Sequence record: PP680568.1
Length of the DNA stretch: 64,000 nt
Strand: one strand, 5' to 3'
Source of the DNA: Enterococcus phage VRE9_2
A program made the translations under genes and the position numbers. Numbering within the stretch: position 1 is the first letter of the stretch; each line of letters starts with the position of its first letter. Under the pieces are notes generated by a model. It was not told where the DNA came from. It did not search any database and saw only the letters and a list, made by a program, of their open reading frames with translations. Below, piece after piece: positions 1 to 64,000 of the stretch.

Positions 1-657
1 GAAGAACTTGGTTTAATTGCTGGTTTTGAATTGAAAGGTTTAAGATATAAACTAGACCAAGATATTCTTTTACCTAACCCAAATACAGAATATACTCTAA
101 GCTGGTATGCTAATAAAATTAGTCAAACAGGAACAAGCAAATACTATGTAAAAGTATTAAATACAAAAACTGGAGCAGAAATAGCTGTTTCAGAAGCTTC
201 TGCTGACACTATTGGATATCAACGAATGTCTGTTACTTTTTCAGTAACTAACACAAGTGCAGTTACTATTAGAATTGGTTTAGAAGGAGAAGGAAGCGCA
301 GATGCAACATTATCCGCAGCAGGATTAATGATTAACATTGGTCCATATCCTCTCTCTTGGCAGTCTCATCATGAAGAAGTATATTCTACAAATGTTCGGA
401 TTGATAGTAGTGGTTTGAAAGTATTTAATTCTGATTACGATGGATACAATGTAATGACTCCTAGAGAGTTCGCAGGTTATTATCGTAATGGAGAAGTTTA
501 TGAAAGAGTATTTACTCTAAACAAAGATACAACGAAAGTTAAAAAATTAGAAGCGCAAGAAAGATTTATGATGAGACCTGTGCAAATTGTATCGGTTGAT
601 TCTCCAACTATTCAAGGTTGGGCCTTTGTTGGATACAATGGTGAAGATACTGACTAA
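1..657 (+). CDS. 3' end of a structural (tail/baseplate-type) protein gene. The frame is open from base 1, so the gene starts upstream of the window.
   Basis: Frame 1 is open from position 1 through the stop at 655-657. It heads a co-directional block of large late genes. No catalytic motifs seen. Confidence 0.5.
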   Translation, partial: EELGLIAGFELKGLRYKLDQDILLPNPNTEYTLSWYANKISQTGTSKYYVKVLNTKTGAEIAVSEASADTIGYQRMSVTFSVTNTSAVTIRIGLEGEGSADATLSAAGLMINIGPYPLSWQSHHEEVYSTNVRIDSSGLKVFNSDYDGYNVMTPREFAGYYRNGEVYERVFTLNKDTTKVKKLEAQERFMMRPVQIVSVDSPTIQGWAFVGYNGEDTD

Positions 658-661
658 AAAT

Positions 662-705
662 AAATGGTCATTCCTAATTATTTGGGAGTGACCATTTCTT
701 ATTTC
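662..705 (+). terminator. Putative rho-independent terminator after the first structural gene.
   Basis: Inverted repeat aaatggtca...tgaccattt followed by a T-rich stretch. Confidence 0.35.
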
Positions 706-739
706 CCAAGAGAGAAGAGGAAAAGGAGGAAATTTAATA

Positions 740-3118
740 ATGGCAACAAGTGGAGAGAAATATACTGCTTTTGCTCGACATCGTTTAAATTGTAGATGGT
801 CGATAAATCGACAAGATATTGCTGGTAACTATACCATTGTCACCGGTTTTTTATATTTACAATCTATGGACGCTTACGGAGCTATTCAGGCTTCTGCTGT
901 AGGTCAAGCACAAGTTACAATTAATGGACAAAAACAAACTGAAAACGCAACTTCTCAATTAAGTGCGCGTCAAAATAAATTATTACTAGCTAAAGATTAT
1001 CGAGTAGGACATAATAATGATGGTTCAAAAACGACTACTGTTTCTGGGAGCTATTTTGTAAATGTTACATTCGCAGGAGTTTATTATGGAACAATATCGG
1101 TTGGGAATTTCAATGCAAGCTTACCTAAAATTCCTAGACACAGTTCTTTGAATGCAGTACCAACATTTACAGTTCCTAATGGATGTTCTTTTTCTATTAG
1201 TAGACAATCTAATTTTACTCATAATCTAACTTTTTGGGTCCAAAATAGAGCAAACCCTAATTTATCAGATGATAGTCATTGGACTTATTTAACTAATGTA
1301 GATAATGTTGCTACAAGTGGTAAATTTAATTTTACAGATGGACAACTAGCGACTATTGCACAAAGGATTAAACAATTTGCTGGTAATGGTGGAAATATCC
1401 TAGGAAAAGTTAAATTATGGACGAATGGCGTATCCGGTCTTAGCCAACAACGAACAGTTCAGATTGCTCATCCAGCACCAGTAACACCTAAGTTAGCAAG
1501 CTTTAAATTAACAGCAGGAAACAAACTTGCTATACAATTAGATAATTTTCAATCAAACAATAAATTTAAATATGATATTACATTTAAGTGCGCAGGTTGG
1601 ACTAAATCTTGGAATAATGTAACTACTAATAAAATAGATTGGACTCTAACCCAAGACGAAGTTAACAATATACTTCAAAGATTTACAGGCGCTTCAAAAA
1701 ATGGTTTTGCTATTGAGGCAAATTCAAAATTAGCTGGGAGCCAATATAGGAACACTGTTGGTTCTAGTGGTTCTGCAGAAGTAGATACAAATACAGCATC
1801 TCCCTTAATAACCGAAGGTTTTTCTCATGAAGATACAAATCAGGTGTCTATTGCTATAACAGGTAATAAAAAAATACTTTTAGATAAAAATTCTACTTTA
1901 AGAGTAACAGTTCCTAGTTCAATAATAACAACTAGAGACTATGGTAAGCCAGCTAGTGTTGAGGCATCATTTGCAGGAACCAAAAAAACAGTTAATTATG
2001 CAGAAGGAAATATGGTTTTAGACTTTGGTATTATTACAGGAACAACAGGGAACTTAACTGTGACTGCTATTGACAGTCGAGGATTAAAGGGGAGTGCTTC
2101 TTATGAAGTTACGGTACTTCCATATAATATGCCTGTAATTAATTTTAATGTAAGAAGAAATAACAGTTTTGAAACAGATACTTTAGTTTCAGGTACTTCT
2201 ATTTGGTCTCCTGTTGATGGAAAAAATAAAATTTTATCTGTACAATATCAAATAAGTGGTTCAGACAAGGTAGATATTCCTTTTACTACAGCAGCAAATG
2301 TTTTAAGTATTACAGCGCAAACATTGCCACTGGACAATTCTCAATCTTGGACAGTTACGATATTTATTACAGATAAAACTGGAACATATTCTAGATCGTA
2401 TAATATTACAGAAGGTAAACCCCTAATGTTTATCGACCCAAACCGCAAATCTGTTTCTTTTGGAGATTTTCCAACAACTGGTGAAGAAAGAGGATTACCT
2501 GGCGTTATAGAAATTGAGGCAGAAAGATATCATGATTCAGGCAAAACTGGTATTCAAATGAATAATAGTGATATCTCTGGTCTAAATGGAATATTCTTTT
2601 CTAATGATACAATGAATAATCATGGAGAAGGCTTACATTTTATTAAAAGTGGTAAACCTGTTAATTCTAATAATTTAGATGATTACGACTATGTTTATAT
2701 GAGAGATGGCTCTCTCTATATTAATAATGATAGCGTTCCACTCTTTACTATCAATCCAGAAAAATCTGGTTTTGTAGAGAAAAAATTATGGTCTGGGGCT
2801 TGGTATATCGGTAATACTCAAAGAACAACTATATCTAAAAGTATTTATGCTTGCCCGAATGGTTGGGCATTATTCTTTTCTAAATATTCTAATGGAACAG
2901 CGTCTGATGTAGACTCCGTATGCGTACTTCTTCATAAAGCTACCATACAATCGACCGGTACTAATCATAAACGTGTACTAGTTTCGACATATGCTAATAC
3001 AATAGCAGTTAAAGCTTTTCATATCGAAGACCACGGAAAAACAATTGTAGGTTCTAATGACAACAATAATTCAGGAGAAGGTGCTAAAACAGTATTAAGG
3101 GCGGTGTATGAATGGTGA
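740..3118 (+). CDS. Large virion structural protein, putative tail fiber/baseplate component (792 aa).
   Basis: Large ORF with a strong RBS (aaaaggaggaaa) inside the late structural block. Ser/Thr/Asn-rich, beta-rich composition. No enzymatic motifs. Confidence 0.5.
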   Translation: MATSGEKYTAFARHRLNCRWSINRQDIAGNYTIVTGFLYLQSMDAYGAIQASAVGQAQVTINGQKQTENATSQLSARQNKLLLAKDYRVGHNNDGSKTTTVSGSYFVNVTFAGVYYGTISVGNFNASLPKIPRHSSLNAVPTFTVPNGCSFSISRQSNFTHNLTFWVQNRANPNLSDDSHWTYLTNVDNVATSGKFNFTDGQLATIAQRIKQFAGNGGNILGKVKLWTNGVSGLSQQRTVQIAHPAPVTPKLASFKLTAGNKLAIQLDNFQSNNKFKYDITFKCAGWTKSWNNVTTNKIDWTLTQDEVNNILQRFTGASKNGFAIEANSKLAGSQYRNTVGSSGSAEVDTNTASPLITEGFSHEDTNQVSIAITGNKKILLDKNSTLRVTVPSSIITTRDYGKPASVEASFAGTKKTVNYAEGNMVLDFGIITGTTGNLTVTAIDSRGLKGSASYEVTVLPYNMPVINFNVRRNNSFETDTLVSGTSIWSPVDGKNKILSVQYQISGSDKVDIPFTTAANVLSITAQTLPLDNSQSWTVTIFITDKTGTYSRSYNITEGKPLMFIDPNRKSVSFGDFPTTGEERGLPGVIEIEAERYHDSGKTGIQMNNSDISGLNGIFFSNDTMNNHGEGLHFIKSGKPVNSNNLDDYDYVYMRDGSLYINNDSVPLFTINPEKSGFVEKKLWSGAWYIGNTQRTTISKSIYACPNGWALFFSKYSNGTASDVDSVCVLLHKATIQSTGTNHKRVLVSTYANTIAVKAFHIEDHGKTIVGSNDNNNSGEGAKTVLRAVYEW

Positions 3119-3864
3119 CAAAAGAGAATGAATATAAAGATATAGTGCTTGTTTTAGACGAAAATAATTTTGTTGAACAATGGGCGGAGAATTTGAGTGG
3201 AGAAGGAAATTTTTTTCCGATAACGCTTCCCTCAGATCATCCTTTTTTCTATAATAACATAGCTTCTTTTAAACTTGAAAATTCTGAATTAGTTTTTGTT
3301 GAAGATAAATATATTGAGAATACAAAAAAGATTCAAAAGAATAATTTAGAGATAGCCTGTAAAGAAAAAATTTTAGAAGGTTTTGAATATGAATTTGAAG
3401 GAGAATTTTATCATATAAGTTATTCTGAAAATAAACAAAGTAGGTTTGAAGAAACAAAAACCCTTTTTTCTACAAAAACAATAAACATTATTGATTGGGA
3501 ATTTATTCAAAATAATGGTACTATAGTTATTAAAACATTAGATGAATTAGAATTTTTAACTTTGTATACTTTTGCTAGTATGGTAAAAATGAATAAAATC
3601 AATAAGTTAAATAATAATTTATTCTCTCTTATTGATAATGCAAAAACAGAAGAAGAGATATTGTCGATAAACTGGAATTCTGTGAAAGACGTCTTACCTG
3701 AAAAACCAATTATTGATTTAAATGGAGATGGCGAGATTAGCCAAGAAGAATTTGATGCTTTGATGAAAGAAAATAAAGAACTTAAACAAAAAGTAGAATT
3801 AAATGAAATGGCTTTAGTTGATGCTATTAATATGTTATCTAATATGATTATCGGACAATCTTAA
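3112..3864 (+). CDS. Hypothetical protein with one canonical EF-hand-like calcium-binding loop (DLNGDGEISQEE).
   Basis: ORF overlaps the upstream stop (ATGGTGA overlap). It carries the D-x-N-x-D-G-x-I-x-x-x-E loop near its C-terminus. Confidence 0.5.
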   Translation: MVTKENEYKDIVLVLDENNFVEQWAENLSGEGNFFPITLPSDHPFFYNNIASFKLENSELVFVEDKYIENTKKIQKNNLEIACKEKILEGFEYEFEGEFYHISYSENKQSRFEETKTLFSTKTINIIDWEFIQNNGTIVIKTLDELEFLTLYTFASMVKMNKINKLNNNLFSLIDNAKTEEEILSINWNSVKDVLPEKPIIDLNGDGEISQEEFDALMKENKELKQKVELNEMALVDAINMLSNMIIGQS

Positions 3865-3879
3865 AGGAGGTGATTATTA

Positions 3880-4032
3880 ATGTATCCATATTTAGCAATT
3901 TTTTACGCAAGTCTTATTATCAAAGACCCAGAAGGTTGGAAAGGAAAAGAAAACCAAATTCCGGCTATGATTCGAGAAGATGTTATGAAACTTGTAGATG
4001 AAATGACAAAAAAAGACGTACCCGCCGAGTAA
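3880..4032 (+). CDS. Small hypothetical protein (50 aa), not in the ORF track.
   Basis: ATG at 3880 preceded by a strong RBS AAAGGAGGTGA at 8-nt spacing. Lies just upstream of the holin gene. Confidence 0.4.
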   Translation: MYPYLAIFYASLIIKDPEGWKGKENQIPAMIREDVMKLVDEMTKKDVPAE

Positions 4033-4119
4033 TATTATTTGGTTTAGGAATGCTAGTAGGTTTTTTATTAGCTCTTCTACTCTTTTAATCTCGGCAAAAA
4101 TTAAGGAGGAAATAAAATT

Positions 4120-4449
4120 ATGGCAAATATTGATATGAGTCAAATTCAAGATGTTTTCGCTGCTTTAGTAGCATTTGGTGGTATCTTGGCACCAATCGTA
4201 TTTTATATTATTCAATTAATCAAACCTTTTATCCCTAGCGATTATACTAAATTAATCGCAGTAGTTTTAGGAGGAGGTATCGGAGCAGTATTAGTAGCAA
4301 TTGCTCCTGCTCTTGGAATTGTAGGACTTAACTATATTGTTGGTATAATTGGTGGTTTAATCGGTGGTTATATTGCAACTAACCAATTTGATACTGCTGC
4401 TAAAAAAGGCTTTGAAAAAGGTCTAGACGAAACTAAAACAGAAAAATAA
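4120..4449 (+). CDS. Holin, small membrane protein.
   Basis: 109 aa with two hydrophobic helices and a charged Lys/Glu-rich C-terminus. Has an RBS (aaggagg) and sits immediately upstream of the lysin gene. Confidence 0.7.
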   Translation: MANIDMSQIQDVFAALVAFGGILAPIVFYIIQLIKPFIPSDYTKLIAVVLGGGIGAVLVAIAPALGIVGLNYIVGIIGGLIGGYIATNQFDTAAKKGFEKGLDETKTEK

Positions 4450-4462
4450 ATAAAATAAATCA

Positions 4463-4492
4463 ATAGGCTGTCATTGTACAGCCTATTTTTTT
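4463..4492 (+). terminator. Rho-independent terminator after the holin.
   Basis: Stem ataggctgt/acagcctat followed by TTTTTT. Confidence 0.65.
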
Positions 4493-4526
4493 ACATTAAA
4501 GAGAGTATTTATAAGGAGGTATATAA

Positions 4527-6959
4527 ATGGCTTTTACAGATGATTTTTTAAAAAAGATAAAAGGCGGAGCTTATGCTAGTTGGAAAAACTACAAAGTTTT
4601 ACCTTCTGTTGTTGCCGCTCAGGCAGCATTAGAATCAAACTGGGGTAGAAGTTCTTTAGCAACCCAAGGGAAAAATCTGTTTGGGGTAAAAGGAAGCTAT
4701 AAAGGGCAATCTATTGTTTTTCCTACCCAAGAGTGGACTGGTGGGGGATATGTAACTATTAATGACGCCTTTGCTAAGTATCCTAGCTGGGACGTTTCCA
4801 TTGTAGAACATGGTAAATTAATTGCAGAAAATGCTCGTTATCGTGCTGCTATTGGGAAAACAGATCCTTTAGCCCAAATTACAGCAATTTGGAGTGCTGG
4901 TTATGCAACAGACCCTGCTTATCCAAGCAAAATTATGTCAGTTATTAATGCTAACAATTTAAGGGCATGGGATTTAGACGCTTTTTCTGGTGGAGATGGC
5001 GGAGGATTTAGTGGAGATATAGGTGGAGGAAATGGTTATAAAAATTTTTCTGAAAATCTTATCAAGAAAAATGGCACTACAAGACCAGGATTCAAATTAG
5101 AAGCCATGCAAGCAATTGTAGTTCATGATATTCAAAGCAGTTCTAATTTAGGTGGAATAAGAAATATTCTTAATTCTGGAAATGGTGGACAAAAAATGGG
5201 CTATCACGTTATTGTATCAGAGAATGATGCCCAGTTAGTAGTACCTTTTACAGAAGGAGTTTATCATGCAGAGAGAGGCAAAAGCTTAGTTGCTGGTATG
5301 AGCAATCCAAATAAAAAAACTATCTCTATTGGAGTAGTAACAAAACGTTCATTATCTAATTTTTCTACTAATTTAAATATTAAATTAGCCTTAGTTATTG
5401 CAGAAATATGTAGAACATATAAAATACCTGCAACCGCTGTTTTACCAGCTTGGCAAGTAGATGGTGTAAACGAACCTATTAGCTGGTATAATAATCCTTT
5501 CTTATATACTGCTTTTGTAGGAATGGTAAGTGATGCGATTGAAAAGGGAGAAGATGTAATCACAAATCCTGACTACAATAGTGGCGGAGGAGGAACTGGC
5601 GCTGATGGTTTAATACCAAATGGAGAAGGCGCAATTAAAAATATTATTAAAGAAGCTAATGATTTACTTGGTTCAATGACTTATTCTTGGACAAGACCTG
5701 CTCAAATAAGAAAGGGAGGTTTTGGAGACTGTTCTTCTTTTTGTCAATATTTATATCAAAAACACGCAAATGTTGATATAGGAAGTTATACTGATGCCCA
5801 ATGGTTCGGAAGCTGGGGTAAAAAAGTAGATGTTAAAGATGCTAGAGCAGGAGATTTAATTTTCTTTGCTGGAACATATGCAACTAATATGACAACTACC
5901 CATATTGGTATTGTAATTGGTGGAGGGAAGATGATTGATTTTGGTTCTACACCAGGTCCAAAATTAAATAATTATAATGATAGTTATTGGGGACCAAAAA
6001 TTTATGGCGTAAAACGAATTTTTTCCGATGCAGATTATAATCAATCTCAATCAGGCGGAGAAGATTCTTCAAAACCTACAATCGATCCTAAAGGAACTTA
6101 TGTTGTGAATGTTAAAAAATCAGTTGTTGCAACCAATGCTGATGTTGGTGGAGTATCTCAAAGAAGATTATCTTCTAATGAAGTTTATAGAGTACAAGAA
6201 ATTGGTAAAACTAGTTTACAATTAGCTTCTAATGAATTATGGGTGCCTAAGAGTAGTGACGCAATAACAGTTTCACGATTATCTACACCATCATCTCCTA
6301 TTGGGGCTATTTCAACTAAATTACCTACAAAGGTATATTCTGCTCCTACTTATGTAGCTGAACCAGCAATGGAGAAAGGAACACCAAGAATTCTTCCTGA
6401 AAAAACAAGTATGAATATTTACGCTGTAGAGAATGGTTTCGCTCAAGTGGATTTAGAAAAAAATCATTGGGCTGTAGCTAATTCTACATATGCGACTTTG
6501 AATATTGATTTATCTGAAGAGTTTGTAGAGGATATTAATTTTGAGCAAGGTATTCCAACCTCAACCACTGTAAGAGGACGTTATGAACCAGAAGACTTTA
6601 TTACAGTAGAAAATAGTTTACCAATTAAAAATGGACTAGCTGTAATTGCTCATCCAGATTTATTAGATATTGGTTCAGTAATTAATATAGAAATTCCATC
6701 AGCAACTAAATATAATAGAAAAGCAGTTGTTGTATCAAATAAATTAAACGATTCAGATGGAAATGTATTAGAATTGATATTTACAAATCAAGGAGATCAA
6801 TATAATTTTGGAGGAAGAACTGGAATTATTACATTATTAGAAGTATTAGACAATGATGTAGATATTACAAAATTTATGAATAATCCAGAAGATTATGAAC
6901 AAACTAAAGCTATTCCTCCGAAAACTCCAGAAGGAGGTATGTTAGGTGAGCCAAAGTAA
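4527..6959 (+). CDS. Virion/tail-associated peptidoglycan hydrolase with an N-terminal glucosaminidase-family domain and a central NlpC/P60 cysteine peptidase domain (810 aa).
   Basis: The N-terminus resembles the FlgJ/LytD-type glucosaminidase domain (GGAYASWKNYKVLPSVVAAQAALESNWG). An NlpC/P60-like segment contains Cys (GDCSSFCQY) and His (TTTHIGIV). The long C-terminal extension fits a structural rather than a soluble endolysin. Confidence 0.7.
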   Translation: MAFTDDFLKKIKGGAYASWKNYKVLPSVVAAQAALESNWGRSSLATQGKNLFGVKGSYKGQSIVFPTQEWTGGGYVTINDAFAKYPSWDVSIVEHGKLIAENARYRAAIGKTDPLAQITAIWSAGYATDPAYPSKIMSVINANNLRAWDLDAFSGGDGGGFSGDIGGGNGYKNFSENLIKKNGTTRPGFKLEAMQAIVVHDIQSSSNLGGIRNILNSGNGGQKMGYHVIVSENDAQLVVPFTEGVYHAERGKSLVAGMSNPNKKTISIGVVTKRSLSNFSTNLNIKLALVIAEICRTYKIPATAVLPAWQVDGVNEPISWYNNPFLYTAFVGMVSDAIEKGEDVITNPDYNSGGGGTGADGLIPNGEGAIKNIIKEANDLLGSMTYSWTRPAQIRKGGFGDCSSFCQYLYQKHANVDIGSYTDAQWFGSWGKKVDVKDARAGDLIFFAGTYATNMTTTHIGIVIGGGKMIDFGSTPGPKLNNYNDSYWGPKIYGVKRIFSDADYNQSQSGGEDSSKPTIDPKGTYVVNVKKSVVATNADVGGVSQRRLSSNEVYRVQEIGKTSLQLASNELWVPKSSDAITVSRLSTPSSPIGAISTKLPTKVYSAPTYVAEPAMEKGTPRILPEKTSMNIYAVENGFAQVDLEKNHWAVANSTYATLNIDLSEEFVEDINFEQGIPTSTTVRGRYEPEDFITVENSLPIKNGLAVIAHPDLLDIGSVINIEIPSATKYNRKAVVVSNKLNDSDGNVLELIFTNQGDQYNFGGRTGIITLLEVLDNDVDITKFMNNPEDYEQTKAIPPKTPEGGMLGEPK

Positions 6960-7161
6960 ATCTTTAATTTTAAGAGACCCAAAAGGACAGAATTGGTTGG
7001 TCCGAGTGTATCATGAAGATGGTATCCGTCAATTATACACAACAAAAACTGACGAAGAGGGAGAAAATTCAGTAAGAATTAAAACCTATCAAGGATATTA
7101 TAAACTTAAAATAAGTACTAAAGGACAATTAATAACATTTCCAATTGATTCAATTGGGTAA
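6946..7161 (+). CDS. Small hypothetical protein (71 aa) with a GTG start.
   Basis: GTG at 6946 preceded by AAGGAGG at 8-nt spacing. Overlaps the lysin 3' end by 14 nt. Confidence 0.4.
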   Translation: MSQSKSLILRDPKGQNWLVRVYHEDGIRQLYTTKTDEEGENSVRIKTYQGYYKLKISTKGQLITFPIDSIG

Positions 7162-7253
7162 TATATAAAAAGAATTAGAGGGTATGCAATAACAATGTGC
7201 TTATCCTCTTTTTCAATACTTTTAGAGCAAAAAACAAAAGGAGGAAAAGGATA

Positions 7254-8369
7254 ATGGAAGGATTTAAAAAACACACTTTTCGTGACCATCAAGGGAATAT
7301 TATACTTCCTGAAACAGTCTCAGAAATGGTAAGAGAAACGCCAGATAGACGTTTTGTAGATAATTCTGAAAAACAAATTTTAACTAGATTCGGTGGTAAA
7401 ATTGATATCGTCGACATGTTGATTACTAATGCAGAAGCTATTAGAGCATTGGCTACTCAAGAAGTTGCCTTAACTCAATTAATTGATAAAGTGCCAAATA
7501 ATTTCGAGGACATTGTTTTAACTACAGATGAACTATCACGTTTAGTTCCTTATATTTCACAATTAATTGAAAACTTAAGTTATCCACCAGTTGTAACTTC
7601 TACAACTTCAGGTTTATCTTACGCTTTACAAATTGATGATACAGATCCAAATAATTTAAAACTTAAATTTGCACAACAATCTATTAACACAGGTCAACCG
7701 TTAACTTATGTTAAGGGAGATAAATGGAAAGTACAACCAGGAGTTCCAGATGTATTAGTTGAATTAGTACCAACTCATATAGCTTTTGATAATTCCAGAA
7801 AAACTGTTTTAGTCTTTAACGAAGGTAAAAATTTGGTGGACGTACCAGAAGATGTATTTACAAATATAGTTAATGGTGTTCAAGAAGAAACTGTTGTTGC
7901 AGAAGATGATAATATTCCACAAGCATTTGTACGATTTGCAGTTCGTCATCAATTGCAGGAATTATTCGCTACTTCTAAAAGTTTAGAAAATACTATTTCA
8001 AACTTTACCATTGAAGTATTATCTCAACCAATGGAAGGTACAACAAGTGCATTAACGCAAGCTTATATGAACGGCAATGTAGTACAACCAGTGCGAGAAG
8101 CAAATAAAAAAGAAGATTATACTGCTAATACTTTCCAAAATATTACATGGACAAATAGTTTAGACACTAACTTTATTAGAGAATGGTTAAATGATTCTGG
8201 TGAAGCAGCATTAGTCACTTACGGAAAAGCTAATAATTCTATTAGTATCGCAAAACCAACATTAAAAGTTTATATTAAAAATCCATATATTGGAAAAACA
8301 TTAGTTGCTCAAAATGATATGGATGGTAAATTTAATATCTTAGATTGGGCTATTAGTGAAGAAGAATAA
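7254..8369 (+). CDS. Hypothetical structural protein (371 aa from the revised start).
   Basis: ATG at 7254 follows the RBS AAAGGAGGAAAAGG. The track's upstream start at 7197 lacks an RBS. Confidence 0.5.
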   Translation: MEGFKKHTFRDHQGNIILPETVSEMVRETPDRRFVDNSEKQILTRFGGKIDIVDMLITNAEAIRALATQEVALTQLIDKVPNNFEDIVLTTDELSRLVPYISQLIENLSYPPVVTSTTSGLSYALQIDDTDPNNLKLKFAQQSINTGQPLTYVKGDKWKVQPGVPDVLVELVPTHIAFDNSRKTVLVFNEGKNLVDVPEDVFTNIVNGVQEETVVAEDDNIPQAFVRFAVRHQLQELFATSKSLENTISNFTIEVLSQPMEGTTSALTQAYMNGNVVQPVREANKKEDYTANTFQNITWTNSLDTNFIREWLNDSGEAALVTYGKANNSISIAKPTLKVYIKNPYIGKTLVAQNDMDGKFNILDWAISEEE

Positions 8370-8394
8370 AGGAGAAAAAGGAGGAAAGAACTAA

Positions 8395-10593
8395 ATGGCT
8401 ATTTATTATAATATTTTATATCCACCATTAGTTCCTATTACGCATCCTGCCTTTGAATTAGGAAAACCAACTGACACGTTTAGACTTTTTTTTGAACCAG
8501 CAGTTGGTAATAAAATTTCTGATTTTAAAGGAGGATTTATTAGAATCAGAAATGCTGAGACAGAAAAAAGTGCGCTATTACCAGTTGGAGAAGGATACCT
8601 AGATGATTTTATTCCTTTTAGAAATCCATTTGCTGAATATATTGATTTAAAAGATCCTTCAAAAAATATAATTCAGCCAACTGGATATAATACTACAATG
8701 CCTTATGTACAAAAAAATACTAATGGAGAATATTTCATTGATATAAAACAAGAAGCTTTTACTATGTCTGGCGCAGAAAAAGATGTTAGATATAAAATGC
8801 AAATTATGTTAACAACAGACTGGCTTTCTTCTACTAAGCCAAATGGAAGAGGAAATATTCAAACTTATTCTAGTGATGTGCAACAATATGTAAATATTGA
8901 TAAAACAACATACTTTGGAGGAAATTTAATTTCTAAGGGATTGTCTGAGTGGTCTACTATTTCTTTAATTTCTCCTGTAAGTGAAGCAATCTATGAATTG
9001 CAATTTGATGGAGATAATATTTTCTCACCAATATTTGAGTTTGTTGGTTCTAATATCCAAGAAAATATTAGAAATAATACAATGGCTAATTATCTTAAGG
9101 CTTATAGAATTGATATTTATAGAGCTAATGGAGACGAAAAAGAACTCTTTATTGATTCAAGTGATTGGATTATCGGTCAAGAGCCTTCTAATATTGAAAT
9201 CAGATGGCAAAATGTAGTAGAATTAGAAGATAAGAATAAGTATATAGTTGAATTATCAATACAAACTGCCTGGGACTTAAGAAAAACATTTACTTACCAT
9301 GTTACAACACAATTTGAAGGAAGCTTATTTAGAGGTACAGTTAGTGTTGAAAACGATCATGATAATGCTCGTTCTAAAATCAAACTAAATATAAAAACAC
9401 CTCTACAATGGGGACCAAAGGAAAACTTTGAAATTTCTCTTAACGATAGAGAATTTGCTGACGCAACTGGAGAAGTATCTGTGCTTGAAGGGATAGACTT
9501 CTTTAATAAACAAGCTGCTATAGCAGGGGAAATGATAGTTTCTGGAATTAACCCAATAAAAACTTGGGAGGCAAAAGAAGACCGGTGGTTCTTCAGGCTC
9601 AAGGGACCAGAAATTTCTACAATAAATCCCTATCAAGAAGAATATCTAATGTATGCTCATACTGCTCCTCTTGGGAAAGATAAGGCTTCTGAAGGTCCAT
9701 ATGAAGACGATATTATTATTAATCCTGTTATTGAAAGTCCATCAGGAGATATATATCTAACTTACCTAGATAGTTCTAAAACTCCTACAACAGAAGGAGG
9801 AATTGTTGGGGGCATGGGAGGTATTGTTACTATTCCAAGCGAAGATTTACCAAGTTCGCATACTTTCTTCTATTTAGAAGACGAAAATCAACAATTATGG
9901 AAAACAACTGTTACAATTAATGGAGAATTCGTTACAGAACAATCTCATGAAAAAGATCCAACAGAATTTTTAAAACCCGTTTGTTTCTTTGATTCCTATC
10001 ATAATATTTTAGTGGTCCCAAGAGTAGAGACAGATGGAACCATTATCCTTGATACAATTTATGAAAACTATGTATTGGGAGAAAATGTTCGTCCGATGTA
10101 TCTTAATGAGTTTAGATTTGTTAAACGAGTTTACGCTCTTGAGCTTGGAAGAAAAACTCTATTAACTACACAAACTTACAAGGCTTACATGAATGATTTT
10201 AATAAGAAATTAAATAAGTGGGTTAAAATACAACCAACAAGAAAATATTACATGTATTTCTCTTGTATTGATGGACAGATAAGATTAATAGTACGAGACC
10301 TATCTGCTGATGATAGTCAAAATAGTTTAGATAGATTTACACTAACTTATTCTGAAGGATTTATGAATAGTGTAGGAATAAGTTCCGATATGTTCTTAAC
10401 GACAACTGGTTTAGGTTCAGATTTCCTACCAAAAGTGGATTTAAGTGGTAAGGAAGTTCCTTATACAATTACAGCAGATGAACGAGGAGTCTTAGGAACG
10501 GACGTTGGAAACATCTCTGCTGCAACAACACGTTCGAGAGATTTATTAACCAGTGACATTGAAGAATTAAAGAGTAAAGGAGAAATAGAATAA
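8395..10593 (+). CDS. Large hypothetical virion structural protein (732 aa).
   Basis: RBS aaaggagaaaaaggagg. Co-directional and tightly packed with neighbours. Confidence 0.5.
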   Translation: MAIYYNILYPPLVPITHPAFELGKPTDTFRLFFEPAVGNKISDFKGGFIRIRNAETEKSALLPVGEGYLDDFIPFRNPFAEYIDLKDPSKNIIQPTGYNTTMPYVQKNTNGEYFIDIKQEAFTMSGAEKDVRYKMQIMLTTDWLSSTKPNGRGNIQTYSSDVQQYVNIDKTTYFGGNLISKGLSEWSTISLISPVSEAIYELQFDGDNIFSPIFEFVGSNIQENIRNNTMANYLKAYRIDIYRANGDEKELFIDSSDWIIGQEPSNIEIRWQNVVELEDKNKYIVELSIQTAWDLRKTFTYHVTTQFEGSLFRGTVSVENDHDNARSKIKLNIKTPLQWGPKENFEISLNDREFADATGEVSVLEGIDFFNKQAAIAGEMIVSGINPIKTWEAKEDRWFFRLKGPEISTINPYQEEYLMYAHTAPLGKDKASEGPYEDDIIINPVIESPSGDIYLTYLDSSKTPTTEGGIVGGMGGIVTIPSEDLPSSHTFFYLEDENQQLWKTTVTINGEFVTEQSHEKDPTEFLKPVCFFDSYHNILVVPRVETDGTIILDTIYENYVLGENVRPMYLNEFRFVKRVYALELGRKTLLTTQTYKAYMNDFNKKLNKWVKIQPTRKYYMYFSCIDGQIRLIVRDLSADDSQNSLDRFTLTYSEGFMNSVGISSDMFLTTTGLGSDFLPKVDLSGKEVPYTITADERGVLGTDVGNISAATTRSRDLLTSDIEELKSKGEIE

Positions 10594-11186
10594 TGGATAA
10601 AGTAGACTTAAAAATACAAGTACCCAGACGATTAGAAATTGATCCTCCAGCTAATGTGGGACCTTCTAAATTCCCTAGTGTTGTAGATCAATTAAAAGTA
10701 ATTGAATATTCAAGTGTCCCTTCTGGCGGACAATTAGAAAAAGATTTACATGATTATTATGCTATCTTAGCGAATGTATCAAATAATACAGCGTCAGAGC
10801 AAGACTTTGTAAAACTTAAAGAGTTAATGTTAAGGGTTCGTAATTATGTTTTAACAGAAGATGATTTCAATCTAATGGCTGATGCTGTTAGAACTACACA
10901 ATCTTATTTAAAGGCATCAATTGAAGCCGCAGATGGCAACTACGAACTAATTTCAATCGTTGCTCAACAACTAGTAGACCAAATTAATGAATGGAGTCTA
11001 TGGCTTCAAGATGAACTAGCAAAAGTAGCAGCTAATAAAAATTGGGGTGCGCCAGTAATTTACAGTGAAAATAGTCCAGGCCCTTCTGCTCTTGGATATT
11101 TATGGGCTCAACCACAAGACGATACCTACATTGCTCCGGCAATCACTTTTAACCCTGATGAAGACTTAAATGATTATCCACAATAA
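10593..11186 (+). CDS. Hypothetical structural protein (197 aa).
   Basis: Start overlaps the upstream stop (TAATG). Packed within the structural operon. Confidence 0.5.
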   Translation: MDKVDLKIQVPRRLEIDPPANVGPSKFPSVVDQLKVIEYSSVPSGGQLEKDLHDYYAILANVSNNTASEQDFVKLKELMLRVRNYVLTEDDFNLMADAVRTTQSYLKASIEAADGNYELISIVAQQLVDQINEWSLWLQDELAKVAANKNWGAPVIYSENSPGPSALGYLWAQPQDDTYIAPAITFNPDEDLNDYPQ

Positions 11187-11200
11187 GGAGGTAGATATAA

Positions 11201-13054
11201 ATGGCAGTACCATTTGCTTCGTTTAAAGAATATGGTAATGACGACTTACAACTATACTATCCCTTATTAATGACTTCTCCAGCTATTCCACAGGCTGGAG
11301 ATAGTTATCTTTCTGATATAGCTTTAAGAGATATTTCAATTAAATCTATATATATGGAAGGTGGTCATATGGAACCTAATTTAGATTGGGATGGTAGTCG
11401 TTATGATTGGGCTTCTGGAGTTACAGAAATACAGTCAGATTTTGTTGATGCAGGAGGAGAATCTCCAACAGGCAATTTTAACTTATTAAAGAATACAGCT
11501 TTGTCAACTTTCCAAAGTACTTATTGGACTTCAGTTTTTGAAAAACCTTATGTAGAGGGCTCTGATGATATTGAACAACCTTATAATTGGATTTATTCTA
11601 ATTCTGAACCTTCTGACCATAGTAAAATTTGGGTTGATACAAAGGAAGAAACTATAGAACCTAAATATTATCAAGATGGCTGGAAAAATTATTATGATTT
11701 TAAACAAGAAGAGTTTAAGGGTGAGGTTGGATTAGTAGAAAATAAAAGAAATGGAAATGCCTTTAGAATTTATAAAGCTCCTAAAATTAATGCTAACGTA
11801 GGTATTGCTCAGTTTGTGCCATTAAAAATAGTTTTATGGCAAGGAGATGCTATCACAGTTGGCTTTAATCTTAGTGAAAAAACCGATTCAGGTGGAGCAG
11901 TAATTCGTATAGAATTCTATGATAATAATAGACAGTTAATTCAAACAAAATATTCTCCTAGATTCTTTAATAAAACTGAAGAAAGTAAACATTTTGGACA
12001 TCCTTTTATTTTTACGGATCGAACAAAAGCGGCAGCTTTTATTAGAGTTTCTATTCTTGGAGTAGAAGACCGAAAAAGTGAATTACAAGTAAATAGAATT
12101 AAAGCAGAAACAGGTATGGAAGATACAGGATGGAATTTACACGAAGAAGAATTATTGTTAAATCTTAATGCAGGAGAAATAGATATTCCAATGCTTAATG
12201 GAGAAGTTGATAAATCTAAATTAATTTCTGAAATTGCAATATTGCGTTCTGTTTTGGGAGAAGGATTATTAAAATGGGAAGAAGTAACTAGACTAAAATC
12301 TAGTTCAGTACAAGAAGCGATTTTGTATGATTATTTTATAGAAAATGGTAATTATTATCGCTATGCTTTGCAACCTATATTAGCAAATGGAATGAAAGGT
12401 GCTATTACATCATTTTTTGATACTGTAACTACTTTTGATGGTTTCTGGTTGTTAGGAGAAAAAGATGAACAATTCTCATTTATTTACAATGGTAAAATTG
12501 GAGAAATTTCCTATGTAAAACCTAGAGATGTTATTCAAACTATTGCAGGACAATATCCATATTTTGTAACCTCTTCTGAATTAGATTATAGAACATATCA
12601 ATTTTCTGGTACATTAACTTATCATCAAGATGTTCACAAATTACTTACTTCTGATAGTTATTCTGTAGCGATATCTCCAGATCCAACTATTCCTATTAGT
12701 TATGTAGAACTAAAATATGGAGATGAAATGTTACTCAATATGAAGAATGATTTAGAAGAAGTACAAGATGGCATGGTAATGCAAAGAATTTGGAGAAATA
12801 AAATTCTAGCATGGTTAAATGATGGAAAACCTAAAATTCTTAAATCAGAAGCTCAAGGAAATATGTTAGTAATGTTAACAAATATTAAGGTTACCCCAAA
12901 TGAACCAACATTTGGTTTAATTTCTGATTTTGAATGTACTGTTACCGAAATTGGAAAACTTGATGAAAAAGCATTACAAAAATATAAACTTCGTAAATCT
13001 TCTATTATGAAAGATGAACTTGTAAAAGAAGCTATGAAAAATACTTCATTCTAA
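11201..13054 (+). CDS. Hypothetical structural protein (617 aa).
   Basis: RBS aaggagg. Large ORF in the late block. Confidence 0.5.
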   Translation: MAVPFASFKEYGNDDLQLYYPLLMTSPAIPQAGDSYLSDIALRDISIKSIYMEGGHMEPNLDWDGSRYDWASGVTEIQSDFVDAGGESPTGNFNLLKNTALSTFQSTYWTSVFEKPYVEGSDDIEQPYNWIYSNSEPSDHSKIWVDTKEETIEPKYYQDGWKNYYDFKQEEFKGEVGLVENKRNGNAFRIYKAPKINANVGIAQFVPLKIVLWQGDAITVGFNLSEKTDSGGAVIRIEFYDNNRQLIQTKYSPRFFNKTEESKHFGHPFIFTDRTKAAAFIRVSILGVEDRKSELQVNRIKAETGMEDTGWNLHEEELLLNLNAGEIDIPMLNGEVDKSKLISEIAILRSVLGEGLLKWEEVTRLKSSSVQEAILYDYFIENGNYYRYALQPILANGMKGAITSFFDTVTTFDGFWLLGEKDEQFSFIYNGKIGEISYVKPRDVIQTIAGQYPYFVTSSELDYRTYQFSGTLTYHQDVHKLLTSDSYSVAISPDPTIPISYVELKYGDEMLLNMKNDLEEVQDGMVMQRIWRNKILAWLNDGKPKILKSEAQGNMLVMLTNIKVTPNEPTFGLISDFECTVTEIGKLDEKALQKYKLRKSSIMKDELVKEAMKNTSF

Positions 13055-13060
13055 TGAAGA

Positions 13061-13103
13061 ATCAAACTGGGGAACTTGTAATAGTACCCAGTTTGATTTT
13101 TTT
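13061..13103 (+). terminator. Rho-independent terminator.
   Basis: Stem atcaaactggg/cccagtttgat followed by TTTTTT. Confidence 0.65.
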
Positions 13104-13150
13104 ATATAAAAAAGAGAAACTTACATACCAAGAGCAAAGGAGAGAAACTA

Positions 13151-15916
13151 ATGAATGAAAATATTAATATTAAGCAGTACCCTACTTCTTTTTTAGAAGA
13201 GCTTTTCGAGCATAATATTAGAGTAGTGCATACTAAGATACAGTTACTTAATTGGGACGAACAAGTTTTAAGAGAAATACAAGGTATTGTAAAAAGTGGA
13301 AGTTATAATGCTGATGGAACAAGTCGAGTAAGAAGAAATCTATCTCTAACTTTTAGTGTAAAAGATAGAGACGATGAATTGGTCTATAAATATCTAACTC
13401 CAGATAAAAAAATAAAATTATATATAGGATTGGAAAATCAAACTTCTCGTTATCAAGAAGATGAAATTATATGGTTTAATATGGGAATTTTTATTTTAAC
13501 CGAACCATCTTATTCTCATTCTGTTGACACAGCGACTATATCAATTAATGCACAAGATAAAATGACTATGCTAAATGGTACATTAGGAGGTCGCCTTCCA
13601 GCCCCAGTAAGTTTTGTAGAAAAAAGAAATGGCAAGAACTATTCCTTCTCTTGGAGAGATATTTTCTTAAGTGCAGCAGTAAATTTTGGGAATGAGAATC
13701 CAGCAAAGGTTATTATTGATTCTGTTCCAGATTATATAAATGAATATACGCAAGTAAAAAATGTAGCTGGATTAAAAGATAAATTTATTCATATTAATGC
13801 TCCTGCAGATATAGATGGAGAAAGAATTATTACTAGAGCTTGGAGTCCAACAGTTCCAGAAACAGAAATTAATTTTTCAAAGGGTGATAGAATCTATAAA
13901 TTGCGCAGATTTGGTCCACCTGATCCATCAGCAGGAACGGTAAGTACTCAAGAATCTTATCAAAAGAATGTAAATGAACCATTAACCTCTATTTTTGAAG
14001 ATATTGTAGAAGCTATGAGTAATACTCATGAATATTTTTATACTCGTGATGGAGATTTAATGTTTCAACCTATTAAGAATTATGTTAACGAGGTATTTGA
14101 CCCTGAAAAAGATACAGATTTAGGATATTTCGCTTATGAATTAGATATGGATGATTTTATTCCTAATTATCTAGGTCTTCCTTTTACCTATAATTTTGCC
14201 GATAAAAAAACTATTATTAGATATAACAACAATCCTAGTTATACAAATATCAAAAATGATTTTATAGCAACTAGAGAAACAGGAGAAATTTTAGAAATAG
14301 CAATAGATCATAAACCAACAATTAGAGAGATCAAGGAATGGTTTATTGGAGTTGCAGAAGATTTTAATATGGATTCTCCAGAAATGGATTTTTTAGCAAA
14401 AGATGGAAAAAGAAGAGAGCCATATAATCCTCAAACTAATACAGTTCCCTTTGAATTTAAAGAAGCCACAGCAGGAAAACCAACACAATATGTTGAAGTT
14501 CCATTAGATAAAATTCCATGGCAAATTGGTTTGGGACTTAAAAATTATTTTATTAGAAATATTTATGGTGCTTCTACTGCAAGAGTTCTCCCTAGATGGG
14601 GAAAAGAATGTGAATCTATGATTTTTAAATGGATTGCATCTGAAGATAAAAAAACTTTGTTGCCAAACACTGGAATTTTTAATCCATCTTTTATTTCTGT
14701 CGGAACTCCGTGGTTAGCAGGTTATCCTATGGCTGCAAGCGCAAACACAGAAAACGATGTTGAATCTTTAGATAAACAGAATCCTATTTTTACTGATAAG
14801 GGTGATTCGGCTTATTGGACTTACTTTCTTGATATTATACCAACAGAATCTAAATTGGGCAAATATTCTATTGAGTTAATTGGTAAACGTTCAATTGGTG
14901 TTTCTAATAAACAGGCAACTACCCTTTTTAGAACAAACCCTAAAGAATTAATTGTTATTACAGAAACAGAATTACAAGATTTAGGCGGAGATATGATATT
15001 AGATAATTTAAAAGCACAAGGAGAAGCTTATGCAGTAATTAGAGATATACAAGATCAATTTTTTATGCCAACAGCAATAACAAAAAATAAAAATGTTATG
15101 CCTTATAGTGCTATGGTTGGAGACCCAGGACGGTTTGAACAATTACGATATATGTTTGCAGAAAGCAATGGAACAGTTCACGAATATCTAGTTGGTGGTA
15201 AACATACTGGTACTATTGGGACAAATAAGAATATGCAAGACCAAGATAAGCCTGGATATGTTACAATTTCTGCTGGTGTATATACTAATCCAGTTACAAA
15301 AAGACAATTTACACAAACAGATTTTGCAACCATAAATACTCCTTTTGGTAGTGAAACAGATTTAACAGAATATGGTTTTATTGCTTATTTATTAAATAAA
15401 AACAGTCGTTGTCCTGACAGTGGAAATCATAATTATTTTGCTGTAGTTAAAAATATAGGTACTCAATGGTACTATGCTAAACAAAATAATGGAAAACCTG
15501 CATGGACTAAATTTAATTGGGATAAAACTAATGACTTTTTGGTAGCAGTATTAAGTAAAACTGTTTATAAAGGGAGCGCAGATTTTCCTGATTGGTCAAG
15601 TGGCAGAATTGACGATTTTCAAGAATTATTTAATATTAGAGATTCTGAAATGGATAATTTATTTACTATTGATGGAGCAGTTGATTTATTTTCTTCTGTC
15701 AGGAATTTAATTTATCAGCATACAAATACTTCAGATGTAGTAACAATAGATGTATTACCAGTTTATCATTTAGAACCAAATACATTAATTTATGCAGAAG
15801 ATGAAATCTCAAATATATCAGGAATGTTTATGATAACAGGATATTCTATACAATTAAACACAGAAGGAAGTCCAACAATGAATATTTCTGCAATACAAAC
15901 AAATCCAGCTATATAA
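13151..15916 (+). CDS. Large hypothetical virion structural protein (921 aa), possibly a tail tip/baseplate protein.
   Basis: RBS caaaggagagaaa. Last gene of the + strand late block. Confidence 0.5.
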   Translation: MNENINIKQYPTSFLEELFEHNIRVVHTKIQLLNWDEQVLREIQGIVKSGSYNADGTSRVRRNLSLTFSVKDRDDELVYKYLTPDKKIKLYIGLENQTSRYQEDEIIWFNMGIFILTEPSYSHSVDTATISINAQDKMTMLNGTLGGRLPAPVSFVEKRNGKNYSFSWRDIFLSAAVNFGNENPAKVIIDSVPDYINEYTQVKNVAGLKDKFIHINAPADIDGERIITRAWSPTVPETEINFSKGDRIYKLRRFGPPDPSAGTVSTQESYQKNVNEPLTSIFEDIVEAMSNTHEYFYTRDGDLMFQPIKNYVNEVFDPEKDTDLGYFAYELDMDDFIPNYLGLPFTYNFADKKTIIRYNNNPSYTNIKNDFIATRETGEILEIAIDHKPTIREIKEWFIGVAEDFNMDSPEMDFLAKDGKRREPYNPQTNTVPFEFKEATAGKPTQYVEVPLDKIPWQIGLGLKNYFIRNIYGASTARVLPRWGKECESMIFKWIASEDKKTLLPNTGIFNPSFISVGTPWLAGYPMAASANTENDVESLDKQNPIFTDKGDSAYWTYFLDIIPTESKLGKYSIELIGKRSIGVSNKQATTLFRTNPKELIVITETELQDLGGDMILDNLKAQGEAYAVIRDIQDQFFMPTAITKNKNVMPYSAMVGDPGRFEQLRYMFAESNGTVHEYLVGGKHTGTIGTNKNMQDQDKPGYVTISAGVYTNPVTKRQFTQTDFATINTPFGSETDLTEYGFIAYLLNKNSRCPDSGNHNYFAVVKNIGTQWYYAKQNNGKPAWTKFNWDKTNDFLVAVLSKTVYKGSADFPDWSSGRIDDFQELFNIRDSEMDNLFTIDGAVDLFSSVRNLIYQHTNTSDVVTIDVLPVYHLEPNTLIYAEDEISNISGMFMITGYSIQLNTEGSPTMNISAIQTNPAI

Positions 15917-15943
15917 AAAAAGAGACCATATAGGTCTCTTTTT
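15914..15943. terminator. Bidirectional rho-independent terminator between convergent late (+) and early (-) transcription.
   Basis: Stem agagacc/ggtctct flanked by an A-run on the left and a T-run on the right. Confidence 0.65.
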
Positions 15944-16427
15944 AGTTCCAATTAATTTCTTGGTGTGAAGCATAATAGCCAATCATAATTGCATCGGCTT
16001 CGTCTTGTGTTGCAGTAATATCAAATATTTCTAACACTTTAGCTTGAGCATTTCTTTTTTGTTCTATTCTATTTTTACCTTTAATCTTAGCAAACCCCTT
16101 CCATTGAGAAGCATATATAAAATCAAAATGAATTTCTGGATGAGCTTCTAAAACTCCAACAGCAAGAACACCTTGTAATTGGGCTAATTGTTTAAAAGTA
16201 GTTTTATTTTGTTGCATTTGAATATCTTCAAACATTATTTTTATTTCTTCTTTAGGATATTTTTCTTTAGTATATTCAATTAAGGCTAATACATTTGCTT
16301 TCTGTTTTGAATATCTTGAAAAATCGTCTCCTTCAGCAGAAAATTTTCCATAGGCAATTAATTCTTGATTCTTATAAACAGAATAACCTGTTACAACTGT
16401 TGCTTGGTCTAAACCTATAAAAATCAT
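15942..16427 (-). CDS. ruvC: RuvC-like Holliday junction resolvase.
   Basis: N-terminal IGLDQATVVTGYSV matches the RuvC catalytic motif (IGIDPG...TG). 161 aa. Confidence 0.65.
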   Translation of the reverse strand: MIFIGLDQATVVTGYSVYKNQELIAYGKFSAEGDDFSRYSKQKANVLALIEYTKEKYPKEEIKIMFEDIQMQQNKTTFKQLAQLQGVLAVGVLEAHPEIHFDFIYASQWKGFAKIKGKNRIEQKRNAQAKVLEIFDITATQDEADAIMIGYYASHQEINWN

Positions 16428-16487
16428 ATTAAAACACCTCCCTACTAATAAGTAGCAAAGAGGTGAGACATGTTGTCTTTTTTTGTC

Positions 16488-16751
16488 CTATATAAGAGAT
16501 GTATCAATTAAAAACGTGAAGGATGTTCCAGTCGCTCTATAAAAAAGAATATCTTTTTTTACATGTTGTAAAGATTCTTCATTTAGATTCAGAGGATTTG
16601 TTTTCCAGAAAGTTTCTAATCTAAATTTTTGAGCTTTTTTAGGTTCATCTGCTACTTCTCTTTTATAAGTTTTAAATGCTTCGTCTTCGTTACGAGCAAA
16701 GATAGCAGCAGAATAAGGGTTTTCTTCTACACTAAAAATAAATACATTCAT
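16488..16751 (-). CDS. Hypothetical protein (87 aa).
   Basis: ORF in an operon between the dUTPase and the resolvase. Confidence 0.45.
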   Translation of the reverse strand: MNVFIFSVEENPYSAAIFARNEDEAFKTYKREVADEPKKAQKFRLETFWKTNPLNLNEESLQHVKKDILFYRATGTSFTFLIDTSLI

Positions 16752-16753
16752 AA

Positions 16754-17551
16754 TTATTTTACCCCCGTACTTCCGTGCCCACCAAGACGTTCTCCTTGAG
16801 CATTATCGTCGTCTACTAACAAGAATTTTGAAAATACTCCTTGTCCAATACGTTCTCCTTTTTTAATATAGATGGTTTCAGGACCAAAATTTAGAAATTG
16901 GAACATGATATGACCATCATTATCAGGGTTGCTATAGTAGTCACCGTCAATAACTCCCACACCATTTGTTAAAACTAAGAAACGTTTTAATGGGTTTGAG
17001 GAACGATTGAATAAAGCTAAATATTCATCTGGTTCCATATAAGCTTTTACTCCTGTTGGAACTAAAACTGGTTTAAATTGCTTACTTAAAGTTTTAATTT
17101 CTGAAATAGCTTCATCACTTAATAGCTCTTTTAAAATTTCATTATTTTGATTTTCTAAATTTAGAGTATTAAATAATGCTGTATAAGAAGCAGGATCTGA
17201 TGCTAATTCTTCTAAATCAATGCCTTTGTCTTTTAAAAGTTGAGTAATCTTACTAAGGAAATCTGTAACTTTAGAGAATAATTCTAAAGACTCAACTTCT
17301 GTTAAATGTTCCATAACTTCACTAATCGAATTTGGATCTTGTAAATCAATATTAAAACCAAATAAATCTTTAGAAAGAATACTTGAAATTGATTTTTTGT
17401 GAATTTCTTTAATATCCCAAACCGAAGGAATTACAATATCATCTGATGCTTCAAAATCATATCCTGCTGCACGAGCAGTTGCTCGAACAGGCAGGTTAAT
17501 ATTTTTATCTTCAAAACCTTTTGCTACTTCAAATCCACGTACTTTTGTCAT
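16754..17551 (-). CDS. dut: dUTP diphosphatase (trimeric dUTPase family) carrying an internal insertion of about 120 aa.
   Basis: Motif 1 ARAAGYDF, motif 3 GVIDGDYY, motif 4 ERIGQ and motif 5 RLGGHGSTG are present. A 265-aa protein with about 120 residues inserted between motif 1 and a degenerate motif 2 (NRSSNPLKR). Confidence 0.7.
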   Translation of the reverse strand: MTKVRGFEVAKGFEDKNINLPVRATARAAGYDFEASDDIVIPSVWDIKEIHKKSISSILSKDLFGFNIDLQDPNSISEVMEHLTEVESLELFSKVTDFLSKITQLLKDKGIDLEELASDPASYTALFNTLNLENQNNEILKELLSDEAISEIKTLSKQFKPVLVPTGVKAYMEPDEYLALFNRSSNPLKRFLVLTNGVGVIDGDYYSNPDNDGHIMFQFLNFGPETIYIKKGERIGQGVFSKFLLVDDDNAQGERLGGHGSTGVK

Positions 17552-17553
17552 AA

Positions 17554-18015
17554 TTATTTAGTCTCCTTTTTATCTTTTTGTGTAAAATCTTTAATTGACT
17601 CAACAATCCAATCATTGCTAACTAATTTAAAATAAGTAAGTCCAATATAAAGTCCAAGTTCATCATGAGAAGTATTATCAATATCTCGTACATCCATCAT
17701 ATCAATCATATCAGCTTCTACAATATCATTTTCATTTTTGTCTTTAATATTTTCTTTTGGTTGGCAAAAACTAGAATCTTTTAAATAACCTAATATATGT
17801 TGAGCTACTTCTTTATCTGTAGATTCAGTTCGATCAAAAATTACATTATAATTAATATCTCGTGAATTAAGCCAAAAATATTTTCCAAAAGACTTTCTAA
17901 CAAAAGTTAAAATAGCTTGATAAATATCTTCTTCTGATAATTTAGGTGCGTCTTTTAAAGCTTGTGTAATTAAATCCGATTTTTTCATTGTGTGTCCATC
18001 ATTTTTCTTTTTCAT
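17554..18015 (-). CDS. Hypothetical protein (153 aa).
   Basis: ORF with the RBS and start of the downstream gene abutting it. Confidence 0.45.
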   Translation of the reverse strand: MKKKNDGHTMKKSDLITQALKDAPKLSEEDIYQAILTFVRKSFGKYFWLNSRDINYNVIFDRTESTDKEVAQHILGYLKDSSFCQPKENIKDKNENDIVEADMIDMMDVRDIDNTSHDELGLYIGLTYFKLVSNDWIVESIKDFTQKDKKETK

Positions 18016-18016
18016 A

Positions 18017-18598
18017 TTAATTATTCTCCTTTAATTTTTCCATAATTTTATCTTGTAAAGCACTTAATGCCATCCATACGAAAGGTGTATCTGAAAAATA
18101 GTAAGCATCTGGTTTTCTATCAATTTCAGCATAATCTTTTTTATCTGCTTCAATCCGTCGTTTGATTTCATTTACGTCAGGGTTCTTTTGTCTACCCTTT
18201 GCTCGCTCTATTCTGATCTTTTCATCTGCTACGATTTCTATTAACATAACATTTGTATCATCTGATTTACCTACCCAATCAGCTACTTCAAACGCGGTTT
18301 CTTTTTCGCAAGTCATTAAATAAATAGATTCTTTGTCTCGGGCTTGAGCAGTAATACCAAAGTAAACACCATAATTCCAATTATTAAATACCTTAGGAAA
18401 TAGAATTTCTTTTTTTTCTACTCCTTTTTGAAAAGCTTCATCAGTTAAAAATTGATAATAAGCTTCTTCTTTATCAGAACGTTTAGGTCTTGTTGTTGGT
18501 CGTTTGGCTAAATAAGCGTCTACACCAAGAGAGCCAAGTAATTTCCTTGCAATATAATCTTTACCAGCTCCTGTTTGTCCATATAAGATTACTAACAT
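18017..18598 (-). CDS. gmk: Guanylate kinase-like P-loop nucleotide monophosphate kinase.
   Basis: Walker A GQTGAGKD and the guanylate-kinase signature TTRPKR...E..YYQF. Confidence 0.6.
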   Translation of the reverse strand: MLVILYGQTGAGKDYIARKLLGSLGVDAYLAKRPTTRPKRSDKEEAYYQFLTDEAFQKGVEKKEILFPKVFNNWNYGVYFGITAQARDKESIYLMTCEKETAFEVADWVGKSDDTNVMLIEIVADEKIRIERAKGRQKNPDVNEIKRRIEADKKDYAEIDRKPDAYYFSDTPFVWMALSALQDKIMEKLKENN

Positions 18599-18629
18599 TT
18601 TATCTCTCCTTGTTTTAACTTTATAATTA

Positions 18630-18658
18630 ATTATAACATATTATATATTATTTGTCAA
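18630..18658 (-). promoter_or_regulatory. Sigma-A-type promoter with extended -10 (TTGACA-17-TGtTATAAT), reading leftward.
   Basis: On the - strand: TTGACA aataatatataatatgt TATAAT. Located 25-60 nt upstream of the kinase start. Confidence 0.55.
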
Positions 18659-18723
18659 TCTTTCGCCAAGATCCCAGTTTTAAGCGCTGAGACCTTTAAC
18701 GTAAGATAATTAACCTCGTCGGA

Positions 18724-21700
18724 TTAAGCTGCTCGTTCTGTTTTCAGAACAATACTTCCATCATCACGAGTTTCAGTAATTAATCCAATTTTTGGAGTTG
18801 CTGTATCATTATATGCTCTAGGAATAAATTGATCGTCACGTCTAAAACCAGTAATAAATAGTTTGTTTCCTCTTTCAAAGAAAGATTTTTCTACAACAGT
18901 TTTCTTTCCTGTTGATGTTCTTTCTGAAATTTGTTTATCCCAGTAAGAAAAATCTCCTTTGTACATTTTAACTAAAACAACAGTTCCTTCTGGAGTCAAA
19001 ACATCAATACTTGCTTTAACCTTATTTTTACCAATAATAGTTCCAACAATTCTATTCAATTTTAACTTAGAAAAACTTGCATAAGGATTAATTTTTTGTG
19101 CCTCTCTTGAAAGAAGCTCAAAATTATCAATTCCATATCTATCTACATCCACACAATTTAATTCGTGTTCTGTATAATAGAAGTTCATAGATTCCATTTC
19201 CCATCTTGCATATGAATCGTGACCACCATATGAATCAAATAATTCTAACATTTCATCAAAAAATATTTCTTCTAATAAAGACTCTTTATTTTCTCTTAAC
19301 CAATTTCTAACAGTATCCATTTTTTTATCATAAAACTTACTCCATCTATCTCGACTCATCACAGTCCAATAACGATCCTCATCACTAAACGTTTCAATAA
19401 ATTCATCCAAACCAATCGAAGATAAAAAGTTTTGCGCCCTATCATCGAGTCTAACAATTTGTCCGCTCTTGGTTAAAATTTCATTTATATAACGATTAAA
19501 CTCATAAATTCGTTTTTCTTCTTGTAACGATTCAGGGAATCTATTAATTTTCATAACTAATGGAACCTGTGTCATTGTGAGATTTTTTCTAAGTCCTGTC
19601 ATCATTTTAGCATATTTTGCTAAAGTAATTTTTCTATCAGAACTATCTATTTGTCTAAAAGCTCCTGCCTTAATTAATGTTAACATTTGCATTTTATTTG
19701 GATTTGTTTTTCTAACAAAATCTGCTAAAGAACTAAATGGTCTTCCTTCGAAGATTTTCTGAATAAATTCATAACCAATTCCAGTTAATGGTCTTAAACC
19801 GTAAGAAATAAAGTTACCTTCTACATTAGGAGAAAAGTTTGATTCTGATTTATTTATATCTACCATTTCTACTTTAATCCCATGTTTAATAGTATTTCCT
19901 AACGCTACCGCCATTTTAGAATAATCTGTTGAAGTTCCTGTTTCATCTCCTGAGTTGACAATCAAACAGCCACAGTTCCAATAAATAGATGGATAATGAT
20001 TAAATAAATTTAATTCTTGTAGTGCAATAATTGTATATCCAATTGTATGCAAAATTGAGAAACTATATCCCATTTGAACACTAACGGCTGAATCCCAAAT
20101 ATAATGAACAGTTTCATTTGAACATACTGCCTGTTCAAAAATCTTAGCTCTAAGCTCTGGAATTTTATCCATTAGTTTTTTACCAATAATTTTACGTGCT
20201 GCATTAGCTTCTGTTTCTGTAAAATTACAAATGTTTTCATCCATTAAAATCAACATTAATTCTTCCTGCGTATTTGGAACTCCATAAGAAGACAAGAAAT
20301 GTTTTTCTAAAATAGGAATTTCATCTGCTGGGATATTATATTTTTCTAATTCTTCATACCAAAGTTGAATATTTTCCTTAAATCTTGCATATTTTTCTAG
20401 CGGCATTTCACCATTTTCAGTTGCCATAAGTCTCATTAAAGAGTTCAATGCTGCTGCATCTTTTACATCTTCTGGTTTACCCTTCCTTACAGCTTCTTTT
20501 CCTACCGGTGTATCAAGCTGAAAAATATCCAAAACTTTGTTATCCCACGTTGGTTCCCACAATTCTTTACTATAATCTAATACATCAGGGTGTAATGTAT
20601 TAAAATACGTTTCTTTTAAAGAACCTTTCCATTCCATTCTATTATCTTTAATCAACAAATCCATTGTTTGACGAATTTTATCTAAAGCTTCGATGGACAA
20701 CATATCCATTTTTAATGCTCCCATATCATCGCTATCATGATAATCCCATTGAGTTACTTCTAAGTCGTTAGGAGTTTTCATCATAGCATTAATATCTGTA
20801 TAAGGATGATTAAAAATATAAACTCCTGAAGCATGAGAACCTCTACTTTTTACCATTCCTTCAATCGCTAAAGCTGTCTCTAAATAATTTTCATATTTAT
20901 TAATTTCATTAATAAATTCAGAAACTGGTTTACGACCTTTTTCTGGATTCCCATAAACCATATCTTTTAAATTCCAATCAAAACCACGTTCATTTGGAAT
21001 TAAACCACTTAAATAACTTGAAACATCATCGCTTATACCAAGTCCTCGTGCAGCAGTAGCTAATGCTGATTTTGCTTTTTCAGTTCCAAAAGTTGCAATA
21101 TTTAAAACTCTGTCATGTCCAAAAAAGTTTTTTAACGCCAATAAAATTTGTTCTCGCTTAGAACCTTGTGAATCTATATCAACATCAGGTAATTCTGGAC
21201 GACTTTCAGCTAAGTGTCTCCAGCTCATATCTCCTACATATGGAATAGGATCTACTTGTGTAACGTCCAACAACCAGTTTGACATAAATCCCATAGCTGA
21301 ACCACGAGATACTCCAACTAATGAATCTCCTTCGTCCCAAATTAATTCAATAATTTTTTGAGCTGTATTATAATAAGACGTCATAGGTTGTTTTAAACGT
21401 TCAGAAATTTTTACTAGTGTAGTAGCTTCAATTTCTAATTGTTCTAAATATCTTTCATTTAATACATTCCTAATTTCTAATTGGTTCAAACAAGTTCTGC
21501 TCCAATATAAATCTTGGTCTTCATCAGAATTTAGCAACATTGTTAAATATTTATATTTGCTTAAATCAATATTATTATATGTTTTGCTTAATTCTGGTAC
21601 ATTAACAGGAACATATGGAATTTCTTGCTCCTTAAACAAGGAATAATGTTTGATCCCACTTCTAATTTTTTCTAAGTTATCTAACATTTCCTGAAATTCT

Positions 21701-22578
21701 TCTTCTGAAAAATCTAATAAAAAATATTCCTTAACTTGTTCAGGTGGCATCATATAGGCAGTATAATAGAAATCATCAACTTCACGCTCTGCTTGCTTAC
21801 TATTCAAATAAGCTTTATGAATTTCTCTATCTGCTTCAGTAAGATAATGACTGTCTGTACTAAATACAACTGGAACATTCATTGCCTTTCCAAGTTTCCA
21901 AACTCTTCTATTTATATATCTTTGTTCTTCTGAAGTATTTGGAGCAATTTCTAAATAAAAATCTTCTTCACCAAAAACTTCTTGATTCCACAAAACAAAA
22001 TCAACAATTTTTTGTTTTTCTTCTAAGATTTTTTCTTGGTTAATTTTTTCTCCAAATGGAACTTCTTCTGCCGCTTTAATTTTCAAAAAAGCTTGAGCTT
22101 CAAAACTTCCAAGACAAGCTGTAGAAGATACAATATGTCCTTTTCCATTTTCCTGTTCCATAATTTCTTTTACTTGTTCACGAGTAATTGGAGTTCGTTG
22201 TAAGCCTCTATCCCAATAACTATTTTCCCAAGCTTTAGAAGACAACATTCTTAAAATTTTATGTCCTTTTTTGTCTTTTGCAATCAATAAATGATGATAA
22301 TATTTTTGTCCCATTTCTAAATCTTCGACTAAATAAATTTCATCTCCAAAACCAATTGTAAAAGATTCATGGTCTATACGACCTTCTTTTTCTAATTTAT
22401 CTCTATAATGCATTAATTGAGCGTGACCAGATAATCCTTCGTGGTCTGTTAAAACATAACCGCTTAAACCTAAATCTAAAGCATAATCAACTGATTGTTT
22501 AATATCATTAATTGAATCAGCGAATCCTAATAATGCATTACTAAAACTACTATGATTATGAATTGAATAGTATCCCAA
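18724..22578 (-). CDS. DNA polymerase III alpha-subunit-like replicase (DnaE/PolC family) with an N-terminal PHP domain.
   Basis: 1284 aa. The N-terminal PHP motif is GYYSIHNHSSFS...DS (H-x-H). Size and architecture match C-family polymerases. Confidence 0.8.
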   Translation of the reverse strand: MGYYSIHNHSSFSNALLGFADSINDIKQSVDYALDLGLSGYVLTDHEGLSGHAQLMHYRDKLEKEGRIDHESFTIGFGDEIYLVEDLEMGQKYYHHLLIAKDKKGHKILRMLSSKAWENSYWDRGLQRTPITREQVKEIMEQENGKGHIVSSTACLGSFEAQAFLKIKAAEEVPFGEKINQEKILEEKQKIVDFVLWNQEVFGEEDFYLEIAPNTSEEQRYINRRVWKLGKAMNVPVVFSTDSHYLTEADREIHKAYLNSKQAEREVDDFYYTAYMMPPEQVKEYFLLDFSEEEFQEMLDNLEKIRSGIKHYSLFKEQEIPYVPVNVPELSKTYNNIDLSKYKYLTMLLNSDEDQDLYWSRTCLNQLEIRNVLNERYLEQLEIEATTLVKISERLKQPMTSYYNTAQKIIELIWDEGDSLVGVSRGSAMGFMSNWLLDVTQVDPIPYVGDMSWRHLAESRPELPDVDIDSQGSKREQILLALKNFFGHDRVLNIATFGTEKAKSALATAARGLGISDDVSSYLSGLIPNERGFDWNLKDMVYGNPEKGRKPVSEFINEINKYENYLETALAIEGMVKSRGSHASGVYIFNHPYTDINAMMKTPNDLEVTQWDYHDSDDMGALKMDMLSIEALDKIRQTMDLLIKDNRMEWKGSLKETYFNTLHPDVLDYSKELWEPTWDNKVLDIFQLDTPVGKEAVRKGKPEDVKDAAALNSLMRLMATENGEMPLEKYARFKENIQLWYEELEKYNIPADEIPILEKHFLSSYGVPNTQEELMLILMDENICNFTETEANAARKIIGKKLMDKIPELRAKIFEQAVCSNETVHYIWDSAVSVQMGYSFSILHTIGYTIIALQELNLFNHYPSIYWNCGCLIVNSGDETGTSTDYSKMAVALGNTIKHGIKVEMVDINKSESNFSPNVEGNFISYGLRPLTGIGYEFIQKIFEGRPFSSLADFVRKTNPNKMQMLTLIKAGAFRQIDSSDRKITLAKYAKMMTGLRKNLTMTQVPLVMKINRFPESLQEEKRIYEFNRYINEILTKSGQIVRLDDRAQNFLSSIGLDEFIETFSDEDRYWTVMSRDRWSKFYDKKMDTVRNWLRENKESLLEEIFFDEMLELFDSYGGHDSYARWEMESMNFYYTEHELNCVDVDRYGIDNFELLSREAQKINPYASFSKLKLNRIVGTIIGKNKVKASIDVLTPEGTVVLVKMYKGDFSYWDKQISERTSTGKKTVVEKSFFERGNKLFITGFRRDDQFIPRAYNDTATPKIGLITETRDDGSIVLKTERAA

Positions 22579-22613
22579 TAAATATAACTCCTTTCATAAT
22601 TCCTTATATATTA

Positions 22614-22642
22614 ATTATATCATTTAAAATATAAAAAGTCAA
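22614..22642 (-). promoter_or_regulatory. Consensus early promoter TTGACT-17-TGaTATAAT, leftward.
   Basis: - strand reads TTGACT ttttatattttaaatga TATAAT. Upstream of the polymerase gene, whose RBS is AAGGAG. Confidence 0.6.
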
Positions 22643-22651
22643 GTAAAATAA

Positions 22652-23239
22652 TTACTTGACCAATTCATTATAATTAAAATAACATTTTCTACATACAGGA
22701 ATATATTCGTTGTCTCCAATTAAAATTTGTTCACCCCTATAAATAGCTTCTCCATTAATTGTACGTAAATTCATAGTTGCTTTTTTATCGCATAATGTAC
22801 ATACAGTTTTTAACTCTTCTAATTTATCTGCAAATTCTAACAATGCTTGAGAACCTTCAAATAAATTATTTTGAAAATCATTTTTTAAACCCCAACAGAG
22901 AACAGGAATATTTCCCTCATCTACTACTCCTGCTAAGGTAATTACCTGTTCTCTTGATAAAAACTGGGATTCATCCACTAGGATAGCATGGACTTTTTCT
23001 TTTTTAGCTTTTTCTAAAATTTCTTCTCTGCTATCATTTAAGTATTCTGCCTCAATATTAAAGCCAGTTCTAGAAACGATCTTTTTAAAACCGCTTCTAG
23101 TATCTAAATCAGAAGTATAAATTAATACATTTTTGCCTTGTTGAGCATAATTATAAGCAGTTGTAATTAAAGATAAACTTTTTCCTGAGTTCATAACTCC
23201 ATATTTAAAATATAATTTTGCCATTTTCATTTCTCCCAA
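22652..23239 (-). CDS. tdk: Thymidine kinase.
   Basis: P-loop GVMNSGKS. The C-terminal zinc ribbon CTLCDKKA...CRKCY is typical of type II TK. Confidence 0.85.
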   Translation of the reverse strand: MGEMKMAKLYFKYGVMNSGKSLSLITTAYNYAQQGKNVLIYTSDLDTRSGFKKIVSRTGFNIEAEYLNDSREEILEKAKKEKVHAILVDESQFLSREQVITLAGVVDEGNIPVLCWGLKNDFQNNLFEGSQALLEFADKLEELKTVCTLCDKKATMNLRTINGEAIYRGEQILIGDNEYIPVCRKCYFNYNELVK

Positions 23240-24408
23240 ATTCCACTATTTTTATCATAAGCTAATACTAATTTTTCCGAAGCTCTAGTAACCATTGTAT
23301 ATAACCATTTTCTATGATTTTTTCCATTTAATCGTTCCTCGATTCCTAAAACCTTAGAGTATTCACTACCTTGAGATTTATGTGTAGTAATACAATATCC
23401 ATAATCAATATAATTAACTCTAGCATCACCTTTTGCAAATTGATTTACAATATAAGATTTTTGGTTTTCTTTAATAAAAGGAAGCATATCATACTTGATA
23501 GAAAACTCTCCACCACCAAATTCTGGAACAAAACGAACTCGAGCGATTTCAATATCTTTTCCCATTGCATTCCCCATTAATTTTTCACTTTTAAATACAC
23601 CACTAGAAAAATTAACTTCGCCTAACATGCCATTAATAAGAGGAAATCCTTCTTCATTTAAAATATCCCAATTATTATTAGTTACAATAATTTTATCTCC
23701 TTCTTGAGGGGTAGGTGAAACAAAACCCTTAGCTAAACGAATTTCATCGTTGTAAAGTTTTCTTGTTACATTTCTTCCACACAAAACTTGGTCTGCCCAC
23801 AAAAGCATACCTACAGAAACTTCTTCTTTTGGAACCATTTTAACAAAATCATCAGAAAAAGGTTTTATAATTTCCCCTTCACGAATCATTTTAGATAATT
23901 GAATAATACTATTCCCTTCCTCTTGGCGCATGATTTCATCTAAGAAAATATGGGGATTTTTTAACATACCATTATCTGCTCCTACAGGAGGTAGCTGCCC
24001 TGGGTCTCCAAGCATTATAATATGAATACCTAAATCTGCTATATCTTTTAATAGGTCTTCTGGAACCATTGAAATTTCATCTATTAAAATTAATTTAATC
24101 CCCTGATAATTTTCAACAGGAAGCTTTTGATGAATAAAATTATTATTAATTTTGATAGACTTGTATCGCAATTTGTGTAAAGTTTGAGCTGCTGGGAATC
24201 CTGTTTGTTGAAGACGATAAGCTGCCTTACCTGTAAAAGCTCCAACCATATATTGTAATGGTGATAGCTCTAGTGCATTAATAATTTTTTTTGCTAAAAA
24301 AGTTTTACCTGTTCCAGCAAAACCAGCGATTGTAGTATAACGTTCTCCACTTTTATATCGTTCTACAGCAATTTCTAAACCTTGTTTTTGTTTACTTGTT
24401 AATGACAT
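23227..24408 (-). CDS. SF1 DNA helicase, RecD/Dda-like.
   Basis: Walker A GFAGTGKT, DExx LILIDEISM, and a C-terminal UvrD_C-like segment (TTHKSQGSEY). Confidence 0.7.
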   Translation of the reverse strand: MSLTSKQKQGLEIAVERYKSGERYTTIAGFAGTGKTFLAKKIINALELSPLQYMVGAFTGKAAYRLQQTGFPAAQTLHKLRYKSIKINNNFIHQKLPVENYQGIKLILIDEISMVPEDLLKDIADLGIHIIMLGDPGQLPPVGADNGMLKNPHIFLDEIMRQEEGNSIIQLSKMIREGEIIKPFSDDFVKMVPKEEVSVGMLLWADQVLCGRNVTRKLYNDEIRLAKGFVSPTPQEGDKIIVTNNNWDILNEEGFPLINGMLGEVNFSSGVFKSEKLMGNAMGKDIEIARVRFVPEFGGGEFSIKYDMLPFIKENQKSYIVNQFAKGDARVNYIDYGYCITTHKSQGSEYSKVLGIEERLNGKNHRKWLYTMVTRASEKLVLAYDKNSGIWEK

Positions 24409-24440
24409 TTAATCATTCCTTTTTTATTCATTATATTTAT

Positions 24441-24469
24441 ATTATATCATTATAAAAATAAAAAGTCAA
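24441..24469 (-). promoter_or_regulatory. Consensus early promoter TTGACT-17-TGaTATAAT, leftward.
   Basis: - strand: TTGACT ttttatttttataatga TATAAT. Upstream of the helicase gene. Confidence 0.6.
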
Positions 24470-24470
24470 G

Positions 24471-24600
24471 CTATTTACTTGACTTTTTATTTTGTTTAAT
24501 TTTAATTTGTTCCCAAGCAATTAAAGCATTTTTCATTTGACCTGGGTTACGAGCTAAATATTCTGAAACAAATTCTTTTTTAGTTATTTTACGTTTCATA
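24471..24600 (-). CDS. Small hypothetical protein (43 aa), not in the ORF track.
   Basis: ATG at 24600 with RBS AAGGAG at 8-nt spacing. Basic, Lys-rich peptide. Confidence 0.35.
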
Positions 24601-24749
24601 TCTATCACTCCTTAAATTTGTATGTATAGGGGGGGTGGGTTTTAGGAAAAGAAAAATAGGTAGAAGGTAAATATGGTTCAATTCAAAAAATAGCATGAAC
24701 CATATTTTTCTCCTAGATTAGCGTCCGTAGACGATAAAATTCTTTAATA

Positions 24750-26489
24750 TTAGAAAATGTATTTTTGTGCAGATTTCAATTCTAAATCTGCAACAAACAT
24801 TTGTAGGAACGTGCGACCTCTAAAAGTACTCATTTTAATAGTTCCAACTACATCAATTTTTGATTGCTGATTTTTCATGAGTTTTTGTGCTGTTTCAGTA
24901 CTAACGCCCTTAAACTTAATAAATTCCAGTCCCCCAGCAGAGAATGTTATCTTGTGGTTATCAAATTCTCCACCTACAACTATATCATCTTTTTTAACAG
25001 GGACGTCTCTTAAAACAAAGGTAGGCTCTTCTAAACCTTTTCCCCAGAATGTAGCATAACGAGTAATTTCTGTTAAATTTTCTTTAGACATTTGTTGCCA
25101 AGAAATATCAAAATCTACAGAATATATTGGCTCAAAGACAATCTCTGATAATTGTTTATTAAAATATTCTATAATTTCATTCTTTTTATCAGCAGCAAAA
25201 GCAAATCCGTGAGCTCCTTCATGACCTTCTGCGAATTCAAATAATCCACTTTCTTGCTCAAACCGTTTTAATTCTGGTAAATCAGACTTATCATCTCCAC
25301 GAGCCGACCCACCAAAAAAAGTTTTTCCATCTTTTTCAAAATACGTCCCTACTAAAGTTGGCTTTTTATATTTTGAAACAAATTGATTAGCAATTAGTCC
25401 TGTAAAGGTTTTTGGAAATTCATTTTTTGTATCTAAAATTAGAATCTGGTTGTCAGTTAATTTATTTTCTTCAATTTGAGTTTCTAATGAATTAAAGGCA
25501 TTATCTCTCAATCTATCTTGCCGAGCTTTAATATTATTCATTTTCCTAACAACTGCTTCATGGAATACTTCTGTATCTCCCTCTTTAGCTCCACGTTTTG
25601 TTGAAGGTACATCATAAGGTTTATCACTAACCATAGCTTTAGTAACTTCTTTTTTCTCATCCATCGTTCCTACTCGTGTTACTGCATTAATCATTGGGAC
25701 AATAGAAAAAGATAAACCAATCGGTGTTACTTGTCCTCCAAGATTAAATGACTTAGCCTTATATAGTGCTTTTAAAAAAGTATTGTGAATATTTCTCATT
25801 CCTTGTTGAACAATATAAATTGTTTCTAAAGTATTAATTTCAATCATATCTCCTACAATCCCAATAGCAGCAAGATCATAGTATTTTTCTGAGTGGTCGA
25901 AGCCATACATTTTATCATACAACGCAGCAAACTTTAAACAAACTCCTGCACCTGATAATTTCTTATTAGGGTAATCATCTAAAGAAATATTTACCATTGT
26001 AGCATATTCTGAAAATTTAGGAGCGTCATGGTGATCCAAAATTACAATAGGTATATTCAATTTTTCTACAATATACTTATGAACATCATATTCATTCGAA
26101 GAACAGTCAGGAGCTATAATTAAATCTACATTATGTTCCCCCATAATATCTTCCACTGTTTTTACAGGAATTCCATGTTCTTTGTTCTCTTGGAAAACAA
26201 TTATTATTCTATTTGTTATTTCTTCTTTATAACAATCTTTTAAATAATTATAAACAATAGCTGTAGAAGTATAACCATCTGCGTCAGGGTCTTGAATTAA
26301 TAATATTTTACCTTTTGAATTTACAATTTTGTTGTGAATAATTTCAGCAACCTCTTTCAAATTTTTTATTAAAAGAGGATCGTGTAACGCTGAATCATTT
26401 AATCTAAAAATTTTATCTGGGTTTATCCCTCTATTTATGAAAATGTTAATAATGTTGTCATCATTTTTTCCAATTAGTTGCGTTCTCAA
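24750..26489 (-). CDS. DHH-family single-strand DNA exonuclease, RecJ-like.
   Basis: DHH motifs LIQDPDADGYTS and ILDHHD. 579 aa. Confidence 0.7.
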   Translation of the reverse strand: MRTQLIGKNDDNIINIFINRGINPDKIFRLNDSALHDPLLIKNLKEVAEIIHNKIVNSKGKILLIQDPDADGYTSTAIVYNYLKDCYKEEITNRIIIVFQENKEHGIPVKTVEDIMGEHNVDLIIAPDCSSNEYDVHKYIVEKLNIPIVILDHHDAPKFSEYATMVNISLDDYPNKKLSGAGVCLKFAALYDKMYGFDHSEKYYDLAAIGIVGDMIEINTLETIYIVQQGMRNIHNTFLKALYKAKSFNLGGQVTPIGLSFSIVPMINAVTRVGTMDEKKEVTKAMVSDKPYDVPSTKRGAKEGDTEVFHEAVVRKMNNIKARQDRLRDNAFNSLETQIEENKLTDNQILILDTKNEFPKTFTGLIANQFVSKYKKPTLVGTYFEKDGKTFFGGSARGDDKSDLPELKRFEQESGLFEFAEGHEGAHGFAFAADKKNEIIEYFNKQLSEIVFEPIYSVDFDISWQQMSKENLTEITRYATFWGKGLEEPTFVLRDVPVKKDDIVVGGEFDNHKITFSAGGLEFIKFKGVSTETAQKLMKNQQSKIDVVGTIKMSTFRGRTFLQMFVADLELKSAQKYIF

Positions 26490-27643
26490 TATATATCATA
26501 CTCCTCTTCATCTGTTCCTATGGAATCCCATAGCTCTAATTTTTCTACAAAATTTTCATCTATCTCTTTGTATGTTTTTCGTTCTCCATATAATTCTGCA
26601 AAAACTTCAAAACCACAATCTACTGGAGAATCCTTATATCCCGAAATCATATTAGTATCTAAAATAAAACTTATTTTAATACCATCTTCATTCGTTCCAA
26701 ATCGCTCTTGTATTGTTTTAAAAATTCCTACTAAGTTATCATATTCTCTATCATACTTCATAGATTGAAATTGTCTATCAAAAGCAAAAATAATTTCTTC
26801 TACACCTAATTTTTTTAATGCTTCATACTGATGCCGTGAAAAGTGCATACCAAATGCTGCTACACCAATATTTTTTTTCGGAGATAATAAATCATCCATT
26901 TTCATAACCGATTTTTCTCCTTCAAAAACAATGGCTTTTCTTTCTCTTCTAATATTATTAGCATTAAAAAATAAACCGAATAAATAAAATGATAGTGGCG
27001 AAGAATATAGTATTCCTTCACGTTCAACAGGTCTATATTTTCCATATCGCTCTATCATTTCTTTATTAGCTATTCTTTGTCGTATACCTAATAAATTTCC
27101 TTCTTCGTCTAAATGAGGAAACATTAAACCAGTTGTCGCATAATTATATCTGATATTATATTTATGTTGAGTTTCTGCTGATATACCTTCTCGTTCCCAA
27201 TCATTTACAATAATTCTAGGATAACGTAAATAAGGTTTTTTGTCATAAAACATAAAACTTGGCTCTTGATATTCAATATCTAAATCATCATTATGCAACA
27301 TATCATTGTCGCCTAAAGTCATAAACTCTTGTGATTGAATATAAATATCAATAGCCTCTTCTAATAAAAGTTCTTCGTGATATTCATTCATATACATTTT
27401 AGACAATAATTCAAAAATATCAAATCTACCACAACCAGTGTAACAATTAAATAATTTTGTATTATCATAATAATAAAGTTTATGACTACCCTCACCTTTA
27501 TGATTATGACAGACAGTCTCAAAGACTAATTGGTGTTCGTCAACCCAGTTACCTTGAATACCTTGTCCTACTAAAAAATCATATACTTGTTGAATAGACA
27601 TTCCAGCTTTTATAGCATTCTTATCACGTCCATATTCTGCCAT
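26486..27643 (-). CDS. dnaG: DNA primase, DnaG-like (zinc-binding plus TOPRIM).
   Basis: Zinc-binding motif CHNHKGEGSHKLYYY...CYTGCG. TOPRIM-like EGEKSVMKMDD. Confidence 0.65.
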   Translation of the reverse strand: MAEYGRDKNAIKAGMSIQQVYDFLVGQGIQGNWVDEHQLVFETVCHNHKGEGSHKLYYYDNTKLFNCYTGCGRFDIFELLSKMYMNEYHEELLLEEAIDIYIQSQEFMTLGDNDMLHNDDLDIEYQEPSFMFYDKKPYLRYPRIIVNDWEREGISAETQHKYNIRYNYATTGLMFPHLDEEGNLLGIRQRIANKEMIERYGKYRPVEREGILYSSPLSFYLFGLFFNANNIRRERKAIVFEGEKSVMKMDDLLSPKKNIGVAAFGMHFSRHQYEALKKLGVEEIIFAFDRQFQSMKYDREYDNLVGIFKTIQERFGTNEDGIKISFILDTNMISGYKDSPVDCGFEVFAELYGERKTYKEIDENFVEKLELWDSIGTDEEEYDIY

Positions 27644-27685
27644 ATATCTATAACCTACTTTTTTAATTATTTTTTATACATTTAT

Positions 27686-27714
27686 ATTATATCACAATAA
27701 AAATAAAAAGTCAA
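27686..27714 (-). promoter_or_regulatory. Consensus early promoter TTGACT-17-TGaTATAAT, leftward.
   Basis: - strand: TTGACT ttttatttttattgtga TATAAT. Upstream of the primase gene. Confidence 0.6.
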
Positions 27715-27729
27715 GCAATTAGCCTGACT

Positions 27730-29325
27730 TTAAAAAGCACTTTTTCGATCATCTACTGTTTGATTACGACGCTTAACATTTTTTTCTGCTGCTTTTTGAA
27801 CTTTAATAGATGTAGCATCAATTCCAATAGGGATATTATTACTATCTGTAATAAATAAACCCTTACATCTACAAGTTCCCAAATCTACATCACACCACAA
27901 TTTAACACCAGCATATTTACCTCGTCGTACCTTATAAAAGCTAATAATATAATTTGGACGAAAATATCCTTGACTTACAAACGTTTCTACAGCTTGTTCA
28001 TCAATAGGTCTAATTTTAACTGCAATCATTCCTACATCAATACGATCCGCAATAGCTTTAGACCCACGAAGCAGATTTTGATTAAGTTCCCCCTCAAGAT
28101 AATCTCCATTTACCTGAGTTCCTGACTCAATAAAAATTCCTAGTTGATTTGCTAAATCTTTTAATTTAGTTGACAACATAAATAATACCTGGTCTTCACG
28201 TAATTTCATACCATTTGAAATAGAAGCAATTTCTGCTAAAAATTTCATAGATGTATGAATATAATCAAAACGGAAATATTTAACATCATGTTCTCGATAA
28301 TATTTTCTGATAGTAGCTTCAATTTCTGTAACGGAAAAATCTGAAATAATTTCAAAATACAACGGAGCTTCAGACATAATTCTAGCTCCTTCTCTTAATA
28401 CTTTTTCTTGGTCTTCATCAAATTTACCATCTAAAATGATATCTTCAGGAATTCCTGTAAGAAATGCTAATGCCATTGTTTGACATTCTTCTGAATCTAA
28501 CTCTGTAGAAATAAATAAAGAACCTTCTGCTTCTCCGTTGTCAACCCAAGCTTGTTTATGTTGGTCATAAATTACAGGAAAGGCAGAATAACAAGCTCGA
28601 GACATCATAATACGAGATTTCCCATTTCCTGTTGGAGCTGAGTACAAATAAAATTTACCTAACCGATCTCCACGAGTTATCGTATCCATCATTGCAATTG
28701 GGGAAGGAGAACCAAAATCTGGAGCTTCTTTAAAAGAATCAATTAAATTTAATAGACCTTCGCCAGCCTGAATGCTTTCAGAAGCTACATTACTTGCAGA
28801 AGTATCCATAATGTGTTGAATATTATCAGAAATTTCATTTGCCATATCCTTTAAAGAAGTATGTTCAAACCAATTTTGTTGATAAGCAATTAATTCTTGA
28901 TTCTCTGTGTCCCAATCATAAAATTGTTTTACAGACACTCCATTTTTCTCAAGAGAGCGAAGTAGAGTTAATTTTTTAATTGTGTCTAGGGCTGGTTCAA
29001 AAGCTGTTGGATCTCCTACTTGTGATAGTTTGTCAAAAAAATATTCTCCTTGTCTAGCATACTTTCCTTCAGCAATTTCTATCTCTTCGTCAAATAAAGT
29101 ATTAATTTGAGGACGACCCTGAATATAACTTTCTATGACGCCCAAACTAAATTTTGGATGCCCCATTGAATAGAGATTATACATAATAGCATAAGAAACT
29201 TTTTGTAACCCATCAACAAAATCAGCTTCATTTACTGCAGCCATCTTAGGATGGTCAAATAATGTTGGTTGTACATATAAAGCTCCTAATAACATATTAG
29301 CAATATCTTTGCGATAATACTTCAT
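27730..29325 (-). CDS. dnaB: Replicative DNA helicase, DnaB-like.
   Basis: N-terminal DnaB-like domain. RecA-fold Walker A SAPTGNGKS. 531 aa. Confidence 0.8.
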   Translation of the reverse strand: MKYYRKDIANMLLGALYVQPTLFDHPKMAAVNEADFVDGLQKVSYAIMYNLYSMGHPKFSLGVIESYIQGRPQINTLFDEEIEIAEGKYARQGEYFFDKLSQVGDPTAFEPALDTIKKLTLLRSLEKNGVSVKQFYDWDTENQELIAYQQNWFEHTSLKDMANEISDNIQHIMDTSASNVASESIQAGEGLLNLIDSFKEAPDFGSPSPIAMMDTITRGDRLGKFYLYSAPTGNGKSRIMMSRACYSAFPVIYDQHKQAWVDNGEAEGSLFISTELDSEECQTMALAFLTGIPEDIILDGKFDEDQEKVLREGARIMSEAPLYFEIISDFSVTEIEATIRKYYREHDVKYFRFDYIHTSMKFLAEIASISNGMKLREDQVLFMLSTKLKDLANQLGIFIESGTQVNGDYLEGELNQNLLRGSKAIADRIDVGMIAVKIRPIDEQAVETFVSQGYFRPNYIISFYKVRRGKYAGVKLWCDVDLGTCRCKGLFITDSNNIPIGIDATSIKVQKAAEKNVKRRNQTVDDRKSAF

Positions 29326-29326
29326 T

Positions 29327-29512
29327 TTAATACTTCACTCCACTCATATCAATAGTAATTGTTTTAGTTTTGTCTTCTTGTAAATCAGAAATAATTGTAT
29401 TAAATAGTTTTTCTGGATTATCTTTTTCTTTCCCTTTAATAAAAATTAACTCTACTTGATTTGTATCTATAGTGTTATCTTTTACGTAAATTTGAAAACA
29501 TTGCTCAAACAT
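29327..29512 (-). CDS. Small hypothetical protein (61 aa).
   Basis: ORF abutting dnaB. Confidence 0.35.
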   Translation of the reverse strand: MFEQCFQIYVKDNTIDTNQVELIFIKGKEKDNPEKLFNTIISDLQEDKTKTITIDMSGVKY

Positions 29513-30005
29513 TTTTATCTTCCTCCTCTAATAATAAAGAATCTAAATCAATTAATTTTTCTAGCCGTTTAGTTTTTTGTGGAGAAACAATAACCTCATT
29601 TGTCTTGTATTCTATTTTAGTAACCTGCTCTAAGTGTTCTAATCCTTTATAATAATCTCTCGCCTCATTGTAAAAATAAGGAACTAAAGCGATACCACTC
29701 TCAGGAGTTAATCGTTTCTTTTTAATATCAATTAAATAATAAAGTGTTCCCAATAGACCAGATTCAGTGTAATTAAATTTTTCTGTAAATTCTTTAATTT
29801 GTTTTTGAACGAGAGGATAATTGACTTTGCCAGGCGTCAACTGCTCCAATAAATCAGTTATACCCGCTCTCTTGGCTCTCTCTTCTTGCATTGTATCATA
29901 ACAAGTTTTATGATAATAGCCCTTAGAGGTATGCTCAAATAATTCTTCTTCTCTGCTAAAACGCTGTCTGCAATATTGACAAATAACTTTTCTTTGTTTA
30001 GCCAT
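29505..30005 (-). CDS. Hypothetical zinc-finger protein (166 aa).
   Basis: N-terminal CxxC...H..C motif (VICQYCRQRF...HKTCY). RBS AAGGAGG. Confidence 0.5.
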   Translation of the reverse strand: MAKQRKVICQYCRQRFSREEELFEHTSKGYYHKTCYDTMQEERAKRAGITDLLEQLTPGKVNYPLVQKQIKEFTEKFNYTESGLLGTLYYLIDIKKKRLTPESGIALVPYFYNEARDYYKGLEHLEQVTKIEYKTNEVIVSPQKTKRLEKLIDLDSLLLEEEDKNV

Positions 30006-30019
30006 TATATGTATCCTCC

Positions 30020-30058
30020 TTAAAAAAGAAAAGCGAGGAAGTTATTTCCTCCTCGCTC
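30020..30058 (-). terminator. Rho-independent terminator (leftward) after the ATPase gene.
   Basis: - strand stem agcgagga/tcctcgct followed by tttctttttt. Confidence 0.5.
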
Positions 30059-30070
30059 ATCAAATTAATC

Positions 30071-31078
30071 TTATTGTTGTGAAGCAGCCAAATCTTTTAA
30101 GTTTGTAATTGCTAGATCTACTAGTTCAGCTTGTTCAGGTGTAGCATCTGCTACTTTATTATCATGACCTAAAGCTTCATTTACAATTGTACGAATACGA
30201 GGACCATAGAAATCAGCATTAGCTTCCATCAATTCTCCAGCAAGATTATTGAATGTTTCAATTAATTCTTCGATAGGAGTATCAATTTTATTGTATTTAT
30301 GAACCGTAGAAGAATTATCTGTTACAGAATCAATTCCAAATTGTTGCTCTAAATGAGAAACTGCATCACTAATTGCTCCTACTAAATTATCATAATTAAA
30401 TACAATGTAATCAGGAGTGCTATCAAAACGAGAACCAGCAACAAAACGAGGTGTTCCTCGCATGTATAGACGAGTTTCTAAACCTTCTTCTGTATTAACT
30501 GCTCGTGAATAACCAATGATATCAGCCATACGAGTAATAATTTTATTCCCACGTTTATCTAATGTTGGAATAATTTGATTATATTCTTCACCAGATTCAT
30601 CCTTAAAGACTTTATCTTGAGAATGAGAAATCATAACTAATCCATAATCTTCAGCCATGATAGAACGTAATTGTTCATCAAATTCTTTTTCTACTAATTG
30701 ATATCCTTTACCATAAGGTAATTTCTTTTGGTCTGCAATATCTGATGCACCGTGTTGATTAACAATAAATTTTTCACATAGTCCATATGCAATATCTACA
30801 GTATCAATAATAATATTATCATACATTTCTTTAGCTTGATCTGTTTTTAATTGCCGCAAAACTTTTTTAAATTCAGACCAGCTATTAATTGGCAAGGCTC
30901 TTACACCAGGAATTGCAGAATAACCTTTTTCAAAAGCCAATAGCAAAGACTTAGGGAATCGTGTTGCTGTGGTAGTTTTACCTGATTTAGGTTCTCCGTA
31001 AAACATTACTGCATATCCTTTTAAATCTTTAGAAACTTTATGAGGCTCAACATTAAAAATATCAATTGTATTTGCCAT
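30071..31078 (-). CDS. RecA-superfamily P-loop ATPase, AAA_24/Sak4-like. Could be a recombination mediator or a helicase loader.
   Basis: N-terminal Walker A GEPKSGKTT, hhhhD Walker B IIIDTVD. 335 aa. Confidence 0.5.
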   Translation of the reverse strand: MANTIDIFNVEPHKVSKDLKGYAVMFYGEPKSGKTTTATRFPKSLLLAFEKGYSAIPGVRALPINSWSEFKKVLRQLKTDQAKEMYDNIIIDTVDIAYGLCEKFIVNQHGASDIADQKKLPYGKGYQLVEKEFDEQLRSIMAEDYGLVMISHSQDKVFKDESGEEYNQIIPTLDKRGNKIITRMADIIGYSRAVNTEEGLETRLYMRGTPRFVAGSRFDSTPDYIVFNYDNLVGAISDAVSHLEQQFGIDSVTDNSSTVHKYNKIDTPIEELIETFNNLAGELMEANADFYGPRIRTIVNEALGHDNKVADATPEQAELVDLAITNLKDLAASQQ

Positions 31079-31171
31079 TGTATCACTATCCTTTTCTCTT
31101 TTTATTTTATTTTATTAATGTTTCCAACTAGAAAGAGAAACCGAAGCTTCTCCTCCTAAGTAGAACATTAA

Positions 31172-32050
31172 TTAGAATTCAAAAGTTTTTGCTTTATCAA
31201 CTTTTGGCGCTGTATCTTTTTTAGATGTATCAGCCGCAAATCCACTTTTACGTTGTTGATTATCCAAAGCTGCAATTGAAACTTCATAAGCTTTACGTCC
31301 ATCTTGAATTGTTTTAAATAATTCATCTGTAATTTCTTTTGGTTCAATAGCCGCACCAGTAATTACATTTTCTCGTTTTGTACTTTCAAAGATTTCAATA
31401 CGAGTATCACCAAACGCTGATTCTGTTTCACGTTCTTCATGAATTAGATTATTAATCACTTTACCCCATACTTCAATTAAAACTGGGTTTGTTTGACTTG
31501 CGTCAAGCTGAACGAAATAATCATAAGCAGCTTCAGTTTCAATAATAAATTTAGCTGGGAAACAAACGTCACGATAATCAAAAATATTTGCATTCAATAC
31601 ATATCGTCCAGTAGGCTCATCTTTATAAACTTCTTCTACAGGTTGAGCTGTTAACAACAAGTCTGTTGTAAATTCTGCTCGAGGAACACCTGTGTTTCGA
31701 TCATTTAAGAAGCTTGCTCGAATTTGAGTTGCTTCAATTAAATCACCAGCTTGATTTTTAAAAGCACTTGAACTAATAGAAGTTGTCGTCATATAATTTT
31801 TTCCAATAAATGCTTCTGGATTTTGTAACCAATTGCTGATAGTTGCGAACTGTTGGTTTGTAGAACCATCTTTATTCAATTCACGATAAAAACCTTGAAG
31901 ATTTACAGATTGATCTCCAGTATTTAAAGTTAATGATCCAACCATTGCATTGTAAGGTTCACCAGAGCTTTTATCTGTATATTCCTTAACTGTGAAATCG
32001 AAATCCTCTAATGTACCTGAAATTTTTACTTGATTTTTAAAAGTTGCCAT
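31172..32050 (-). CDS. Hypothetical protein, possibly a divergent ssDNA-binding (OB-fold) protein.
   Basis: Lies downstream of the Sak4-like ATPase. The N-terminus follows an SSB-like strand pattern (NQVKISGTL...GSLTLNT), but no definitive motif is present. Confidence 0.3.
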   Translation of the reverse strand: MATFKNQVKISGTLEDFDFTVKEYTDKSSGEPYNAMVGSLTLNTGDQSVNLQGFYRELNKDGSTNQQFATISNWLQNPEAFIGKNYMTTTSISSSAFKNQAGDLIEATQIRASFLNDRNTGVPRAEFTTDLLLTAQPVEEVYKDEPTGRYVLNANIFDYRDVCFPAKFIIETEAAYDYFVQLDASQTNPVLIEVWGKVINNLIHEERETESAFGDTRIEIFESTKRENVITGAAIEPKEITDELFKTIQDGRKAYEVSIAALDNQQRKSGFAADTSKKDTAPKVDKAKTFEF

Positions 32051-32096
32051 AATTTAATTTCCTCCAATATTTGTTTATCTTTTATATTATATTAAT

Positions 32097-32125
32097 ATTA
32101 TAACCTATTTAACTAAAAAAGTCAA
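32097..32125 (-). promoter_or_regulatory. Consensus early promoter TTGACT-17-TATAAT, leftward.
   Basis: - strand: TTGACT tttttagttaaataggt TATAAT. Confidence 0.55.
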
Positions 32126-32128
32126 ATT

Positions 32129-32530
32129 TTATTTTTTGGGACCAGACTCTTTCCAACGTTTTAACGCTACTTGTAAACGATCATTAATTTCATATTCTTG
32201 ATAATATCTAACTCGTTTACAAACCATGATATCGTTTCCTTTATGTTCTGCTCCAAAAACTGGTGCACTATTTTTAAAAGATTCTTTGACTAAACCTTCT
32301 AAATCTTCACGACTAAATACTTTATAATATTTATCTAAGGCTTGTACAATACTTGTATAATCTTCCCAAGTAATCCCACCATCTGGACTAATTTGAACTC
32401 CTGTGGTGTGAACACCTTTTTTGATTGGAAAAATTCCTTCTTTTTTAAGGAACGCATTTAAGTTTCGAGAAAAACTTTTAAAAATTTTCTTTTCTTGCTT
32501 TTCATTTTTTGTCATAATAAAATCCTCCAT
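32129..32530 (-). CDS. Hypothetical protein (133 aa).
   Basis: ORF with the consensus promoter upstream. Confidence 0.45.
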   Translation of the reverse strand: MEDFIMTKNEKQEKKIFKSFSRNLNAFLKKEGIFPIKKGVHTTGVQISPDGGITWEDYTSIVQALDKYYKVFSREDLEGLVKESFKNSAPVFGAEHKGNDIMVCKRVRYYQEYEINDRLQVALKRWKESGPKK

Positions 32531-32568
32531 AAATACTTTTTAATATTTCTTATTTAACTTTATAATTA

Positions 32569-32597
32569 ATTATATCATGTTGAACATAAAAAATCAA
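32569..32597 (-). promoter_or_regulatory. Early promoter TTGATT-17-TGaTATAAT, leftward.
   Basis: - strand: TTGATT ttttatgttcaacatga TATAAT. Confidence 0.55.
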
Positions 32598-32601
32598 ATT
32601 T

Positions 32602-32853
32602 TTAATTAGGGATAACAGCTTTACCTACAACAGCTTTTCCAACCACTGCGATTGTATCATCTGGAGTTCCATCGTCAATTGTTCGTTCAACATACCTAGT
32701 TAAATCAATATCTTCACTCATTATTAGTCCATGTTTTGGACAATATAGATCTCCTGATTTATCGTCTAATTTACGATATACATTTCTCATAATTCTTTCT
32801 TCATCATAACAAATCGGACAAAAATTATCAAGATTTAAATTTACTTTCATCAT
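32602..32853 (-). CDS. Small zinc-ribbon protein with a C-terminal VGKAVVGKAV repeat (83 aa).
   Basis: CPICY...CPKHG zinc ribbon. The C-terminus ends with the tandem VGKA(V/I) repeat shared with the ORF at 48645-48860. Confidence 0.5.
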   Translation of the reverse strand: MMKVNLNLDNFCPICYDEERIMRNVYRKLDDKSGDLYCPKHGLIMSEDIDLTRYVERTIDDGTPDDTIAVVGKAVVGKAVIPN

Positions 32854-32908
32854 AAAAAATTCCTCCTTTTCTTATCTTTATAATTTAAAAAGGAGGAATC
32901 ATCCATTA

Positions 32909-33109
32909 TTATTCATCGTCCTCAATAACTAATTCTAATTCACTAGGACTACAATTACAATATTGTTGAAAACCATGATATTTACAATTTAAAGTTTTTT
33001 CTCCATGTTCATTTTTTTCAGAATATAAACGAACTAATTTATCTTTTTCTTGCTTACATACTGGACAAAAATATTTTCTAGAATAATATCTAATCATATT
33101 ACTCACCAA
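32909..33109 (-). CDS. Small zinc-ribbon protein (66 aa).
   Basis: CPVCK...CKYHG...CNC cysteine pattern. Confidence 0.45.
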   Translation of the reverse strand: MVSNMIRYYSRKYFCPVCKQEKDKLVRLYSEKNEHGEKTLNCKYHGFQQYCNCSPSELELVIEDDE

Positions 33110-33359
33110 ATTCTCGTTTTAACATTAAATTAATTTGTTGAATATTAAAACCAGTTGTTAAAACTGTTCCATCTTCTCGCATTAATGCTGGTAATGATAA
33201 TACATTACCTTTTTCTACTAATTCATTATATTTTTCTGGATCTTTTTCTTTATGAACACTTACGATATGCTTGTTATATTTTTGCATATTTTTAGTTTTT
33301 AAATAACCTTCCAATTGATTACAATATGGACAATTATCTTTTGATAGTTTATAAATCAA
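33099..33359 (-). CDS. nrdH: Glutaredoxin-like NrdH-redoxin.
   Basis: CPYC active site in an 86-aa thioredoxin fold, adjacent to nrdI and nrdF. Confidence 0.6.
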   Translation of the reverse strand: MIYKLSKDNCPYCNQLEGYLKTKNMQKYNKHIVSVHKEKDPEKYNELVEKGNVLSLPALMREDGTVLTTGFNIQQINLMLKREFGE

Positions 33360-33368
33360 ATTATATCA

Positions 33369-33869
33369 CTACTCCTTAATAAAATTATTAAACATTTCTA
33401 AATCTTCTTTATGCTCTTCTGGAATAAAAGTTAATTCAAACTTGATCTTAGGAATATCTTTCTCTAAAATAACTTGAATATTATCTAATGCTCCGCAGAA
33501 ATGAGTATAAATTGTAATTCCACTACCAAATAATAAAACTGGTTTGTTTATTAATACATCTCTATTAGAAATTACAAAAGATTTAATATTTTTAGGAATC
33601 TTTCCATTACTCCATGTGTAAGTTCCTATAATTATTTTATCATACTCTTCTAAATTTGTCAAGTCATCTTTTGTATTTTTTATAACAAAATTAACATTTG
33701 GATAAGTTTTTACTATAAAATCAACAAAAGTTTTTGTATTCCCAGATAAACTCTCATAAATTACAAGCACTTTAGATCCAAGAGAGAGAGATTCTATATG
33801 CGAAGGGATTGCTTTGGGCGGAGCTAATTTCACTCCACCCGTGCAAAATGTTTTTTCATTATTATCCAT
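33369..33869 (-). CDS. nrdI: NrdI flavodoxin-like protein (class Ib RNR accessory).
   Basis: YESLSGNT motif (the S-x-T/S-G-N-T FMN-binding loop). Adjacent to nrdF. Confidence 0.65.
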   Translation of the reverse strand: MDNNEKTFCTGGVKLAPPKAIPSHIESLSLGSKVLVIYESLSGNTKTFVDFIVKTYPNVNFVIKNTKDDLTNLEEYDKIIIGTYTWSNGKIPKNIKSFVISNRDVLINKPVLLFGSGITIYTHFCGALDNIQVILEKDIPKIKFELTFIPEEHKEDLEMFNNFIKE

Positions 33870-34912
33870 TATAATTCATCCCAATTATTTTTATCGTCTG
33901 TTGCTTTAGAATAATTTACTACACGATTTTCAAAGAAATCTGTTTTTGTATTATTGATATTATCTGAATCATAGGTCTTAATCCAAATCATTGGATTGGT
34001 TAAAGCTTCAGTATAAACTTTAGTTAAGCCCAGATTTTGTAATAGAATATTAGCACGCCATTCAATATAGTGTTCTAATTCTTCCATATCTAAAACAGCA
34101 TAATCTTTATATAAATCTCGAGCCAATTCCTGCTCAGATTTAACTACTTTATCAAAGAACGCATAAACCCAATTACTAAAATCTTCACTCTCTTGGGACG
34201 AAAGATGTAATTCAGACATAATTTGTCGTACAACTAACGTTTGGAAATAACTATGTTGTACTTCGTCACGCTGGATCAACTGAATAATTTGTCCTGTTCC
34301 TAACATTTTTTTGTTTCGATTCAATAAATAAAATGGAGTAAATCCATTTGTAAACCTAATACCTTCAAGTGCTGCCATAGCTGCTAAGGCTTTAGCCATA
34401 TTTAATCTAGTTGGAGTTTCCAAAAATGTCTCAAATGTATCTAAAATCATTTCACTTGAGCCAAGAATATATTTATCTGTTTTAGGAATTTCAAATACTT
34501 CCTTCGCTTCTTCTTTCGTCATAAAAGTAGTAGCAATATAAGTATAACTTTCATTATGAATTGATTCTTGAGAAGCGATATAAGCCATAATAGCTTTGAT
34601 AGCAGGGTTTTTAATGTACGCTGCCAATTGACCATCAATAACAGTAGAAATAGAATCTAGTAATACTAATTGAGAAATAGCTCGTTTATAAAAAGTTTTT
34701 TCAATGTCGCTCATATTATCTCGCCAATCTCTACTATCAGTATTTAACCCTACTTCTTGAGGAATCCAAAAATTTTGTTTTAGTTCTGAATATACATCAT
34801 ACCATACAGGATTTTGTTCGTCCCAATATAATAATCCAGAATGTTCTCCAAAAATTGATTCATTTGTATTTTCTGCATCTTTATTAAATAATCTAATATG
34901 TTTTTCTAACAT
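33869..34912 (-). CDS. nrdF: Ribonucleotide reductase class Ib beta subunit (R2F).
   Basis: 347-aa ferritin-like R2 with conserved metal-ligand segments (E..H, QE..H). Confidence 0.8.
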   Translation of the reverse strand: MLEKHIRLFNKDAENTNESIFGEHSGLLYWDEQNPVWYDVYSELKQNFWIPQEVGLNTDSRDWRDNMSDIEKTFYKRAISQLVLLDSISTVIDGQLAAYIKNPAIKAIMAYIASQESIHNESYTYIATTFMTKEEAKEVFEIPKTDKYILGSSEMILDTFETFLETPTRLNMAKALAAMAALEGIRFTNGFTPFYLLNRNKKMLGTGQIIQLIQRDEVQHSYFQTLVVRQIMSELHLSSQESEDFSNWVYAFFDKVVKSEQELARDLYKDYAVLDMEELEHYIEWRANILLQNLGLTKVYTEALTNPMIWIKTYDSDNINNTKTDFFENRVVNYSKATDDKNNWDEL

Positions 34913-34931
34913 TAAAATCTTCTCCTTTATA

Positions 34932-35138
34932 TTACTCTAAATGATTTGTCCATTCATCAATTGAATCTAACCATTCAGAAAAATCATTTGTCGTTCGATT
35001 TTCATCAACAACAAAACAATCATGAAGATAACTAATAATTTCATCTTCAGTTTTATATCCTTTATTTTCAGCTTCCTCAGTAAGGTCATATAAGTTTTGA
35101 TATAAGACCTTACCATTTTCTGTAAATTTTGCTTTCAT
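34932..35138 (-). CDS. Hypothetical protein (68 aa).
   Basis: ORF between the HNH endonuclease and nrdF. Confidence 0.4.
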   Translation of the reverse strand: MKAKFTENGKVLYQNLYDLTEEAENKGYKTEDEIISYLHDCFVVDENRTTNDFSEWLDSIDEWTNHLE

Positions 35139-35140
35139 TT

Positions 35141-35401
35141 TTATAGATCCTCTACATTAAAATGAATGTTCTTTTGCTTCTTGTAAGCATCTAGATAAAT
35201 TTCTTTTTTATCTCCATTTAAGGTTACTTCATAATACATACCATCAGAAATTGCTGTAGATAAAAGTAGTTTACTATTTTGTAGCACTTTTGTACTCCAG
35301 ACAACATATACATCTTCTAAGGTATAGTTTCCTTCTAAATTTTTATTAGAATAATCTAAGACCAATTTTTTAGCTGCTTCTACAAATAATTCATGTTTCA
35401 T
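35141..35401 (-). CDS. Hypothetical protein (86 aa).
   Basis: ORF with the consensus promoter upstream. Confidence 0.4.
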   Translation of the reverse strand: MKHELFVEAAKKLVLDYSNKNLEGNYTLEDVYVVWSTKVLQNSKLLLSTAISDGMYYEVTLNGDKKEIYLDAYKKQKNIHFNVEDL

Positions 35402-35434
35402 TTATTTTCCTCTTTTCTTTATCTTTATATATTT

Positions 35435-35463
35435 ATTATATCATAATAAATAAGGAATTTCAA
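35435..35463 (-). promoter_or_regulatory. Early promoter TTGAAA-17-TGaTATAAT, leftward.
   Basis: - strand: TTGAAA ttccttatttattatga TATAAT. Its -35 overlaps the terminator hairpin of the HNH gene. Confidence 0.55.
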
Positions 35464-35478
35464 ATAAGAAATTCCTTA
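35453..35478 (-). terminator. Rho-independent terminator (leftward) after the HNH gene.
   Basis: Perfect 9-bp inverted repeat aaggaattt/aaattcctt followed by a T-rich tract on the - strand. Confidence 0.5.
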
Positions 35479-35480
35479 TT

Positions 35481-36002
35481 TTAAATTTGTTCCCAATAAT
35501 ATCCATAGGCAGATTTAATTTTTCCAGTTGCAGCACTTCTAATATTACCACTACCTTTTTTTAAAAAATCTGCAGCTTCTTTACTATTTTTAAAAATTAA
35601 AACTTCTCCTGTTTTTTTATGGGTTGCTTTTAATTTTATACTTCTTTTGTCAGCAGAAATTCTAGATCCCTTTTCAGAATTTGCTTTTGATAGTCCATTA
35701 TTATAAGCATGTTGAGTATTCTCAGATATAGTTGCCCATTCTAGGTTAGAAACAACATTATTAAGTTTATTCCCATCTTTATGGTTCACACTATATTTAT
35801 TTTCTGGATTTTCTAAAAAAGCTATTGCTACTAATCTATGAGCATAAAATTGTTGCTTCTTCCCATTCATATAGAGAGTATGTTGTCTATAGCCATGACT
35901 ATTAATTCCGCCAGATAATATTCTATTTCCTCTTTTTAGTCTGCCATAGGAGGAGATCTCATAGACCTCCCACCCCTTGACAGGCAACCATAGTTCTTTC
36001 AT
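35481..36002 (-). CDS. Free-standing HNH homing endonuclease (HNH_3-type with NUMOD-like N-terminus).
   Basis: Motifs WEVYEISSYGRL (N-terminus) and NHKDGNKLNN...NLEW (HNH core). Preferred start ATG at 36002 with RBS AAGGAG at 8 nt. Located between nrdE and nrdF. Confidence 0.7.
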   Translation of the reverse strand: MKELWLPVKGWEVYEISSYGRLKRGNRILSGGINSHGYRQHTLYMNGKKQQFYAHRLVAIAFLENPENKYSVNHKDGNKLNNVVSNLEWATISENTQHAYNNGLSKANSEKGSRISADKRSIKLKATHKKTGEVLIFKNSKEAADFLKKGSGNIRSAATGKIKSAYGYYWEQI

Positions 36003-36013
36003 TCTTTTTCTCC

Positions 36014-38443
36014 TTAAGAACTGCAAGCAACACAATCATCTACACGAGAAGCATCATGAGAACGGGTATAGTAAGAAGATTTAATACCTCTAGACCAAAC
36101 TTCCATATGAAGACGTAGTAAGTTTTTAACTTTAATATCGTCTAAAATATATAAATTAAATGAAGTAGATTGATCTACCCATTTTTGACGTTCTGCGTTG
36201 TGGAGAACAGCCCACATATGACCTAAATCTTTTTCTCCTTCATACTCCATCAACATGGTTGGTTTATAATAGAACCATGTTTCTAAACCTAGTTCTGGAG
36301 CAATGACAGGTGTACGAGAATCTTTCTTACCATCAAAAAAGATAGTATCGTAAACTGTATCTGCCGCTGCAGTAGAACCAGCTAATAAAGAGGTAGAACC
36401 TGTTGGAGCAACTGCTCTTAAATATCCATTCCGCATACCTTTTTTAGCTTTGAAATAAACCTCTGCTCGATAAGCATCCTCAATATCACCTTGACAAACT
36501 CCTCGATGGTCCAACCATTCTCCTGTATTCCATTGGCTTCCCTCAAATAAAGGGTAGCTTCCTTTCTCTTGGGCTAAATCTGCCGACGCCTCAATAATAT
36601 TTAACATGATTCTTTCTTCTAATCGAGCAATTAATTTAGTTGCTTCAACTGAATCAAAATGAATTCCTTGTTTAGCCAAAACTGCTGCAATACCTTGTTC
36701 ACCAATCCCAATAGCACGATAACGATTATTTGTATACTGGGCTTGTAAAACAGGTAAATTATTAACAGTAATAACTGCATCAGTAGCACGAACTTGAGTA
36801 CGTAAAACCTGTCTTAATTTTTCAAATGCCTTAACATCATCATTAGTTTGTGGTCCTTCAATGGAAAGAGTAAAATCTTTCAAAACATTGTTAAGAACAA
36901 TAGAAGATAAATTACATGTTACAAAATCTCCACTTTGTTTATGGATAATAATTTCTCCTAGTTCATTAATAGTTTCTTTAGTCATGGTTGTAGGAGATTG
37001 ATTTTGCACAATTTCAGAACATAGATTAGAACAGTATACCATCCCTACATGATTGTTAGGATTATCTCTATTTGCAGTATCCCGATAAAACATATAAGGT
37101 AAACCAGTTTCTAGTTGAGAACGCATAATTTTTTTCATAATTTCAATAGCTGGTAAACGTTTCTTTAAATGTAAATCATTATTGTCTACAGCCTTAAAAT
37201 AATGATAAGAGAAAGCGTGACGATCAGGGTCTAGGGGTGATCTTCCATCCCATTTTTCTTTATCGTAGAAATCTTCCAGAGAAAAACCTAATACTTTTTT
37301 CACTTCGTGAGGATCAAATAAATACCAGTCTCCACGTTTTTCTACTTGTTGCATGAATAAATCAGGAATAGAAGCACCTAAAAATAGTTCATGCGCTCGT
37401 TTAGATAGATCTCCTGTATTTAAACGTAACTCTAAGAAATCTTCTATATCATAATGCCAAACATCCAAATATGCTGCAATAGCACCACTACGAACTCCTA
37501 ATTGGTCTACTGAAACAGCAGTATTATTTAATTGTTTAAGCCAACCAACAATACCACCTGCAGCACCAACATTTCCTCTAATATCTGAACCAGCAGCACG
37601 AATTTTACCTACATAAATACCAATACCTCCACCAGCCTTGCTTAGGCGAGCAGCATCTGTATTATCATCATAAATCCCTTGTAAGCTATCTTCTGTTGTT
37701 AAAATAAAACAGCTAGAAAATTGTGCATCTGGTCGTCCAGCGTTTGCAAATGTTGGGGTAGCCATAGTAACTTCTTGTTTAGACAATACGTCGTATAATT
37801 CTTTTACATGTTGTAGTCTATCTTGCGTTTCTTCTCTTAATAAAGAAATTGCAATTGTCATATAACGTTCTTGTGGTAGTTCAAATACTGAACGTCCTTT
37901 ATCTTTAGCCCGAATAAGATATCTTTCAGACATATTATATAAACCAGCATAAGTCAAAAGTAAGTCTCGTTCTGGTTTAATATATTTACCTAATTCTTGA
38001 ATTTCTTCTTTAGTATATTTTACAAAAATCTCTGGTTCAATAAGACCTTGTTCACCAAGAGAAGAAAGAAGACCAAAATAGTCGCCATATTTTGAATCGA
38101 CATCATAACTTCGATTTTTTGAAGCTCGTTTATACAATGAATTTAATAATGCTCTAGCTGCCACAAATTCAAATTGTGTATTGCCTAATTTATCAAAATC
38201 CATCATTTCTCCATCTTTAAAGTCCATGATTCTGTCAATTGCATTTTGAATGATAACATCATTAATATCTCGGAAATCAATCTCTTGCCTACCCTGAATT
38301 TGTTTAATAACGCCTTTCTTATAGGCTTCAAATGTATCTGAATGAACATCCAATCCTTCTTTAAAGCTATCTAATTTATTAATTAATCGTTGTGGATCAA
38401 ATTCTAATTTTCTCAATCCATTATCTTTTATTACTACTGTCAA
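36014..38443 (-). CDS. nrdE: Ribonucleotide reductase class I alpha subunit (NrdE-type, with an N-terminal ATP-cone-like segment).
   Basis: 809 aa. N-terminal ATP-cone-like VIKDNGLRKLEFDPQRLINKL. Active-site CSNLCSEI, C-terminal Cys pair, uninterrupted ORF. Confidence 0.85.
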   Translation of the reverse strand: MTVVIKDNGLRKLEFDPQRLINKLDSFKEGLDVHSDTFEAYKKGVIKQIQGRQEIDFRDINDVIIQNAIDRIMDFKDGEMMDFDKLGNTQFEFVAARALLNSLYKRASKNRSYDVDSKYGDYFGLLSSLGEQGLIEPEIFVKYTKEEIQELGKYIKPERDLLLTYAGLYNMSERYLIRAKDKGRSVFELPQERYMTIAISLLREETQDRLQHVKELYDVLSKQEVTMATPTFANAGRPDAQFSSCFILTTEDSLQGIYDDNTDAARLSKAGGGIGIYVGKIRAAGSDIRGNVGAAGGIVGWLKQLNNTAVSVDQLGVRSGAIAAYLDVWHYDIEDFLELRLNTGDLSKRAHELFLGASIPDLFMQQVEKRGDWYLFDPHEVKKVLGFSLEDFYDKEKWDGRSPLDPDRHAFSYHYFKAVDNNDLHLKKRLPAIEIMKKIMRSQLETGLPYMFYRDTANRDNPNNHVGMVYCSNLCSEIVQNQSPTTMTKETINELGEIIIHKQSGDFVTCNLSSIVLNNVLKDFTLSIEGPQTNDDVKAFEKLRQVLRTQVRATDAVITVNNLPVLQAQYTNNRYRAIGIGEQGIAAVLAKQGIHFDSVEATKLIARLEERIMLNIIEASADLAQEKGSYPLFEGSQWNTGEWLDHRGVCQGDIEDAYRAEVYFKAKKGMRNGYLRAVAPTGSTSLLAGSTAAADTVYDTIFFDGKKDSRTPVIAPELGLETWFYYKPTMLMEYEGEKDLGHMWAVLHNAERQKWVDQSTSFNLYILDDIKVKNLLRLHMEVWSRGIKSSYYTRSHDASRVDDCVACSS

Positions 38444-38517
38444 ATAAATCTCTCCTTTTTCAATTCTGTAATCTTTATAAAACCCAATATATAGATATTT
38501 ATACGAAATAAACCACC

Positions 38518-39000
38518 TTATATAGAAGCATATTTAATCAAGGCAAGTAAGACATCTATCAATCCATTATTACAATCAATAAACACTGATTCGGCTTTTC
38601 CTTTTCGTCCTATTACAGAAACCTCTTTTTTGTCTATATCTACAATCATAGCTGTATATTTTCCTGTGGTAGAATATAAAATAAATCCAATAGCTTTTCC
38701 ATCTTTGTCATGTTTGATATATATTTCATCTTCGGTATAACCTAACGCATCTATAATATAAAAAACTATAGTTCTCATATTTGTCCCCGCTGTTTCTTTA
38801 TCAAAGTATAAACTCATAGATGATATAAAATCTCTTTTATAAGAATGACGATCATAAAACATTAAATTTAAAGAATCTTTAGTTATTATAGGACTTACTT
38901 CAATTCTTCCTTTTGGAGAATATATCTTGCCCTCCACTCTTAAAACTTTAGAGCGGCTAATTTCATTTACAATTGCACTTACCTCTTCTAATGGTTTCAT
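38518..39000 (-). CDS. Hypothetical protein (160 aa).
   Basis: ORF with a consensus promoter upstream. Confidence 0.45.
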   Translation of the reverse strand: MKPLEEVSAIVNEISRSKVLRVEGKIYSPKGRIEVSPIITKDSLNLMFYDRHSYKRDFISSMSLYFDKETAGTNMRTIVFYIIDALGYTEDEIYIKHDKDGKAIGFILYSTTGKYTAMIVDIDKKEVSVIGRKGKAESVFIDCNNGLIDVLLALIKYASI

Positions 39001-39033
39001 ATTTTTTCTCCTTTTAAAATTATTATAAAATAA

Positions 39034-39071
39034 AAATCCTTACTATATAAATTATAACATAGTAAGGATTT
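39034..39071 (-). terminator. Rho-independent terminator (leftward) after the LysM gene, overlapping the next promoter.
   Basis: 13-bp inverted repeat aaatccttactat/atagtaaggattt followed by a T-rich tract on the - strand. Confidence 0.5.
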
Positions 39072-39079
39072 TTTGTCAA
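39051..39079 (-). promoter_or_regulatory. Early promoter TTGACA-17-TGtTATAAT, leftward.
   Basis: - strand: TTGACA aaaaatccttactatgt TATAAT. Confidence 0.55.
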
Positions 39080-39090
39080 TTTATTTAATT

Positions 39091-39657
39091 TTAATACCAG
39101 CCATTAGCCATCCAAAAAGCTTGTGCCGCTTCCCACGAACCATAACGCTGAGCTACATAATTTTCTGCAACACGTTCCTGGTTTGCTGGAGAATGATCTC
39201 CATTTAGATAAGCTGAATCTAGTTGATAACGTCCGATGTAACGACCATTTGTTGCTGAATATGAACCACCTGATTCACGTTGAGCAATCCATTCTTTTGC
39301 TGAGTTTGTCCCTGTTGAAGGAGTTTGTTCTACTACTGGGGCTTGTTCTACAACATTTTCTTGTACAACTGGAGTTTCAACTACCGCCGCTGTTGCTGGA
39401 GCCTGAACCTCTCCATTGGTTGGAATCAATAATAAATCTCCAACAAAAATCATATTAACATCACTAACTGTATCAATGTTAGCTTGATGGATTAGACTAT
39501 AATCTAGCCCATATTTATTACCGATAGTAGATAATGTATCTCCTGCTTCTACTTCGTAATAAGTCTGCCCATCTTTTTGAATTTCTGCTGCGTGGACGCC
39601 TGTTCCACCAATAAATAAAGCTCCTGCTAATAGTCCTGCGATAATAATTTTCTTCAA
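39091..39657 (-). CDS. Secreted LysM-domain protein with a C-terminal lysozyme-like/Apf-type peptidoglycan-binding or hydrolase domain.
   Basis: Signal peptide (MKKIIIAGLLAGALFIGGTGVHA). LysM (YYEVEAGDTLSTIGNKYG...LLLIP). Pro/Val/Glu linker. The C-terminal WIAQRESGGSY...GRYQLDSAYLNGD...FWMANGWY resembles aggregation-promoting-factor/transglycosylase-like domains of Lactobacillales. Confidence 0.6.
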   Translation of the reverse strand: MKKIIIAGLLAGALFIGGTGVHAAEIQKDGQTYYEVEAGDTLSTIGNKYGLDYSLIHQANIDTVSDVNMIFVGDLLLIPTNGEVQAPATAAVVETPVVQENVVEQAPVVEQTPSTGTNSAKEWIAQRESGGSYSATNGRYIGRYQLDSAYLNGDHSPANQERVAENYVAQRYGSWEAAQAFWMANGWY

Positions 39658-39661
39658 ATTG

Positions 39662-39991
39662 TTATTCTCCCTTTTCTTTTAGTTTTTCGTTAAGCAATGA
39701 AGCATATCCATTTGCTTCGTTAAATTCTAAAAACTTAATTTTGGCAACACTTAAGCCAGTAAAACAATTTCGTTGAGAATCTACTAAAGCTTCTCGTTCA
39801 AATTGTGCTGAATTAAAGTTGTCTTTTACGAAGTCGAAAAATGGAAATATAATGTCTCCATCTTCTGAAAAAGGAATATCTAATAGAAAAGCTTCGTAAA
39901 CCCAATCATCTAATGATTCCAATTTCTTATTTACAACTTTATAAGCCTCTTTACCAAAAATAGTTTTTGTTGCTTCAACGATGTATTCCAT
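39662..39991 (-). CDS. Hypothetical protein (109 aa).
   Basis: ORF with RBS. Confidence 0.45.
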   Translation of the reverse strand: MEYIVEATKTIFGKEAYKVVNKKLESLDDWVYEAFLLDIPFSEDGDIIFPFFDFVKDNFNSAQFEREALVDSQRNCFTGLSVAKIKFLEFNEANGYASLLNEKLKEKGE

Positions 39992-40058
39992 ATGAAATTC
40001 CCCTTTTCTTGTTTTAATAAAAAAGACCCTATTACAAAATTATTACAGTTAAATTACA

Positions 40059-40616
40059 TTAAAATAACCGTGACTTCTTCTTTGTAATTTTTACTGAAGT
40101 ATGAACTTTATTATCATCTTCTACAGTAATTTGATTATTTTTAACTACAACAACAAGATATTGTTCTTCAAGTTTTTCTGCTAATTTTTCTACAAAAGAA
40201 TTTAGTTTTTTAGCTACAATAACTTCTCCTTCTGCAACTTGAGGACTTTTATGTCGAGTTACTTTTACCTCATAAAATGTATCGCCATCTTTAATACCAG
40301 CAATGCGTTTTTGAGAATCTAAAAGTTTAAATTCAATATCTTCGTCCTCTTGAAGAAAACCGAATGCCATATTCGCTAATCCCCACTTATCTGCAACCAT
40401 TTGTTTTGTTGGAGTAGCACGACCCGCTTCGATTAAATAATCGTCCCAATTTTTCAGAATTTCATATTCAAACTCTTGATGCTTAGAGTCTGGTTTTTTT
40501 ATGCCATTTTTCAGATTTTCTTTAAATTTTCTACTTGTAATAATAGAATTATAATACATAGACATAAATTTTCTATCCTCTGTAGTTTGTTGGAATGCAC
40601 CGTATTTGTTTTCCAT
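40059..40616 (-). CDS. Hypothetical protein (185 aa).
   Basis: ORF with a consensus promoter upstream. Confidence 0.45.
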   Translation of the reverse strand: MENKYGAFQQTTEDRKFMSMYYNSIITSRKFKENLKNGIKKPDSKHQEFEYEILKNWDDYLIEAGRATPTKQMVADKWGLANMAFGFLQEDEDIEFKLLDSQKRIAGIKDGDTFYEVKVTRHKSPQVAEGEVIVAKKLNSFVEKLAEKLEEQYLVVVVKNNQITVEDDNKVHTSVKITKKKSRLF

Positions 40617-40664
40617 AAAATAAAAACTCCTTTTAAAATTCTTTTATTTCTTAACTATATATAT

Positions 40665-40693
40665 ATTATATCATTTTTAAATAAGTTTTTCAA
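40665..40693 (-). promoter_or_regulatory. Early promoter TTGAAA-17-TGaTATAAT, leftward.
   Basis: - strand: TTGAAA aacttatttaaaaatga TATAAT. Confidence 0.55.
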
Positions 40694-40701
40694 ATTAAAT
40701 T

Positions 40702-40732
40702 AAAAAAGGCTGAGGAAAACTCAGTCTTTTTT
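40702..40732. terminator. Bidirectional rho-independent terminator.
   Basis: Stem ggctgag/ctcagtc (one G-U pair), A-run on the left and TTTTTT on the right. Confidence 0.55.
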
Positions 40733-40740
40733 AATAGAAA

Positions 40741-40995
40741 TTATTCTTCAACTTTTTCGTCAATCTCTTTTTCTTCAATTGTTGCAGGAGATTGCAGTTG
40801 TTGAATAGCTTCAAGCAATTGTTTGTTTGCAGCTTCTGATTTAGCCAATACAACTTCTTGTCTTGCTATTTCACCCATTGCTTGAGTAAGCAATTCTTGT
40901 GTTCCAATTAATTGTTGTCGAGCAACAGCTAATTCAAATTCTGCTTGTTCTAATAGCTGTTCAACTGTTGGATGTTGGTCTGTTTTATTTTCCAT
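40741..40995 (-). CDS. Hypothetical coiled-coil protein (84 aa).
   Basis: Gln/Glu/Leu/Ala-rich heptad-like sequence. Confidence 0.4.
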   Translation of the reverse strand: MENKTDQHPTVEQLLEQAEFELAVARQQLIGTQELLTQAMGEIARQEVVLAKSEAANKQLLEAIQQLQSPATIEEKEIDEKVEE

Positions 40996-41444
40996 TATTG
41001 TGTTACCTCCACTGATGTTTTTCCATCTTCTGAAACAACAAAATGTCGAACTTTATTAGTCATATCTCCAGTACGATTTGCTCTAATACGTTCATACATA
41101 GCTGTTTTACGATCGATAAATGCTTGGATTTCATTTTGTAATTCAGACCTCATTTGTTCTAAGGTCTCAAATGTTTCAAGATCCATTTTGATATCTCCTA
41201 AGTTATTTAGAATATCAATATAAGAACGTAATAAAGCAATACGAGTCCCCACTTTTTCTGTCGCCATATCTAAATCATCTGGATGAGTCTGACTAACTCC
41301 GGTACCCTTAACTATCTTACCATTGGTTAGTTCTGCTGTAGTAATAACAGTCACCTTAGATACGATATTGATACCATCTACTTCTGTAAATTCTGGAAAA
41401 GAATCAGATGTTATAATTCGTTCTAATACATTTTTAACTTCCAC
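40995..41444 (-). CDS. Hypothetical protein (149 aa).
   Basis: ORF with consensus promoter upstream. RBS AAGGAGG. Confidence 0.45.
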   Translation of the reverse strand: MEVKNVLERIITSDSFPEFTEVDGINIVSKVTVITTAELTNGKIVKGTGVSQTHPDDLDMATEKVGTRIALLRSYIDILNNLGDIKMDLETFETLEQMRSELQNEIQAFIDRKTAMYERIRANRTGDMTNKVRHFVVSEDGKTSVEVTQ

Positions 41445-41476
41445 TAAAATTTCCTCCTTATTTAACTTTATAATTA

Positions 41477-41505
41477 ATTATATCATCCTTAATAAAAAAA
41501 GTCAA
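41477..41505 (-). promoter_or_regulatory. Consensus early promoter TTGACT-17-TGaTATAAT, leftward.
   Basis: - strand: TTGACT ttttttattaaggatga TATAAT. Confidence 0.6.
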
Positions 41506-41672
41506 TAATTATCTCGCCAAACACCCTTTATTTTTTTTCGTGCTTTTTGTCTAGTTAATGGATACCATTGTTCACTTTTAGCTTTTTTTAAAATTTGAGC
41601 TTCAATTGGAATCCATCTACCATCACTATCTTTTCTATATATTAACATATTACTCTCTCCCTGTCAAGTAAA

Positions 41673-42974
41673 TTAAATTTTAATCCAAATATCTCCTTCT
41701 CTACCTGCCTTACCTGGATCAGTAACACTAAAGAAAATTCTAACCCCTTTAAATGATATATATGATTGTTCAGAAGATAATGCAGTATCTGTTAATAGTT
41801 CGCCGTCACTCATTCTTAGATAATGATAATATCCGCTTTCTGTTGGTTGTCCACTACCAGCATAATTTCTAGGGAATAAAATAGCTGCATCACGACTACT
41901 AGAGTAATTTCTAAATACAAGCTGTCCAATACCATTCATTGCTCCACCATTTATATCAATAGCTGGTTTACGATTTAAATTACCTACATAAGTCAAATTA
42001 GGCTCAGAAATTTTTAACGCTGGCATACCTAAATATCGTTTAGTATCTCCAATCGTCATTTGACCTGCAGGAACATGAATTCGTCCAAAATTCAATGTTA
42101 AAGAACCACCAGTATTTCCATCAACACCACCAAAAATAATATCATTTAATTCTGTTCCACCATTACCACTTGTCGCTATAATTAACGAATCTGTTGGGCT
42201 TGTCGGAAATTGGAAATCTAATCTTCCAAAACTATTCCTAATACTTAATGGAAGTCCTGAGCCATCTGTGTCTAATACAAGACTTCCTGTCATGGTTTGA
42301 TTTATAGTTTTATCTAAATAATTTTCATGTTTATGATTTGCTGGAGCTAAATTTGTGTGAGTATGGTCGATAGGTGAATATTTTGCTTTCATTGTTTCTA
42401 ATAAAGTTTTACCAGCAGATGCTGCTAATGCTCTATCAGAAGCTGAACTATCTAATGTAGAAACTAATTCATCTTTACGGACATATTGACTGAAATCAAT
42501 TCCACCTTCACTTGGGGATGCACCAGTCACTTCATAAGGAACAAAAGTACTACCATTCCAACCAAGTAATGTATTAACTTTTAGATTTTCTCCTAGTGTA
42601 ACATCTTTAAGTTCTCCAATAGAAGAGTTGGTTGATAATACTGGTGCTCCTCCTACTCGTAATGCTCCAGTAAAATTGTTCCAATCTCCTTCCCACATAT
42701 TGTTTCCACCCTTAAGAGCTATTAAGGCTGCTTCAATACCTTGATCTTGAACAATCTTTGTAATCTCTGGAATCAAATCAGAAAAATCTGATACTGTATG
42801 TTTGTGACCTTTTTGAGAAACCTCATTCCATGATTCATTATTTTGTCCTGTGGCTACCCAAATAGCTCTAGGATTTGAACCTGTATCAATATAAGTTTGT
42901 CCATAATATTCAGCACTAATGGTTGGTTTACCTGTGCCGTATAGCATATTTCCTCTAGTAATATGAATTGACAT
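41673..42974 (-). CDS. Tail-fiber-like protein with HxH repeats, encoded in the early region (433 aa).
   Basis: Contains KGHKHTVSDFSDL and HTHTNLAPANHKHENYLDK, which resemble phage tail-fibre repeat/collar HxH motifs. Gly/Asn/Thr-rich beta-type composition. Confidence 0.4.
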   Translation of the reverse strand: MSIHITRGNMLYGTGKPTISAEYYGQTYIDTGSNPRAIWVATGQNNESWNEVSQKGHKHTVSDFSDLIPEITKIVQDQGIEAALIALKGGNNMWEGDWNNFTGALRVGGAPVLSTNSSIGELKDVTLGENLKVNTLLGWNGSTFVPYEVTGASPSEGGIDFSQYVRKDELVSTLDSSASDRALAASAGKTLLETMKAKYSPIDHTHTNLAPANHKHENYLDKTINQTMTGSLVLDTDGSGLPLSIRNSFGRLDFQFPTSPTDSLIIATSGNGGTELNDIIFGGVDGNTGGSLTLNFGRIHVPAGQMTIGDTKRYLGMPALKISEPNLTYVGNLNRKPAIDINGGAMNGIGQLVFRNYSSSRDAAILFPRNYAGSGQPTESGYYHYLRMSDGELLTDTALSSEQSYISFKGVRIFFSVTDPGKAGREGDIWIKI

Positions 42975-43032
42975 TTATTTGTCCTCCTTTATAATCTTTC
43001 TCTTATGTATATTAAAAAGCTTTTAAACCTAA

Positions 43033-43066
43033 TATAAAAAAAGAACCCTAAAAGATTAAAGGGTTC
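43033..43066 (-). terminator. Rho-independent terminator (leftward).
   Basis: Stem gaaccct/agggttc followed by ttttttt on the - strand. Confidence 0.55.
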
Positions 43067-43550
43067 AAAAACTTTCTGATGTTTTTAGAAAAATAATACC
43101 ATTGGAAATAAATTTTTGTCCCCAATAAGTATCTTCTATTTCTTTATACTCATCTTGATTTACAGGAATTGGCAATGTACTTCTTACAATAGTTTGCTGT
43201 TTCATAATCTCTTTTTTTAAACGTTCCCTTTTTGTATATTTGGTTACCATATAAGGCAATATAAATATAGCAGGAAAAACTAAAAGCATTGAAAGCAAAA
43301 TTACAAGAAAAGAACGGAAAGTAAAAATAGAAGCTACTCTATCTTCTTGCTCCCACCGTTTGGCTGGAAGTATAATTGATTGTTCAGTAAAATTCCAGCG
43401 TTCAATTAATAAATCTCTTTTTTCAATTGCATTCCGAGCTTTTTCTAACTCTATTTGATGCCGAACCAAAACTCTACTATTAAATAGCTCCACTTTTAAC
43501 CCTCCTAACCAATCAGGAATCCTGTGTTTTTCTATAAAATTCTTTAACAT
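43065..43550 (-). CDS. Hypothetical membrane protein (161 aa).
   Basis: Central hydrophobic segment FLVILLSMLLVFPAIFILPYMV. Confidence 0.45.
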   Translation of the reverse strand: MLKNFIEKHRIPDWLGGLKVELFNSRVLVRHQIELEKARNAIEKRDLLIERWNFTEQSIILPAKRWEQEDRVASIFTFRSFLVILLSMLLVFPAIFILPYMVTKYTKRERLKKEIMKQQTIVRSTLPIPVNQDEYKEIEDTYWGQKFISNGIIFLKTSESF

Positions 43551-43588
43551 GCGAAAAACAAGCTCGTCCTCCTTATCTATCTGGTTTT

Positions 43589-44209
43589 TTAAAACAATTT
43601 AATTTGGTGTGAAGAACCTTTCACATAATTTACTATTAACATAGCTAATTTACCAGGATCTACGTAAATAGAATTTAACCTATTATAAATGAAATTTATT
43701 TCGGTTAGATTTGAATCTTTTGGCTCGTTTACTAGAAGATTATAATTTTCTGACAAGTGGTATCCTAATCCAGGAATATTTTTAATAAAGATTGAAGTAC
43801 CATCATAAATATAATCAAAATATTTACTAGCAATTTTATCAAACCATAATACATCCTTCTCTGCTAATAAATACATATCTGGGTCTTCTAACAATTCCAT
43901 CAAAAAAATAATAGAATCCTTCGCCACCTTATTCCCTGCTTCTCTTGGGACAATATTGCCATATATGCTATAAAAGACTAGATATAAATCTTCTTTAGTT
44001 TTTATAGAACAAGCTTCGTTATCTTTTGCAATATGCTCTATTGTATTATAGTTTATAAATGAATTTAGGATAGGTCCAATAGGTTTATCAGACACAAAAA
44101 ATCTAATATCCTCCATTGAACGATTTTCTAAATATTGATTAAAATATTCTGTATAGACCAAAGGCCCGCTACCAAAGATAGCAGGCTGTCCAGTAAAATC
44201 TAACATCAT
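43589..44209 (-). CDS. Hypothetical protein (206 aa).
   Basis: ORF in an operon. Confidence 0.45.
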   Translation of the reverse strand: MMLDFTGQPAIFGSGPLVYTEYFNQYLENRSMEDIRFFVSDKPIGPILNSFINYNTIEHIAKDNEACSIKTKEDLYLVFYSIYGNIVPREAGNKVAKDSIIFLMELLEDPDMYLLAEKDVLWFDKIASKYFDYIYDGTSIFIKNIPGLGYHLSENYNLLVNEPKDSNLTEINFIYNRLNSIYVDPGKLAMLIVNYVKGSSHQIKLF

Positions 44210-44508
44210 AAAATTCCATCTCCTTCAGATTCCACATAGGCTTTAATAGCTGAATAGAATTCTGATGGTGCTTCAAAACCAGCATAATTTGCTACAACCA
44301 AACATTGTTGTACATAATCAATAAATCTATCAAAAATCTCTGGATTATCCTTGAAATATTCATCAGTATCCTTTTCCATAGTAAAAGCAAGCTTTGCTTC
44401 GCCCTCTTCTTCTAAATATTGGATACCAACTTTTTCATCAACAATTAATTCAAAGAAAAATTTCTCATATTGTATATTGTCCAATTTTATCACTCCAATT
44501 TCCTTCAT
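44206..44508 (-). CDS. Hypothetical acidic protein (100 aa).
   Basis: ORF overlapping its neighbours. Confidence 0.45.
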   Translation of the reverse strand: MKEIGVIKLDNIQYEKFFFELIVDEKVGIQYLEEEGEAKLAFTMEKDTDEYFKDNPEIFDRFIDYVQQCLVVANYAGFEAPSEFYSAIKAYVESEGDGIL

Positions 44509-45484
44509 AGGTTTTTAATTCACAATCTCCACATATAGGCATATCAGAAAAAGCATTTGTTTTATTACAAGATAAACATTTTACAACAGATCCATATTTT
44601 AATATTTCAGATTCTTTTGGCTCTCCTATATATAAATTCTCTCTTTTTGATTTTATACCTAAAGTAAAATCATTATATACTTGACTTAAATTTGTTTTAT
44701 AAGTTTTTATATTATCGTCATGAACTGAAATAAAATTCTCTCCAAGAGAAGAGAAGAAAGTATTTTGTAAAGTATTTATTGTAAATTCTTCAATTCCGTT
44801 ATTTTTATAGGGATACTGCGTAGATAACATTGCTCCTTTATAATCTTTTGAGAAAACTCCCAAGCGTCTATAAATTTTTTTATCTACGTATTCAACATCA
44901 TTAAAATTGGGTTTCTCTGTCATTACATAAGTTAAAAATGTATAATTATCTAAACCTGCAGAATATCCTCCAGTATAATGCTCTCCCATAGGTTTATAAC
45001 ATGTAGTCCATCCTCTACCAACCCCCATCATTATAAAATCATAAGGATGAACAGATATAACCAAATAACTGGATGGGAGAATATATGAATTTTTTATTTG
45101 AGAATACATTAATACAATTTCTTCTCCCAATTCTGGAGTTTGATTAATAACCTTAGATAATTTTTTGCCAGAAGAATGTTTATTCTCTATTAAATCTGAA
45201 TCATTTAATAGTCCTGCTAATTTAAAGAAGCCAGCATCTATTTTTCTGGTTTCTTTATATCGTTCCTTAAATTCTTTTTTAAAATCTCTTTCTGCTTGTG
45301 TTTTTATAGCTTTTATATTATCTATTTTAAAAACTAATCTTAGATTATTATCCATCATAGCAATTATTTCTTTTTTCTTTTCAGCAACTTGACTGAAAAA
45401 ATTTTCATAATTATTATACGAAAAGAGACTAACCCCTTGAGAGAGGTTAATCTTTTCGTACTGACTTTTCATATTTTCTGTCAA
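44465..45484 (-). CDS. Member 1 (339 aa) of an uncharacterised three-gene paralogous family. Has a C-terminal zinc ribbon.
   Basis: Shares the S-x-x-P-x-D-hhhMS...W-[ST]-[ST]-C...Y..G...K-[IV]-W-R-R-hG-hF...YP...NN core with the ORFs at 46592-47791 and 48957-50828. Ends with CLSCN...CGDC. Confidence 0.5.
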   Translation of the reverse strand: MTENMKSQYEKINLSQGVSLFSYNNYENFFSQVAEKKKEIIAMMDNNLRLVFKIDNIKAIKTQAERDFKKEFKERYKETRKIDAGFFKLAGLLNDSDLIENKHSSGKKLSKVINQTPELGEEIVLMYSQIKNSYILPSSYLVISVHPYDFIMMGVGRGWTTCYKPMGEHYTGGYSAGLDNYTFLTYVMTEKPNFNDVEYVDKKIYRRLGVFSKDYKGAMLSTQYPYKNNGIEEFTINTLQNTFFSSLGENFISVHDDNIKTYKTNLSQVYNDFTLGIKSKRENLYIGEPKESEILKYGSVVKCLSCNKTNAFSDMPICGDCELKTYEGNWSDKIGQYTI

Positions 45485-45496
45485 ATTTCCACCATC

Positions 45497-46570
45497 TTAC
45501 TTTCCGTCATTATTTATAGTTTCAGTATAACGTTCTTTTTGTGATACATCTTCTAAGTATTTTTCTCGACACTCATCGCATAAATGCGACAATACTTCAT
45601 TGTCTGTATCAGACCAAGAAACTGTCCCTTTATCTAAAAAGCAAAATTCGCATTGTTCAACTTCTTTTTTTTTATTGCGACTTTTATAGGGGATAAAACT
45701 CGTTTCATCATCGTCATAATTTAGATAATCCGATTCATCATAAACGTCTTCATCTCCCCAGTAACAATAAGAACCATTTTGATAATAATTAGAATATCCA
45801 TAGTTACCATATCCAGCATAAGAATCTTCTTTATACTCATAAAATTTAGGATTTTGATATTGGTCTTCTAAAATTTCCTTTACTTTTCTCTGGGTCTTAT
45901 ACATTTCGTTAATATAAATGCGTTCATAACATGTGTGTTCATCCATATAGCCTGCCGATAAATTTACTCCTGCGAAACCAAATTCAGGACAAACTTGACA
46001 AATGTCTGTATAAGATCCATTGTGAGTTTTAAAACCAAAACTATTAATATATTCTTCAAAATCTGTGTTATCTAAATAATAATAGACAGATTCTCCGAAA
46101 CCTTTTCGATCCAATTGAATAGCGAAATTAATCTCTGTTAAAGCTGTTTGTACATCTTCTCCAAAGTAATTTTCTACATTTTTTGTGAAGAAACTAGATC
46201 CAATAGTTCCAATTTCCTCATCCCAACAAAATAATACATGAGGACGATAGCCTTGTGTCAACATATCTAAAATGCTAAAAACTCCACAACGATCATCTCC
46301 ACCAATACCATCAGGACACCATAAAACATTTTTTTCTTTATCGTGGAAAATAGTTTCCTCTGTTGGAGCTACTGTATGGACTGTATCCAAATGAGCCAAC
46401 ATAAGAACAGGAATATCTCCTTTAGCATAAATAAAACTACCATCAACACGATAAATATCTCTAGAATCATACATTGATTCTATTTGACCTAATAAATAAA
46501 AATGAAGCCCCTCTTGTGTCATTTGTAAAATGTTTTTAAAGGTTTGTAAACCTAATTCTTTCTTTTGCAT
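45497..46570 (-). CDS. M28-family zinc metallopeptidase-like protein with a C-terminal Cys4 zinc ribbon (357 aa).
   Basis: Motifs HLDTVH, DGIGGDDRCGV (D-G-x-G-x-D-D-x-x-G), EEIGTIGS (EE-x-G-x-x-GS) and YMDEH. C-terminal CEFC...CDEC. Confidence 0.45.
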   Translation of the reverse strand: MQKKELGLQTFKNILQMTQEGLHFYLLGQIESMYDSRDIYRVDGSFIYAKGDIPVLMLAHLDTVHTVAPTEETIFHDKEKNVLWCPDGIGGDDRCGVFSILDMLTQGYRPHVLFCWDEEIGTIGSSFFTKNVENYFGEDVQTALTEINFAIQLDRKGFGESVYYYLDNTDFEEYINSFGFKTHNGSYTDICQVCPEFGFAGVNLSAGYMDEHTCYERIYINEMYKTQRKVKEILEDQYQNPKFYEYKEDSYAGYGNYGYSNYYQNGSYCYWGDEDVYDESDYLNYDDDETSFIPYKSRNKKKEVEQCEFCFLDKGTVSWSDTDNEVLSHLCDECREKYLEDVSQKERYTETINNDGK

Positions 46571-46591
46571 TTTATAAAATTCCCCCTTTTT

Positions 46592-47791
46592 TTAATAATC
46601 CCAATCATCTTCGTCGTCCCAATATTCATCTTCATCATAATAAGCGTCTTCATCAAAAAGACCTCCAACTTCAATCGATCCATCAATAAAGAAATCACAA
46701 GTTGGGCTTATAACTGAATCAACACCTACTTCAAAACGAACATTGCATAATTCAGTTTCATCAGTTTCATCATAAAAATCTTTATTGAAATGTTTTCTTA
46801 AGATATTTTCAGAATTATTTTCTCCTTCAACATTGTATTTTTGTTTATCTAAAATAATCATTGGAACTTTATTCATAGTCCCATGTGTAATATCATTATA
46901 GTGAATTTCACTACTTTCTCTAATAGTATTTTCTGCATCAGAAGAATCAATAAATCCATAAGCAACATTATCTTCTCCAAAAGTATCTACAAATAATTTG
47001 CGTAAAGCTTTAGTATTATTTTTATTAACGCTTGGATATGAACGAGACAAATAAATAGCATCTAACTCTGTATTAAACATACCCATTCTACGCCAAATTT
47101 TATCTGGAATACTGTCTTGACTACCTAAAATAATTTGACAAATAAAACTTGAACCATCTAATAAATAAGAAACTGGTCCAGCACCATAACAACCATCAAT
47201 AATAGAATGACAAGAAGACCATTCTCTGGTTTTGTTTACAGACATCATTAAAATATCAAGAGGATCAATAGAAACTTCTAAAACTCCTCGAGCTAATAAT
47301 GATTCATTAAATGCTGACAAATAAATTTGTATTTGGTTAACTAGTTTTTTATTTTTTAGAACACGCTTAAGAGACTTAGAAATTTTTGCTCCAGCTTGAA
47401 ATGATTCGCCTAAAATTTCTTTATTTGTCATAAAACGGTTTTTTTGTAATTCTTCTAAAGAAAAACTACTAAAATAAAGTGCTATAATTTTTCCTTCATT
47501 TTCTTCCATGGTCATAGACTTAATTTTAGATAAAAATGAAGAATGAAAAGCATCTTTAATCTCTGAATTTGATAATGCGTTTTCAACGCTTCCTTCTAAT
47601 CTTAATTTATTCCCAAACTTCTGAAAAATAGGAAATTTTGCTTGAGCCCAATCTCTTGCCCATGCTCGTCTAGTATCTGTATCGAAACCACCATTGATGC
47701 TATATAAAATATTATCAATTTCTTCCCAAGATTTTTTCATCATTGGTTCCATCAAATTTAATTTTTCTTCGATAGTATATGTTTTTTCCAT
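46592..47791 (-). CDS. Member 2 (399 aa) of the uncharacterised paralogous family. Has a highly acidic C-terminal tail.
   Basis: Contains the shared core LEVSIDPLDILMMSV...WSSC...KIWRRMGMF...SYP...KNN. Ends YYDEDEYWDDEDDWDY. Confidence 0.5.
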   Translation of the reverse strand: MEKTYTIEEKLNLMEPMMKKSWEEIDNILYSINGGFDTDTRRAWARDWAQAKFPIFQKFGNKLRLEGSVENALSNSEIKDAFHSSFLSKIKSMTMEENEGKIIALYFSSFSLEELQKNRFMTNKEILGESFQAGAKISKSLKRVLKNKKLVNQIQIYLSAFNESLLARGVLEVSIDPLDILMMSVNKTREWSSCHSIIDGCYGAGPVSYLLDGSSFICQIILGSQDSIPDKIWRRMGMFNTELDAIYLSRSYPSVNKNNTKALRKLFVDTFGEDNVAYGFIDSSDAENTIRESSEIHYNDITHGTMNKVPMIILDKQKYNVEGENNSENILRKHFNKDFYDETDETELCNVRFEVGVDSVISPTCDFFIDGSIEVGGLFDEDAYYDEDEYWDDEDDWDY

Positions 47792-47818
47792 TGCAAAATC
47801 TCCCTTTTTTTTATTTTA

Positions 47819-48061
47819 TTATTGTAAATTAAAATTTACTCCTTGTTTTGTTAAAAAATATTTTCGAGGAGTATCAGCAGTTTTGTCTACTAGTCCTTTT
47901 TTGTTTAATGAAGTTAATACACCTGGAACACCATTAGGCATCATAAATGCTAATTCTGCCACACGTTTCGAAAATACTGCATCTTCTTCTTTATCAATAT
48001 GAGCTTCTTGTAAAGCTTTTAAAACTTGCATACCTTTTTCTGTTAATTTAATTTCTTCCAT
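47819..48061 (-). CDS. Small putative winged-helix DNA-binding protein (80 aa).
   Basis: Helix-rich N-terminus followed by GVPGVLTSLNKKGLV...YFLTKQG, which resembles a wHTH wing. Confidence 0.35.
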   Translation of the reverse strand: MEEIKLTEKGMQVLKALQEAHIDKEEDAVFSKRVAELAFMMPNGVPGVLTSLNKKGLVDKTADTPRKYFLTKQGVNFNLQ

Positions 48062-48195
48062 TTAAAATCCGCTCCTATTTTTTATTATCAATTCATTTTC
48101 TATAATATAATTATAACAAATTGAACTAACTTTTTCAAATTGTGTGTTTACATAAGCTATCTGACTTTTTGTTTCTTTCATTTAACTTATAATTA

Positions 48196-48224
48196 ATTAT
48201 ATCATTTAATATATAAAAACTCAA
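48196..48224 (-). promoter_or_regulatory. Early promoter TTGAGT-17-TGaTATAAT, leftward.
   Basis: - strand: TTGAGT ttttatatattaaatga TATAAT. Confidence 0.5.
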
Positions 48225-48225
48225 A

Positions 48226-48256
48226 TAAAAAATCCCAATCATCTAGATTGGGATTA
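48226..48256 (-). terminator. Rho-independent terminator (leftward) after the collagen-like gene.
   Basis: 10-bp inverted repeat aatcccaatc/gattgggatt followed by a T-run on the - strand. Confidence 0.55.
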
Positions 48257-48268
48257 ATTTTAAATAAT

Positions 48269-48583
48269 TTATGCTCCAGCTTGACTAACTGTAATTTCAA
48301 TTGTAGATTGATCAGAAAGAGTAGCTGTTCCTCCAGTTACTTTACCAGATTCGTCTGTTGTTAAGGCAATAGCCGTAATAGATTTTCCATCTGTACCATT
48401 TGCCCCAGCAGCTCCTTTTGCACCGGCATCCCCCTTGTCTCCTTTAGGTCCGGCAGGTCCAGTCTCACCTGGATCTCCTTTAGGTCCTTTTTGTTCTTGT
48501 AAGAAATCTACTAAAGAAGCAAATGATTCTTGTGTCATAGTTTTACCAGTTGCAAATAATGCTTTAATTTGTTCTGCGTTCAT
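48269..48583 (-). CDS. Collagen-like Gly-X-Y repeat protein (104 aa).
   Basis: GPKGDPGETGPAGPKGDKGDAGAKGAAGANGTDGKS gives about 12 uninterrupted GXY triplets. Confidence 0.5.
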   Translation of the reverse strand: MNAEQIKALFATGKTMTQESFASLVDFLQEQKGPKGDPGETGPAGPKGDKGDAGAKGAAGANGTDGKSITAIALTTDESGKVTGGTATLSDQSTIEITVSQAGA

Positions 48584-48644
48584 TTTGTTTCCTCCTATTT
48601 TTAAATATATTTGAGAACTTATCTCTTTTTATTATGAAAAAGTC

Positions 48645-48860
48645 TTATTCTGCTTTTCCAACTTTTGCCTTACCTACTATAGCTTTTCCTACAATAGATT
48701 CTTCACCTAATTCTTCTTCTTTTTTATAAGCAATAGCTTTATCCGTAGGACAAATCATATAATAGAAATCTTCCGTTTTGTTTTTACGATAATTAATAAC
48801 CATATAATTTTCTTCATATTCTCGTCCACAATGAGAACATACATAAATATCTTTTTTCAT
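48645..48860 (-). CDS. Small zinc-ribbon protein with a C-terminal IVGKAIVGKAKVGKA repeat (71 aa). Paralog of the ORF at 32602-32853.
   Basis: CSHCG...CPTDK zinc ribbon plus a tandem VGKA repeat at the C-terminus. Confidence 0.5.
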   Translation of the reverse strand: MKKDIYVCSHCGREYEENYMVINYRKNKTEDFYYMICPTDKAIAYKKEEELGEESIVGKAIVGKAKVGKAE

Positions 48861-48924
48861 TCTCTTTCCTCCTTTTGGTAATCGCTAATACTATTAAAAA
48901 GACCTAATTTGAAACAATAAAATA

Positions 48925-48948
48925 AAGCCCTATTTTATAATAGGGCTT
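48925..48948 (-). terminator. Putative terminator (leftward) after the 623-aa gene.
   Basis: 9-bp inverted repeat aagccctat/atagggctt, with a T-rich tract following on the - strand. Confidence 0.4.
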
Positions 48949-48956
48949 AAATCTTA

Positions 48957-50828
48957 TTATTCTTTTACTTCGCCAGTTAATAAGAAGTCAATGAATTCTT
49001 TATTAATAGGACTGTCTCCAGTCAAACGGAATTCAAAAGAACTATCTTCAAGAGGCTCCCATGAAAAACCTAAAGAATCTAAAATAATTTTAGTTTTTAA
49101 TTGAAATTCTTCTTCTCGATTTTCACATTTGAAAATATAATCCTTTAGAATTTCAAAACAATCTTTTTTAGATGTACCTAATTCTTGATACTTTTTGAAA
49201 ATTTTATTCATTTTCCAAGCTTCATCAAGAATGTTTGGTAGTTCCTGAGAAAAGATTTCTTTCCATTCATCAGAATCAATATCTTCTGTATTTTCATGAT
49301 ATTTTCCGTCAACTTTCCAAATAAAGCAATCATGGATACAAGCAGTTACTCCATTTGATAATTCTACAACATCTTCTTGAAGCATATAACTATCAAGAGT
49401 TTCGCACCATGCAGCATCAGAAGTTAAGAGATATTCTTCTAAATGATCTGAGTAAGTAGCATCTTTTGTATAAACCCAAGAATCTTCTTTGGAGCCAATC
49501 GCATGAACTGCTTCTTCTCCCCAAATATTTTCTCCTTCTTTGGTAGACCAAATGGTTTCTTCTCCACAGCATTCACAAACATAGACAATATCTCCAAAAG
49601 TATCTAATACTCGAACACCATAATCTTCATCAAAACGTTCTTCACAAGATGGACAAATTGATCTTGAACCATAGTAACATTCTTCACAAAGCCCTGAACA
49701 ATTTGCAGGATCATCTTTAGAACCACATTCGAGACAAACAAAGGCGCTTTGTGCATTAATTGGGATAGTTTTGCCTTCTTCCGCCTGAAAAAGAACAGGA
49801 GATCGTAAACCTCGAATTGCATCATTCCAGTTGAAAGCATCTACATAACCATATTCATTACAATCTGAACCATTTCTCCAACGAAAACGAGTTAAATTTT
49901 CTTCAATTTGGTTAATTTTCGCATTACCTTCCCAACCCAATAAAGATAAGGTTGCATTACTAATCATATTTTGTAATCCATTATTCAAACGGGGATATCC
50001 TTTTTGAGATAAAAGAACTGGAACAGTTTCTTCTTCATAGTCAACTTCAGAAACGAACATCATTTGACGCCATACTTTTGGAGCTAAATAACCAAACTCT
50101 TCTAAATCTTTTTCCATTACAGTAAAACCAACAAAAGCATCTGGTCCAACCATGTAACCTAGTGTACCATTATTATATTCACCTTCGTCAGGGTGCATAC
50201 ATGAACGCCAGCTATTTCCATAACTAATTAAGAATAAATCTTCTGGTCTGATAGATAGAACAATTTTTCGTCCATCAAAATTTGCCCCTGATGCAAAACT
50301 AGCCATTTCTCCACCAACAATTTTATTTTTAATGTCAGAAACCGCTTCTTTTAATTTCCTAGTTGAAGAAACGTTTTGAGCAGACAATACTGACATATCA
50401 ACTAAAGAGTTTAAAACTTTAGTTAAACGTTGTCCATGGAAAGGTAACATTTTGAATTCATCTTTCATAATTACCTTTTTATTTTCAACTCTGATTTTGT
50501 CAAAAGTATTATAAACTGATGTTTTAAAAACGTCAATGAAATTATAAGAAATATCCAAGTCACGTAAATCAGAATATAATCCATCATCTACATAATTTTT
50601 CATTTCTTCAAATGAAAATTCTTCCATGAAATCTTTGAAATCTTTAGGATCTAAGACAATCCTTCCATTTGTTCCATCAAAGATTTTTTGTAGGTAAGAG
50701 TTTTTCATTTCCATTCCTTTTGCATAATAATCTAAATATTGTGAGTCTGATAATGAGCCCCACTCATAAAATTCATTAAAGATTTCTTTTAAATTTGCTT
50801 TAACCTCTTCAACGCTATAATTTAACAT
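48957..50828 (-). CDS. Member 3 (623 aa) of the uncharacterised paralogous family, with a C-terminal multi-Cys (zinc-binding) domain.
   Basis: Shared core LSIRPEDLFLIS...WRSC...KVWRQMMF...GYP...NNG. Downstream cluster CLECG...CSGLCEEC...CPSCEE...CECCG. Confidence 0.5.
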   Translation of the reverse strand: MLNYSVEEVKANLKEIFNEFYEWGSLSDSQYLDYYAKGMEMKNSYLQKIFDGTNGRIVLDPKDFKDFMEEFSFEEMKNYVDDGLYSDLRDLDISYNFIDVFKTSVYNTFDKIRVENKKVIMKDEFKMLPFHGQRLTKVLNSLVDMSVLSAQNVSSTRKLKEAVSDIKNKIVGGEMASFASGANFDGRKIVLSIRPEDLFLISYGNSWRSCMHPDEGEYNNGTLGYMVGPDAFVGFTVMEKDLEEFGYLAPKVWRQMMFVSEVDYEEETVPVLLSQKGYPRLNNGLQNMISNATLSLLGWEGNAKINQIEENLTRFRWRNGSDCNEYGYVDAFNWNDAIRGLRSPVLFQAEEGKTIPINAQSAFVCLECGSKDDPANCSGLCEECYYGSRSICPSCEERFDEDYGVRVLDTFGDIVYVCECCGEETIWSTKEGENIWGEEAVHAIGSKEDSWVYTKDATYSDHLEEYLLTSDAAWCETLDSYMLQEDVVELSNGVTACIHDCFIWKVDGKYHENTEDIDSDEWKEIFSQELPNILDEAWKMNKIFKKYQELGTSKKDCFEILKDYIFKCENREEEFQLKTKIILDSLGFSWEPLEDSSFEFRLTGDSPINKEFIDFLLTGEVKE

Positions 50829-50863
50829 AAATGAAAAACTCCCTTTCTTTAACTTATATAAAT

Positions 50864-50892
50864 ATTATATCATTTTAAAAATTACTTTTCAA
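50864..50892 (-). promoter_or_regulatory. Early promoter TTGAAA-17-TGaTATAAT, leftward, driving the 623-aa gene operon.
   Basis: - strand: TTGAAA agtaatttttaaaatga TATAAT, about 35 nt upstream of the start at 50828. Confidence 0.55.
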
Positions 50893-51131
50893 ATAATGTT
50901 TTTTAAAATCTAAACTTTATTTGAATTTTCGTTTCTAAAACTTGATTACAAAACTATTATATAATTTTAAAAAAAGTTTTTCAACCAAGAGCAACAAGGA
51001 TTTCGCCTCTGACTAAAAACGTATTTGACTTTTTTCGTTTAATATATATTTTTATAAATATTTTTTTATATAAAAAGGAAGTTTTTTGTTCGTGCATTAC
51101 AAATCGGCTCCCCCATCATTGCTCTCTTGGG

Positions 51132-51160
51132 TTGACTTTTTTATGTTCAATATATATAAT
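51132..51160 (+). promoter_or_regulatory. Consensus sigma-A promoter TTGACT-17-TATAAT, rightward.
   Basis: TTGACT at 51132-51137 and TATAAT at 51155-51160 with an exact 17-nt spacer. Confidence 0.6.
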
Positions 51161-51198
51161 TAATATAGAGTTTTGAGTAATTCTCAGAGTAAAAATTC

Positions 51199-51227
51199 TT
51201 GACTTTTTGATTATTATATGTTATAAT
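51199..51227 (+). promoter_or_regulatory. Second tandem consensus promoter TTGACT-17-TGtTATAAT, rightward.
   Basis: TTGACT at 51199-51204 and TATAAT at 51222-51227 preceded by TGt. 50 nt upstream of the gene at 51278. Confidence 0.6.
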
Positions 51228-51277
51228 TAATCATAAAGATAAATAAAGAATTAAAATTTGAAGGAGTGTATTTTTAA

Positions 51278-51646
51278 ATGAAAGAAGAAATTATTAAAAA
51301 ATTTATGAACGCCTTAAACATTTCAAGAGAAGCAGCTTTGGAGTTATATGATTATGATGAACGAGTAGAAAAAAGTAATAAGCCTGTAGAAGGGGAAATT
51401 GTAGTTAAAAAGGTTCCTAAAACTTCAAAGAAAAAAGGTATTCAAAAAGAAGAATTAGATGCAATGAAAGATTTGTTATCTAAAATGTTTCCGAATGGAG
51501 AAGAGTTTAAAAATAGTCAATTATCTCCATTATGTGAAGAATTAAACTTAACTAATAGACAGACTCCTTCAAGATTAAAAGCATTAAAAGAAGAAGGTTT
51601 CTTAGAAGACTTAGGTGGTTCACCTAAAAAATATAAGGTTAAATAA
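51278..51646 (+). CDS. Hypothetical protein (122 aa), first gene of the rightward operon.
   Basis: RBS gaaggag. Lys/Glu-rich. No recognisable motif. Confidence 0.45.
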   Translation: MKEEIIKKFMNALNISREAALELYDYDERVEKSNKPVEGEIVVKKVPKTSKKKGIQKEELDAMKDLLSKMFPNGEEFKNSQLSPLCEELNLTNRQTPSRLKALKEEGFLEDLGGSPKKYKVK

Positions 51647-51730
51647 GACAAAATGTCTTGGTTTTTTCAGAGAAACTTTCTTATATTGAGTTTTAAATAA
51701 ACTACCGATATAGGAGAGGATGAAAGTTTT

Positions 51731-53771
51731 ATGTTAAATGTAATGAAAAAAGATGGTCATATTGAAATTTTTGACACGAAGAAAATTCAGGAGGCAATTT
51801 TAGCTTCTGCAAGGAAAATTCTTTCTAATGAAGAAGAATATGATATGCAGCAAAAAGCTTTAATTATTGCGAATGAGGTAGCTCGTTTCTTAAATTCAAC
51901 TGAAGATGAAAATGCAGTTATTATGACATCTAAAATTCATAATGTTGTTCTGGAGATTCTATCCAAAGAATGGGAAGTCGTTGGAGCTTCTTATGGAATG
52001 TATAGAAACTATAGAAAACAAATGGCTAAAACATTTTTAAAAAGTTATGAGGAATCTGAAACTGTACTCCACGATGGAGATAAAGAAAATGCTAATAAAG
52101 ATAGTGATTTGAATAGTACAAAACAAGCTTTAATTGCAAATAATAATATGCGTGGTTATATGGAAACATTTGAAATGGATAAAGATTGGATTGAAGCTCA
52201 TAAACAAGGTTGGATACACATTCATGATTTAGCAGAGCGTTATTTGCGCCAGCAAAATTGTTGTTTGTTTAACATGGCAGGTTTATTAGATGGTGGGTTC
52301 CAATTAAATGGAACAGTTTATGCAGAGCCTAAACATTTTGATTCTGCTATTAATGTAGTAGGAGATGTTACTTTGTTTGCATCTGCACAGCAATATGGCG
52401 GTTTTACTATTCCTGAAATAGATACTGTTTTAGCTAAATACGCTGAAAAAAGTTATCAATCAAATTTAAAATTTATTTTAGATAAATTTGGAGATATTAC
52501 TAATGAAGATATTATGGAAACACTAGAACAAACAGCTTACGACATGACTGTTAGAGAGCTAGAACAAGGCTTTCAAGGCTTTGAAACAAAATTAAATACA
52601 ATTAGTAATTCTTTAGGACAAATTCCTTTTGTAACAATTACTTTTGGTTTGGATACAACTCAATGGGGAAGAGAAATTTCTAAAGCTATTTTGAATGTAC
52701 GGATTAAAGGGATTGGAGAAAATAAATCAACAGCGGTATTTCCTAAATTATCTTTTTTACATAGAAAGGAAATTAATGGAAATCCAGAATCTCCTAATTA
52801 TGATATTAAACAATTAGGGATTCAATGTTCTCGATTAAGATTATATCCTGATTGGCTGTCCCTAGATAGTGGAAATCTTGCAGAAGTATATGAAAGATCT
52901 AATCAAGTTGTATCTGGGATGGGATGTCGAGCATATTTAAGTCCATTTTGGGACGAGCAAGGAAATGAAATTTACACTGGACGATCTAATATTGGAGCCG
53001 TTACATTGAACCTTCCTAAAATTGGTTTAGAATCAAAAGGGGATTGGAATAAATTTTTTGATCTAGTAGATAAATATTCTGATATTGTTTTTGCTATTCA
53101 TGAAGATTATTATACTAAAATTAGTAAAACAAAAGGTTCTTCTAACCCTCTATATTTCTGTGAAGGTGGAGCTTGGACAAAAGTAGGCTATGATGAAGAA
53201 GTTGGGAAGATATATGAAGCTTCAACTGCTTCATTGGGATATATTGGAATTTATGAAACATTAAAAGCAATGAATGTTTCAAAAGAAGAATATCTTAAAT
53301 ATGGGACTAAAATTGTTGCATATTTGAAAAAATTAACAGAAAAAGCTACAATTAATTATAATCATTTATATGCACTTTATTCAACCCCAGCAGAAAGTTT
53401 ATGCTATAGATTCCAGAAAATTAATCGTAAATATTATGGAGTAATTGAAGATGTAACTGATAGAGAGTACATTACAAATTCTTTCCATGTTCCAGTATGG
53501 GAAGATGTTAGCGTTCCTGAAAAAATTGCTTTTGAAGCACCATTCCATAAACTTGCAACAGGTGGGCGAATTTCTTATAATGAATTTGTTTATGGAGTAG
53601 ATAATTCTGTGCTAGAACAAGCAATTAACTTTGCTATGGAAAATGGAATGTATTATGGAGTTAATGTTGTTGCAGGAACTTGTAATCAATGTGGTTATAG
53701 TGGAGATTTCCATGACAATTGTCCTAAATGTGGTACCCATGATATTACAGTAGTAACGAGAGTTTGTGGGT
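51731..53771 (+). CDS. nrdD: Anaerobic ribonucleoside-triphosphate reductase NrdD, exon 1. Ends inside the glycyl-radical motif RVCG|.
   Basis: N-terminal ATP-cone MKKDGHIEIFDTKKIQEAI. Class III RNR core. C-terminal zinc ribbon CNQCG...CPKCG. The continuous reading frame terminates 8 codons after RVCG, where the intron begins. Confidence 0.8.
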
Positions 53772-54797
53772 TAACTATAAAAAGTTCTCTTTAAAAAACT
53801 TAAAGGCTCACGTAAAACAGGATAAATTGCGGGAACATCCTAAAGTTCTTAACTACTAAGCAAATATAGTGATATATTTGTGGCTGAACTAATCACTCAG
53901 GTATAGTAAAAAGGTTAAGAAATTGGACAATCCGCAGCGATACCTCTCATTAGAGAGAGACGTTCAACGACTATAAACCTGCTCTGGCTTAATTTTAAGC
54001 TAAATGTATAGTCTAGTCCGAGATAATATGTAGTATAATAGGAGTTGTTACAGTATAGATTTTTATGTATACATTCATTATACTAAAGATACAAAAGAAA
54101 TATTTTATGTAGGTAAGGGTATAAATAACAGAGCTTATTCAAAAGTTAAACGAAATAAGTTTTGGTGGAATATTGTTAATAAGCATGATTATTGCTTAAA
54201 AATTTTATATTCAAATTTATCAGAAGAAAAGGCTTTCCTTTTAGAGAAGGAATTAATTAAAAATCTAAAAGCTATTGGATTAGCAAAAGCAAACTTCCAT
54301 GAAGGAGGTTCAGGAGGAAATACAATGAAATACGCCCCTCTTGGAGAAATCCAAAAGTGGAAAGAAAGTTTATGCTCCGCTCAACAAAATTTAGATTTAG
54401 AAACTAGACAAAGATTAAGTCAAATTCGTAGTCTAAATGTAAGCGGAGATAAAAATCCTCAATTTAATAAGCCTGGATTTAATACAGGTCGCAAATTTTC
54501 TGATGAACATAAAAATAAAATTAGCAATGCTTTAAAACAATATTCTATGACAGAAGAACACAAACAAAATATAACAAAATCACACAACAAATATCTATTA
54601 AAGGTTATTACAGATAATGGAGAAGAAATGATTTTTAGTTCTCTAAAGGAAGCTTCTGAAACACTAGGAGTTCCTAAGACTACATTATCTAGTTGTGGAC
54701 ATGGAAATAATGGCAGAAACAAAACCCATTATTCTTCCAAATATAAACTTACTGCATATTATCTAACATAAGTATCCCGAAAGGGACGGTAGATTCG
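53772..54797 (+). mobile_element. Group I self-splicing intron (IA2-like core) interrupting nrdD, with an embedded GIY-YIG homing endonuclease gene.
   Basis: Conserved core elements: P AAUUGCGGGAA (53825-53835), Q AAUCCGCAGC (53929-53938), R GUUCAACGACUAUAAAC (53962-53978) and S AUGUAUAGUCUAGUCCG (54004-54020). The R/S halves gacuau/auaguc are complementary and would form P7. The internal guide sequence GGCTCAC (53806-53812) pairs with exon end GTGGGT, and the exon ends in U. Terminal G at 54797. Confidence 0.8.
54034..54771 (+). CDS. Intron-encoded GIY-YIG homing endonuclease (I-TevI-like, with NUMOD3-type repeats and a C-terminal HTH). No canonical start codon lies upstream of the catalytic motif.
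   Basis: Open frame from 54034. GIY-YIG core VYIHYTKDTKEIFYVGKG...R...E. Repeats GDKNPQFNKPGFNTGRKFSDEHKNKISNALK. C-terminal LKEASETLGVPKTTL. First in-frame ATG is at 54325, downstream of the GIY-YIG motif. AGGAG at 54040-54044. An out-of-frame ATG sits at 54065. Confidence 0.6.
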   Translation, partial: YNRSCYSIDFYVYIHYTKDTKEIFYVGKGINNRAYSKVKRNKFWWNIVNKHDYCLKILYSNLSEEKAFLLEKELIKNLKAIGLAKANFHEGGSGGNTMKYAPLGEIQKWKESLCSAQQNLDLETRQRLSQIRSLNVSGDKNPQFNKPGFNTGRKFSDEHKNKISNALKQYSMTEEHKQNITKSHNKYLLKVITDNGEEMIFSSLKEASETLGVPKTTLSSCGHGNNGRNKTHYSSKYKLTAYYLT

Positions 54798-54889
54798 ATT
54801 TATCCTTTGATCAGATTCATGGTGACTCACGTTATAATCCTGGTAAACAAAAAGAAGTTAAAGAAAGAGTTAAACATAATTTCAAATAA
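54798..54889 (+). CDS. nrdD: NrdD exon 2, encoding the C-terminal 30 residues (Y)LSFDQIHGDSRYNPGKQKEVKERVKHNFK.
   Basis: In frame after splicing (t|at = Tyr). Matches the conserved NrdD C-terminus (RVCGYL...N.GK..E...RVKH). Confidence 0.65.
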
Positions 54890-54901
54890 AAGGAGAAATA
54901 T

Positions 54902-55195
54902 ATGAAAGAAAAGGAACAAGAGGTTATTGAAAAGTTATATGCTTATGTATCAGAAATGGATATTGTTTTAGCAGAAAAGAAACTACAAACAATTTCTTTA
55001 ATACTTTTTATTCTTATGGGAGGATATTGTTTAATCTTTTCTTGCCCTGTATTTATTAATATTGTTTCTTTATCCGGCTTAGCTTATTTTGCTTTTACTT
55101 TATTGGCAAATTTAATGCTTGAACAACTTTTGGATAAAGAAATTTCAAAAAATGAAGTTTTATTAGAACAAATTCTTAAAAATAAAGAGAAATAG
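54902..55195 (+). CDS. Hypothetical membrane protein (97 aa).
   Basis: RBS aaaggag. Two hydrophobic helices. Confidence 0.45.
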   Translation: MKEKEQEVIEKLYAYVSEMDIVLAEKKLQTISLILFILMGGYCLIFSCPVFINIVSLSGLAYFAFTLLANLMLEQLLDKEISKNEVLLEQILKNKEK

Positions 55196-55216
55196 AAAGA
55201 AAGGAAGTTTTTTAAA

Positions 55217-55381
55217 ATGATGTTTATTGCAGTTTTTTGTGGGATTTGTATCCTATTATTAATTGGTTCTGGAATGAAAGCAAATATAGGAAGAGATACT
55301 ACGAGATTAGAGAATATGGCTTACTTAATGTTTGCCATATTCTTAATTTTGTTTATCCTAATTTTAATTGGGGGAGCATAA
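55217..55381 (+). CDS. Small hypothetical membrane protein (54 aa), not in the ORF track.
   Basis: RBS AAGGAAG at 9-nt spacing. Two hydrophobic helices (IAVFCGICILLLIGSG and LMFAIFLILFILILIGG). Confidence 0.4.
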   Translation: MMFIAVFCGICILLLIGSGMKANIGRDTTRLENMAYLMFAIFLILFILILIGGA

Positions 55382-55382
55382 T

Positions 55383-55904
55383 ATGGCTTATTTACACAAT
55401 ATAAAAAAATATGATATGGAAAACAGTGGTTTAAAAGGAGCCTCAGTTTCTTTATGGTTTAATCATTGTCCACATCATTGCCCAGGATGCTGGAATTCAG
55501 AAACTTGGGAAAGAAATGAAAACTTATATGAGGATAACCAAGAGGTAATAGAAGAGGTGCTCGATGGTCTTGATGGAGGACCAATGAAATTAAATACTCT
55601 TGCTCTTTTGGGAGGAGACCCTCTCAGTCCTAAAAATATAAAAGATACATTAGAAATTTTATCGGCAGTTAAAACAAAAAGACCAGAGACAGAGGTTATC
55701 TGTTGGACTGGTTTTACTTGGGAACAAGTAACTAAAAGTAAGTTACTTAAACCAGTATTAGAATATTTAGATGTATTAATTGATGGTCGTTTTATGATAG
55801 ACCGTAGAATCGAAGGTAAAAAATATGGTTCTGACAATCAAAGATGTATTGATGTGAAAAAATCTCTTCAATGTGATAAAATATATTTAATGGAGGGATT
55901 TTAA
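55383..55904 (+). CDS. nrdG: Anaerobic RNR activating enzyme NrdG (radical SAM).
   Basis: CPHHCPGC (C-x3-C-x2-C) cluster. Preferred start is the ATG at 55383 with RBS GGGGGAG, rather than the TTG at 55368. Confidence 0.7.
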   Translation: MAYLHNIKKYDMENSGLKGASVSLWFNHCPHHCPGCWNSETWERNENLYEDNQEVIEEVLDGLDGGPMKLNTLALLGGDPLSPKNIKDTLEILSAVKTKRPETEVICWTGFTWEQVTKSKLLKPVLEYLDVLIDGRFMIDRRIEGKKYGSDNQRCIDVKKSLQCDKIYLMEGF

Positions 55905-56212
55905 TGTTTGGTCTTAATAAAAAAACAGAAAAAAATTCTGTGAAAAAGTATCGTAAAAAACCTGTTGAAGTAGAAGTATGGCTTTTTAATAGAGAAAATT
56001 TGGAAACAGCAGAAAGTTGGGTACGCAAGTATTCAGATAAAATGGTTTTATTTTCTCAATATGGTGGAGAAAAAATTTGGATAGAAATAAAAACTTTAGA
56101 AGGTGTAATGAAAGCTTCTGAAGGAGACTATATTATAAAAGGAATCAATGGAGAATTATATCCTTGTAAACCAGATATTTTTCTCAAAACTTATGAAGAG
56201 GTGACAAATTAA
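55904..56212 (+). CDS. Hypothetical protein (102 aa).
   Basis: Start overlaps the nrdG stop (TAATG). Confidence 0.45.
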   Translation: MFGLNKKTEKNSVKKYRKKPVEVEVWLFNRENLETAESWVRKYSDKMVLFSQYGGEKIWIEIKTLEGVMKASEGDYIIKGINGELYPCKPDIFLKTYEEVTN

Positions 56213-57135
56213 TGTATGAAACAATAGTTATAGGTGGCGGACCAGGAGCGATGTCTGCCATTCTTTATTTATCTCGACTTGGTTTAAAAACTGCATGGAT
56301 CTATGGTTATGGTTTTGGAGGACAAATTCAAAATACAGAAGTTGTAGATAATTATCTTGGGAAGGGAAAAATTTATGCCCCAATCTTAGTAAAAGATATG
56401 TACTCTCATGTAGAAGATCTAGAACATGTTACACAAATTTTTGGTATGGCTGAAAATGTTAATAAAATTGATGATTCAACTTTTATAGTAACTACTGATA
56501 CGGGAGAAAAAATTAGTGGTAATACTGTATTAGTTGCAACTGGAGCTTCTCCTAGAAAACTTGGAGTTAAAGGAGAAGAAGATTTTGCTGGTTTTGGCGT
56601 CTCTTATTGCGCTATTTGTGATGCTCCTTTATTTAAAGATAAAGAAGTAGCAATTGTTGGTGGTGGACAAACTGCTTTAGAAGATGCACAAATCCTATCT
56701 CGTCATGCAAAAAAAGTATATTTAATTCATAGACGACAAGAATTTAGAGCAACAAATGCCGAAGTAAAACAAGCAAAAAATACTTCAAATATCCATTTTC
56801 TCTTGGATACACAAGTTACTTCTATCATGGGAGAAGACAAAGTTGATTTTATTGTTATTAATGAAAAGGGAATTGGTCATAGAACTTTATCAGTGGATGG
56901 TATTTTTATAGCTGTAGGACAAGTTCCGCAAACTGATTTTTTAATTGAAAATTTTAATTATATTTTACGAGATGGTTATGTAGAAACGATGAGAAACAAT
57001 AAGGTAGAAGATTTAGGCATCTTTGCCATTGGAGATGTAGTTTATGGGAATAATAAACAAATTGCTATTGCTGTAGGAGAAGGTGCAAATGCCGCAATAG
57101 AAATTAATAAATATTTATCAGATCCTAATTTTTGA
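56212..57135 (+). CDS. trxB: Thioredoxin reductase (FAD/NAD(P)-dependent pyridine nucleotide-disulfide oxidoreductase).
   Basis: FAD motif IVIGGGPGAM. Redox-active CAICDA. Second Rossmann motif VAIVGGGQTA. 307 aa. Confidence 0.75.
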   Translation: MYETIVIGGGPGAMSAILYLSRLGLKTAWIYGYGFGGQIQNTEVVDNYLGKGKIYAPILVKDMYSHVEDLEHVTQIFGMAENVNKIDDSTFIVTTDTGEKISGNTVLVATGASPRKLGVKGEEDFAGFGVSYCAICDAPLFKDKEVAIVGGGQTALEDAQILSRHAKKVYLIHRRQEFRATNAEVKQAKNTSNIHFLLDTQVTSIMGEDKVDFIVINEKGIGHRTLSVDGIFIAVGQVPQTDFLIENFNYILRDGYVETMRNNKVEDLGIFAIGDVVYGNNKQIAIAVGEGANAAIEINKYLSDPNF

Positions 57136-57191
57136 TTTTTTATATATAAAATGTTAATATAAATATATAACAAAATAGGAGGACAAAAATT

Positions 57192-58004
57192 ATGACTGTA
57201 TATGCTATGTCAGATATCCATGGAAATTTTCAAGCCTTAGAAAAAGCTTTAGATTTCTTATTTAATAAAACAAAAATTTCTATTGGTGAAGATAAACTTA
57301 TTTTTCTTGGAGATTATATTGATCGTTCTCCTGATGGATATTCTGTTTTAAAGACTATTTATGATTTACAGCAAAAACATGGAAAAGAAAATATTATTGT
57401 TTTAATGGGAAATCATGATGAAATGTTTTTGGAATGGTTGAAACAGCCTTATAATACTCTTCATCTAATTAATGATAAACCATTAATAACCGTCAAAAGT
57501 TTTATAAAACCTCTTAACAAGGGGTGGAACTTGATTTTTGACGGCGTAAATGCTATTTACGATATAAGTGACCCTAATAATCAAGTTAAAGTTACACAAG
57601 AAGTTGTTGATACAATTAAAGCAGAATATAAAGAATTATTAGATTGGTATCAAGATTTAGATTATTTTTATGAATATGGAAATGCTTTGTTTGTTCATGC
57701 CGGTTTTGAAGAAGTACCAAGCTGGCATTGGACAGATTCTTCTAAAGAAGAAATGACCTGGAAATATCCAGCTTCTTTTGGTTATACTCCGTGGAATAAA
57801 CAAATTGTAGCAGGTCATATAATGACAAGAGAGTTGCATCCAGAAGGAGTTCCCCAAGAGAAAGAAGATTCAATTTATAGAAATAAGGATCATATTTTTA
57901 TTGACGGGGCTACACCAATTACAAATCATATTAATATTTTGGCTTATGATGAAAATGGTTATCTATACTATGATGCTGAGACAGGAGAAATTTTACCAGA
58001 ATAA
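57192..58004 (+). CDS. Calcineurin-like metallophosphatase (Ser/Thr phosphatase, ApaH/PrpE-like).
   Basis: Motifs SDIHGN, GDYIDRSP and GNHDE. 270 aa. Confidence 0.7.
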   Translation: MTVYAMSDIHGNFQALEKALDFLFNKTKISIGEDKLIFLGDYIDRSPDGYSVLKTIYDLQQKHGKENIIVLMGNHDEMFLEWLKQPYNTLHLINDKPLITVKSFIKPLNKGWNLIFDGVNAIYDISDPNNQVKVTQEVVDTIKAEYKELLDWYQDLDYFYEYGNALFVHAGFEEVPSWHWTDSSKEEMTWKYPASFGYTPWNKQIVAGHIMTRELHPEGVPQEKEDSIYRNKDHIFIDGATPITNHINILAYDENGYLYYDAETGEILPE

Positions 58005-58082
58005 CCTAAGCTTTTTATTATCATTATTAATTTTCCCTTTTTATTATCTTTAGCAGAGATAAATAAAGAGAGGAGAATTAAC

Positions 58083-58313
58083 ATGAGAATCAATGCAGAT
58101 AAAATAAGAGAATATAGAGAAGAGCATGGAATTAGCATCGATGAGATGGCTGAAATTCTTAATATAGATGGAGAAGCACTTTATGAATACGAAAGTGGAG
58201 TTCCATGGTTTGAAGAAGATGCCTTAACTATTTTTACGATTAATAATATTTGTGATAATTTAGATTTTATTGCTATAGATGTTGATGAATTATTTGAAGA
58301 ATATAATATTTAA
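58083..58313 (+). CDS. Small acidic hypothetical protein (76 aa).
   Basis: RBS gagaggag. Possibly contains an HTH-like segment. Confidence 0.4.
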   Translation: MRINADKIREYREEHGISIDEMAEILNIDGEALYEYESGVPWFEEDALTIFTINNICDNLDFIAIDVDELFEEYNI

Positions 58314-58322
58314 TTTTATAAA

Positions 58323-58357
58323 ATTCAACTATTGGATTCCCTTTAGTTGAATTTTTT
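58323..58357 (+). terminator. Rho-independent terminator.
   Basis: Stem ttcaacta/tagttgaa followed by TTTTTTT. Confidence 0.6.
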
Positions 58358-58374
58358 TATTTAAAATTATATAA
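58346..58374 (+). promoter_or_regulatory. Promoter TTGAAT-17-TATAAT, rightward, overlapping the preceding terminator.
   Basis: TTGAAT at 58346-58351 and TATAAT at 58369-58374 with a 17-nt spacer. Confidence 0.45.
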
Positions 58375-58410
58375 TATATATATAAGTTAATTAAGAAAGG
58401 AAGTTGCTTA

Positions 58411-58497
58411 ATGAAAGAAGAAATTTTGAACATCCTATTAGTTGATTTGAAAGAAGATTTAGATAGAGAATTAATTGTAGCAGTGGATTTACTTTAG
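58411..58497 (+). CDS. 28-codon leader ORF in the same frame as the RNase H gene and contiguous with it, ending in TAG.
   Basis: ATG at 58411 with RBS AAGGAAG. Stop TAG at 58495-58497, immediately followed in frame by the RNase H reading frame. Confidence 0.35.
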   Translation: MKEEILNILLVDLKEDLDRELIVAVDLL

Positions 58498-58962
58498 GAG
58501 GCGAAAAGTATAGAAAAAATTGTTAAGATTCATGTAGATGGAAGTTACAAGCAAAAAGTAAACCCTAATGTAGCTGGTTGGGGTTTTTGTATTGAAGCAG
58601 AAGAGCAAGAAGTTTTATATACTGCTTCCGGTATCGTAAATAACCCAGTCTCTAGACAAATTGATGGAGAAATTCAAGCCGCCAAAGAAGCTATTAATTG
58701 GTGTCTTGAAAATGTTATAGATAAAGTAAATACAAAAATTGAAATATATCATGATTATGAAGGCTTAGGAAAATGGGCTGATAATCTTTGGAAGACAAAT
58801 AAACCCTTAACTACAGAATATAAACTTTTTGTTTCTAATGCTCGATTCTCAGGACTTAAAGTTTATTTTATATGGGAAAAAGGTCATAATAATAATTTCT
58901 TTAACGAAATTGCAGATGAATTAGCAACTTCTGCTGTTGAAGATTCTGCCAACATAAAATAA
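58498..58962 (+). CDS. rnhA: Ribonuclease H (RNase HI-like). No in-frame ATG/GTG/TTG start is present.
   Basis: Catalytic motifs IHVDGSY (Asp), IDGEIQAAKEAI (Glu), EIYHDYEG (Asp) and GHNNNFFNEIADELA (His/Asp). Perfect SD AGGAGG at 58496-58501 overlaps the TAG. Candidate non-canonical starts are ATA at 58510 and ATT at 58519. Confidence 0.6.
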   Translation, partial: EAKSIEKIVKIHVDGSYKQKVNPNVAGWGFCIEAEEQEVLYTASGIVNNPVSRQIDGEIQAAKEAINWCLENVIDKVNTKIEIYHDYEGLGKWADNLWKTNKPLTTEYKLFVSNARFSGLKVYFIWEKGHNNNFFNEIADELATSAVEDSANIK

Positions 58963-59002
58963 TATTCTATAAGTAGAATAAATAAAAATAGGAGGTTTTA
59001 AA

Positions 59003-59728
59003 ATGAATAAAGATTTATTAGTAAGGGGTGTAAAAAGTACAGTAAAAACAGTAGAAACAAAATTAAATAGAAAAGTTCATTCTGTATATTTAACAGGTAG
59101 TACTCTTTATGGAGTTTCTACTTCCGAAAGTGATTTTGATTTTAAGGTTTATGTATATCCCACTTTTTCAGATTTGTGCTTTAACGAAAAGCTTTCTAAA
59201 GAGGTGGCTGTTAATGAAAATAATGTAGAACATGTCTCTGTAAGAGATGTTCGATTTCAGTATGATGAACTCAATAAATTGTCCCTCAATAGCGCCCACT
59301 TACTTCATCCTCCTCTTTTGGGGAAAAGATTATTCACAGAAGAACAATTAACACAAGTTTTGGAAGAAAGAAAAGATAATTTTCTTTTTAGTCTTGCTGG
59401 CGTCTCTTTGTCAGAATCTAAAAAGGAAGATTCAGGAAAAAAACTTTCAAGAATGTTATTGTTAGAAAATATGTTTACTGCTGTTTTAGAGGATAAATTT
59501 ACCCTAAATTATTTTTTTGATAAAGATTCTTCTAAAGAAGTATTGGTTAGAGAAAATTTTCATAGATATACAGATTTTGCTAAATTAACTCCTGAAGAAT
59601 TAATGTTGACAGCTAAAGATTTTAAAAAAGAATATAAGGTTAATCATAAAAAATTGGAAAATGTTCTAAAAAATCAATTACTACAAACAGTAAAAACATT
59701 TTACAATGTAGGAAAGGAAGTATATTAA
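59003..59728 (+). CDS. Putative Pol-beta-superfamily nucleotidyltransferase (241 aa).
   Basis: N-terminal hG[GS]x9-13Dh[DE]h signature YLTGSTLYGVSTSESDFDF, followed by a further acidic residue (EHVSVRDV). Confidence 0.4.
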   Translation: MNKDLLVRGVKSTVKTVETKLNRKVHSVYLTGSTLYGVSTSESDFDFKVYVYPTFSDLCFNEKLSKEVAVNENNVEHVSVRDVRFQYDELNKLSLNSAHLLHPPLLGKRLFTEEQLTQVLEERKDNFLFSLAGVSLSESKKEDSGKKLSRMLLLENMFTAVLEDKFTLNYFFDKDSSKEVLVRENFHRYTDFAKLTPEELMLTAKDFKKEYKVNHKKLENVLKNQLLQTVKTFYNVGKEVY

Positions 59729-59925
59729 TGTTTAACATATTAATTACAAAAGATATGGTAATGAACGGAATTACAATCAAAAACGTTCCTGTTAAACAAT
59801 TAGAAGGTAAGGATGCTCCTGGGATTACAAAAGGAGTGGCTAGTAAAATTCAAGATTTGGTTTGGAAAGCTAATGCTCTTAAAATTGATGTAATAGATTT
59901 TAGTTATAATTTAGGGAAAGAATAG
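59728..59925 (+). CDS. Hypothetical protein (65 aa).
   Basis: Start overlaps the upstream stop (TAATG). Confidence 0.4.
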   Translation: MFNILITKDMVMNGITIKNVPVKQLEGKDAPGITKGVASKIQDLVWKANALKIDVIDFSYNLGKE

Positions 59926-59939
59926 GAGAAGAGATTTTT

Positions 59940-60311
59940 ATGTTTCTTAATTATGATGAAGGTTTAGTAAAAGATTATATAGATAAAAATATTGTTCAAC
60001 CTGTACTAAAATTAATTGAACAGACAATAGAAGATGCTGGCAAAAATCCTTCAGAATGGGATTTTTTGAATTTATCTATTTCTTTAAATGACACTGAATT
60101 AAAATATATTGAAGCTTTTGGAGAAAATAAATTTTATTTTCGGTTCATGGAAGAAAACATTCATGTATATATTCGCAATAAAGAATTGTATATCACAAAA
60201 AAGAGAAAATCTGGAATTCAGCTTTCTGACGTCTTAAACGAAGAAAATATGGAACTAACAGCGAATCAAATTAGTAGTTTTTTAGAACAATACTTTAAGG
60301 AGGAAGAATAA
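59940..60311 (+). CDS. Hypothetical protein (123 aa).
   Basis: ORF with RBS. Confidence 0.4.
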   Translation: MFLNYDEGLVKDYIDKNIVQPVLKLIEQTIEDAGKNPSEWDFLNLSISLNDTELKYIEAFGENKFYFRFMEENIHVYIRNKELYITKKRKSGIQLSDVLNEENMELTANQISSFLEQYFKEEE

Positions 60312-61172
60312 TTGAATACATTAAAAATGGATCATTTTGTTGCATCTAGTATTTCTGAAATCCTAGACAATGGAGTTAATTCTTTAGGAGCTCGTCCTAA
60401 ATACGCCTCTGATGGAAAAACCGCTAATAGTAAATATATAACAGATGTATTTATCAAATTTTATTTAGACAAGGGAGAGTTACCCATTAGCAGATTACGT
60501 CCTGTATATACTGGATTAGCTAGGCAGGAACTTTTTTGGATATATCAAGACCAAACATCTGATTTGCAGCCATTAAGAGATAGAGGAGTTCATTGGTGGG
60601 AAGATTGGGCTTTAGAAAATGGAACTATTGGGCAACGTTACGGAGCAACAGTTAATCGCTATAAACTAATTGATAGATTAATAGAAGGATTGGAAAAAAA
60701 TCCATATAATCGTAGAAATATTATTAATTTATGGCAATATAAAGACTTAGATGAAACAGAAGGTTTAATGCCATGTGCTTTTCAAACTATTTGGGATGTT
60801 AGAGAAGTTAATGGAGAAACGTTTTTGGATATGAGTTTAATTCAGCGTAGTTCAGATTTTCTTGTAGCTGGTATGGGTATTAATCAAATCCAATATGTAG
60901 CATTACAAATGATGGTAGCTAAACATTTTGGGTGGAAAGTAGGAACTTTTTCTTGGCATGTAATGAACTTGCATATTTATGATAGATATTTTACTCAAGC
61001 TCAAGAATTAGTTGCTAGATTTGAAAGGATGAACCAAGAGGAACAAAAAGAAATTGAGTTTTATTTGGACGTTCCTGACAAAACTAATTTTTATAATATA
61101 AAACCAAGCGATTTTGTACTAAAGGGTTATTCTTCTGTAGGAGATCAGATGAGATTTGATATGGCAATTTAA
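60312..61172 (+). CDS. thyA: Thymidylate synthase (ThyA family), with TTG start.
   Basis: Conserved ThyA blocks ELFWIYQDQTS, WEDWALENGTIGQRYG, NRRNIINLWQ, catalytic MPCAFQ, and LIQRSSDFLVAGMGINQIQYVALQMM. The dUMP-specifying Asn is retained. Confidence 0.75.
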   Translation: MNTLKMDHFVASSISEILDNGVNSLGARPKYASDGKTANSKYITDVFIKFYLDKGELPISRLRPVYTGLARQELFWIYQDQTSDLQPLRDRGVHWWEDWALENGTIGQRYGATVNRYKLIDRLIEGLEKNPYNRRNIINLWQYKDLDETEGLMPCAFQTIWDVREVNGETFLDMSLIQRSSDFLVAGMGINQIQYVALQMMVAKHFGWKVGTFSWHVMNLHIYDRYFTQAQELVARFERMNQEEQKEIEFYLDVPDKTNFYNIKPSDFVLKGYSSVGDQMRFDMAI

Positions 61173-61181
61173 TAATAAATT

Positions 61182-61209
61182 AAGACACCTTAAATGGTGT
61201 CTTTTTTTT
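61182..61209 (+). terminator. Rho-independent terminator after thyA.
   Basis: Stem aagacacc/ggtgtctt followed by TTTTTTTT. Confidence 0.65.
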
Positions 61210-61282
61210 GTACTTTTTGGCTATAGGATTTTAACGTATTTGAGCTAGGAAAGTCTCAAAAAATAAAAGGAAGGTGTAAAAT

Positions 61283-61597
61283 ATGTTTAAAGAAAAAGAT
61301 TTACTTATCCCAATTGGCGTATTTACAGTCGGGGAATCTAAAGAAGATTATATCGAAATGGACCCGTATGAAAAAGGCACTGTTGACAAGTTAAAAGAAT
61401 ATAATGAAAATGGTGTAGTAGAGATGACTGCAGAGGGCGAAAAGAAAGATTTTGATGGATATTCAAAAGGAGATTTCTTCTCTTTTGGAGATAAGGGATT
61501 TCCAGTAGTTCGAAGCAATGAAATTTTTACTAAGTTAGATGTAGATGGACAATTACTATCATTCCCTAATCATAAACTTATGGAAGGTGATAAATAA
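61283..61597 (+). CDS. Hypothetical protein (104 aa).
   Basis: RBS aaggaagg. Acidic and soluble. Confidence 0.45.
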   Translation: MFKEKDLLIPIGVFTVGESKEDYIEMDPYEKGTVDKLKEYNENGVVEMTAEGEKKDFDGYSKGDFFSFGDKGFPVVRSNEIFTKLDVDGQLLSFPNHKLMEGDK

Positions 61598-62817
61598 TGA
61601 CTCGTTTTTATAAAGGAATCGCTGGGCGTCGAGGGGCTAACCCATCAGGTGTAGTTATTCACAATGATGCAGGCTCTGTTTATGCTAATGCTGCATTTTA
61701 TCGTGGATGGTTACCTTCTCATGATGCAGAAAATGGCTTTGCTCATTATTACGTAGCTAGTGATGGAACATTCCAAGCAGAAGATGAAATGAATATGGCA
61801 TGGCATACTGCGAACTCAACTGGTAACGCATATTATATCGGTATTGAAGCATGTCAATCAATGGGACCAGAAAATATTTTCCGACAAAATGAAGAAAATT
61901 CTATTAAACTAGCAGCTCAAATCTTAAAGAGATATGGTTTACAACCTAATAGAAATACTGTAAAATTGCATAAACAATTTTCAGCAACTTCTTGTCCTCA
62001 TCGTTCTGTTGCTTTGCATGGCGATGGATACGTAATGCAAGATTATTTTATTGCTCGTATTAAATCTTATATGGGTTCTAATCCAACCCCAGCCCCAGCA
62101 CCAAATACTGGAACTAGAAAATATAATATTGATCTAGTTAATATGAATTCAAAAGCTTTCCAAATCAAAGGTTGGTTTACCCCAGCTAAGGCTACAAAAG
62201 GTCAAGATATTTGGGTTTATATTATGAAAAAAGGTGGACCAGAAATTGCCCGCTTTAAAGCGAAAAAAATTCAACGTCCAGACGTTCAAAAAGCAGTTTC
62301 AAATCCTAACGGAGCAGATGTTGGTTTCCAAGTAGATGCTCTTACACCAGAAGGTGTCCTAGGAAAAGATTTTGATTTATTGCTTCGTTACAATAATGAT
62401 AACAAAGAAGAAATTCGCACTAAAGAGCATTGGAAAGCTCCTGCATTAATTAATGAAGGATACCTAGATAAAGTTGCTGGAGATGCCAAAGGTGTTACAT
62501 TCGCTGGATGGCATTTAAATACACGTCAAAAAGATGGATTTAAACATTATCTATTTGTAACTGACGCAAAAACTGGGAAAGAATATGTACGATTTGATAT
62601 TACAGGAGGATCTTACTTAGCTTCTCCAGATATCACTAAAAAGTATGGTCCAGAAATTGCTCAACGTAGTAACTGTCGTTTCCATAATTGGTGCGCATTA
62701 GCAGCAAATCATCCAGCTAGAGGTAAAACTGTTAATATTATTAGCCGTTATGCTCCTGCAAAAGAAATTGATACAAAAACTTCTACAGATAAACTGTGGG
62801 GGACTTATAGACTATAA
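61597..62817 (+). CDS. Endolysin: N-acetylmuramoyl-L-alanine amidase (Amidase_2/PGRP-type) with a C-terminal cell-wall-binding region.
   Basis: N-terminal amidase_2 motifs (VVIHNDAGS, SCPHRS zinc ligands). Pro/Ala/Thr linker NPTPAPAPNTGT followed by about 230 aa of beta-rich C-terminus. Confidence 0.75.
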   Translation: MTRFYKGIAGRRGANPSGVVIHNDAGSVYANAAFYRGWLPSHDAENGFAHYYVASDGTFQAEDEMNMAWHTANSTGNAYYIGIEACQSMGPENIFRQNEENSIKLAAQILKRYGLQPNRNTVKLHKQFSATSCPHRSVALHGDGYVMQDYFIARIKSYMGSNPTPAPAPNTGTRKYNIDLVNMNSKAFQIKGWFTPAKATKGQDIWVYIMKKGGPEIARFKAKKIQRPDVQKAVSNPNGADVGFQVDALTPEGVLGKDFDLLLRYNNDNKEEIRTKEHWKAPALINEGYLDKVAGDAKGVTFAGWHLNTRQKDGFKHYLFVTDAKTGKEYVRFDITGGSYLASPDITKKYGPEIAQRSNCRFHNWCALAANHPARGKTVNIISRYAPAKEIDTKTSTDKLWGTYRL

Positions 62818-62830
62818 AAATAAGATTAAA

Positions 62831-62860
62831 AATACCCTTAGAAATAAGGGTATTTTTTTT
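62831..62860 (+). terminator. Rho-independent terminator after the endolysin gene.
   Basis: Stem aataccctta/taagggtatt followed by TTTTTTTT. Confidence 0.65.
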
Positions 62861-62887
62861 GCTTTTTATAAATAAATTTGTTATAAT
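62859..62887 (+). promoter_or_regulatory. Promoter TTGCTT-17-TGtTATAAT, rightward.
   Basis: The -35 at 62859-62864 and the -10 TATAAT at 62882-62887 with TGt extension. It overlaps the ATG used by the ORF track for the next gene. Confidence 0.45.
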
Positions 62888-62921
62888 AATAACAAATAAG
62901 ATAAAAAAGGAAGTGTTTTTA

Positions 62922-63428
62922 TTGATTTATGCTGTAGCAGCAATTGGACCAAATGGAGAATTAGGATTAAATAATAAATTAATTTATCATTCTTCTGAAG
63001 ATATGAAAAGATTTAAAATTTTAACTTGGAATAGAAATATTTATATGGGGTATAAAACTTGGGAATCACTACCAGTAGAAGCATTACCTAATAGAATGAA
63101 TACAGTGGTTCTTGATATGGAAAGAGGAATATCGAAAAAGCTTCAACTAGCTATGAAGAATAATGATAATTTAAAAGTCATTGATGAATCAATGTTTCTT
63201 GCTCTTTTGGAGATCCACTCATTATCTTCAGATGTTATTGTAATTATTGGTGGGGGAAGATTATATGCACAAACTCAATATTATTGGGATAGATTATATC
63301 TGACAAAATTTTATGAAAAGAGACAAGCAGATACGTTCTTTCCAGAAATAGATTATAATAATTATACTATAAAGAACTTCCAAAAGCAAGAAGATTGTGA
63401 GTTTATTGATTTTTATCATATAAAATGA
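62922..63428 (+). CDS. folA: Dihydrofolate reductase. Revised TTG start gives 168 aa.
   Basis: DHFR motifs IYAVAAIGPNGELG, MGYKTWESLP and IIGGGRLY. TTG at 62922 preceded by AAGGAAG at 8 nt. The track's ATG at 62859 lies inside the promoter. Confidence 0.65.
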   Translation: MIYAVAAIGPNGELGLNNKLIYHSSEDMKRFKILTWNRNIYMGYKTWESLPVEALPNRMNTVVLDMERGISKKLQLAMKNNDNLKVIDESMFLALLEIHSLSSDVIVIIGGGRLYAQTQYYWDRLYLTKFYEKRQADTFFPEIDYNNYTIKNFQKQEDCEFIDFYHIK

Positions 63429-63463
63429 TATAATTAATATATACTTAAAAAGGAGATAATAAA

Positions 63464-63880
63464 ATGGGAAAACTTGTAGAATATATTTTAGTTAATAAAG
63501 AATTAAATATGGGTGTTGGTAAAATTGCTGGTCAAGTTGCTCATGTACAAACAATTATTGATAACAAAATTTTTGAATTAGATGATAAGATTTATTTTTT
63601 ATCAGAAGAAATTCTTGATGAAGATATTATGGATATTCGTTTTGCCAAAGAAAAAGAACTAATCAATAATTATTATGATTGGCTTTATTCTGGATCTCAA
63701 ACAAAAATTATCTTACGAGCAAAGGAAAAAGATTTGCTTAAGGCAATTGATATGGGAGCAGTGTATATTAGAGATAATGGCTTAACTGAGATTCCCTCAG
63801 GTTCACTAACCGCTGTTGGTTTTTTCCCACAGCCAAAAGATAATCTAGTAGATTTTACCAAAAAATTTCAATTGTTATAA
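63464..63880 (+). CDS. PTH2-family peptidyl-tRNA hydrolase.
   Basis: MGVGKIAGQVAH...KIILRA...IRDNGLTEIPSGSLTAVGF matches the PTH2 (archaeal/eukaryotic-type Pth) signature. Confidence 0.6.
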   Translation: MGKLVEYILVNKELNMGVGKIAGQVAHVQTIIDNKIFELDDKIYFLSEEILDEDIMDIRFAKEKELINNYYDWLYSGSQTKIILRAKEKDLLKAIDMGAVYIRDNGLTEIPSGSLTAVGFFPQPKDNLVDFTKKFQLL

Positions 63881-63896
63881 AAGGAGATTAATATAA

Positions 63897-64000
63897 TGAA
63901 AATTATTGGATATGTTTTGATGTATAGAACTTCGTATGACCAAACTTTTGTAAAACTCGAATTTAATTCAAAAGGTAAATATTTGAAATGGCTAAAATTT
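63897..64000 (+). CDS. 5' end of a hypothetical gene running off the window.
   Basis: ATG at 63897 with RBS AAGGAGA. The frame is open to the window end. Confidence 0.35.

Follow-up and report, generated by a model that had tools for sequence, protein, structure and literature searches.

RNRdb lists over 100 curated introns in ribonucleotide reductase (RNR) genes (PMC2795772), and RNR introns of Firmicute phages lie in conserved motifs, as in bnrdE and bnrdF of SPbeta and nrdE of Twort (PMC3653736). The nrdD (sunY) intron of bacteriophage T4, home of I-TevII, has a ribozyme core located 5' of the open reading frame (ORF), places that ORF in the P9 region, and encodes a GIY-YIG endonuclease (PMC2988022); the locus described here has the same arrangement. 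Another nucleotide-metabolism gene of T4, td, likewise hosts a group I intron; its product, I-TevI, has an N-terminal GIY-YIG domain that a linker connects to a C-terminal DNA-binding module with a helix-turn-helix (HTH), and expression of I-TevI from this intron is restricted (PMC2988022). Another nrdD intron, of 1036 nt and annotated "HNH homing endonuclease # Phage intron", is carried by EF1 and EF5, which are among the closest relatives of the phage studied here. It interrupts the gene after about CDS nucleotide 1655-1659 and encodes an HNH rather than a GIY-YIG enzyme.

Here, we describe an intervening sequence in nrdD, the gene for the anaerobic class III RNR, in Enterococcus phage VRE9_2 (PP680568.1). 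The window is the whole stretch of DNA that was analysed, 64,000 nucleotides in length. An earlier note on this DNA had proposed a group I intron at 53772-54797 in a phage of the SPbeta type. The assignment to SPbeta-like phages was mistaken, as the genome is that of an Enterococcus phage of ~134-142 kb that is ~95% identical to EF1, EF5, H1, VRE9_3 and VRE9_4. The intron itself is upheld by intron-less alleles, an Rfam core match, covariation, an end-to-end NrdD profile and matches to endonuclease families, all of which agree, and we put the probability that 53772-54797 is a group I intron, inserted after base 1 of the Tyr681 codon, at roughly 90%.

The VRE9_2 and T4 nrdD introns share a host gene, a UAAC start and a length of ~1 kb (1026 and 1033 nt, respectively). 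Their guide sequences are one base apart (GCUCAC here, GCUCAU in T4), and their exons end in UGUGGGU/AU and UAUGAGU/AU, where the slash marks the junction. The insertion sites differ, however: the T4 intron follows CDS nucleotide 538 (GCTTATGAGT/ATGAAG; AYE/YE, codon 180), whereas that of VRE9_2 follows nucleotide 2041 (RVCG/Y). Additionally, the T4 intron possesses P7.1 and P7.2 (read by eye) and lacks a P5abc-type extension, while the reverse is true of the VRE9_2 intron. The window is free of the EF1/EF5 intron, and EF1 and EF5 have no intron at the glycyl site.

Results

Boundaries of the predicted intron and the interrupted nrdD gene

The nrdD gene of VRE9_2 is encoded in two segments.

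51731-53771, plus strand: nrdD exon 1, codons 1-680 and base 1 of the Tyr681 codon, from the ORF list and collinear with the intron-less nrdD of phage VRE9_3
53772-54797, plus strand: group I intron of 1026 nt, starting with UAAC, preceded by U53771 and ending in the omega-G, G54797
53792-53794, plus strand: in-frame TAA, the stop codon of the unspliced nrdD frame after seven intron codons
54798-54889, plus strand: nrdD exon 2, Tyr681 bases 2-3 followed by LSFDQIHGDSRYNPGKQKEVKERVKHNFK, with the stop at 54887-54889

Exon 1 ends in R677, V678, C679 and G680, the last being the glycyl-radical glycine, and the junction falls at RVCG680/Y681. The unspliced frame, read from 51731, continues as ...TRVCG-LTIKSSL and then reaches TAA. 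The stop had been placed eight codons after RVCG; it is present, with the count corrected to seven intron codons and the stop as the eighth. As had been claimed, the residual NrdD C-terminus, (Y)LSFDQIHGDSRYNPGKQKEVKERVKHNFK, resumes ~1 kb downstream in the same frame as exon 1, running from 54798/54800 to 54887-54889. Just 30 residues are encoded by exon 2, which has neither its own start codon nor its own ribosome-binding site.

In the nrdD genes of Enterococcus phages VRE9_3, H1 and VRE9_4 both flanks match those of VRE9_2 and the interval 53772-54797 is absent. Excision of the 1026 nt in silico yields an ORF of 2133 nt, equal in length to VRE9_3 nrdD and identical to it at 2057 of 2133 nucleotides and 701 of 710 amino acids, plus the stop; the exon 2 protein is 100% conserved in comparison with the intron-less relatives. 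The ligated RNA is predicted to read ...GUGGGU/AUUUAUCC, or ...GTTTGTGGGT/ATTTATCC in DNA letters, and the intron-less VRE9_3 site reads ...AGAGTTTGTGGATATCTTTCCTTTGATC.... Both the terminal G at 54797 and the U/AU joining that recreates RVCG-Y had been predicted from the letters, and both held, since excision up to this last intron base reproduces the intron-less allele at the stated protein identity. No alternative U...G boundary pair restores the VRE9_3-type frame. Alignment of the spliced NrdD C-terminus with homologues, proposed in the earlier note as a check, gave a concordant result: besides being collinear with VRE9_3 nrdD, the predicted product matches the TIGR02487 NrdD equivalog from 1 to 581 of 581 positions with 499.5 bits (cut-off 326), including RVCGY across the junction. 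The downstream nrdG gene and the remainder of the operon are intact, and strong promoter-like sites were found solely at 51132-51227, ahead of the operon.

Ribozyme fold and covariation

A focused Rfam scan of 53650-54950, a search of the kind that had been suggested for 53700-54900, matched RF00028 (Intron_gpI) over 53754-54022 with an E-value of 3.4e-10, although the score of 45.9 bits falls short of the 50-bit gathering threshold. A scan at the gathering threshold and an E-value scan of the whole window reported no intron; because the known intron was recovered by the focused scan only, the whole-window scan says nothing on other introns. The sub-threshold score fits the presence of a 73-nt insertion in P5, an insertion in the P1 loop and an ORF in P9. 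The Rfam alignment recovers the P4, P6 and P3 pairs along with the R and S sequences, stops at 54022, and takes another exon-intron helix as "P1". The following elements constitute the predicted fold.

53766-53771, plus strand: P1 5' strand GUGGGU, the last six exon bases; the U53771.G53806 wobble marks the 5' splice site
53806-53811, plus strand: internal guide sequence GCUCAC, the P1 3' strand, pairing with 53766-53771
53801-53804 and 54799-54802, plus strand: candidate P10, UAAA with UUUA of the 3' exon, adjoining the guide sequence
53818-54013, plus strand: ribozyme core, from the Rfam alignment, RNAalifold and pair counts
53818-21/53978-81, plus strand: P3
53828-33/53931-36, plus strand: P4
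53838-40/53925-27, plus strand: P5
53846-53/53914-21, plus strand: P5a
53860-81, plus strand: P5b, with a GUGA loop
53884-900, plus strand: P5c
53944-57, plus strand: P6
53969-74/54008-13, plus strand: P7
53987-54000, plus strand: P8
54021-54035, plus strand: P9 5' strand, AGAUAAUAUGUAGUA, complementary to 54750-54764 at 14 of 15 positions
54750-54764, plus strand: P9 3' strand, made of the last codons of the endonuclease ORF
54775-54786, plus strand: hairpin of the P9.1 type, UCCC-GAAA-GGGA, its loop a GNRA tetraloop, 11 nt ahead of the 3' splice site

Since the P9 3' strand consists of the last codons of the ORF, the whole endonuclease ORF lies inside the P9 loop. In the T4 td intron, by contrast, the ORF is located in P6.

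Covariation was assessed over P1, P3-P7 and P9.1 in an alignment of seven distinct related introns that share the nrdD insertion site. Paired cells amounted to 94.6% in the full fold model versus 33-44% when partners were slid, and both-side changes were seen in 28 of 56 pairs versus 4-8 in the slid controls; no shuffle out of 500 reached the observed value. The covarying helices are P3, P4, P5, P5a, P5b, P6 and P9.1, and P7 is invariant. All four pairs of P9.1 covary (UCCC/GGGA, CUAG/CUAG, UUGG/CCAA, UCAG/CUGA and UCGG/CCGA among homologues). RNAalifold, run without bias on the seven copies, found P1, P4, P5, P5a, P6, P7 and P9.1, with 15 compensatory pairs. The pairing of the guide with exon GTGGGU, which had been noticed in the letters, was confirmed as GCUCAC at 53806-53811 with the U.G wobble at the splice site; it is invariant across the seven homologues, in all of which RNAalifold predicts the helix. 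In individual sequences, the exon and guide portions of the candidate P10 covary, with UUUA/UAAA here versus UAUA/UAUA in clostridial introns. The predicted core, including the P3/P7 pseudoknot, is backed by both homology and covariation. When the clostridial copies are aligned with the VRE9_2 intron, P3 of the latter is offset by one column, and its clean pairs number only four.

A GIY-YIG endonuclease ORF under constraint

54055-54771, plus strand: homing-endonuclease ORF, 238 codons and a stop, in a frame that is open from 54034

The ORF had been assigned to the 3' half of the intron and described as I-TevI-like. It is present, occupies ~70% of the intron (54034/54055-54771), and has the GIY-YIG class and domain layout that were proposed, but the likeness does not extend to significant sequence similarity with I-TevI or I-TevII or to zinc-finger cysteines. 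An N-terminal GIY-YIG domain is followed by NUMOD3 repeats and then, at the C-terminus, by a NUMOD/HTH module of the I-HmuI type; in I-TevI, too, the GIY-YIG domain is N-terminal and an HTH belongs to the C-terminal module that binds DNA. The motifs read YVY...FYVGKG...R26...E64...N80, with Y6, Y18, R26, E64 and N80 conserved, and among 30 homologues the conservation of the GIY-YIG catalytic columns is complete or no lower than 90%. Matches were obtained to Pfam NUMOD3, above the cut-off, and to PHROG_314 ("homing endonuclease") at 9e-17; Pfam I-HmuI_NUMOD-like scored 26.7, just short of its cut-off of 27. No Pfam GIY-YIG model reached its cut-off, the best being PF22945 (LEM-3_GIY-YIG) with an E-value of 0.014 and 15.8 bits (cut-off 27). 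When the endonuclease profile was compared with the PDB, it matched the GIY-YIG structure 9u75 (E 1.3e-4) and I-HmuI, 1u3e (E 0.015); it detected no similarity to the I-TevI catalytic domain and a marginal one to the DNA-binding domain, 1i3j (E 0.2). BLASTP against I-TevII returned nothing significant, only a NUMOD3-like stretch of 25 residues, and the sequence contains no Cys-x-x-Cys pairs or I-TevI zinc-finger cysteines.

In comparison with the 77%-identical copy L029, dN/dS is 0.27 at a dS of 0.63, and the 238 codons align without indel or stop. These values indicate that the ORF is under purifying selection, and the dN/dS ratio argues that the protein is made.

A candidate non-canonical start codon

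In the reading frame between the TAG at 54031 and position 54325 there is no ATG, GTG or TTG. An ATG (54028-30) lies inside the P9 5' strand and is followed directly by an in-frame TAG (54031-33), and all variants keep this ATG-TAG, even the L029 intron, which is ~82% identical. The lack of a canonical start, together with the TAG after the nearest ATG, means that the protein may be poorly made or not made at all. I-TevII, in contrast, starts with AUG. A candidate initiation region is found further downstream.

54040-54057, plus strand: AGGAG (54040-44) as the Shine-Dalgarno sequence, separated by a spacer of 10 nt from ATA (54055-57), candidate non-canonical start

The ATA is conserved in L029 and in a further copy, L153, while both of its flanks vary, and homologue starts fall within 0-1 codon of it. 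Translation of the endonuclease probably begins at AUA 54055, 10 nt past the strong AGGAG. Restriction of expression, known for I-TevI, would in the VRE9_2 intron come from this non-AUG start.

Other routes to expression were considered. Read-through of the TAG by a phage suppressor tRNA was rejected, as there is no tRNA gene in the window. The "Q" that the database entries for proteins P0001 and P0002 show at the TAG codon is an artefact of gene calling with TAG read as Gln; the DNA has TAG. A ribosome-binding site and start hidden in a hairpin, as in T4, was sought at 54031-54086, where the predicted fold does not exceed shuffled sequence in stability (z -0.28). Finally, a search upstream of the ORF found no dedicated sigma-70-type promoter for the endonuclease.

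It is conceivable, though we consider it unlikely, that a functional ribozyme carries an endonuclease that is a recently silenced relic, its ancestral ATG at 54028 disconnected by a TAG nonsense codon (54031), with the intron spreading by recombination or by an endonuclease acting in trans. The missing in-frame canonical start, the ATG-TAG lying directly upstream in the same frame, the lack of a suppressor tRNA in the window and the database "Q" that is merely TAG called as Gln are all what such a relic would display. However, the TAG is common to two lineages separated by a dS of 0.63, whose ORFs still show a dN/dS of 0.27 and 238 intact codons, and a shared TAG followed by constrained divergence implies continued selection on the protein once the TAG was present. 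The strong AGGAG, 10 nt ahead of an ATA that is conserved between varying flanks, also speaks against silencing, as does the near-identity of the intron in diverged phages, a sign of recent active transfer.

Spread and distribution of the intron

The VRE9_2 intron differs from the copy in IMG/VR contig L004 at 2 of 1026 nucleotides (99.8% identity). Upstream, the flanks differ at 32 of 790 nucleotides; downstream, the figure is 51 of 2000 (Fisher p about 7e-10). An intron that is near-identical while its flanks are ~3-4% diverged points to recent lateral transfer.

Introns with the same 5' junction, guide and core are present at nrdD R[VT]CG/Y in the published Enterocloster phage CB457P1 and in IMG/VR contigs, as well as in Clostridium cuniculi, a C. 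perfringens MAG, a Clostridiaceae bacterium and Sarcina ventriculi. The earlier note was right that introns are known in T4-type nrdD, at another site, but the glycyl site is not peculiar to VRE9_2, for these copies in Enterocloster phage, IMG/VR and Clostridium/Sarcina had simply gone unannotated. The annotation of CB457P1, for example, calls just the truncated nrdD ORF. A pattern scan of bacterial genomes revealed at least five nrdD introns, with ~115 of 120 loci among the matches listed attributable to chance. A 3' splice site for CB457P1 at "GAUAGAUUCG", chosen by similarity, was dropped in favour of a 293-nt intron that restores YIGTHYWNYGRTEEIRDRFVHL.

The CB457P1 and Clostridium/Sarcina introns are identical to that of VRE9_2 in the R[VT]CG/Y junction, the P1/guide pair and the UAAC start, and their P3-P9.1 core is homologous, with 76% nucleotide identity over the P3-P5 region in CB457P1. 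They are ORF-less, however, and only 236-293 nt long; their P1 loop is short, whereas that of VRE9_2 has an extra insertion of ~24 nt, and their P9 is a small hairpin rather than a 14-bp helix closing a 714-nt loop. The ORF-less terL introns of Bacillus Nitunavirus (Grass-like) phages are 75-76% identical to the VRE9_2 P3-P5abc region. The SPbeta and Twort RNR introns and the Nitunavirus terL introns reside in other genes (class Ib RNR and terminase) and differ in their endonucleases, and none of them is at the nrdD glycyl-radical motif. We found no description of an nrdD intron at this site in the literature, an absence that is not proof. The glycyl-site intron is real, but among phage selfish elements it belongs to a well-known class and is fairly unremarkable.

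Discussion

To the reading of a decayed, non-splicing insertion that leaves nrdD a pseudogene producing a C-terminally truncated, radical-less protein, we give a very low probability. The Rfam score under the gathering threshold and annotations such as that of CB457P1, which call the truncated ORF, are compatible with it. Against these stand the intact, covarying core helices, the presence of the U.G pair, omega-G and P10, an in-frame exon 2 with 100% protein conservation, the intact nrdG, and the retention of the intron by several independent phages and, in ORF-less form, by clostridial chromosomal nrdD genes. That nrdD is instead a gene in pieces created by a free-standing endonuclease, or contains an intein, yielding two polypeptides or a protein-spliced product and involving no RNA splicing, has precedents among phage RNRs in Aeh1 nrdA/mobE and in inteins (PMC3653736, PMC2988022), but is scarcely credible for a 30-residue exon 2 that lacks its own start codon and ribosome-binding site, a group I core of 250 nt ahead of the ORF with ORF-less homologues of 236-293 nt at the same site, and an interval that is not an intein because it has no in-frame ORF and stops after seven codons.

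For the group I intron, we infer the following course of events from sequence comparison. In the pre-mRNA, exon GUGGGU and guide GCUCAC would form P1; the P3-P8 core would bind guanosine and direct cleavage after U53771; and the exons would be joined past the omega-G at 54797, aided by P10, to give full-length NrdD. On unspliced RNA, ribosomes would halt at the TAA seven codons into the intron. The GIY-YIG/NUMOD3 enzyme presumably cuts the intron-less nrdD of co-infecting phages, whereupon repair would copy the intron in, and a weak AUA start would keep expression of the endonuclease low. We offer only tentatively the broader proposal, doubtful as it stands, that the VRE9_2 element is the mobile, endonuclease-bearing form of an undescribed group I family dedicated to the nrdD glycyl-radical codon and common to clostridial chromosomes and Enterococcus/Enterocloster phages, in which an AUA start behind an AUG-UAG in P9 throttles a toxic enzyme. 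More speculative still is the idea that the lineage moved between two nrdD sites by reverse splicing, which is suggested by the guide being one base from the T4 nrdD guide and by the similar exon targets.

The understanding of group I introns is unchanged by these findings; their consequences concern nrdD and its phages. Gene callers truncate nrdD at RVCGLTIKSSL; the endonuclease either escapes them or is recovered with TAG translated as Gln. Recognition of the intron gives back a predicted functional class III RNR to VRE9_2 and to several Clostridium genomes. The near-identical intron within ~3-4% diverged flanks points to ongoing homing among therapeutic-candidate Enterococcus phages, and the conserved lack of a canonical start offers a case in which to test whether initiation at a non-AUG codon limits a homing endonuclease. 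The insertion lies one base from the codon of the enzyme's single most indispensable residue. At least two different intron/endonuclease combinations have settled at the glycyl site, which makes it a clear case of selfish elements targeting immutable sequence.

Results

The nrdD gene is split directly beside the radical glycine

The nrdD frame that runs from 51731 reads ...DITVVTRVCG, continues for seven codons (LTIKSSL) and ends at a TAA codon at 53792-53794, and the remainder of the NrdD C-terminus is found in this frame further downstream, starting at about 54798 and running to a stop at 54887-54889. A megablast comparison of 53300-55000 with 50,697 phage records recovered five relatives only, all Enterococcus phages (97-98% identity). 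Both flanks are contiguous in phages VRE9_3, H1 and VRE9_4, which therefore carry intron-less alleles, and comparison of the junctions with these alleles places the intron at 53772-54797 (1026 nt).

nrdD exon junction
Window allele (intron-containing): GTG GGT-intron-AT TTA TCC
Intron-less allele: GTG GGA/GGG TAT CTT TCC

Features, all on the strand given
51731-53771: nrdD exon 1
53772-54797: group I intron
53806-53811: guide sequence GCUCAC
54034-54771: open frame of the endonuclease
54055: ATA, proposed endonuclease start
54798-54889: nrdD exon 2

The insertion point lies between bases 1 and 2 of the Tyr681 codon, directly 3' of radical Gly680. Joining the exons yields a 2133-nt reading frame, exactly as long as VRE9_3 nrdD and identical to it at 2057/2133 nt and 701/710 residues, and the spliced protein covers the NrdD equivalog model TIGR02487 from first to last position (499.5 bits; cut-off 326). 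An earlier note had proposed this split and an alignment of the spliced product with its homologues; the intron-less alleles, the joined frame and the alignment all agree with it. Its description of the phage as SPbeta-like does not hold, since the genome is that of an Enterococcus phage of ~134-142 kb, currently placed in unclassified Caudoviricetes.

Covariation and homologous introns identify a group I intron

At gathering thresholds, Rfam reported no match over the whole window. A focused Rfam scan, the check that the earlier note had suggested, matched Intron_gpI to 53754-54022 with an E of 3.4e-10 and with P4/P5, P6, P3, R (GUUCAACGACUAUAA) and S (AUAGUC) in place, but at 45.9 bits, below the gathering score of 50; P5 holds a 73-nt insertion relative to the model. 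Because this score is sub-threshold, independent support was sought.

A degenerate pattern combining the 5' junction with the guide sequence was used to recover homologous introns. It detected nrdD ends of the form R[VT]CG that run on into UAAC, a short loop and GGCUCACGU in a number of other genomes, namely those of Enterocloster phage CB457P1, several IMG/VR contigs and at least five bacterial assemblies (Clostridium cuniculi, a Clostridium MAG, a C. perfringens MAG, a Clostridiaceae isolate and Sarcina ventriculi). The introns of CB457P1 (L003; OP172753.1, locus 3496-3788) and of the five bacterial assemblies (loci L070, L084, L116, L119 and L145) lack an ORF and measure 236-293 nt, and their removal restores a typical NrdD end, e.g. 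YIGTNFWNKGRTAEIGDRVLHL. The CB457P1 nrdD is annotated as a truncated 713-aa ORF ending ...RTCGLTL.

Seven distinct intron copies were aligned with MAFFT, the ORF being cut out of the two long ones. Unaided, RNAalifold predicted P1, P4, P5, P5a, P6, P7 and a GAAA-capped P9.1 from this alignment, with 15 compensatory pairs. A fuller model that adds the P3/P7 pseudoknot, P5b and P5c was compared with controls in which pairing partners were slid by 1-3 columns and with 500 shuffles: 94.6% of cells were paired versus 33-44% in the slid controls, double-sided changes occurred in 28/56 pairs versus 4-8, and none of the 500 shuffles reached the observed pairing or covariation values. P10 also covaries, the exon/guide-adjacent pair being UUUA/UAAA in the window intron and UAUA/UAUA in the clostridial copies. 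A helix of 14/15 bp (54021-54035/54750-54764) closes the loop containing the ORF, which is therefore an insertion in L9. Thus 53772-54797 is a genuine group I intron that carries a homing-endonuclease gene, an element of a very well-known kind, and the group I assignment of the earlier note is borne out by the sub-threshold Rfam match, the covariation and the homologous introns at the same site.

Two further complementarities span the exon boundaries. Exon GAGAGUUU (53758-53765) can form 8 bp with intron AAAGUUCUC (53781-53789); this helix, designated P1 in the Rfam alignment, adjoins the in-frame stop on its 5' side and topologically rivals the true P1. The L029 copy of the intron keeps it without covarying changes, and it could link splicing with translation, as T4 introns have been described to do. 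Exon 2 opens with nine bases, AUUUAUCCU (54798-54806), that are perfectly complementary to intron AGGAUAAAU (53819-53827, P3/J3-4 region). This match may be due to chance, because just 5/9 positions are retained in L029 and the AT-rich stretch around the intron holds several further perfect inverted repeats of 9-10 nt.

The intron ORF encodes a predicted homing endonuclease and lacks a canonical start codon

Translation of the open frame at 54034-54771 gives FYVYIHY...IFYVGKG...R...E...N, after which come NUMOD3 repeats and a C-terminal module of the I-HmuI type. Pfam matched NUMOD3 and I-HmuI_NUMOD-like, and a GIY-YIG model only weakly; PHROG_314 'homing endonuclease' was matched at 9e-17, and a 30-sequence profile matched a GIY-YIG structure (1.3e-4), I-HmuI (0.015) and the I-TevI DNA-binding domain (0.2). 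No sequence relationship to I-TevII was found. The likeness to I-TevI claimed earlier thus holds for the domain layout but not beyond it. The ORF and its family matches likewise uphold a GIY-YIG endonuclease gene, but one with no ATG, GTG or TTG start.

The region upstream consists of an ATG at 54028, an immediately following in-frame TAG, AGGAG at 54040-44 and, 10 nt on, ATA at 54055; the earliest in-frame canonical start is Met91. The ATG-TAG and the ATA are kept in 6/6 available variants while the bases around ATA vary, and homologues start 0-1 codon from its position. Database proteins P0001 and P0002 (loci L028-L030) begin upstream and show Gln at the stop codon within 54028-54033, where their DNA reads TAG, so these proteins were called with a recoded table; evidently short Logan contigs were gene-called with a TAG=Gln code, an artefact that hides the absent start codon. 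No suppressor tRNA was found in the window. Across 238 codons the L029 copy, 77% identical, is free of indels and stops (dN/dS 0.27, dS 0.63), and the protein has therefore remained under selection since the TAG arose. From this arrangement, we consider initiation at AUA slightly more likely than not.

The intron appears to have moved recently

IMG/VR contig L004 derives from a phage that contains the same intron and matches the window over 11 kb at 94.7% identity.

Differences between the window and L004
Upstream flank: 32/790 nt
Intron: 2/1026 nt
First downstream kb: 9/1000 nt
Next downstream kb: 42/1000 nt

The difference between intron and flanks (Fisher's test, p about 7e-10) indicates recent lateral transfer. 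Upstream, the two phages diverge by 4% to within 19 nt of the insertion site, while downstream (54798-56797) divergence amounts to 0.9% over the first kb and rises to 4.2% over the second. Such asymmetric divergence would be consistent with a one-sided co-conversion tract, which possibly accompanied the transfer downstream.

Discussion

Like the window intron, the T4 nrdD/sunY intron starts with UAAC, has a guide sequence one base apart and carries a GIY-YIG enzyme ORF 3' of the core, but it follows nt 538 of the T4 gene rather than interrupting the radical motif. By eye, the window intron also differs in having no P2 or P7.1/P7.2 and in possessing a P5abc-type extension with a GNRA loop. Among named phages, the nearest relatives of the core are unannotated introns lacking an ORF in terL of Bacillus Nitunavirus phages. 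In Bacillus phage Grass (L151; NC_022771.1, locus 2486-2871) the annotation divides the terminase large subunit between two CDSs ~386 nt apart; within the gap, a core matches the P3-P5abc region of the window intron at 75% identity, which makes the gap an unannotated ORF-less group I intron. About 20 related Bacillus phages show this hit as well.

In EF1 and EF5, the closest relatives, the glycyl-site intron is missing; their nrdD is interrupted instead after about nt 1655-1659 by another insertion of 1036 nt, which encodes an HNH endonuclease (L002, Enterococcus phage EF1, MF001358.1, about 3086-4121; equivalent to about 53385-53390 here) and is absent from the window. Sister phages therefore differ in which intron occupies nrdD. 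The class Ia ribonucleotide reductase alpha subunit of EF1/EF5 appears in the annotation as three parts, along with two HNH endonucleases; the window's gene appears to be free of these insertions, because the EF5 stretch matching 30000-50000 is about 2.7 kb longer. The 307-aa ORF at 56212-57135 resembles by sequence a thioredoxin-reductase-type flavoprotein and is so annotated in EF1; the label 'ribonucleotide reductase large subunit' on its VRE9_3 homologue is likely a misannotation.

Reviews and surveys report that phage nrdD is often split (PMC3653736, PMC12880540, PMC2988022), and our literature search found no description of an nrdD intron at the glycyl-radical site. Among 2923 phage records in which an NrdD C-terminus is encoded, the C-terminal region is uninterrupted in 2885; few sequenced phages therefore have an occupied site. 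On the minus strand of contig L019 (IMGVR_UViG_3300045988_021168), a structurally different 625-nt intron follows ...SRVCG at the same position, between RVCG and Y; its 3' part is, by eye, very similar to T4 sunY (GAUAGUCUGAACUGCAU..AUGCAG), and its ORF, in whose sequence HNH-type motifs can be read, sits after P7. Two or more intron/endonuclease combinations thus share this site. What sets the window intron slightly above the routine is its placement exactly beside the radical glycine, which it shares with introns of clostridial chromosomes, and its conserved, putative non-AUG start.

Follow-up and report, generated by a model that had tools for sequence, protein, structure and literature searches.

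How is a phage gene translated when its reading frame contains no canonical start codon? The question is raised by a locus of Enterococcus phage VRE9_2 (PP680568.1), which belongs to the ~140-kb Enterococcus myophages of the EF1/EF5/H1/VRE9_3/VRE9_4 group and of which we analyzed a stretch of 64,000 nucleotides, referred to here as the window. A frame encoding a predicted ribonuclease H (RNase H) lies behind a 28-codon ORF, and between the TAG that ends this small ORF and the TAA of the RNase H frame there is no in-frame ATG, GTG, TTG, or CTG. The features of the locus are as follows.

58320..58362, plus strand: intrinsic terminator 3' of the HTH gene (58083-58313), with a hairpin at 58320-58355 followed directly by a T run
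58347..58375, plus strand: candidate sigma-A/sigma-70-type promoter, TTGAAT-17 nt-TATAAT
58395..58403, plus strand: Shine-Dalgarno (SD)-like GAAAGGAAG, read from the sequence, 7 nt 5' of the ATG of the small ORF
58411..58497, plus strand: 28-codon upstream ORF, ATG at 58411 and TAG at 58495-58497, encoding the peptide MKEEILNILLVDLKEDLDRELIVAVDLL
58496-58501, plus strand: perfect SD AGGAGG, overlapping the TAG of the upstream ORF
58510..58962, plus strand: type 1 RNase H coding sequence, 150 codons plus TAA (58960-58962), with ATA at 58510-58512 as the proposed start

A sequence-only reading had described an RNase H frame without ATG, GTG, or TTG, preceded in the same frame by a small ORF with AGGAGG placed across its stop and 8 nt from an in-frame ATA. 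All of these elements were confirmed at their coordinates, and CTG is now added to the missing codons. The two ORFs are co-directional, the gap from the TAG to the ATA is +12 nt, the spacer between AGGAGG and ATA reads cgaaaagt, and the frame is open from the ATA to its stop. Among open frames of 100 codons or more in the window, no other stand-alone one lacks every canonical start; two further frames without one are antisense shadows of long genes. We propose that the RNase H is functional and that it is probably translated from the near-cognate AUA at 58510, served by the AGGAGG 8 nt upstream. Non-AUG initiation had been one of the options listed at the outset, and it emerges as the best reading of the locus.

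The RNase H frame matches Pfam PF00075 with 40.6 bits (cut-off 25.8), and residues 4-143 align with profile positions 3-140 of 141. Five residues, D10, E54, D82, H126, and D136, are invariant in a six-sequence alignment, which bears out the initial recognition of an RNase HI homolog with its catalytic motifs. The catalytic set used for comparison was that of E. coli RNase HI (D10, E48, D70, H124, and D134). Pairwise mapping to the E. coli enzyme confirmed D10, E54, H126, and D136; the E. coli D70 was misplaced in the global pairwise alignment, and D82 was assigned from the HDYEG motif. Relatives in the PDB are 2kq2 (E 3e-9) and 3h08. We conclude that the locus encodes a type 1 RNase H, predicted to act as an RNA:DNA-hybrid nuclease.

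The ATA occupies the position of the N-terminus in this family. Specifically, it lies nine codons before the catalytic Asp of the DGS motif, and the other phage RNase H loci (n = 34) all have a canonical in-frame start, mostly 5-9 codons before that Asp. M1 of the Chlorobium RNase H (3h08) aligns with the ATA-encoded residue (MEKTITIYTDGA vs MEKIVKIHVDGS). The ATA also aligns, given a one-codon indel, with the ATG of a 68% ortholog, whose N-terminal codons are ATG-AAA-AAC-ATT-AAA-ATT-CAT, where most members of the clade have ATA-AAA-AAG-ATT-ATT-AAG-ATT-CAT and the window has ATA-GAA-AAA-ATT-GTT-AAG-ATT-CAT. It is thus the ATA, and not the upstream ORF, that matches the N-termini of homologs. 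The AUA-initiated protein is predicted to begin (f)M-EKIVKIHVDGSYK, as the initiator tRNA inserts Met.

The placement of the SD is in keeping with initiation at this codon. In the 25 genes of the window led by GGAGG, the spacing from SD to start is 7-10 nt, and the 8 nt between AGGAGG and ATA fall inside this range; a scan of the window for an SD motif followed by a near-cognate codon returned mostly positions within long genes. The near-cognate codons in the RNase H frame are ATA, ATT, and ATC only, and the next one after the ATA is ATT 58519. Initiation at this ATT or at ATT 58528, both of which are in frame, would yield a protein 3-6 residues shorter, and ATT is a known weak start in infC and pcnB of E. 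coli and cvfC1 of S. aureus (PMC13009471). These codons, however, lie 17 and 26 nt from AGGAGG, outside the 7-10 nt range of the phage, and ATT 58519 has become ACT in several relatives (KKTIK in L001, L005, L013, and L015) while the ATA is invariant. To a start at one of them we give almost no credence.

The conservation of the locus was assessed in 11 haplotypes, from five GenBank phages, one IMG/VR contig, two Logan assemblies, and three metagenome contigs, which are related at ~94% nucleotide identity. The TAG, AGGAGG, 8-nt spacer, and ATA are kept in 11/11 sequences, AGGAGG and ATA each being invariant, although the invariance of a 3-nt codon among such close relatives (~94%) carries little weight alone. 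An exact-pattern scan of IMG/VR gave no match because the sole IMG/VR relative has AGC, not AGT, in the spacer. A canonical start before the conserved domain is absent in nine of the ten other haplotypes, and the exception, VRE9_4, has an internal TTG only, initiation at which would remove the catalytic D10. An ATG-started variant of ~150 aa and >90% identity was not found in a search of 5.8 billion proteins.

The RNase H gene is under purifying selection. Across the 11 haplotypes its pN/pS is 0.087, its variable columns are distributed 10/6/48 over the three codon positions, and no frameshift or premature stop is present. These data bear directly on the proposal that the gene is a silent relic, in which the start has been lost, translation is nil or negligible, and the gene still looks intact because the loss is recent. 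Such a relic would lack a canonical start, as this gene does, the gene was skipped by annotators in four of the five GenBank relatives, and the clade is shallow (~94% identity). Nevertheless, a pS of 0.18 vs a pN of 0.015 has accumulated since an ancestor that already carried the ATA, and the catalytic residues are invariant and the perfect SD is retained. We regard a relic as highly improbable, and the pseudogene option raised from the sequence is abandoned given an intact frame in which third-position changes dominate.

The 68% ortholog (Logan metagenome, P0004; loci L006-L010) provides the evolutionary setting. It resembles the VRE9_2 locus in the order phosphatase, HTH protein, RNase H and in the context of the N-terminus, but it differs in having an ordinary ATG preceded by AAAGGTGG, in its intergenic region of 81 nt, and in the lack of an upstream ORF. 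The sequence-only reading had foreseen that orthologs with a plain ATG might speak against it, with the anomaly traced to an assembly error. The first of these was found in the 68% ortholog; assembly error was rejected, as the identical architecture is present in 11 independent sequences, and the anomaly is real and conserved. We propose that an ancestral ATG, retained in the 68% syntenic ortholog, was changed to ATA in the lineage of VRE9_2, and that the same lineage may have gained a new leader, with a promoter of its own and a 28-codon ORF whose stop lies on the SD of the RNase H.

The hairpin of the terminator of the HTH gene has a predicted free energy of -14.8 kcal/mol (z = -6.5; 0/200 shuffles fold as well); an analogous terminator follows the HTH gene at the homolog locus L019. 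The -35 hexamer of the candidate promoter sits within the descending arm of this terminator, and both hexamers are invariant in five aligned sequences. The promoter matches the consensus at 10/12 positions but is to be taken as no more than a match to the consensus, as such matches are no more frequent across the region than in shuffles. We infer that it would drive an mRNA with the 28-codon ORF as its first ORF. The SD-like GAAAGGAAG is conserved in relatives, with an A-to-G change to GGAAGGAAG in three of them. Rfam families were searched in 53500-59200 at E values up to 0.1 without a match, hence there is no known riboswitch or leader in this region.

The upstream ORF has the same length and frame in all 11 haplotypes, and its variable columns are 1/0/4 with a pN/pS of 0.09, from five sites only. 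It was seen in this phage clade only and, at this base composition, 28 open codons have a chance expectation of ~10% by a rough estimate. Its predicted product, which includes the peptide MKEEILNILLVDLK, has no Pfam match, and no homologs of the 28-aa peptide were found outside the clade in 50,697 phage records. The low diversity seen in the upstream ORF was not accepted as a sign of specific constraint, since the entire block 58005-58509, including the HTH gene, is less diverged than its flanks (97-98% vs 93-95%).

The stop of the upstream ORF overlaps the SD of the RNase H, and the gene could therefore be reached by termination-reinitiation. In the obligatory form of this mechanism only ribosomes fresh from the 28-codon ORF, held by the SD, would restart at the AUA 12 nt further on, such that the output of RNase H is set by translation of the upstream ORF and not by fresh 30S binding. 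Several observations are in line with it. A good SD stands 7 nt before the upstream ORF, which is the first to follow the predicted promoter. Neither its length nor its frame varies, four of its five variable sites are third positions, and it co-occurs with the ATA in the clade, both being missing in the 68% ortholog. In addition, the start of the Twortvirinae RNase H is overlapped by a small upstream ORF, and reinitiation is known to operate over short distances with the help of initiator tRNA and IF2 (PMC2268962, PMC10666635). On the other hand, a perfect SD at optimal spacing should suffice for fresh initiation, and AUA sites of S. aureus initiate without need of an upstream ORF (PMC13009471). 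Coupling also drops steeply with distance and is gene-pair-dependent already at +2 to +14 nt (PMC10666635). The statistics in favor of a coding upstream ORF are weak (five sites, about p = 0.045), in a block that is under-diverged overall. Nor does any RNA structure sequester the SD that upstream translation could open. Folding prediction around the SD and the ATA gave nothing significant (z of -0.06 and +0.63), so that the site is predicted to be unstructured and should be accessible, and on these values we rejected a structure masking the SD until the upstream ORF is translated. Obligatory termination-reinitiation is in our judgment possible but doubtful. The sequence fits fresh SD-directed arrival and termination-reinitiation alike.

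We hold as unlikely a further version in which the leader is a dedicated device for ribosome delivery, termination of the 28-codon ORF on the SD being required and RNase H arising solely by non-AUG termination-reinitiation. With such a leader the level of RNase H might be tuned by the activity of IF3 during infection, an intron-encoded homing endonuclease might be attenuated likewise, and in one variant readthrough of the UAG may also yield, at a low level, an isoform that bears an N-terminal helix of 33 residues.

Readthrough of the TAG as the main route to the protein is a separate matter. Here the TAG at 58495 would be decoded by amber suppression or recoding to give an RNase H of 183 residues with a 33-residue N-terminal extension from the ATG at 58411. 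Both ORFs are in frame, and the upstream ORF plus the four-codon linker have a single non-synonymous change in the 11 haplotypes. N-terminal domains are present on some distant RNase H homologs, and public collections contain ‘fusion’ proteins that carry Q in place of the stop, namely P0001, with 70 member sequences, and P0002. The DNA beneath P0001 and P0002, however, reads TAG, and P0002 turns a second, downstream TAG into Q as well; hence these are calls made under a TAG-recoding code and not sense codons, and true CAG variants behind them were rejected. The analogy is to code 15 TAG-recoded phages and to the Q-beta A1 readthrough, where an in-frame stop likewise lies between a short and a longer ORF, and TAG-recoding gene callers produce a fused protein here as they do with code 15 phages. 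Unlike those systems, there is no suppressor tRNA, there are no other in-frame TAGs, and TAG is a stop elsewhere. The search for a suppressor tRNA that had been suggested gave none on the phage side, as there is no tRNA in the window and a CUA anticodon is found in none of the 19 tRNAs of the complete relative genome H1.

The use of TAG in the window is that of a stop codon. Among ~71 ORFs the stops are TAA in 58, TGA in nine, and TAG in four, and the earlier impression that TAG is rare here was roughly right. TAG terminates other ORFs of the window, and code 11 yields a coding coverage of 92.7%, with the gaps accounted for by the RNase H locus, an intron, and one intergenic region. A second TAG-ending gene, on the minus strand at 16488-16751, has behind it, in the same frame, a gene with an ordinary ATG start, and such a neighbor thus also arises by chance; in-frame placement behind a small ORF is not special in itself. 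From the geometry of the ribosome, the SD that overlaps and follows the stop should not pair with the anti-SD while the TAG is in the A site. A G after the stop codon, as is found here, is not known to make termination leaky in E. coli, and the extension is without any homolog in Pfam or in 50,697 phage records. The readthrough option of the sequence-only reading is thus not sustained, and we consider it very unlikely as the source of the RNase H, although the shared frame and the coding-like substitutions of the upstream ORF mean that a minor readthrough product is possible.

The tRNAs of H1 were also considered in relation to the AUA itself. They include no tRNA-Met, and an initiator-like tRNA reading AUA was rejected, the tRNA-Ile(UAU) of H1 being an ordinary elongator because A1-U72 is paired and the anticodon stem has no run of three G-C pairs.

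We therefore return to direct initiation at the AUA and put forward a mechanism in which the perfect AGGAGG 8 nt upstream would position the ribosome on this codon. The weak AUA start probably keeps the synthesis of RNase H well below the level of an ATG, and ribosomes that terminate on the upstream ORF, 12 nt short of the ATA, may boost initiation by partial translational coupling. AUA starts with strong extended SDs have been mapped in S. aureus by retapamulin ribosome profiling, in infC, ccpN (also in B. subtilis), and citZ, and reporters with AUA starts reached ~10-30% of the AUG level (PMC13009471). In E. coli, AUA reaches ~1-2% of AUG (bioRxiv 10.1101/063800), and the genome paper of SPP1 mentions AUA only in a codon-usage table. 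As AUA is a poor initiator, the level of the protein could be very low.

The RNase H resembles these S. aureus genes in having AUA at the normal position of the N-terminus and a strong SD at the optimal Gram-positive spacing in the same host phylum, with a similar attenuation expected (~10-30% of AUG in reporters; PMC13009471). It differs from them in being a phage nuclease gene and in that its proposed start comes after a 28-codon ORF that looks translated and has its stop on the SD. It likewise recalls the AUU starts of E. coli infC and pcnB, which are IF3-sensitive and weak (PMC13009471), in that a non-canonical AUN codon would limit expression and IF3 is expected to discriminate against it; codon, organism, and gene all differ, and there is no sign of autoregulation here. 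The co-directional ORFs, the first stop within the second SD, and the +12 nt gap are features of coupled gene pairs (Huber et al., 2019, 2023, PMC6728339, PMC10666635; Yoo and RajBhandary, 2008, PMC2268962). Typical pairs, however, have a 4- or 1-nt overlap and restart at AUG or GUG, whereas here the restart codon would be AUA behind an upstream ORF of 28 codons, and a gap of +12 nt is in the range of partial coupling, which varies between gene pairs (PMC10666635). Also comparable is the Twortvirinae RNase H (phiIBB-SEP1 SEP1_182, vB_MscM-PMS2 WBF82131), a member of the same family with 30-37% identity from large Bacillota myophages, with a small ORF abutting or overlapping the start of the gene. 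Those genes have ATG starts, and the overlap of their upstream ORFs with the start is 11-13 nt; these ORFs are 62-64 aa long and have no similarity to the 28-aa peptide.

A second gene of the window, a GIY-YIG homing endonuclease in the nrdD intron, also appears to start at ATA. Its frame begins at 54034 and has an internal ATG at 54325, and the ATA at 54055 is preceded by AGGAG and 10 nt and coincides with the N-terminus of homologs. The split group I intron itself was not detected by the Rfam search of 53500-59200. We counted the AGGAG-10 nt-ATA pattern in support of an AUA start for the RNase H.

The consequences for annotation are immediate, as a conserved and selected phage gene has been missed by standard gene finders. 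The RNase H is unannotated in EF1, EF5, H1, and VRE9_3, it appears in VRE9_4 as a TTG-started fragment without the catalytic Asp, and spurious ORFs, most of them antisense, have been annotated across the locus in both VRE9_3 and VRE9_4. Large protein collections, in turn, hold artefactual “fusion” proteins of 181-195 aa in which the TAG is read as Gln.

The locus would provide a natural phage case of AUA behind a perfect SD in the Bacillota, the phylum of the recent S. aureus mapping, and weak start codons are a known means of keeping expression low. A leader that delivers ribosomes, if true, would be an undescribed phage strategy for throttling nucleases. The two lineages form an evolutionary before and after pair, with an ATG and no upstream ORF in one and an ATA, an upstream ORF, and a stronger SD in the other, and the locus offers a compact test case for asking if a weak start codon can be compensated for, or regulated, by a short ORF ahead of it.

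The RNase H locus lies on the plus strand and comprises two open reading frames in the same frame, arranged as follows:

58411 to 58497 (+): upstream ORF of 28 codons, from ATG 58411 to TAG 58495-58497, product MKEEILNILLVDLKEDLDRELIVAVDLL
7 nt ahead of ATG 58411 (+): the Shine-Dalgarno sequence (SD) of the upstream ORF, GAAAGGAAG
58496-58501 (+): AGGAGG, the SD ahead of the RNase H frame, overlapping the TAG of the upstream ORF
between AGGAGG and ATA 58510 (+): spacer of 8 nt, cgaaaagt
58510 to 58962 (+): RNase H frame, from ATA 58510 to TAA 58960-58962, encoding 150 residues

These are read directly from the sequence, and re-reading reproduced exactly the arrangement described in the sequence-only reading. 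A codon-by-codon check of the RNase H frame likewise agreed that ATG, GTG and TTG are absent in frame after the TAG, and CTG is absent as well. The 150-residue product matches Pfam PF00075 at 40.6 bits (cut-off 25.8 bits) in an alignment that begins at residue 4, its closest solved structures are 2kq2/2kw4 and 3h08, and D10, E54, D82, H126 and D136 are invariant when it is aligned with five homologs. Judged by these matches, it is a type 1 RNase H, as had been claimed from its catalytic motifs.

By megablast, the window groups with the Enterococcus phages EF1, EF5, H1, VRE9_3 and VRE9_4 (~135-142 kb, about 94% identity). We compared 11 distinct haplotypes of the locus, namely the window, four of the five GenBank records (PP680570, PP680569, MF001358 and OP534061, at loci equivalent to window 58411-58962), one IMG/VR contig, two Logan assemblies and three metagenome contigs. 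The TAG, the AGGAGG, the 8-nt spacer and the ATA are common to all of them, the spacer differing only in the IMG/VR contig, where AGT is replaced by AGC, and an assembly error at the RNase H start is therefore rejected. The option of a pseudogene is also rejected: none of the 11 haplotypes carries a frameshift or internal stop in RNase H, pN/pS within the clade is 0.087 (pS 0.178, pN 0.015), and variable columns fall 10/6/48 on codon positions 1, 2 and 3. The same figures make it highly improbable that the gene is an intact but silent relic. This pattern indicates purifying selection ever since the clade's common ancestor, in which the ATA was already present, and the gene is in all likelihood translated. 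Among relatives, identity across the block 58005-58509, which covers the HTH gene and the small ORF, is 97-98%, versus 93-95% in the flanking genes; a recent exchange by recombination may account for this, or else additional constraint on a regulatory block. In one Logan contig (SRR6109213, positions 1-1500) the gene for the Ser/Thr phosphatase (window 57192-58004) is missing, and the HTH gene comes almost directly after a thioredoxin-reductase-like gene.

Only seven relatives were found among 5.8 billion proteins. The 68%-identical ortholog P0004 follows, as in the window, a metallophosphatase gene and then the gene of a small HTH protein; it has an ordinary ATG start preceded by AAAGGTGG, and its 81-nt intergenic region holds no upstream ORF. 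Allowing a one-codon indel, the start regions of the clade and P0004 align codon by codon:

most clade members: ATA-AAA-AAG-ATT-ATT-AAG-ATT-CAT
window: ATA-GAA-AAA-ATT-GTT-AAG-ATT-CAT
P0004 ortholog: ATG-AAA-AAC-ATT-AAA-ATT-CAT

From this alignment, the ATA would be explained most simply as a G-to-A change of an ancestral ATG. The sequence-only reading had named an ATG-started ortholog, with the anomaly traced to misassembly, as what would overturn it; such an ortholog does exist, but the anomaly is real. A 45% relative also starts at ATG, and the 52% relative P0005 (L019:817-1443) probably starts at a TTG at about position 844, 7 nt behind TAGGGGGA; this TTG agrees better than ATG 817 with the usual N-terminus of the family, and the P0005 call probably extends too far upstream. 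A canonical in-frame start is present in 34/34 further RNase H loci from IMG/VR, mostly 5-9 codons ahead of the catalytic Asp and otherwise farther upstream, where an N-terminal domain may be encoded. The clade, with its ATA 9 codons ahead of the catalytic Asp, is the only RNase H group compared that lacks a canonical start.

We propose that AGGAGG would direct ribosomes to AUA 58510 of a functional RNase H gene, whose output is likely attenuated by this start and possibly helped by the upstream ORF. This mechanism, whose non-AUG start was among the options raised earlier, is the best supported and we consider it probable. In 25 window genes GGAGG stands 7-10 nt ahead of a canonical start (7, 6, 6 and 5 genes over the four spacings), a range that includes the 8 nt from GGAGG to the ATA, and in the alignment with the Chlorobium enzyme 3h08 the residue encoded by the ATA falls on Met1. 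Initiation at another near-cognate codon is scarcely credible, since the next in frame, ATT 58519, lies 17 nt from the SD and is ACT in four relatives. No significant RNA structure is predicted around the SD and ATA. In S. aureus, AUA starts at infC, ccpN and citZ were mapped by retapamulin ribosome profiling, that of ccpN being conserved in B. subtilis; strong, extended SDs precede all three, and AUA reporters reached about 10% of the AUG level, a figure that rose to 30% for ccpN when the medium was rich (PMC13009471). The yield from AUA, AUC, AUU and CUG in E. coli is 1-2% of AUG (bioRxiv 10.1101/063800). The S. aureus starts are a recent experimental precedent for the proposed RNase H AUA start, which likewise lies behind a strong SD.

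Two further plus-strand elements precede the upstream ORF:

58320-58362 (+): hairpin followed by a T run, predicted terminator (-14.8 kcal/mol, z = -6.5)
58347-58375 (+): TTGAAT-17-TATAAT, candidate promoter by consensus match

The hairpin is predicted to end the HTH transcript, and TTGAAT-17-TATAAT is a plausible promoter; if it is real, the RNase H mRNA would have the 28-codon ORF as its first. That this ORF is a real feature is suggested by its own SD, its unchanged length in all haplotypes, its variable columns (1/0/4 by codon position, pN/pS 0.09) and its co-origin with the ATA, as the ATA start and the upstream ORF, with its new leader and stronger SD, emerged jointly in the clade lineage. 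However, the substitution pattern comprises five sites only, within the under-diverged block, and no counterpart of the peptide turned up in Pfam or, beyond the clade, in 50,697 phage records. Reinitiation drops steeply with distance: its efficiency already differs from one gene pair to another when the gap is +2 to +14 nt, and little of it is left at about 20-38 nt (PMC10666635). It works through initiator tRNA and IF2, and IF3 lowers it (PMC2268962). The 12 nt between the upstream stop and the ATA thus make partial coupling plausible, but it is just as conceivable that ribosomes passing over the SD block it for a short time. A strictly obligatory termination-reinitiation at the AUA is a sub-variant of the proposed mechanism that seems rather unlikely. 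In the Twortvirinae a small ORF also abuts the RNase H start, but there RNase H starts at ATG and the small ORF is unrelated and overlaps the start by 11-13 nt.

Amber readthrough of TAG 58495-58497, which would yield an N-terminally extended RNase H, is very unlikely. Its apparent counterparts in the databases, P0001 (181 aa, 70 member sequences) and P0002 (195 aa), have Gln at the TAG, but their DNA (L011:391-936 and L012:1501-2088) reads TAG and does not translate to the listed proteins, and in P0002 a second, downstream TAG is also read as Q. We reject them as true fusions; they stem from gene calling on short contigs with a code in which TAG means Gln. No suppressor tRNA was found: the window has no tRNA genes, and the 19 tRNAs of the complete H1 genome include neither a CUA anticodon nor a tRNA-Met. 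The H1 cluster (L018:14068-22996, record positions 114068-122996) is some 8-17 kb away from RNase H, its equivalent being beyond the window, and includes a tRNA-Ile(UAU), an ordinary elongator reading AUA as Ile. Under code 11, ORFs cover 92.7% of the window and end in TAA (58), TGA (9) or TAG (4). After a second TAG-ending gene, an ATG-started RuvC-like gene comes next in frame, and in-frame adjacency can therefore arise by chance. From ribosome geometry, the SD should be unable to pair with the anti-SD while the TAG is in the A site and so could not act as a recoding stimulator. Readthrough is thus unlikely to be more than a trace event, with nothing in its support.

A second AUA start may exist in the same phage, in a 1026-bp insertion in nrdD (window 53772-54797, +) that is absent from 5/5 relatives:

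51731-53771 and 54798-54889 (+): nrdD exons on either side of the insertion
54034-54771 (+): homing endonuclease frame, with a GIY-YIG-like N-terminus and NUMOD3 and I-HmuI-like motifs

Splicing out the insertion gives a 710-aa NrdD (699/710 identical to that of H1), and its borders resemble those of a group I intron, T being the last base of the 5' exon and G the last base of the insert. An Rfam search of the insert region detected no intron, probably because the ORF splits it. The endonuclease frame, whose N-terminus reads IDFYVYIHY...EIFYVGKG, has no canonical start ahead of ATG 54325; 10 nt separate AGGAG (54040-54044) from ATA 54055, and the alignment with homologs begins at residue 2-3. 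Two AGGAGG motifs precede the internal ATG 54325 (window 54303-54327, +), the second 7 nt away, and a start there would yield the DNA-binding part only (148 aa); an abundant truncated product could be made beside a rare full-length nuclease. Separately, 449 nt at 50829-51277, near a minus-to-plus strand gene switch, hold no ORF of at least 40 aa and may be a divergent promoter region.

RNase H is unannotated in EF1, H1 and VRE9_3, and likewise in EF5 according to its feature summary (a record of identical length and megablast score). The locus is empty of annotation in EF1, EF5 and H1; over it, in VRE9_3 and VRE9_4, PHANOTATE places small, spurious and mostly antisense ORFs with scores near zero. 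In VRE9_4, PHANOTATE also calls a 113-aa RNase H fragment that lacks the catalytic D10, from an internal TTG that occurs only there. The main immediate value of the analysis is that the annotation of RNase H is put right and the database artefacts are flagged. Beyond this, the locus is a clean natural test case for a leader ORF compensating a weak start.
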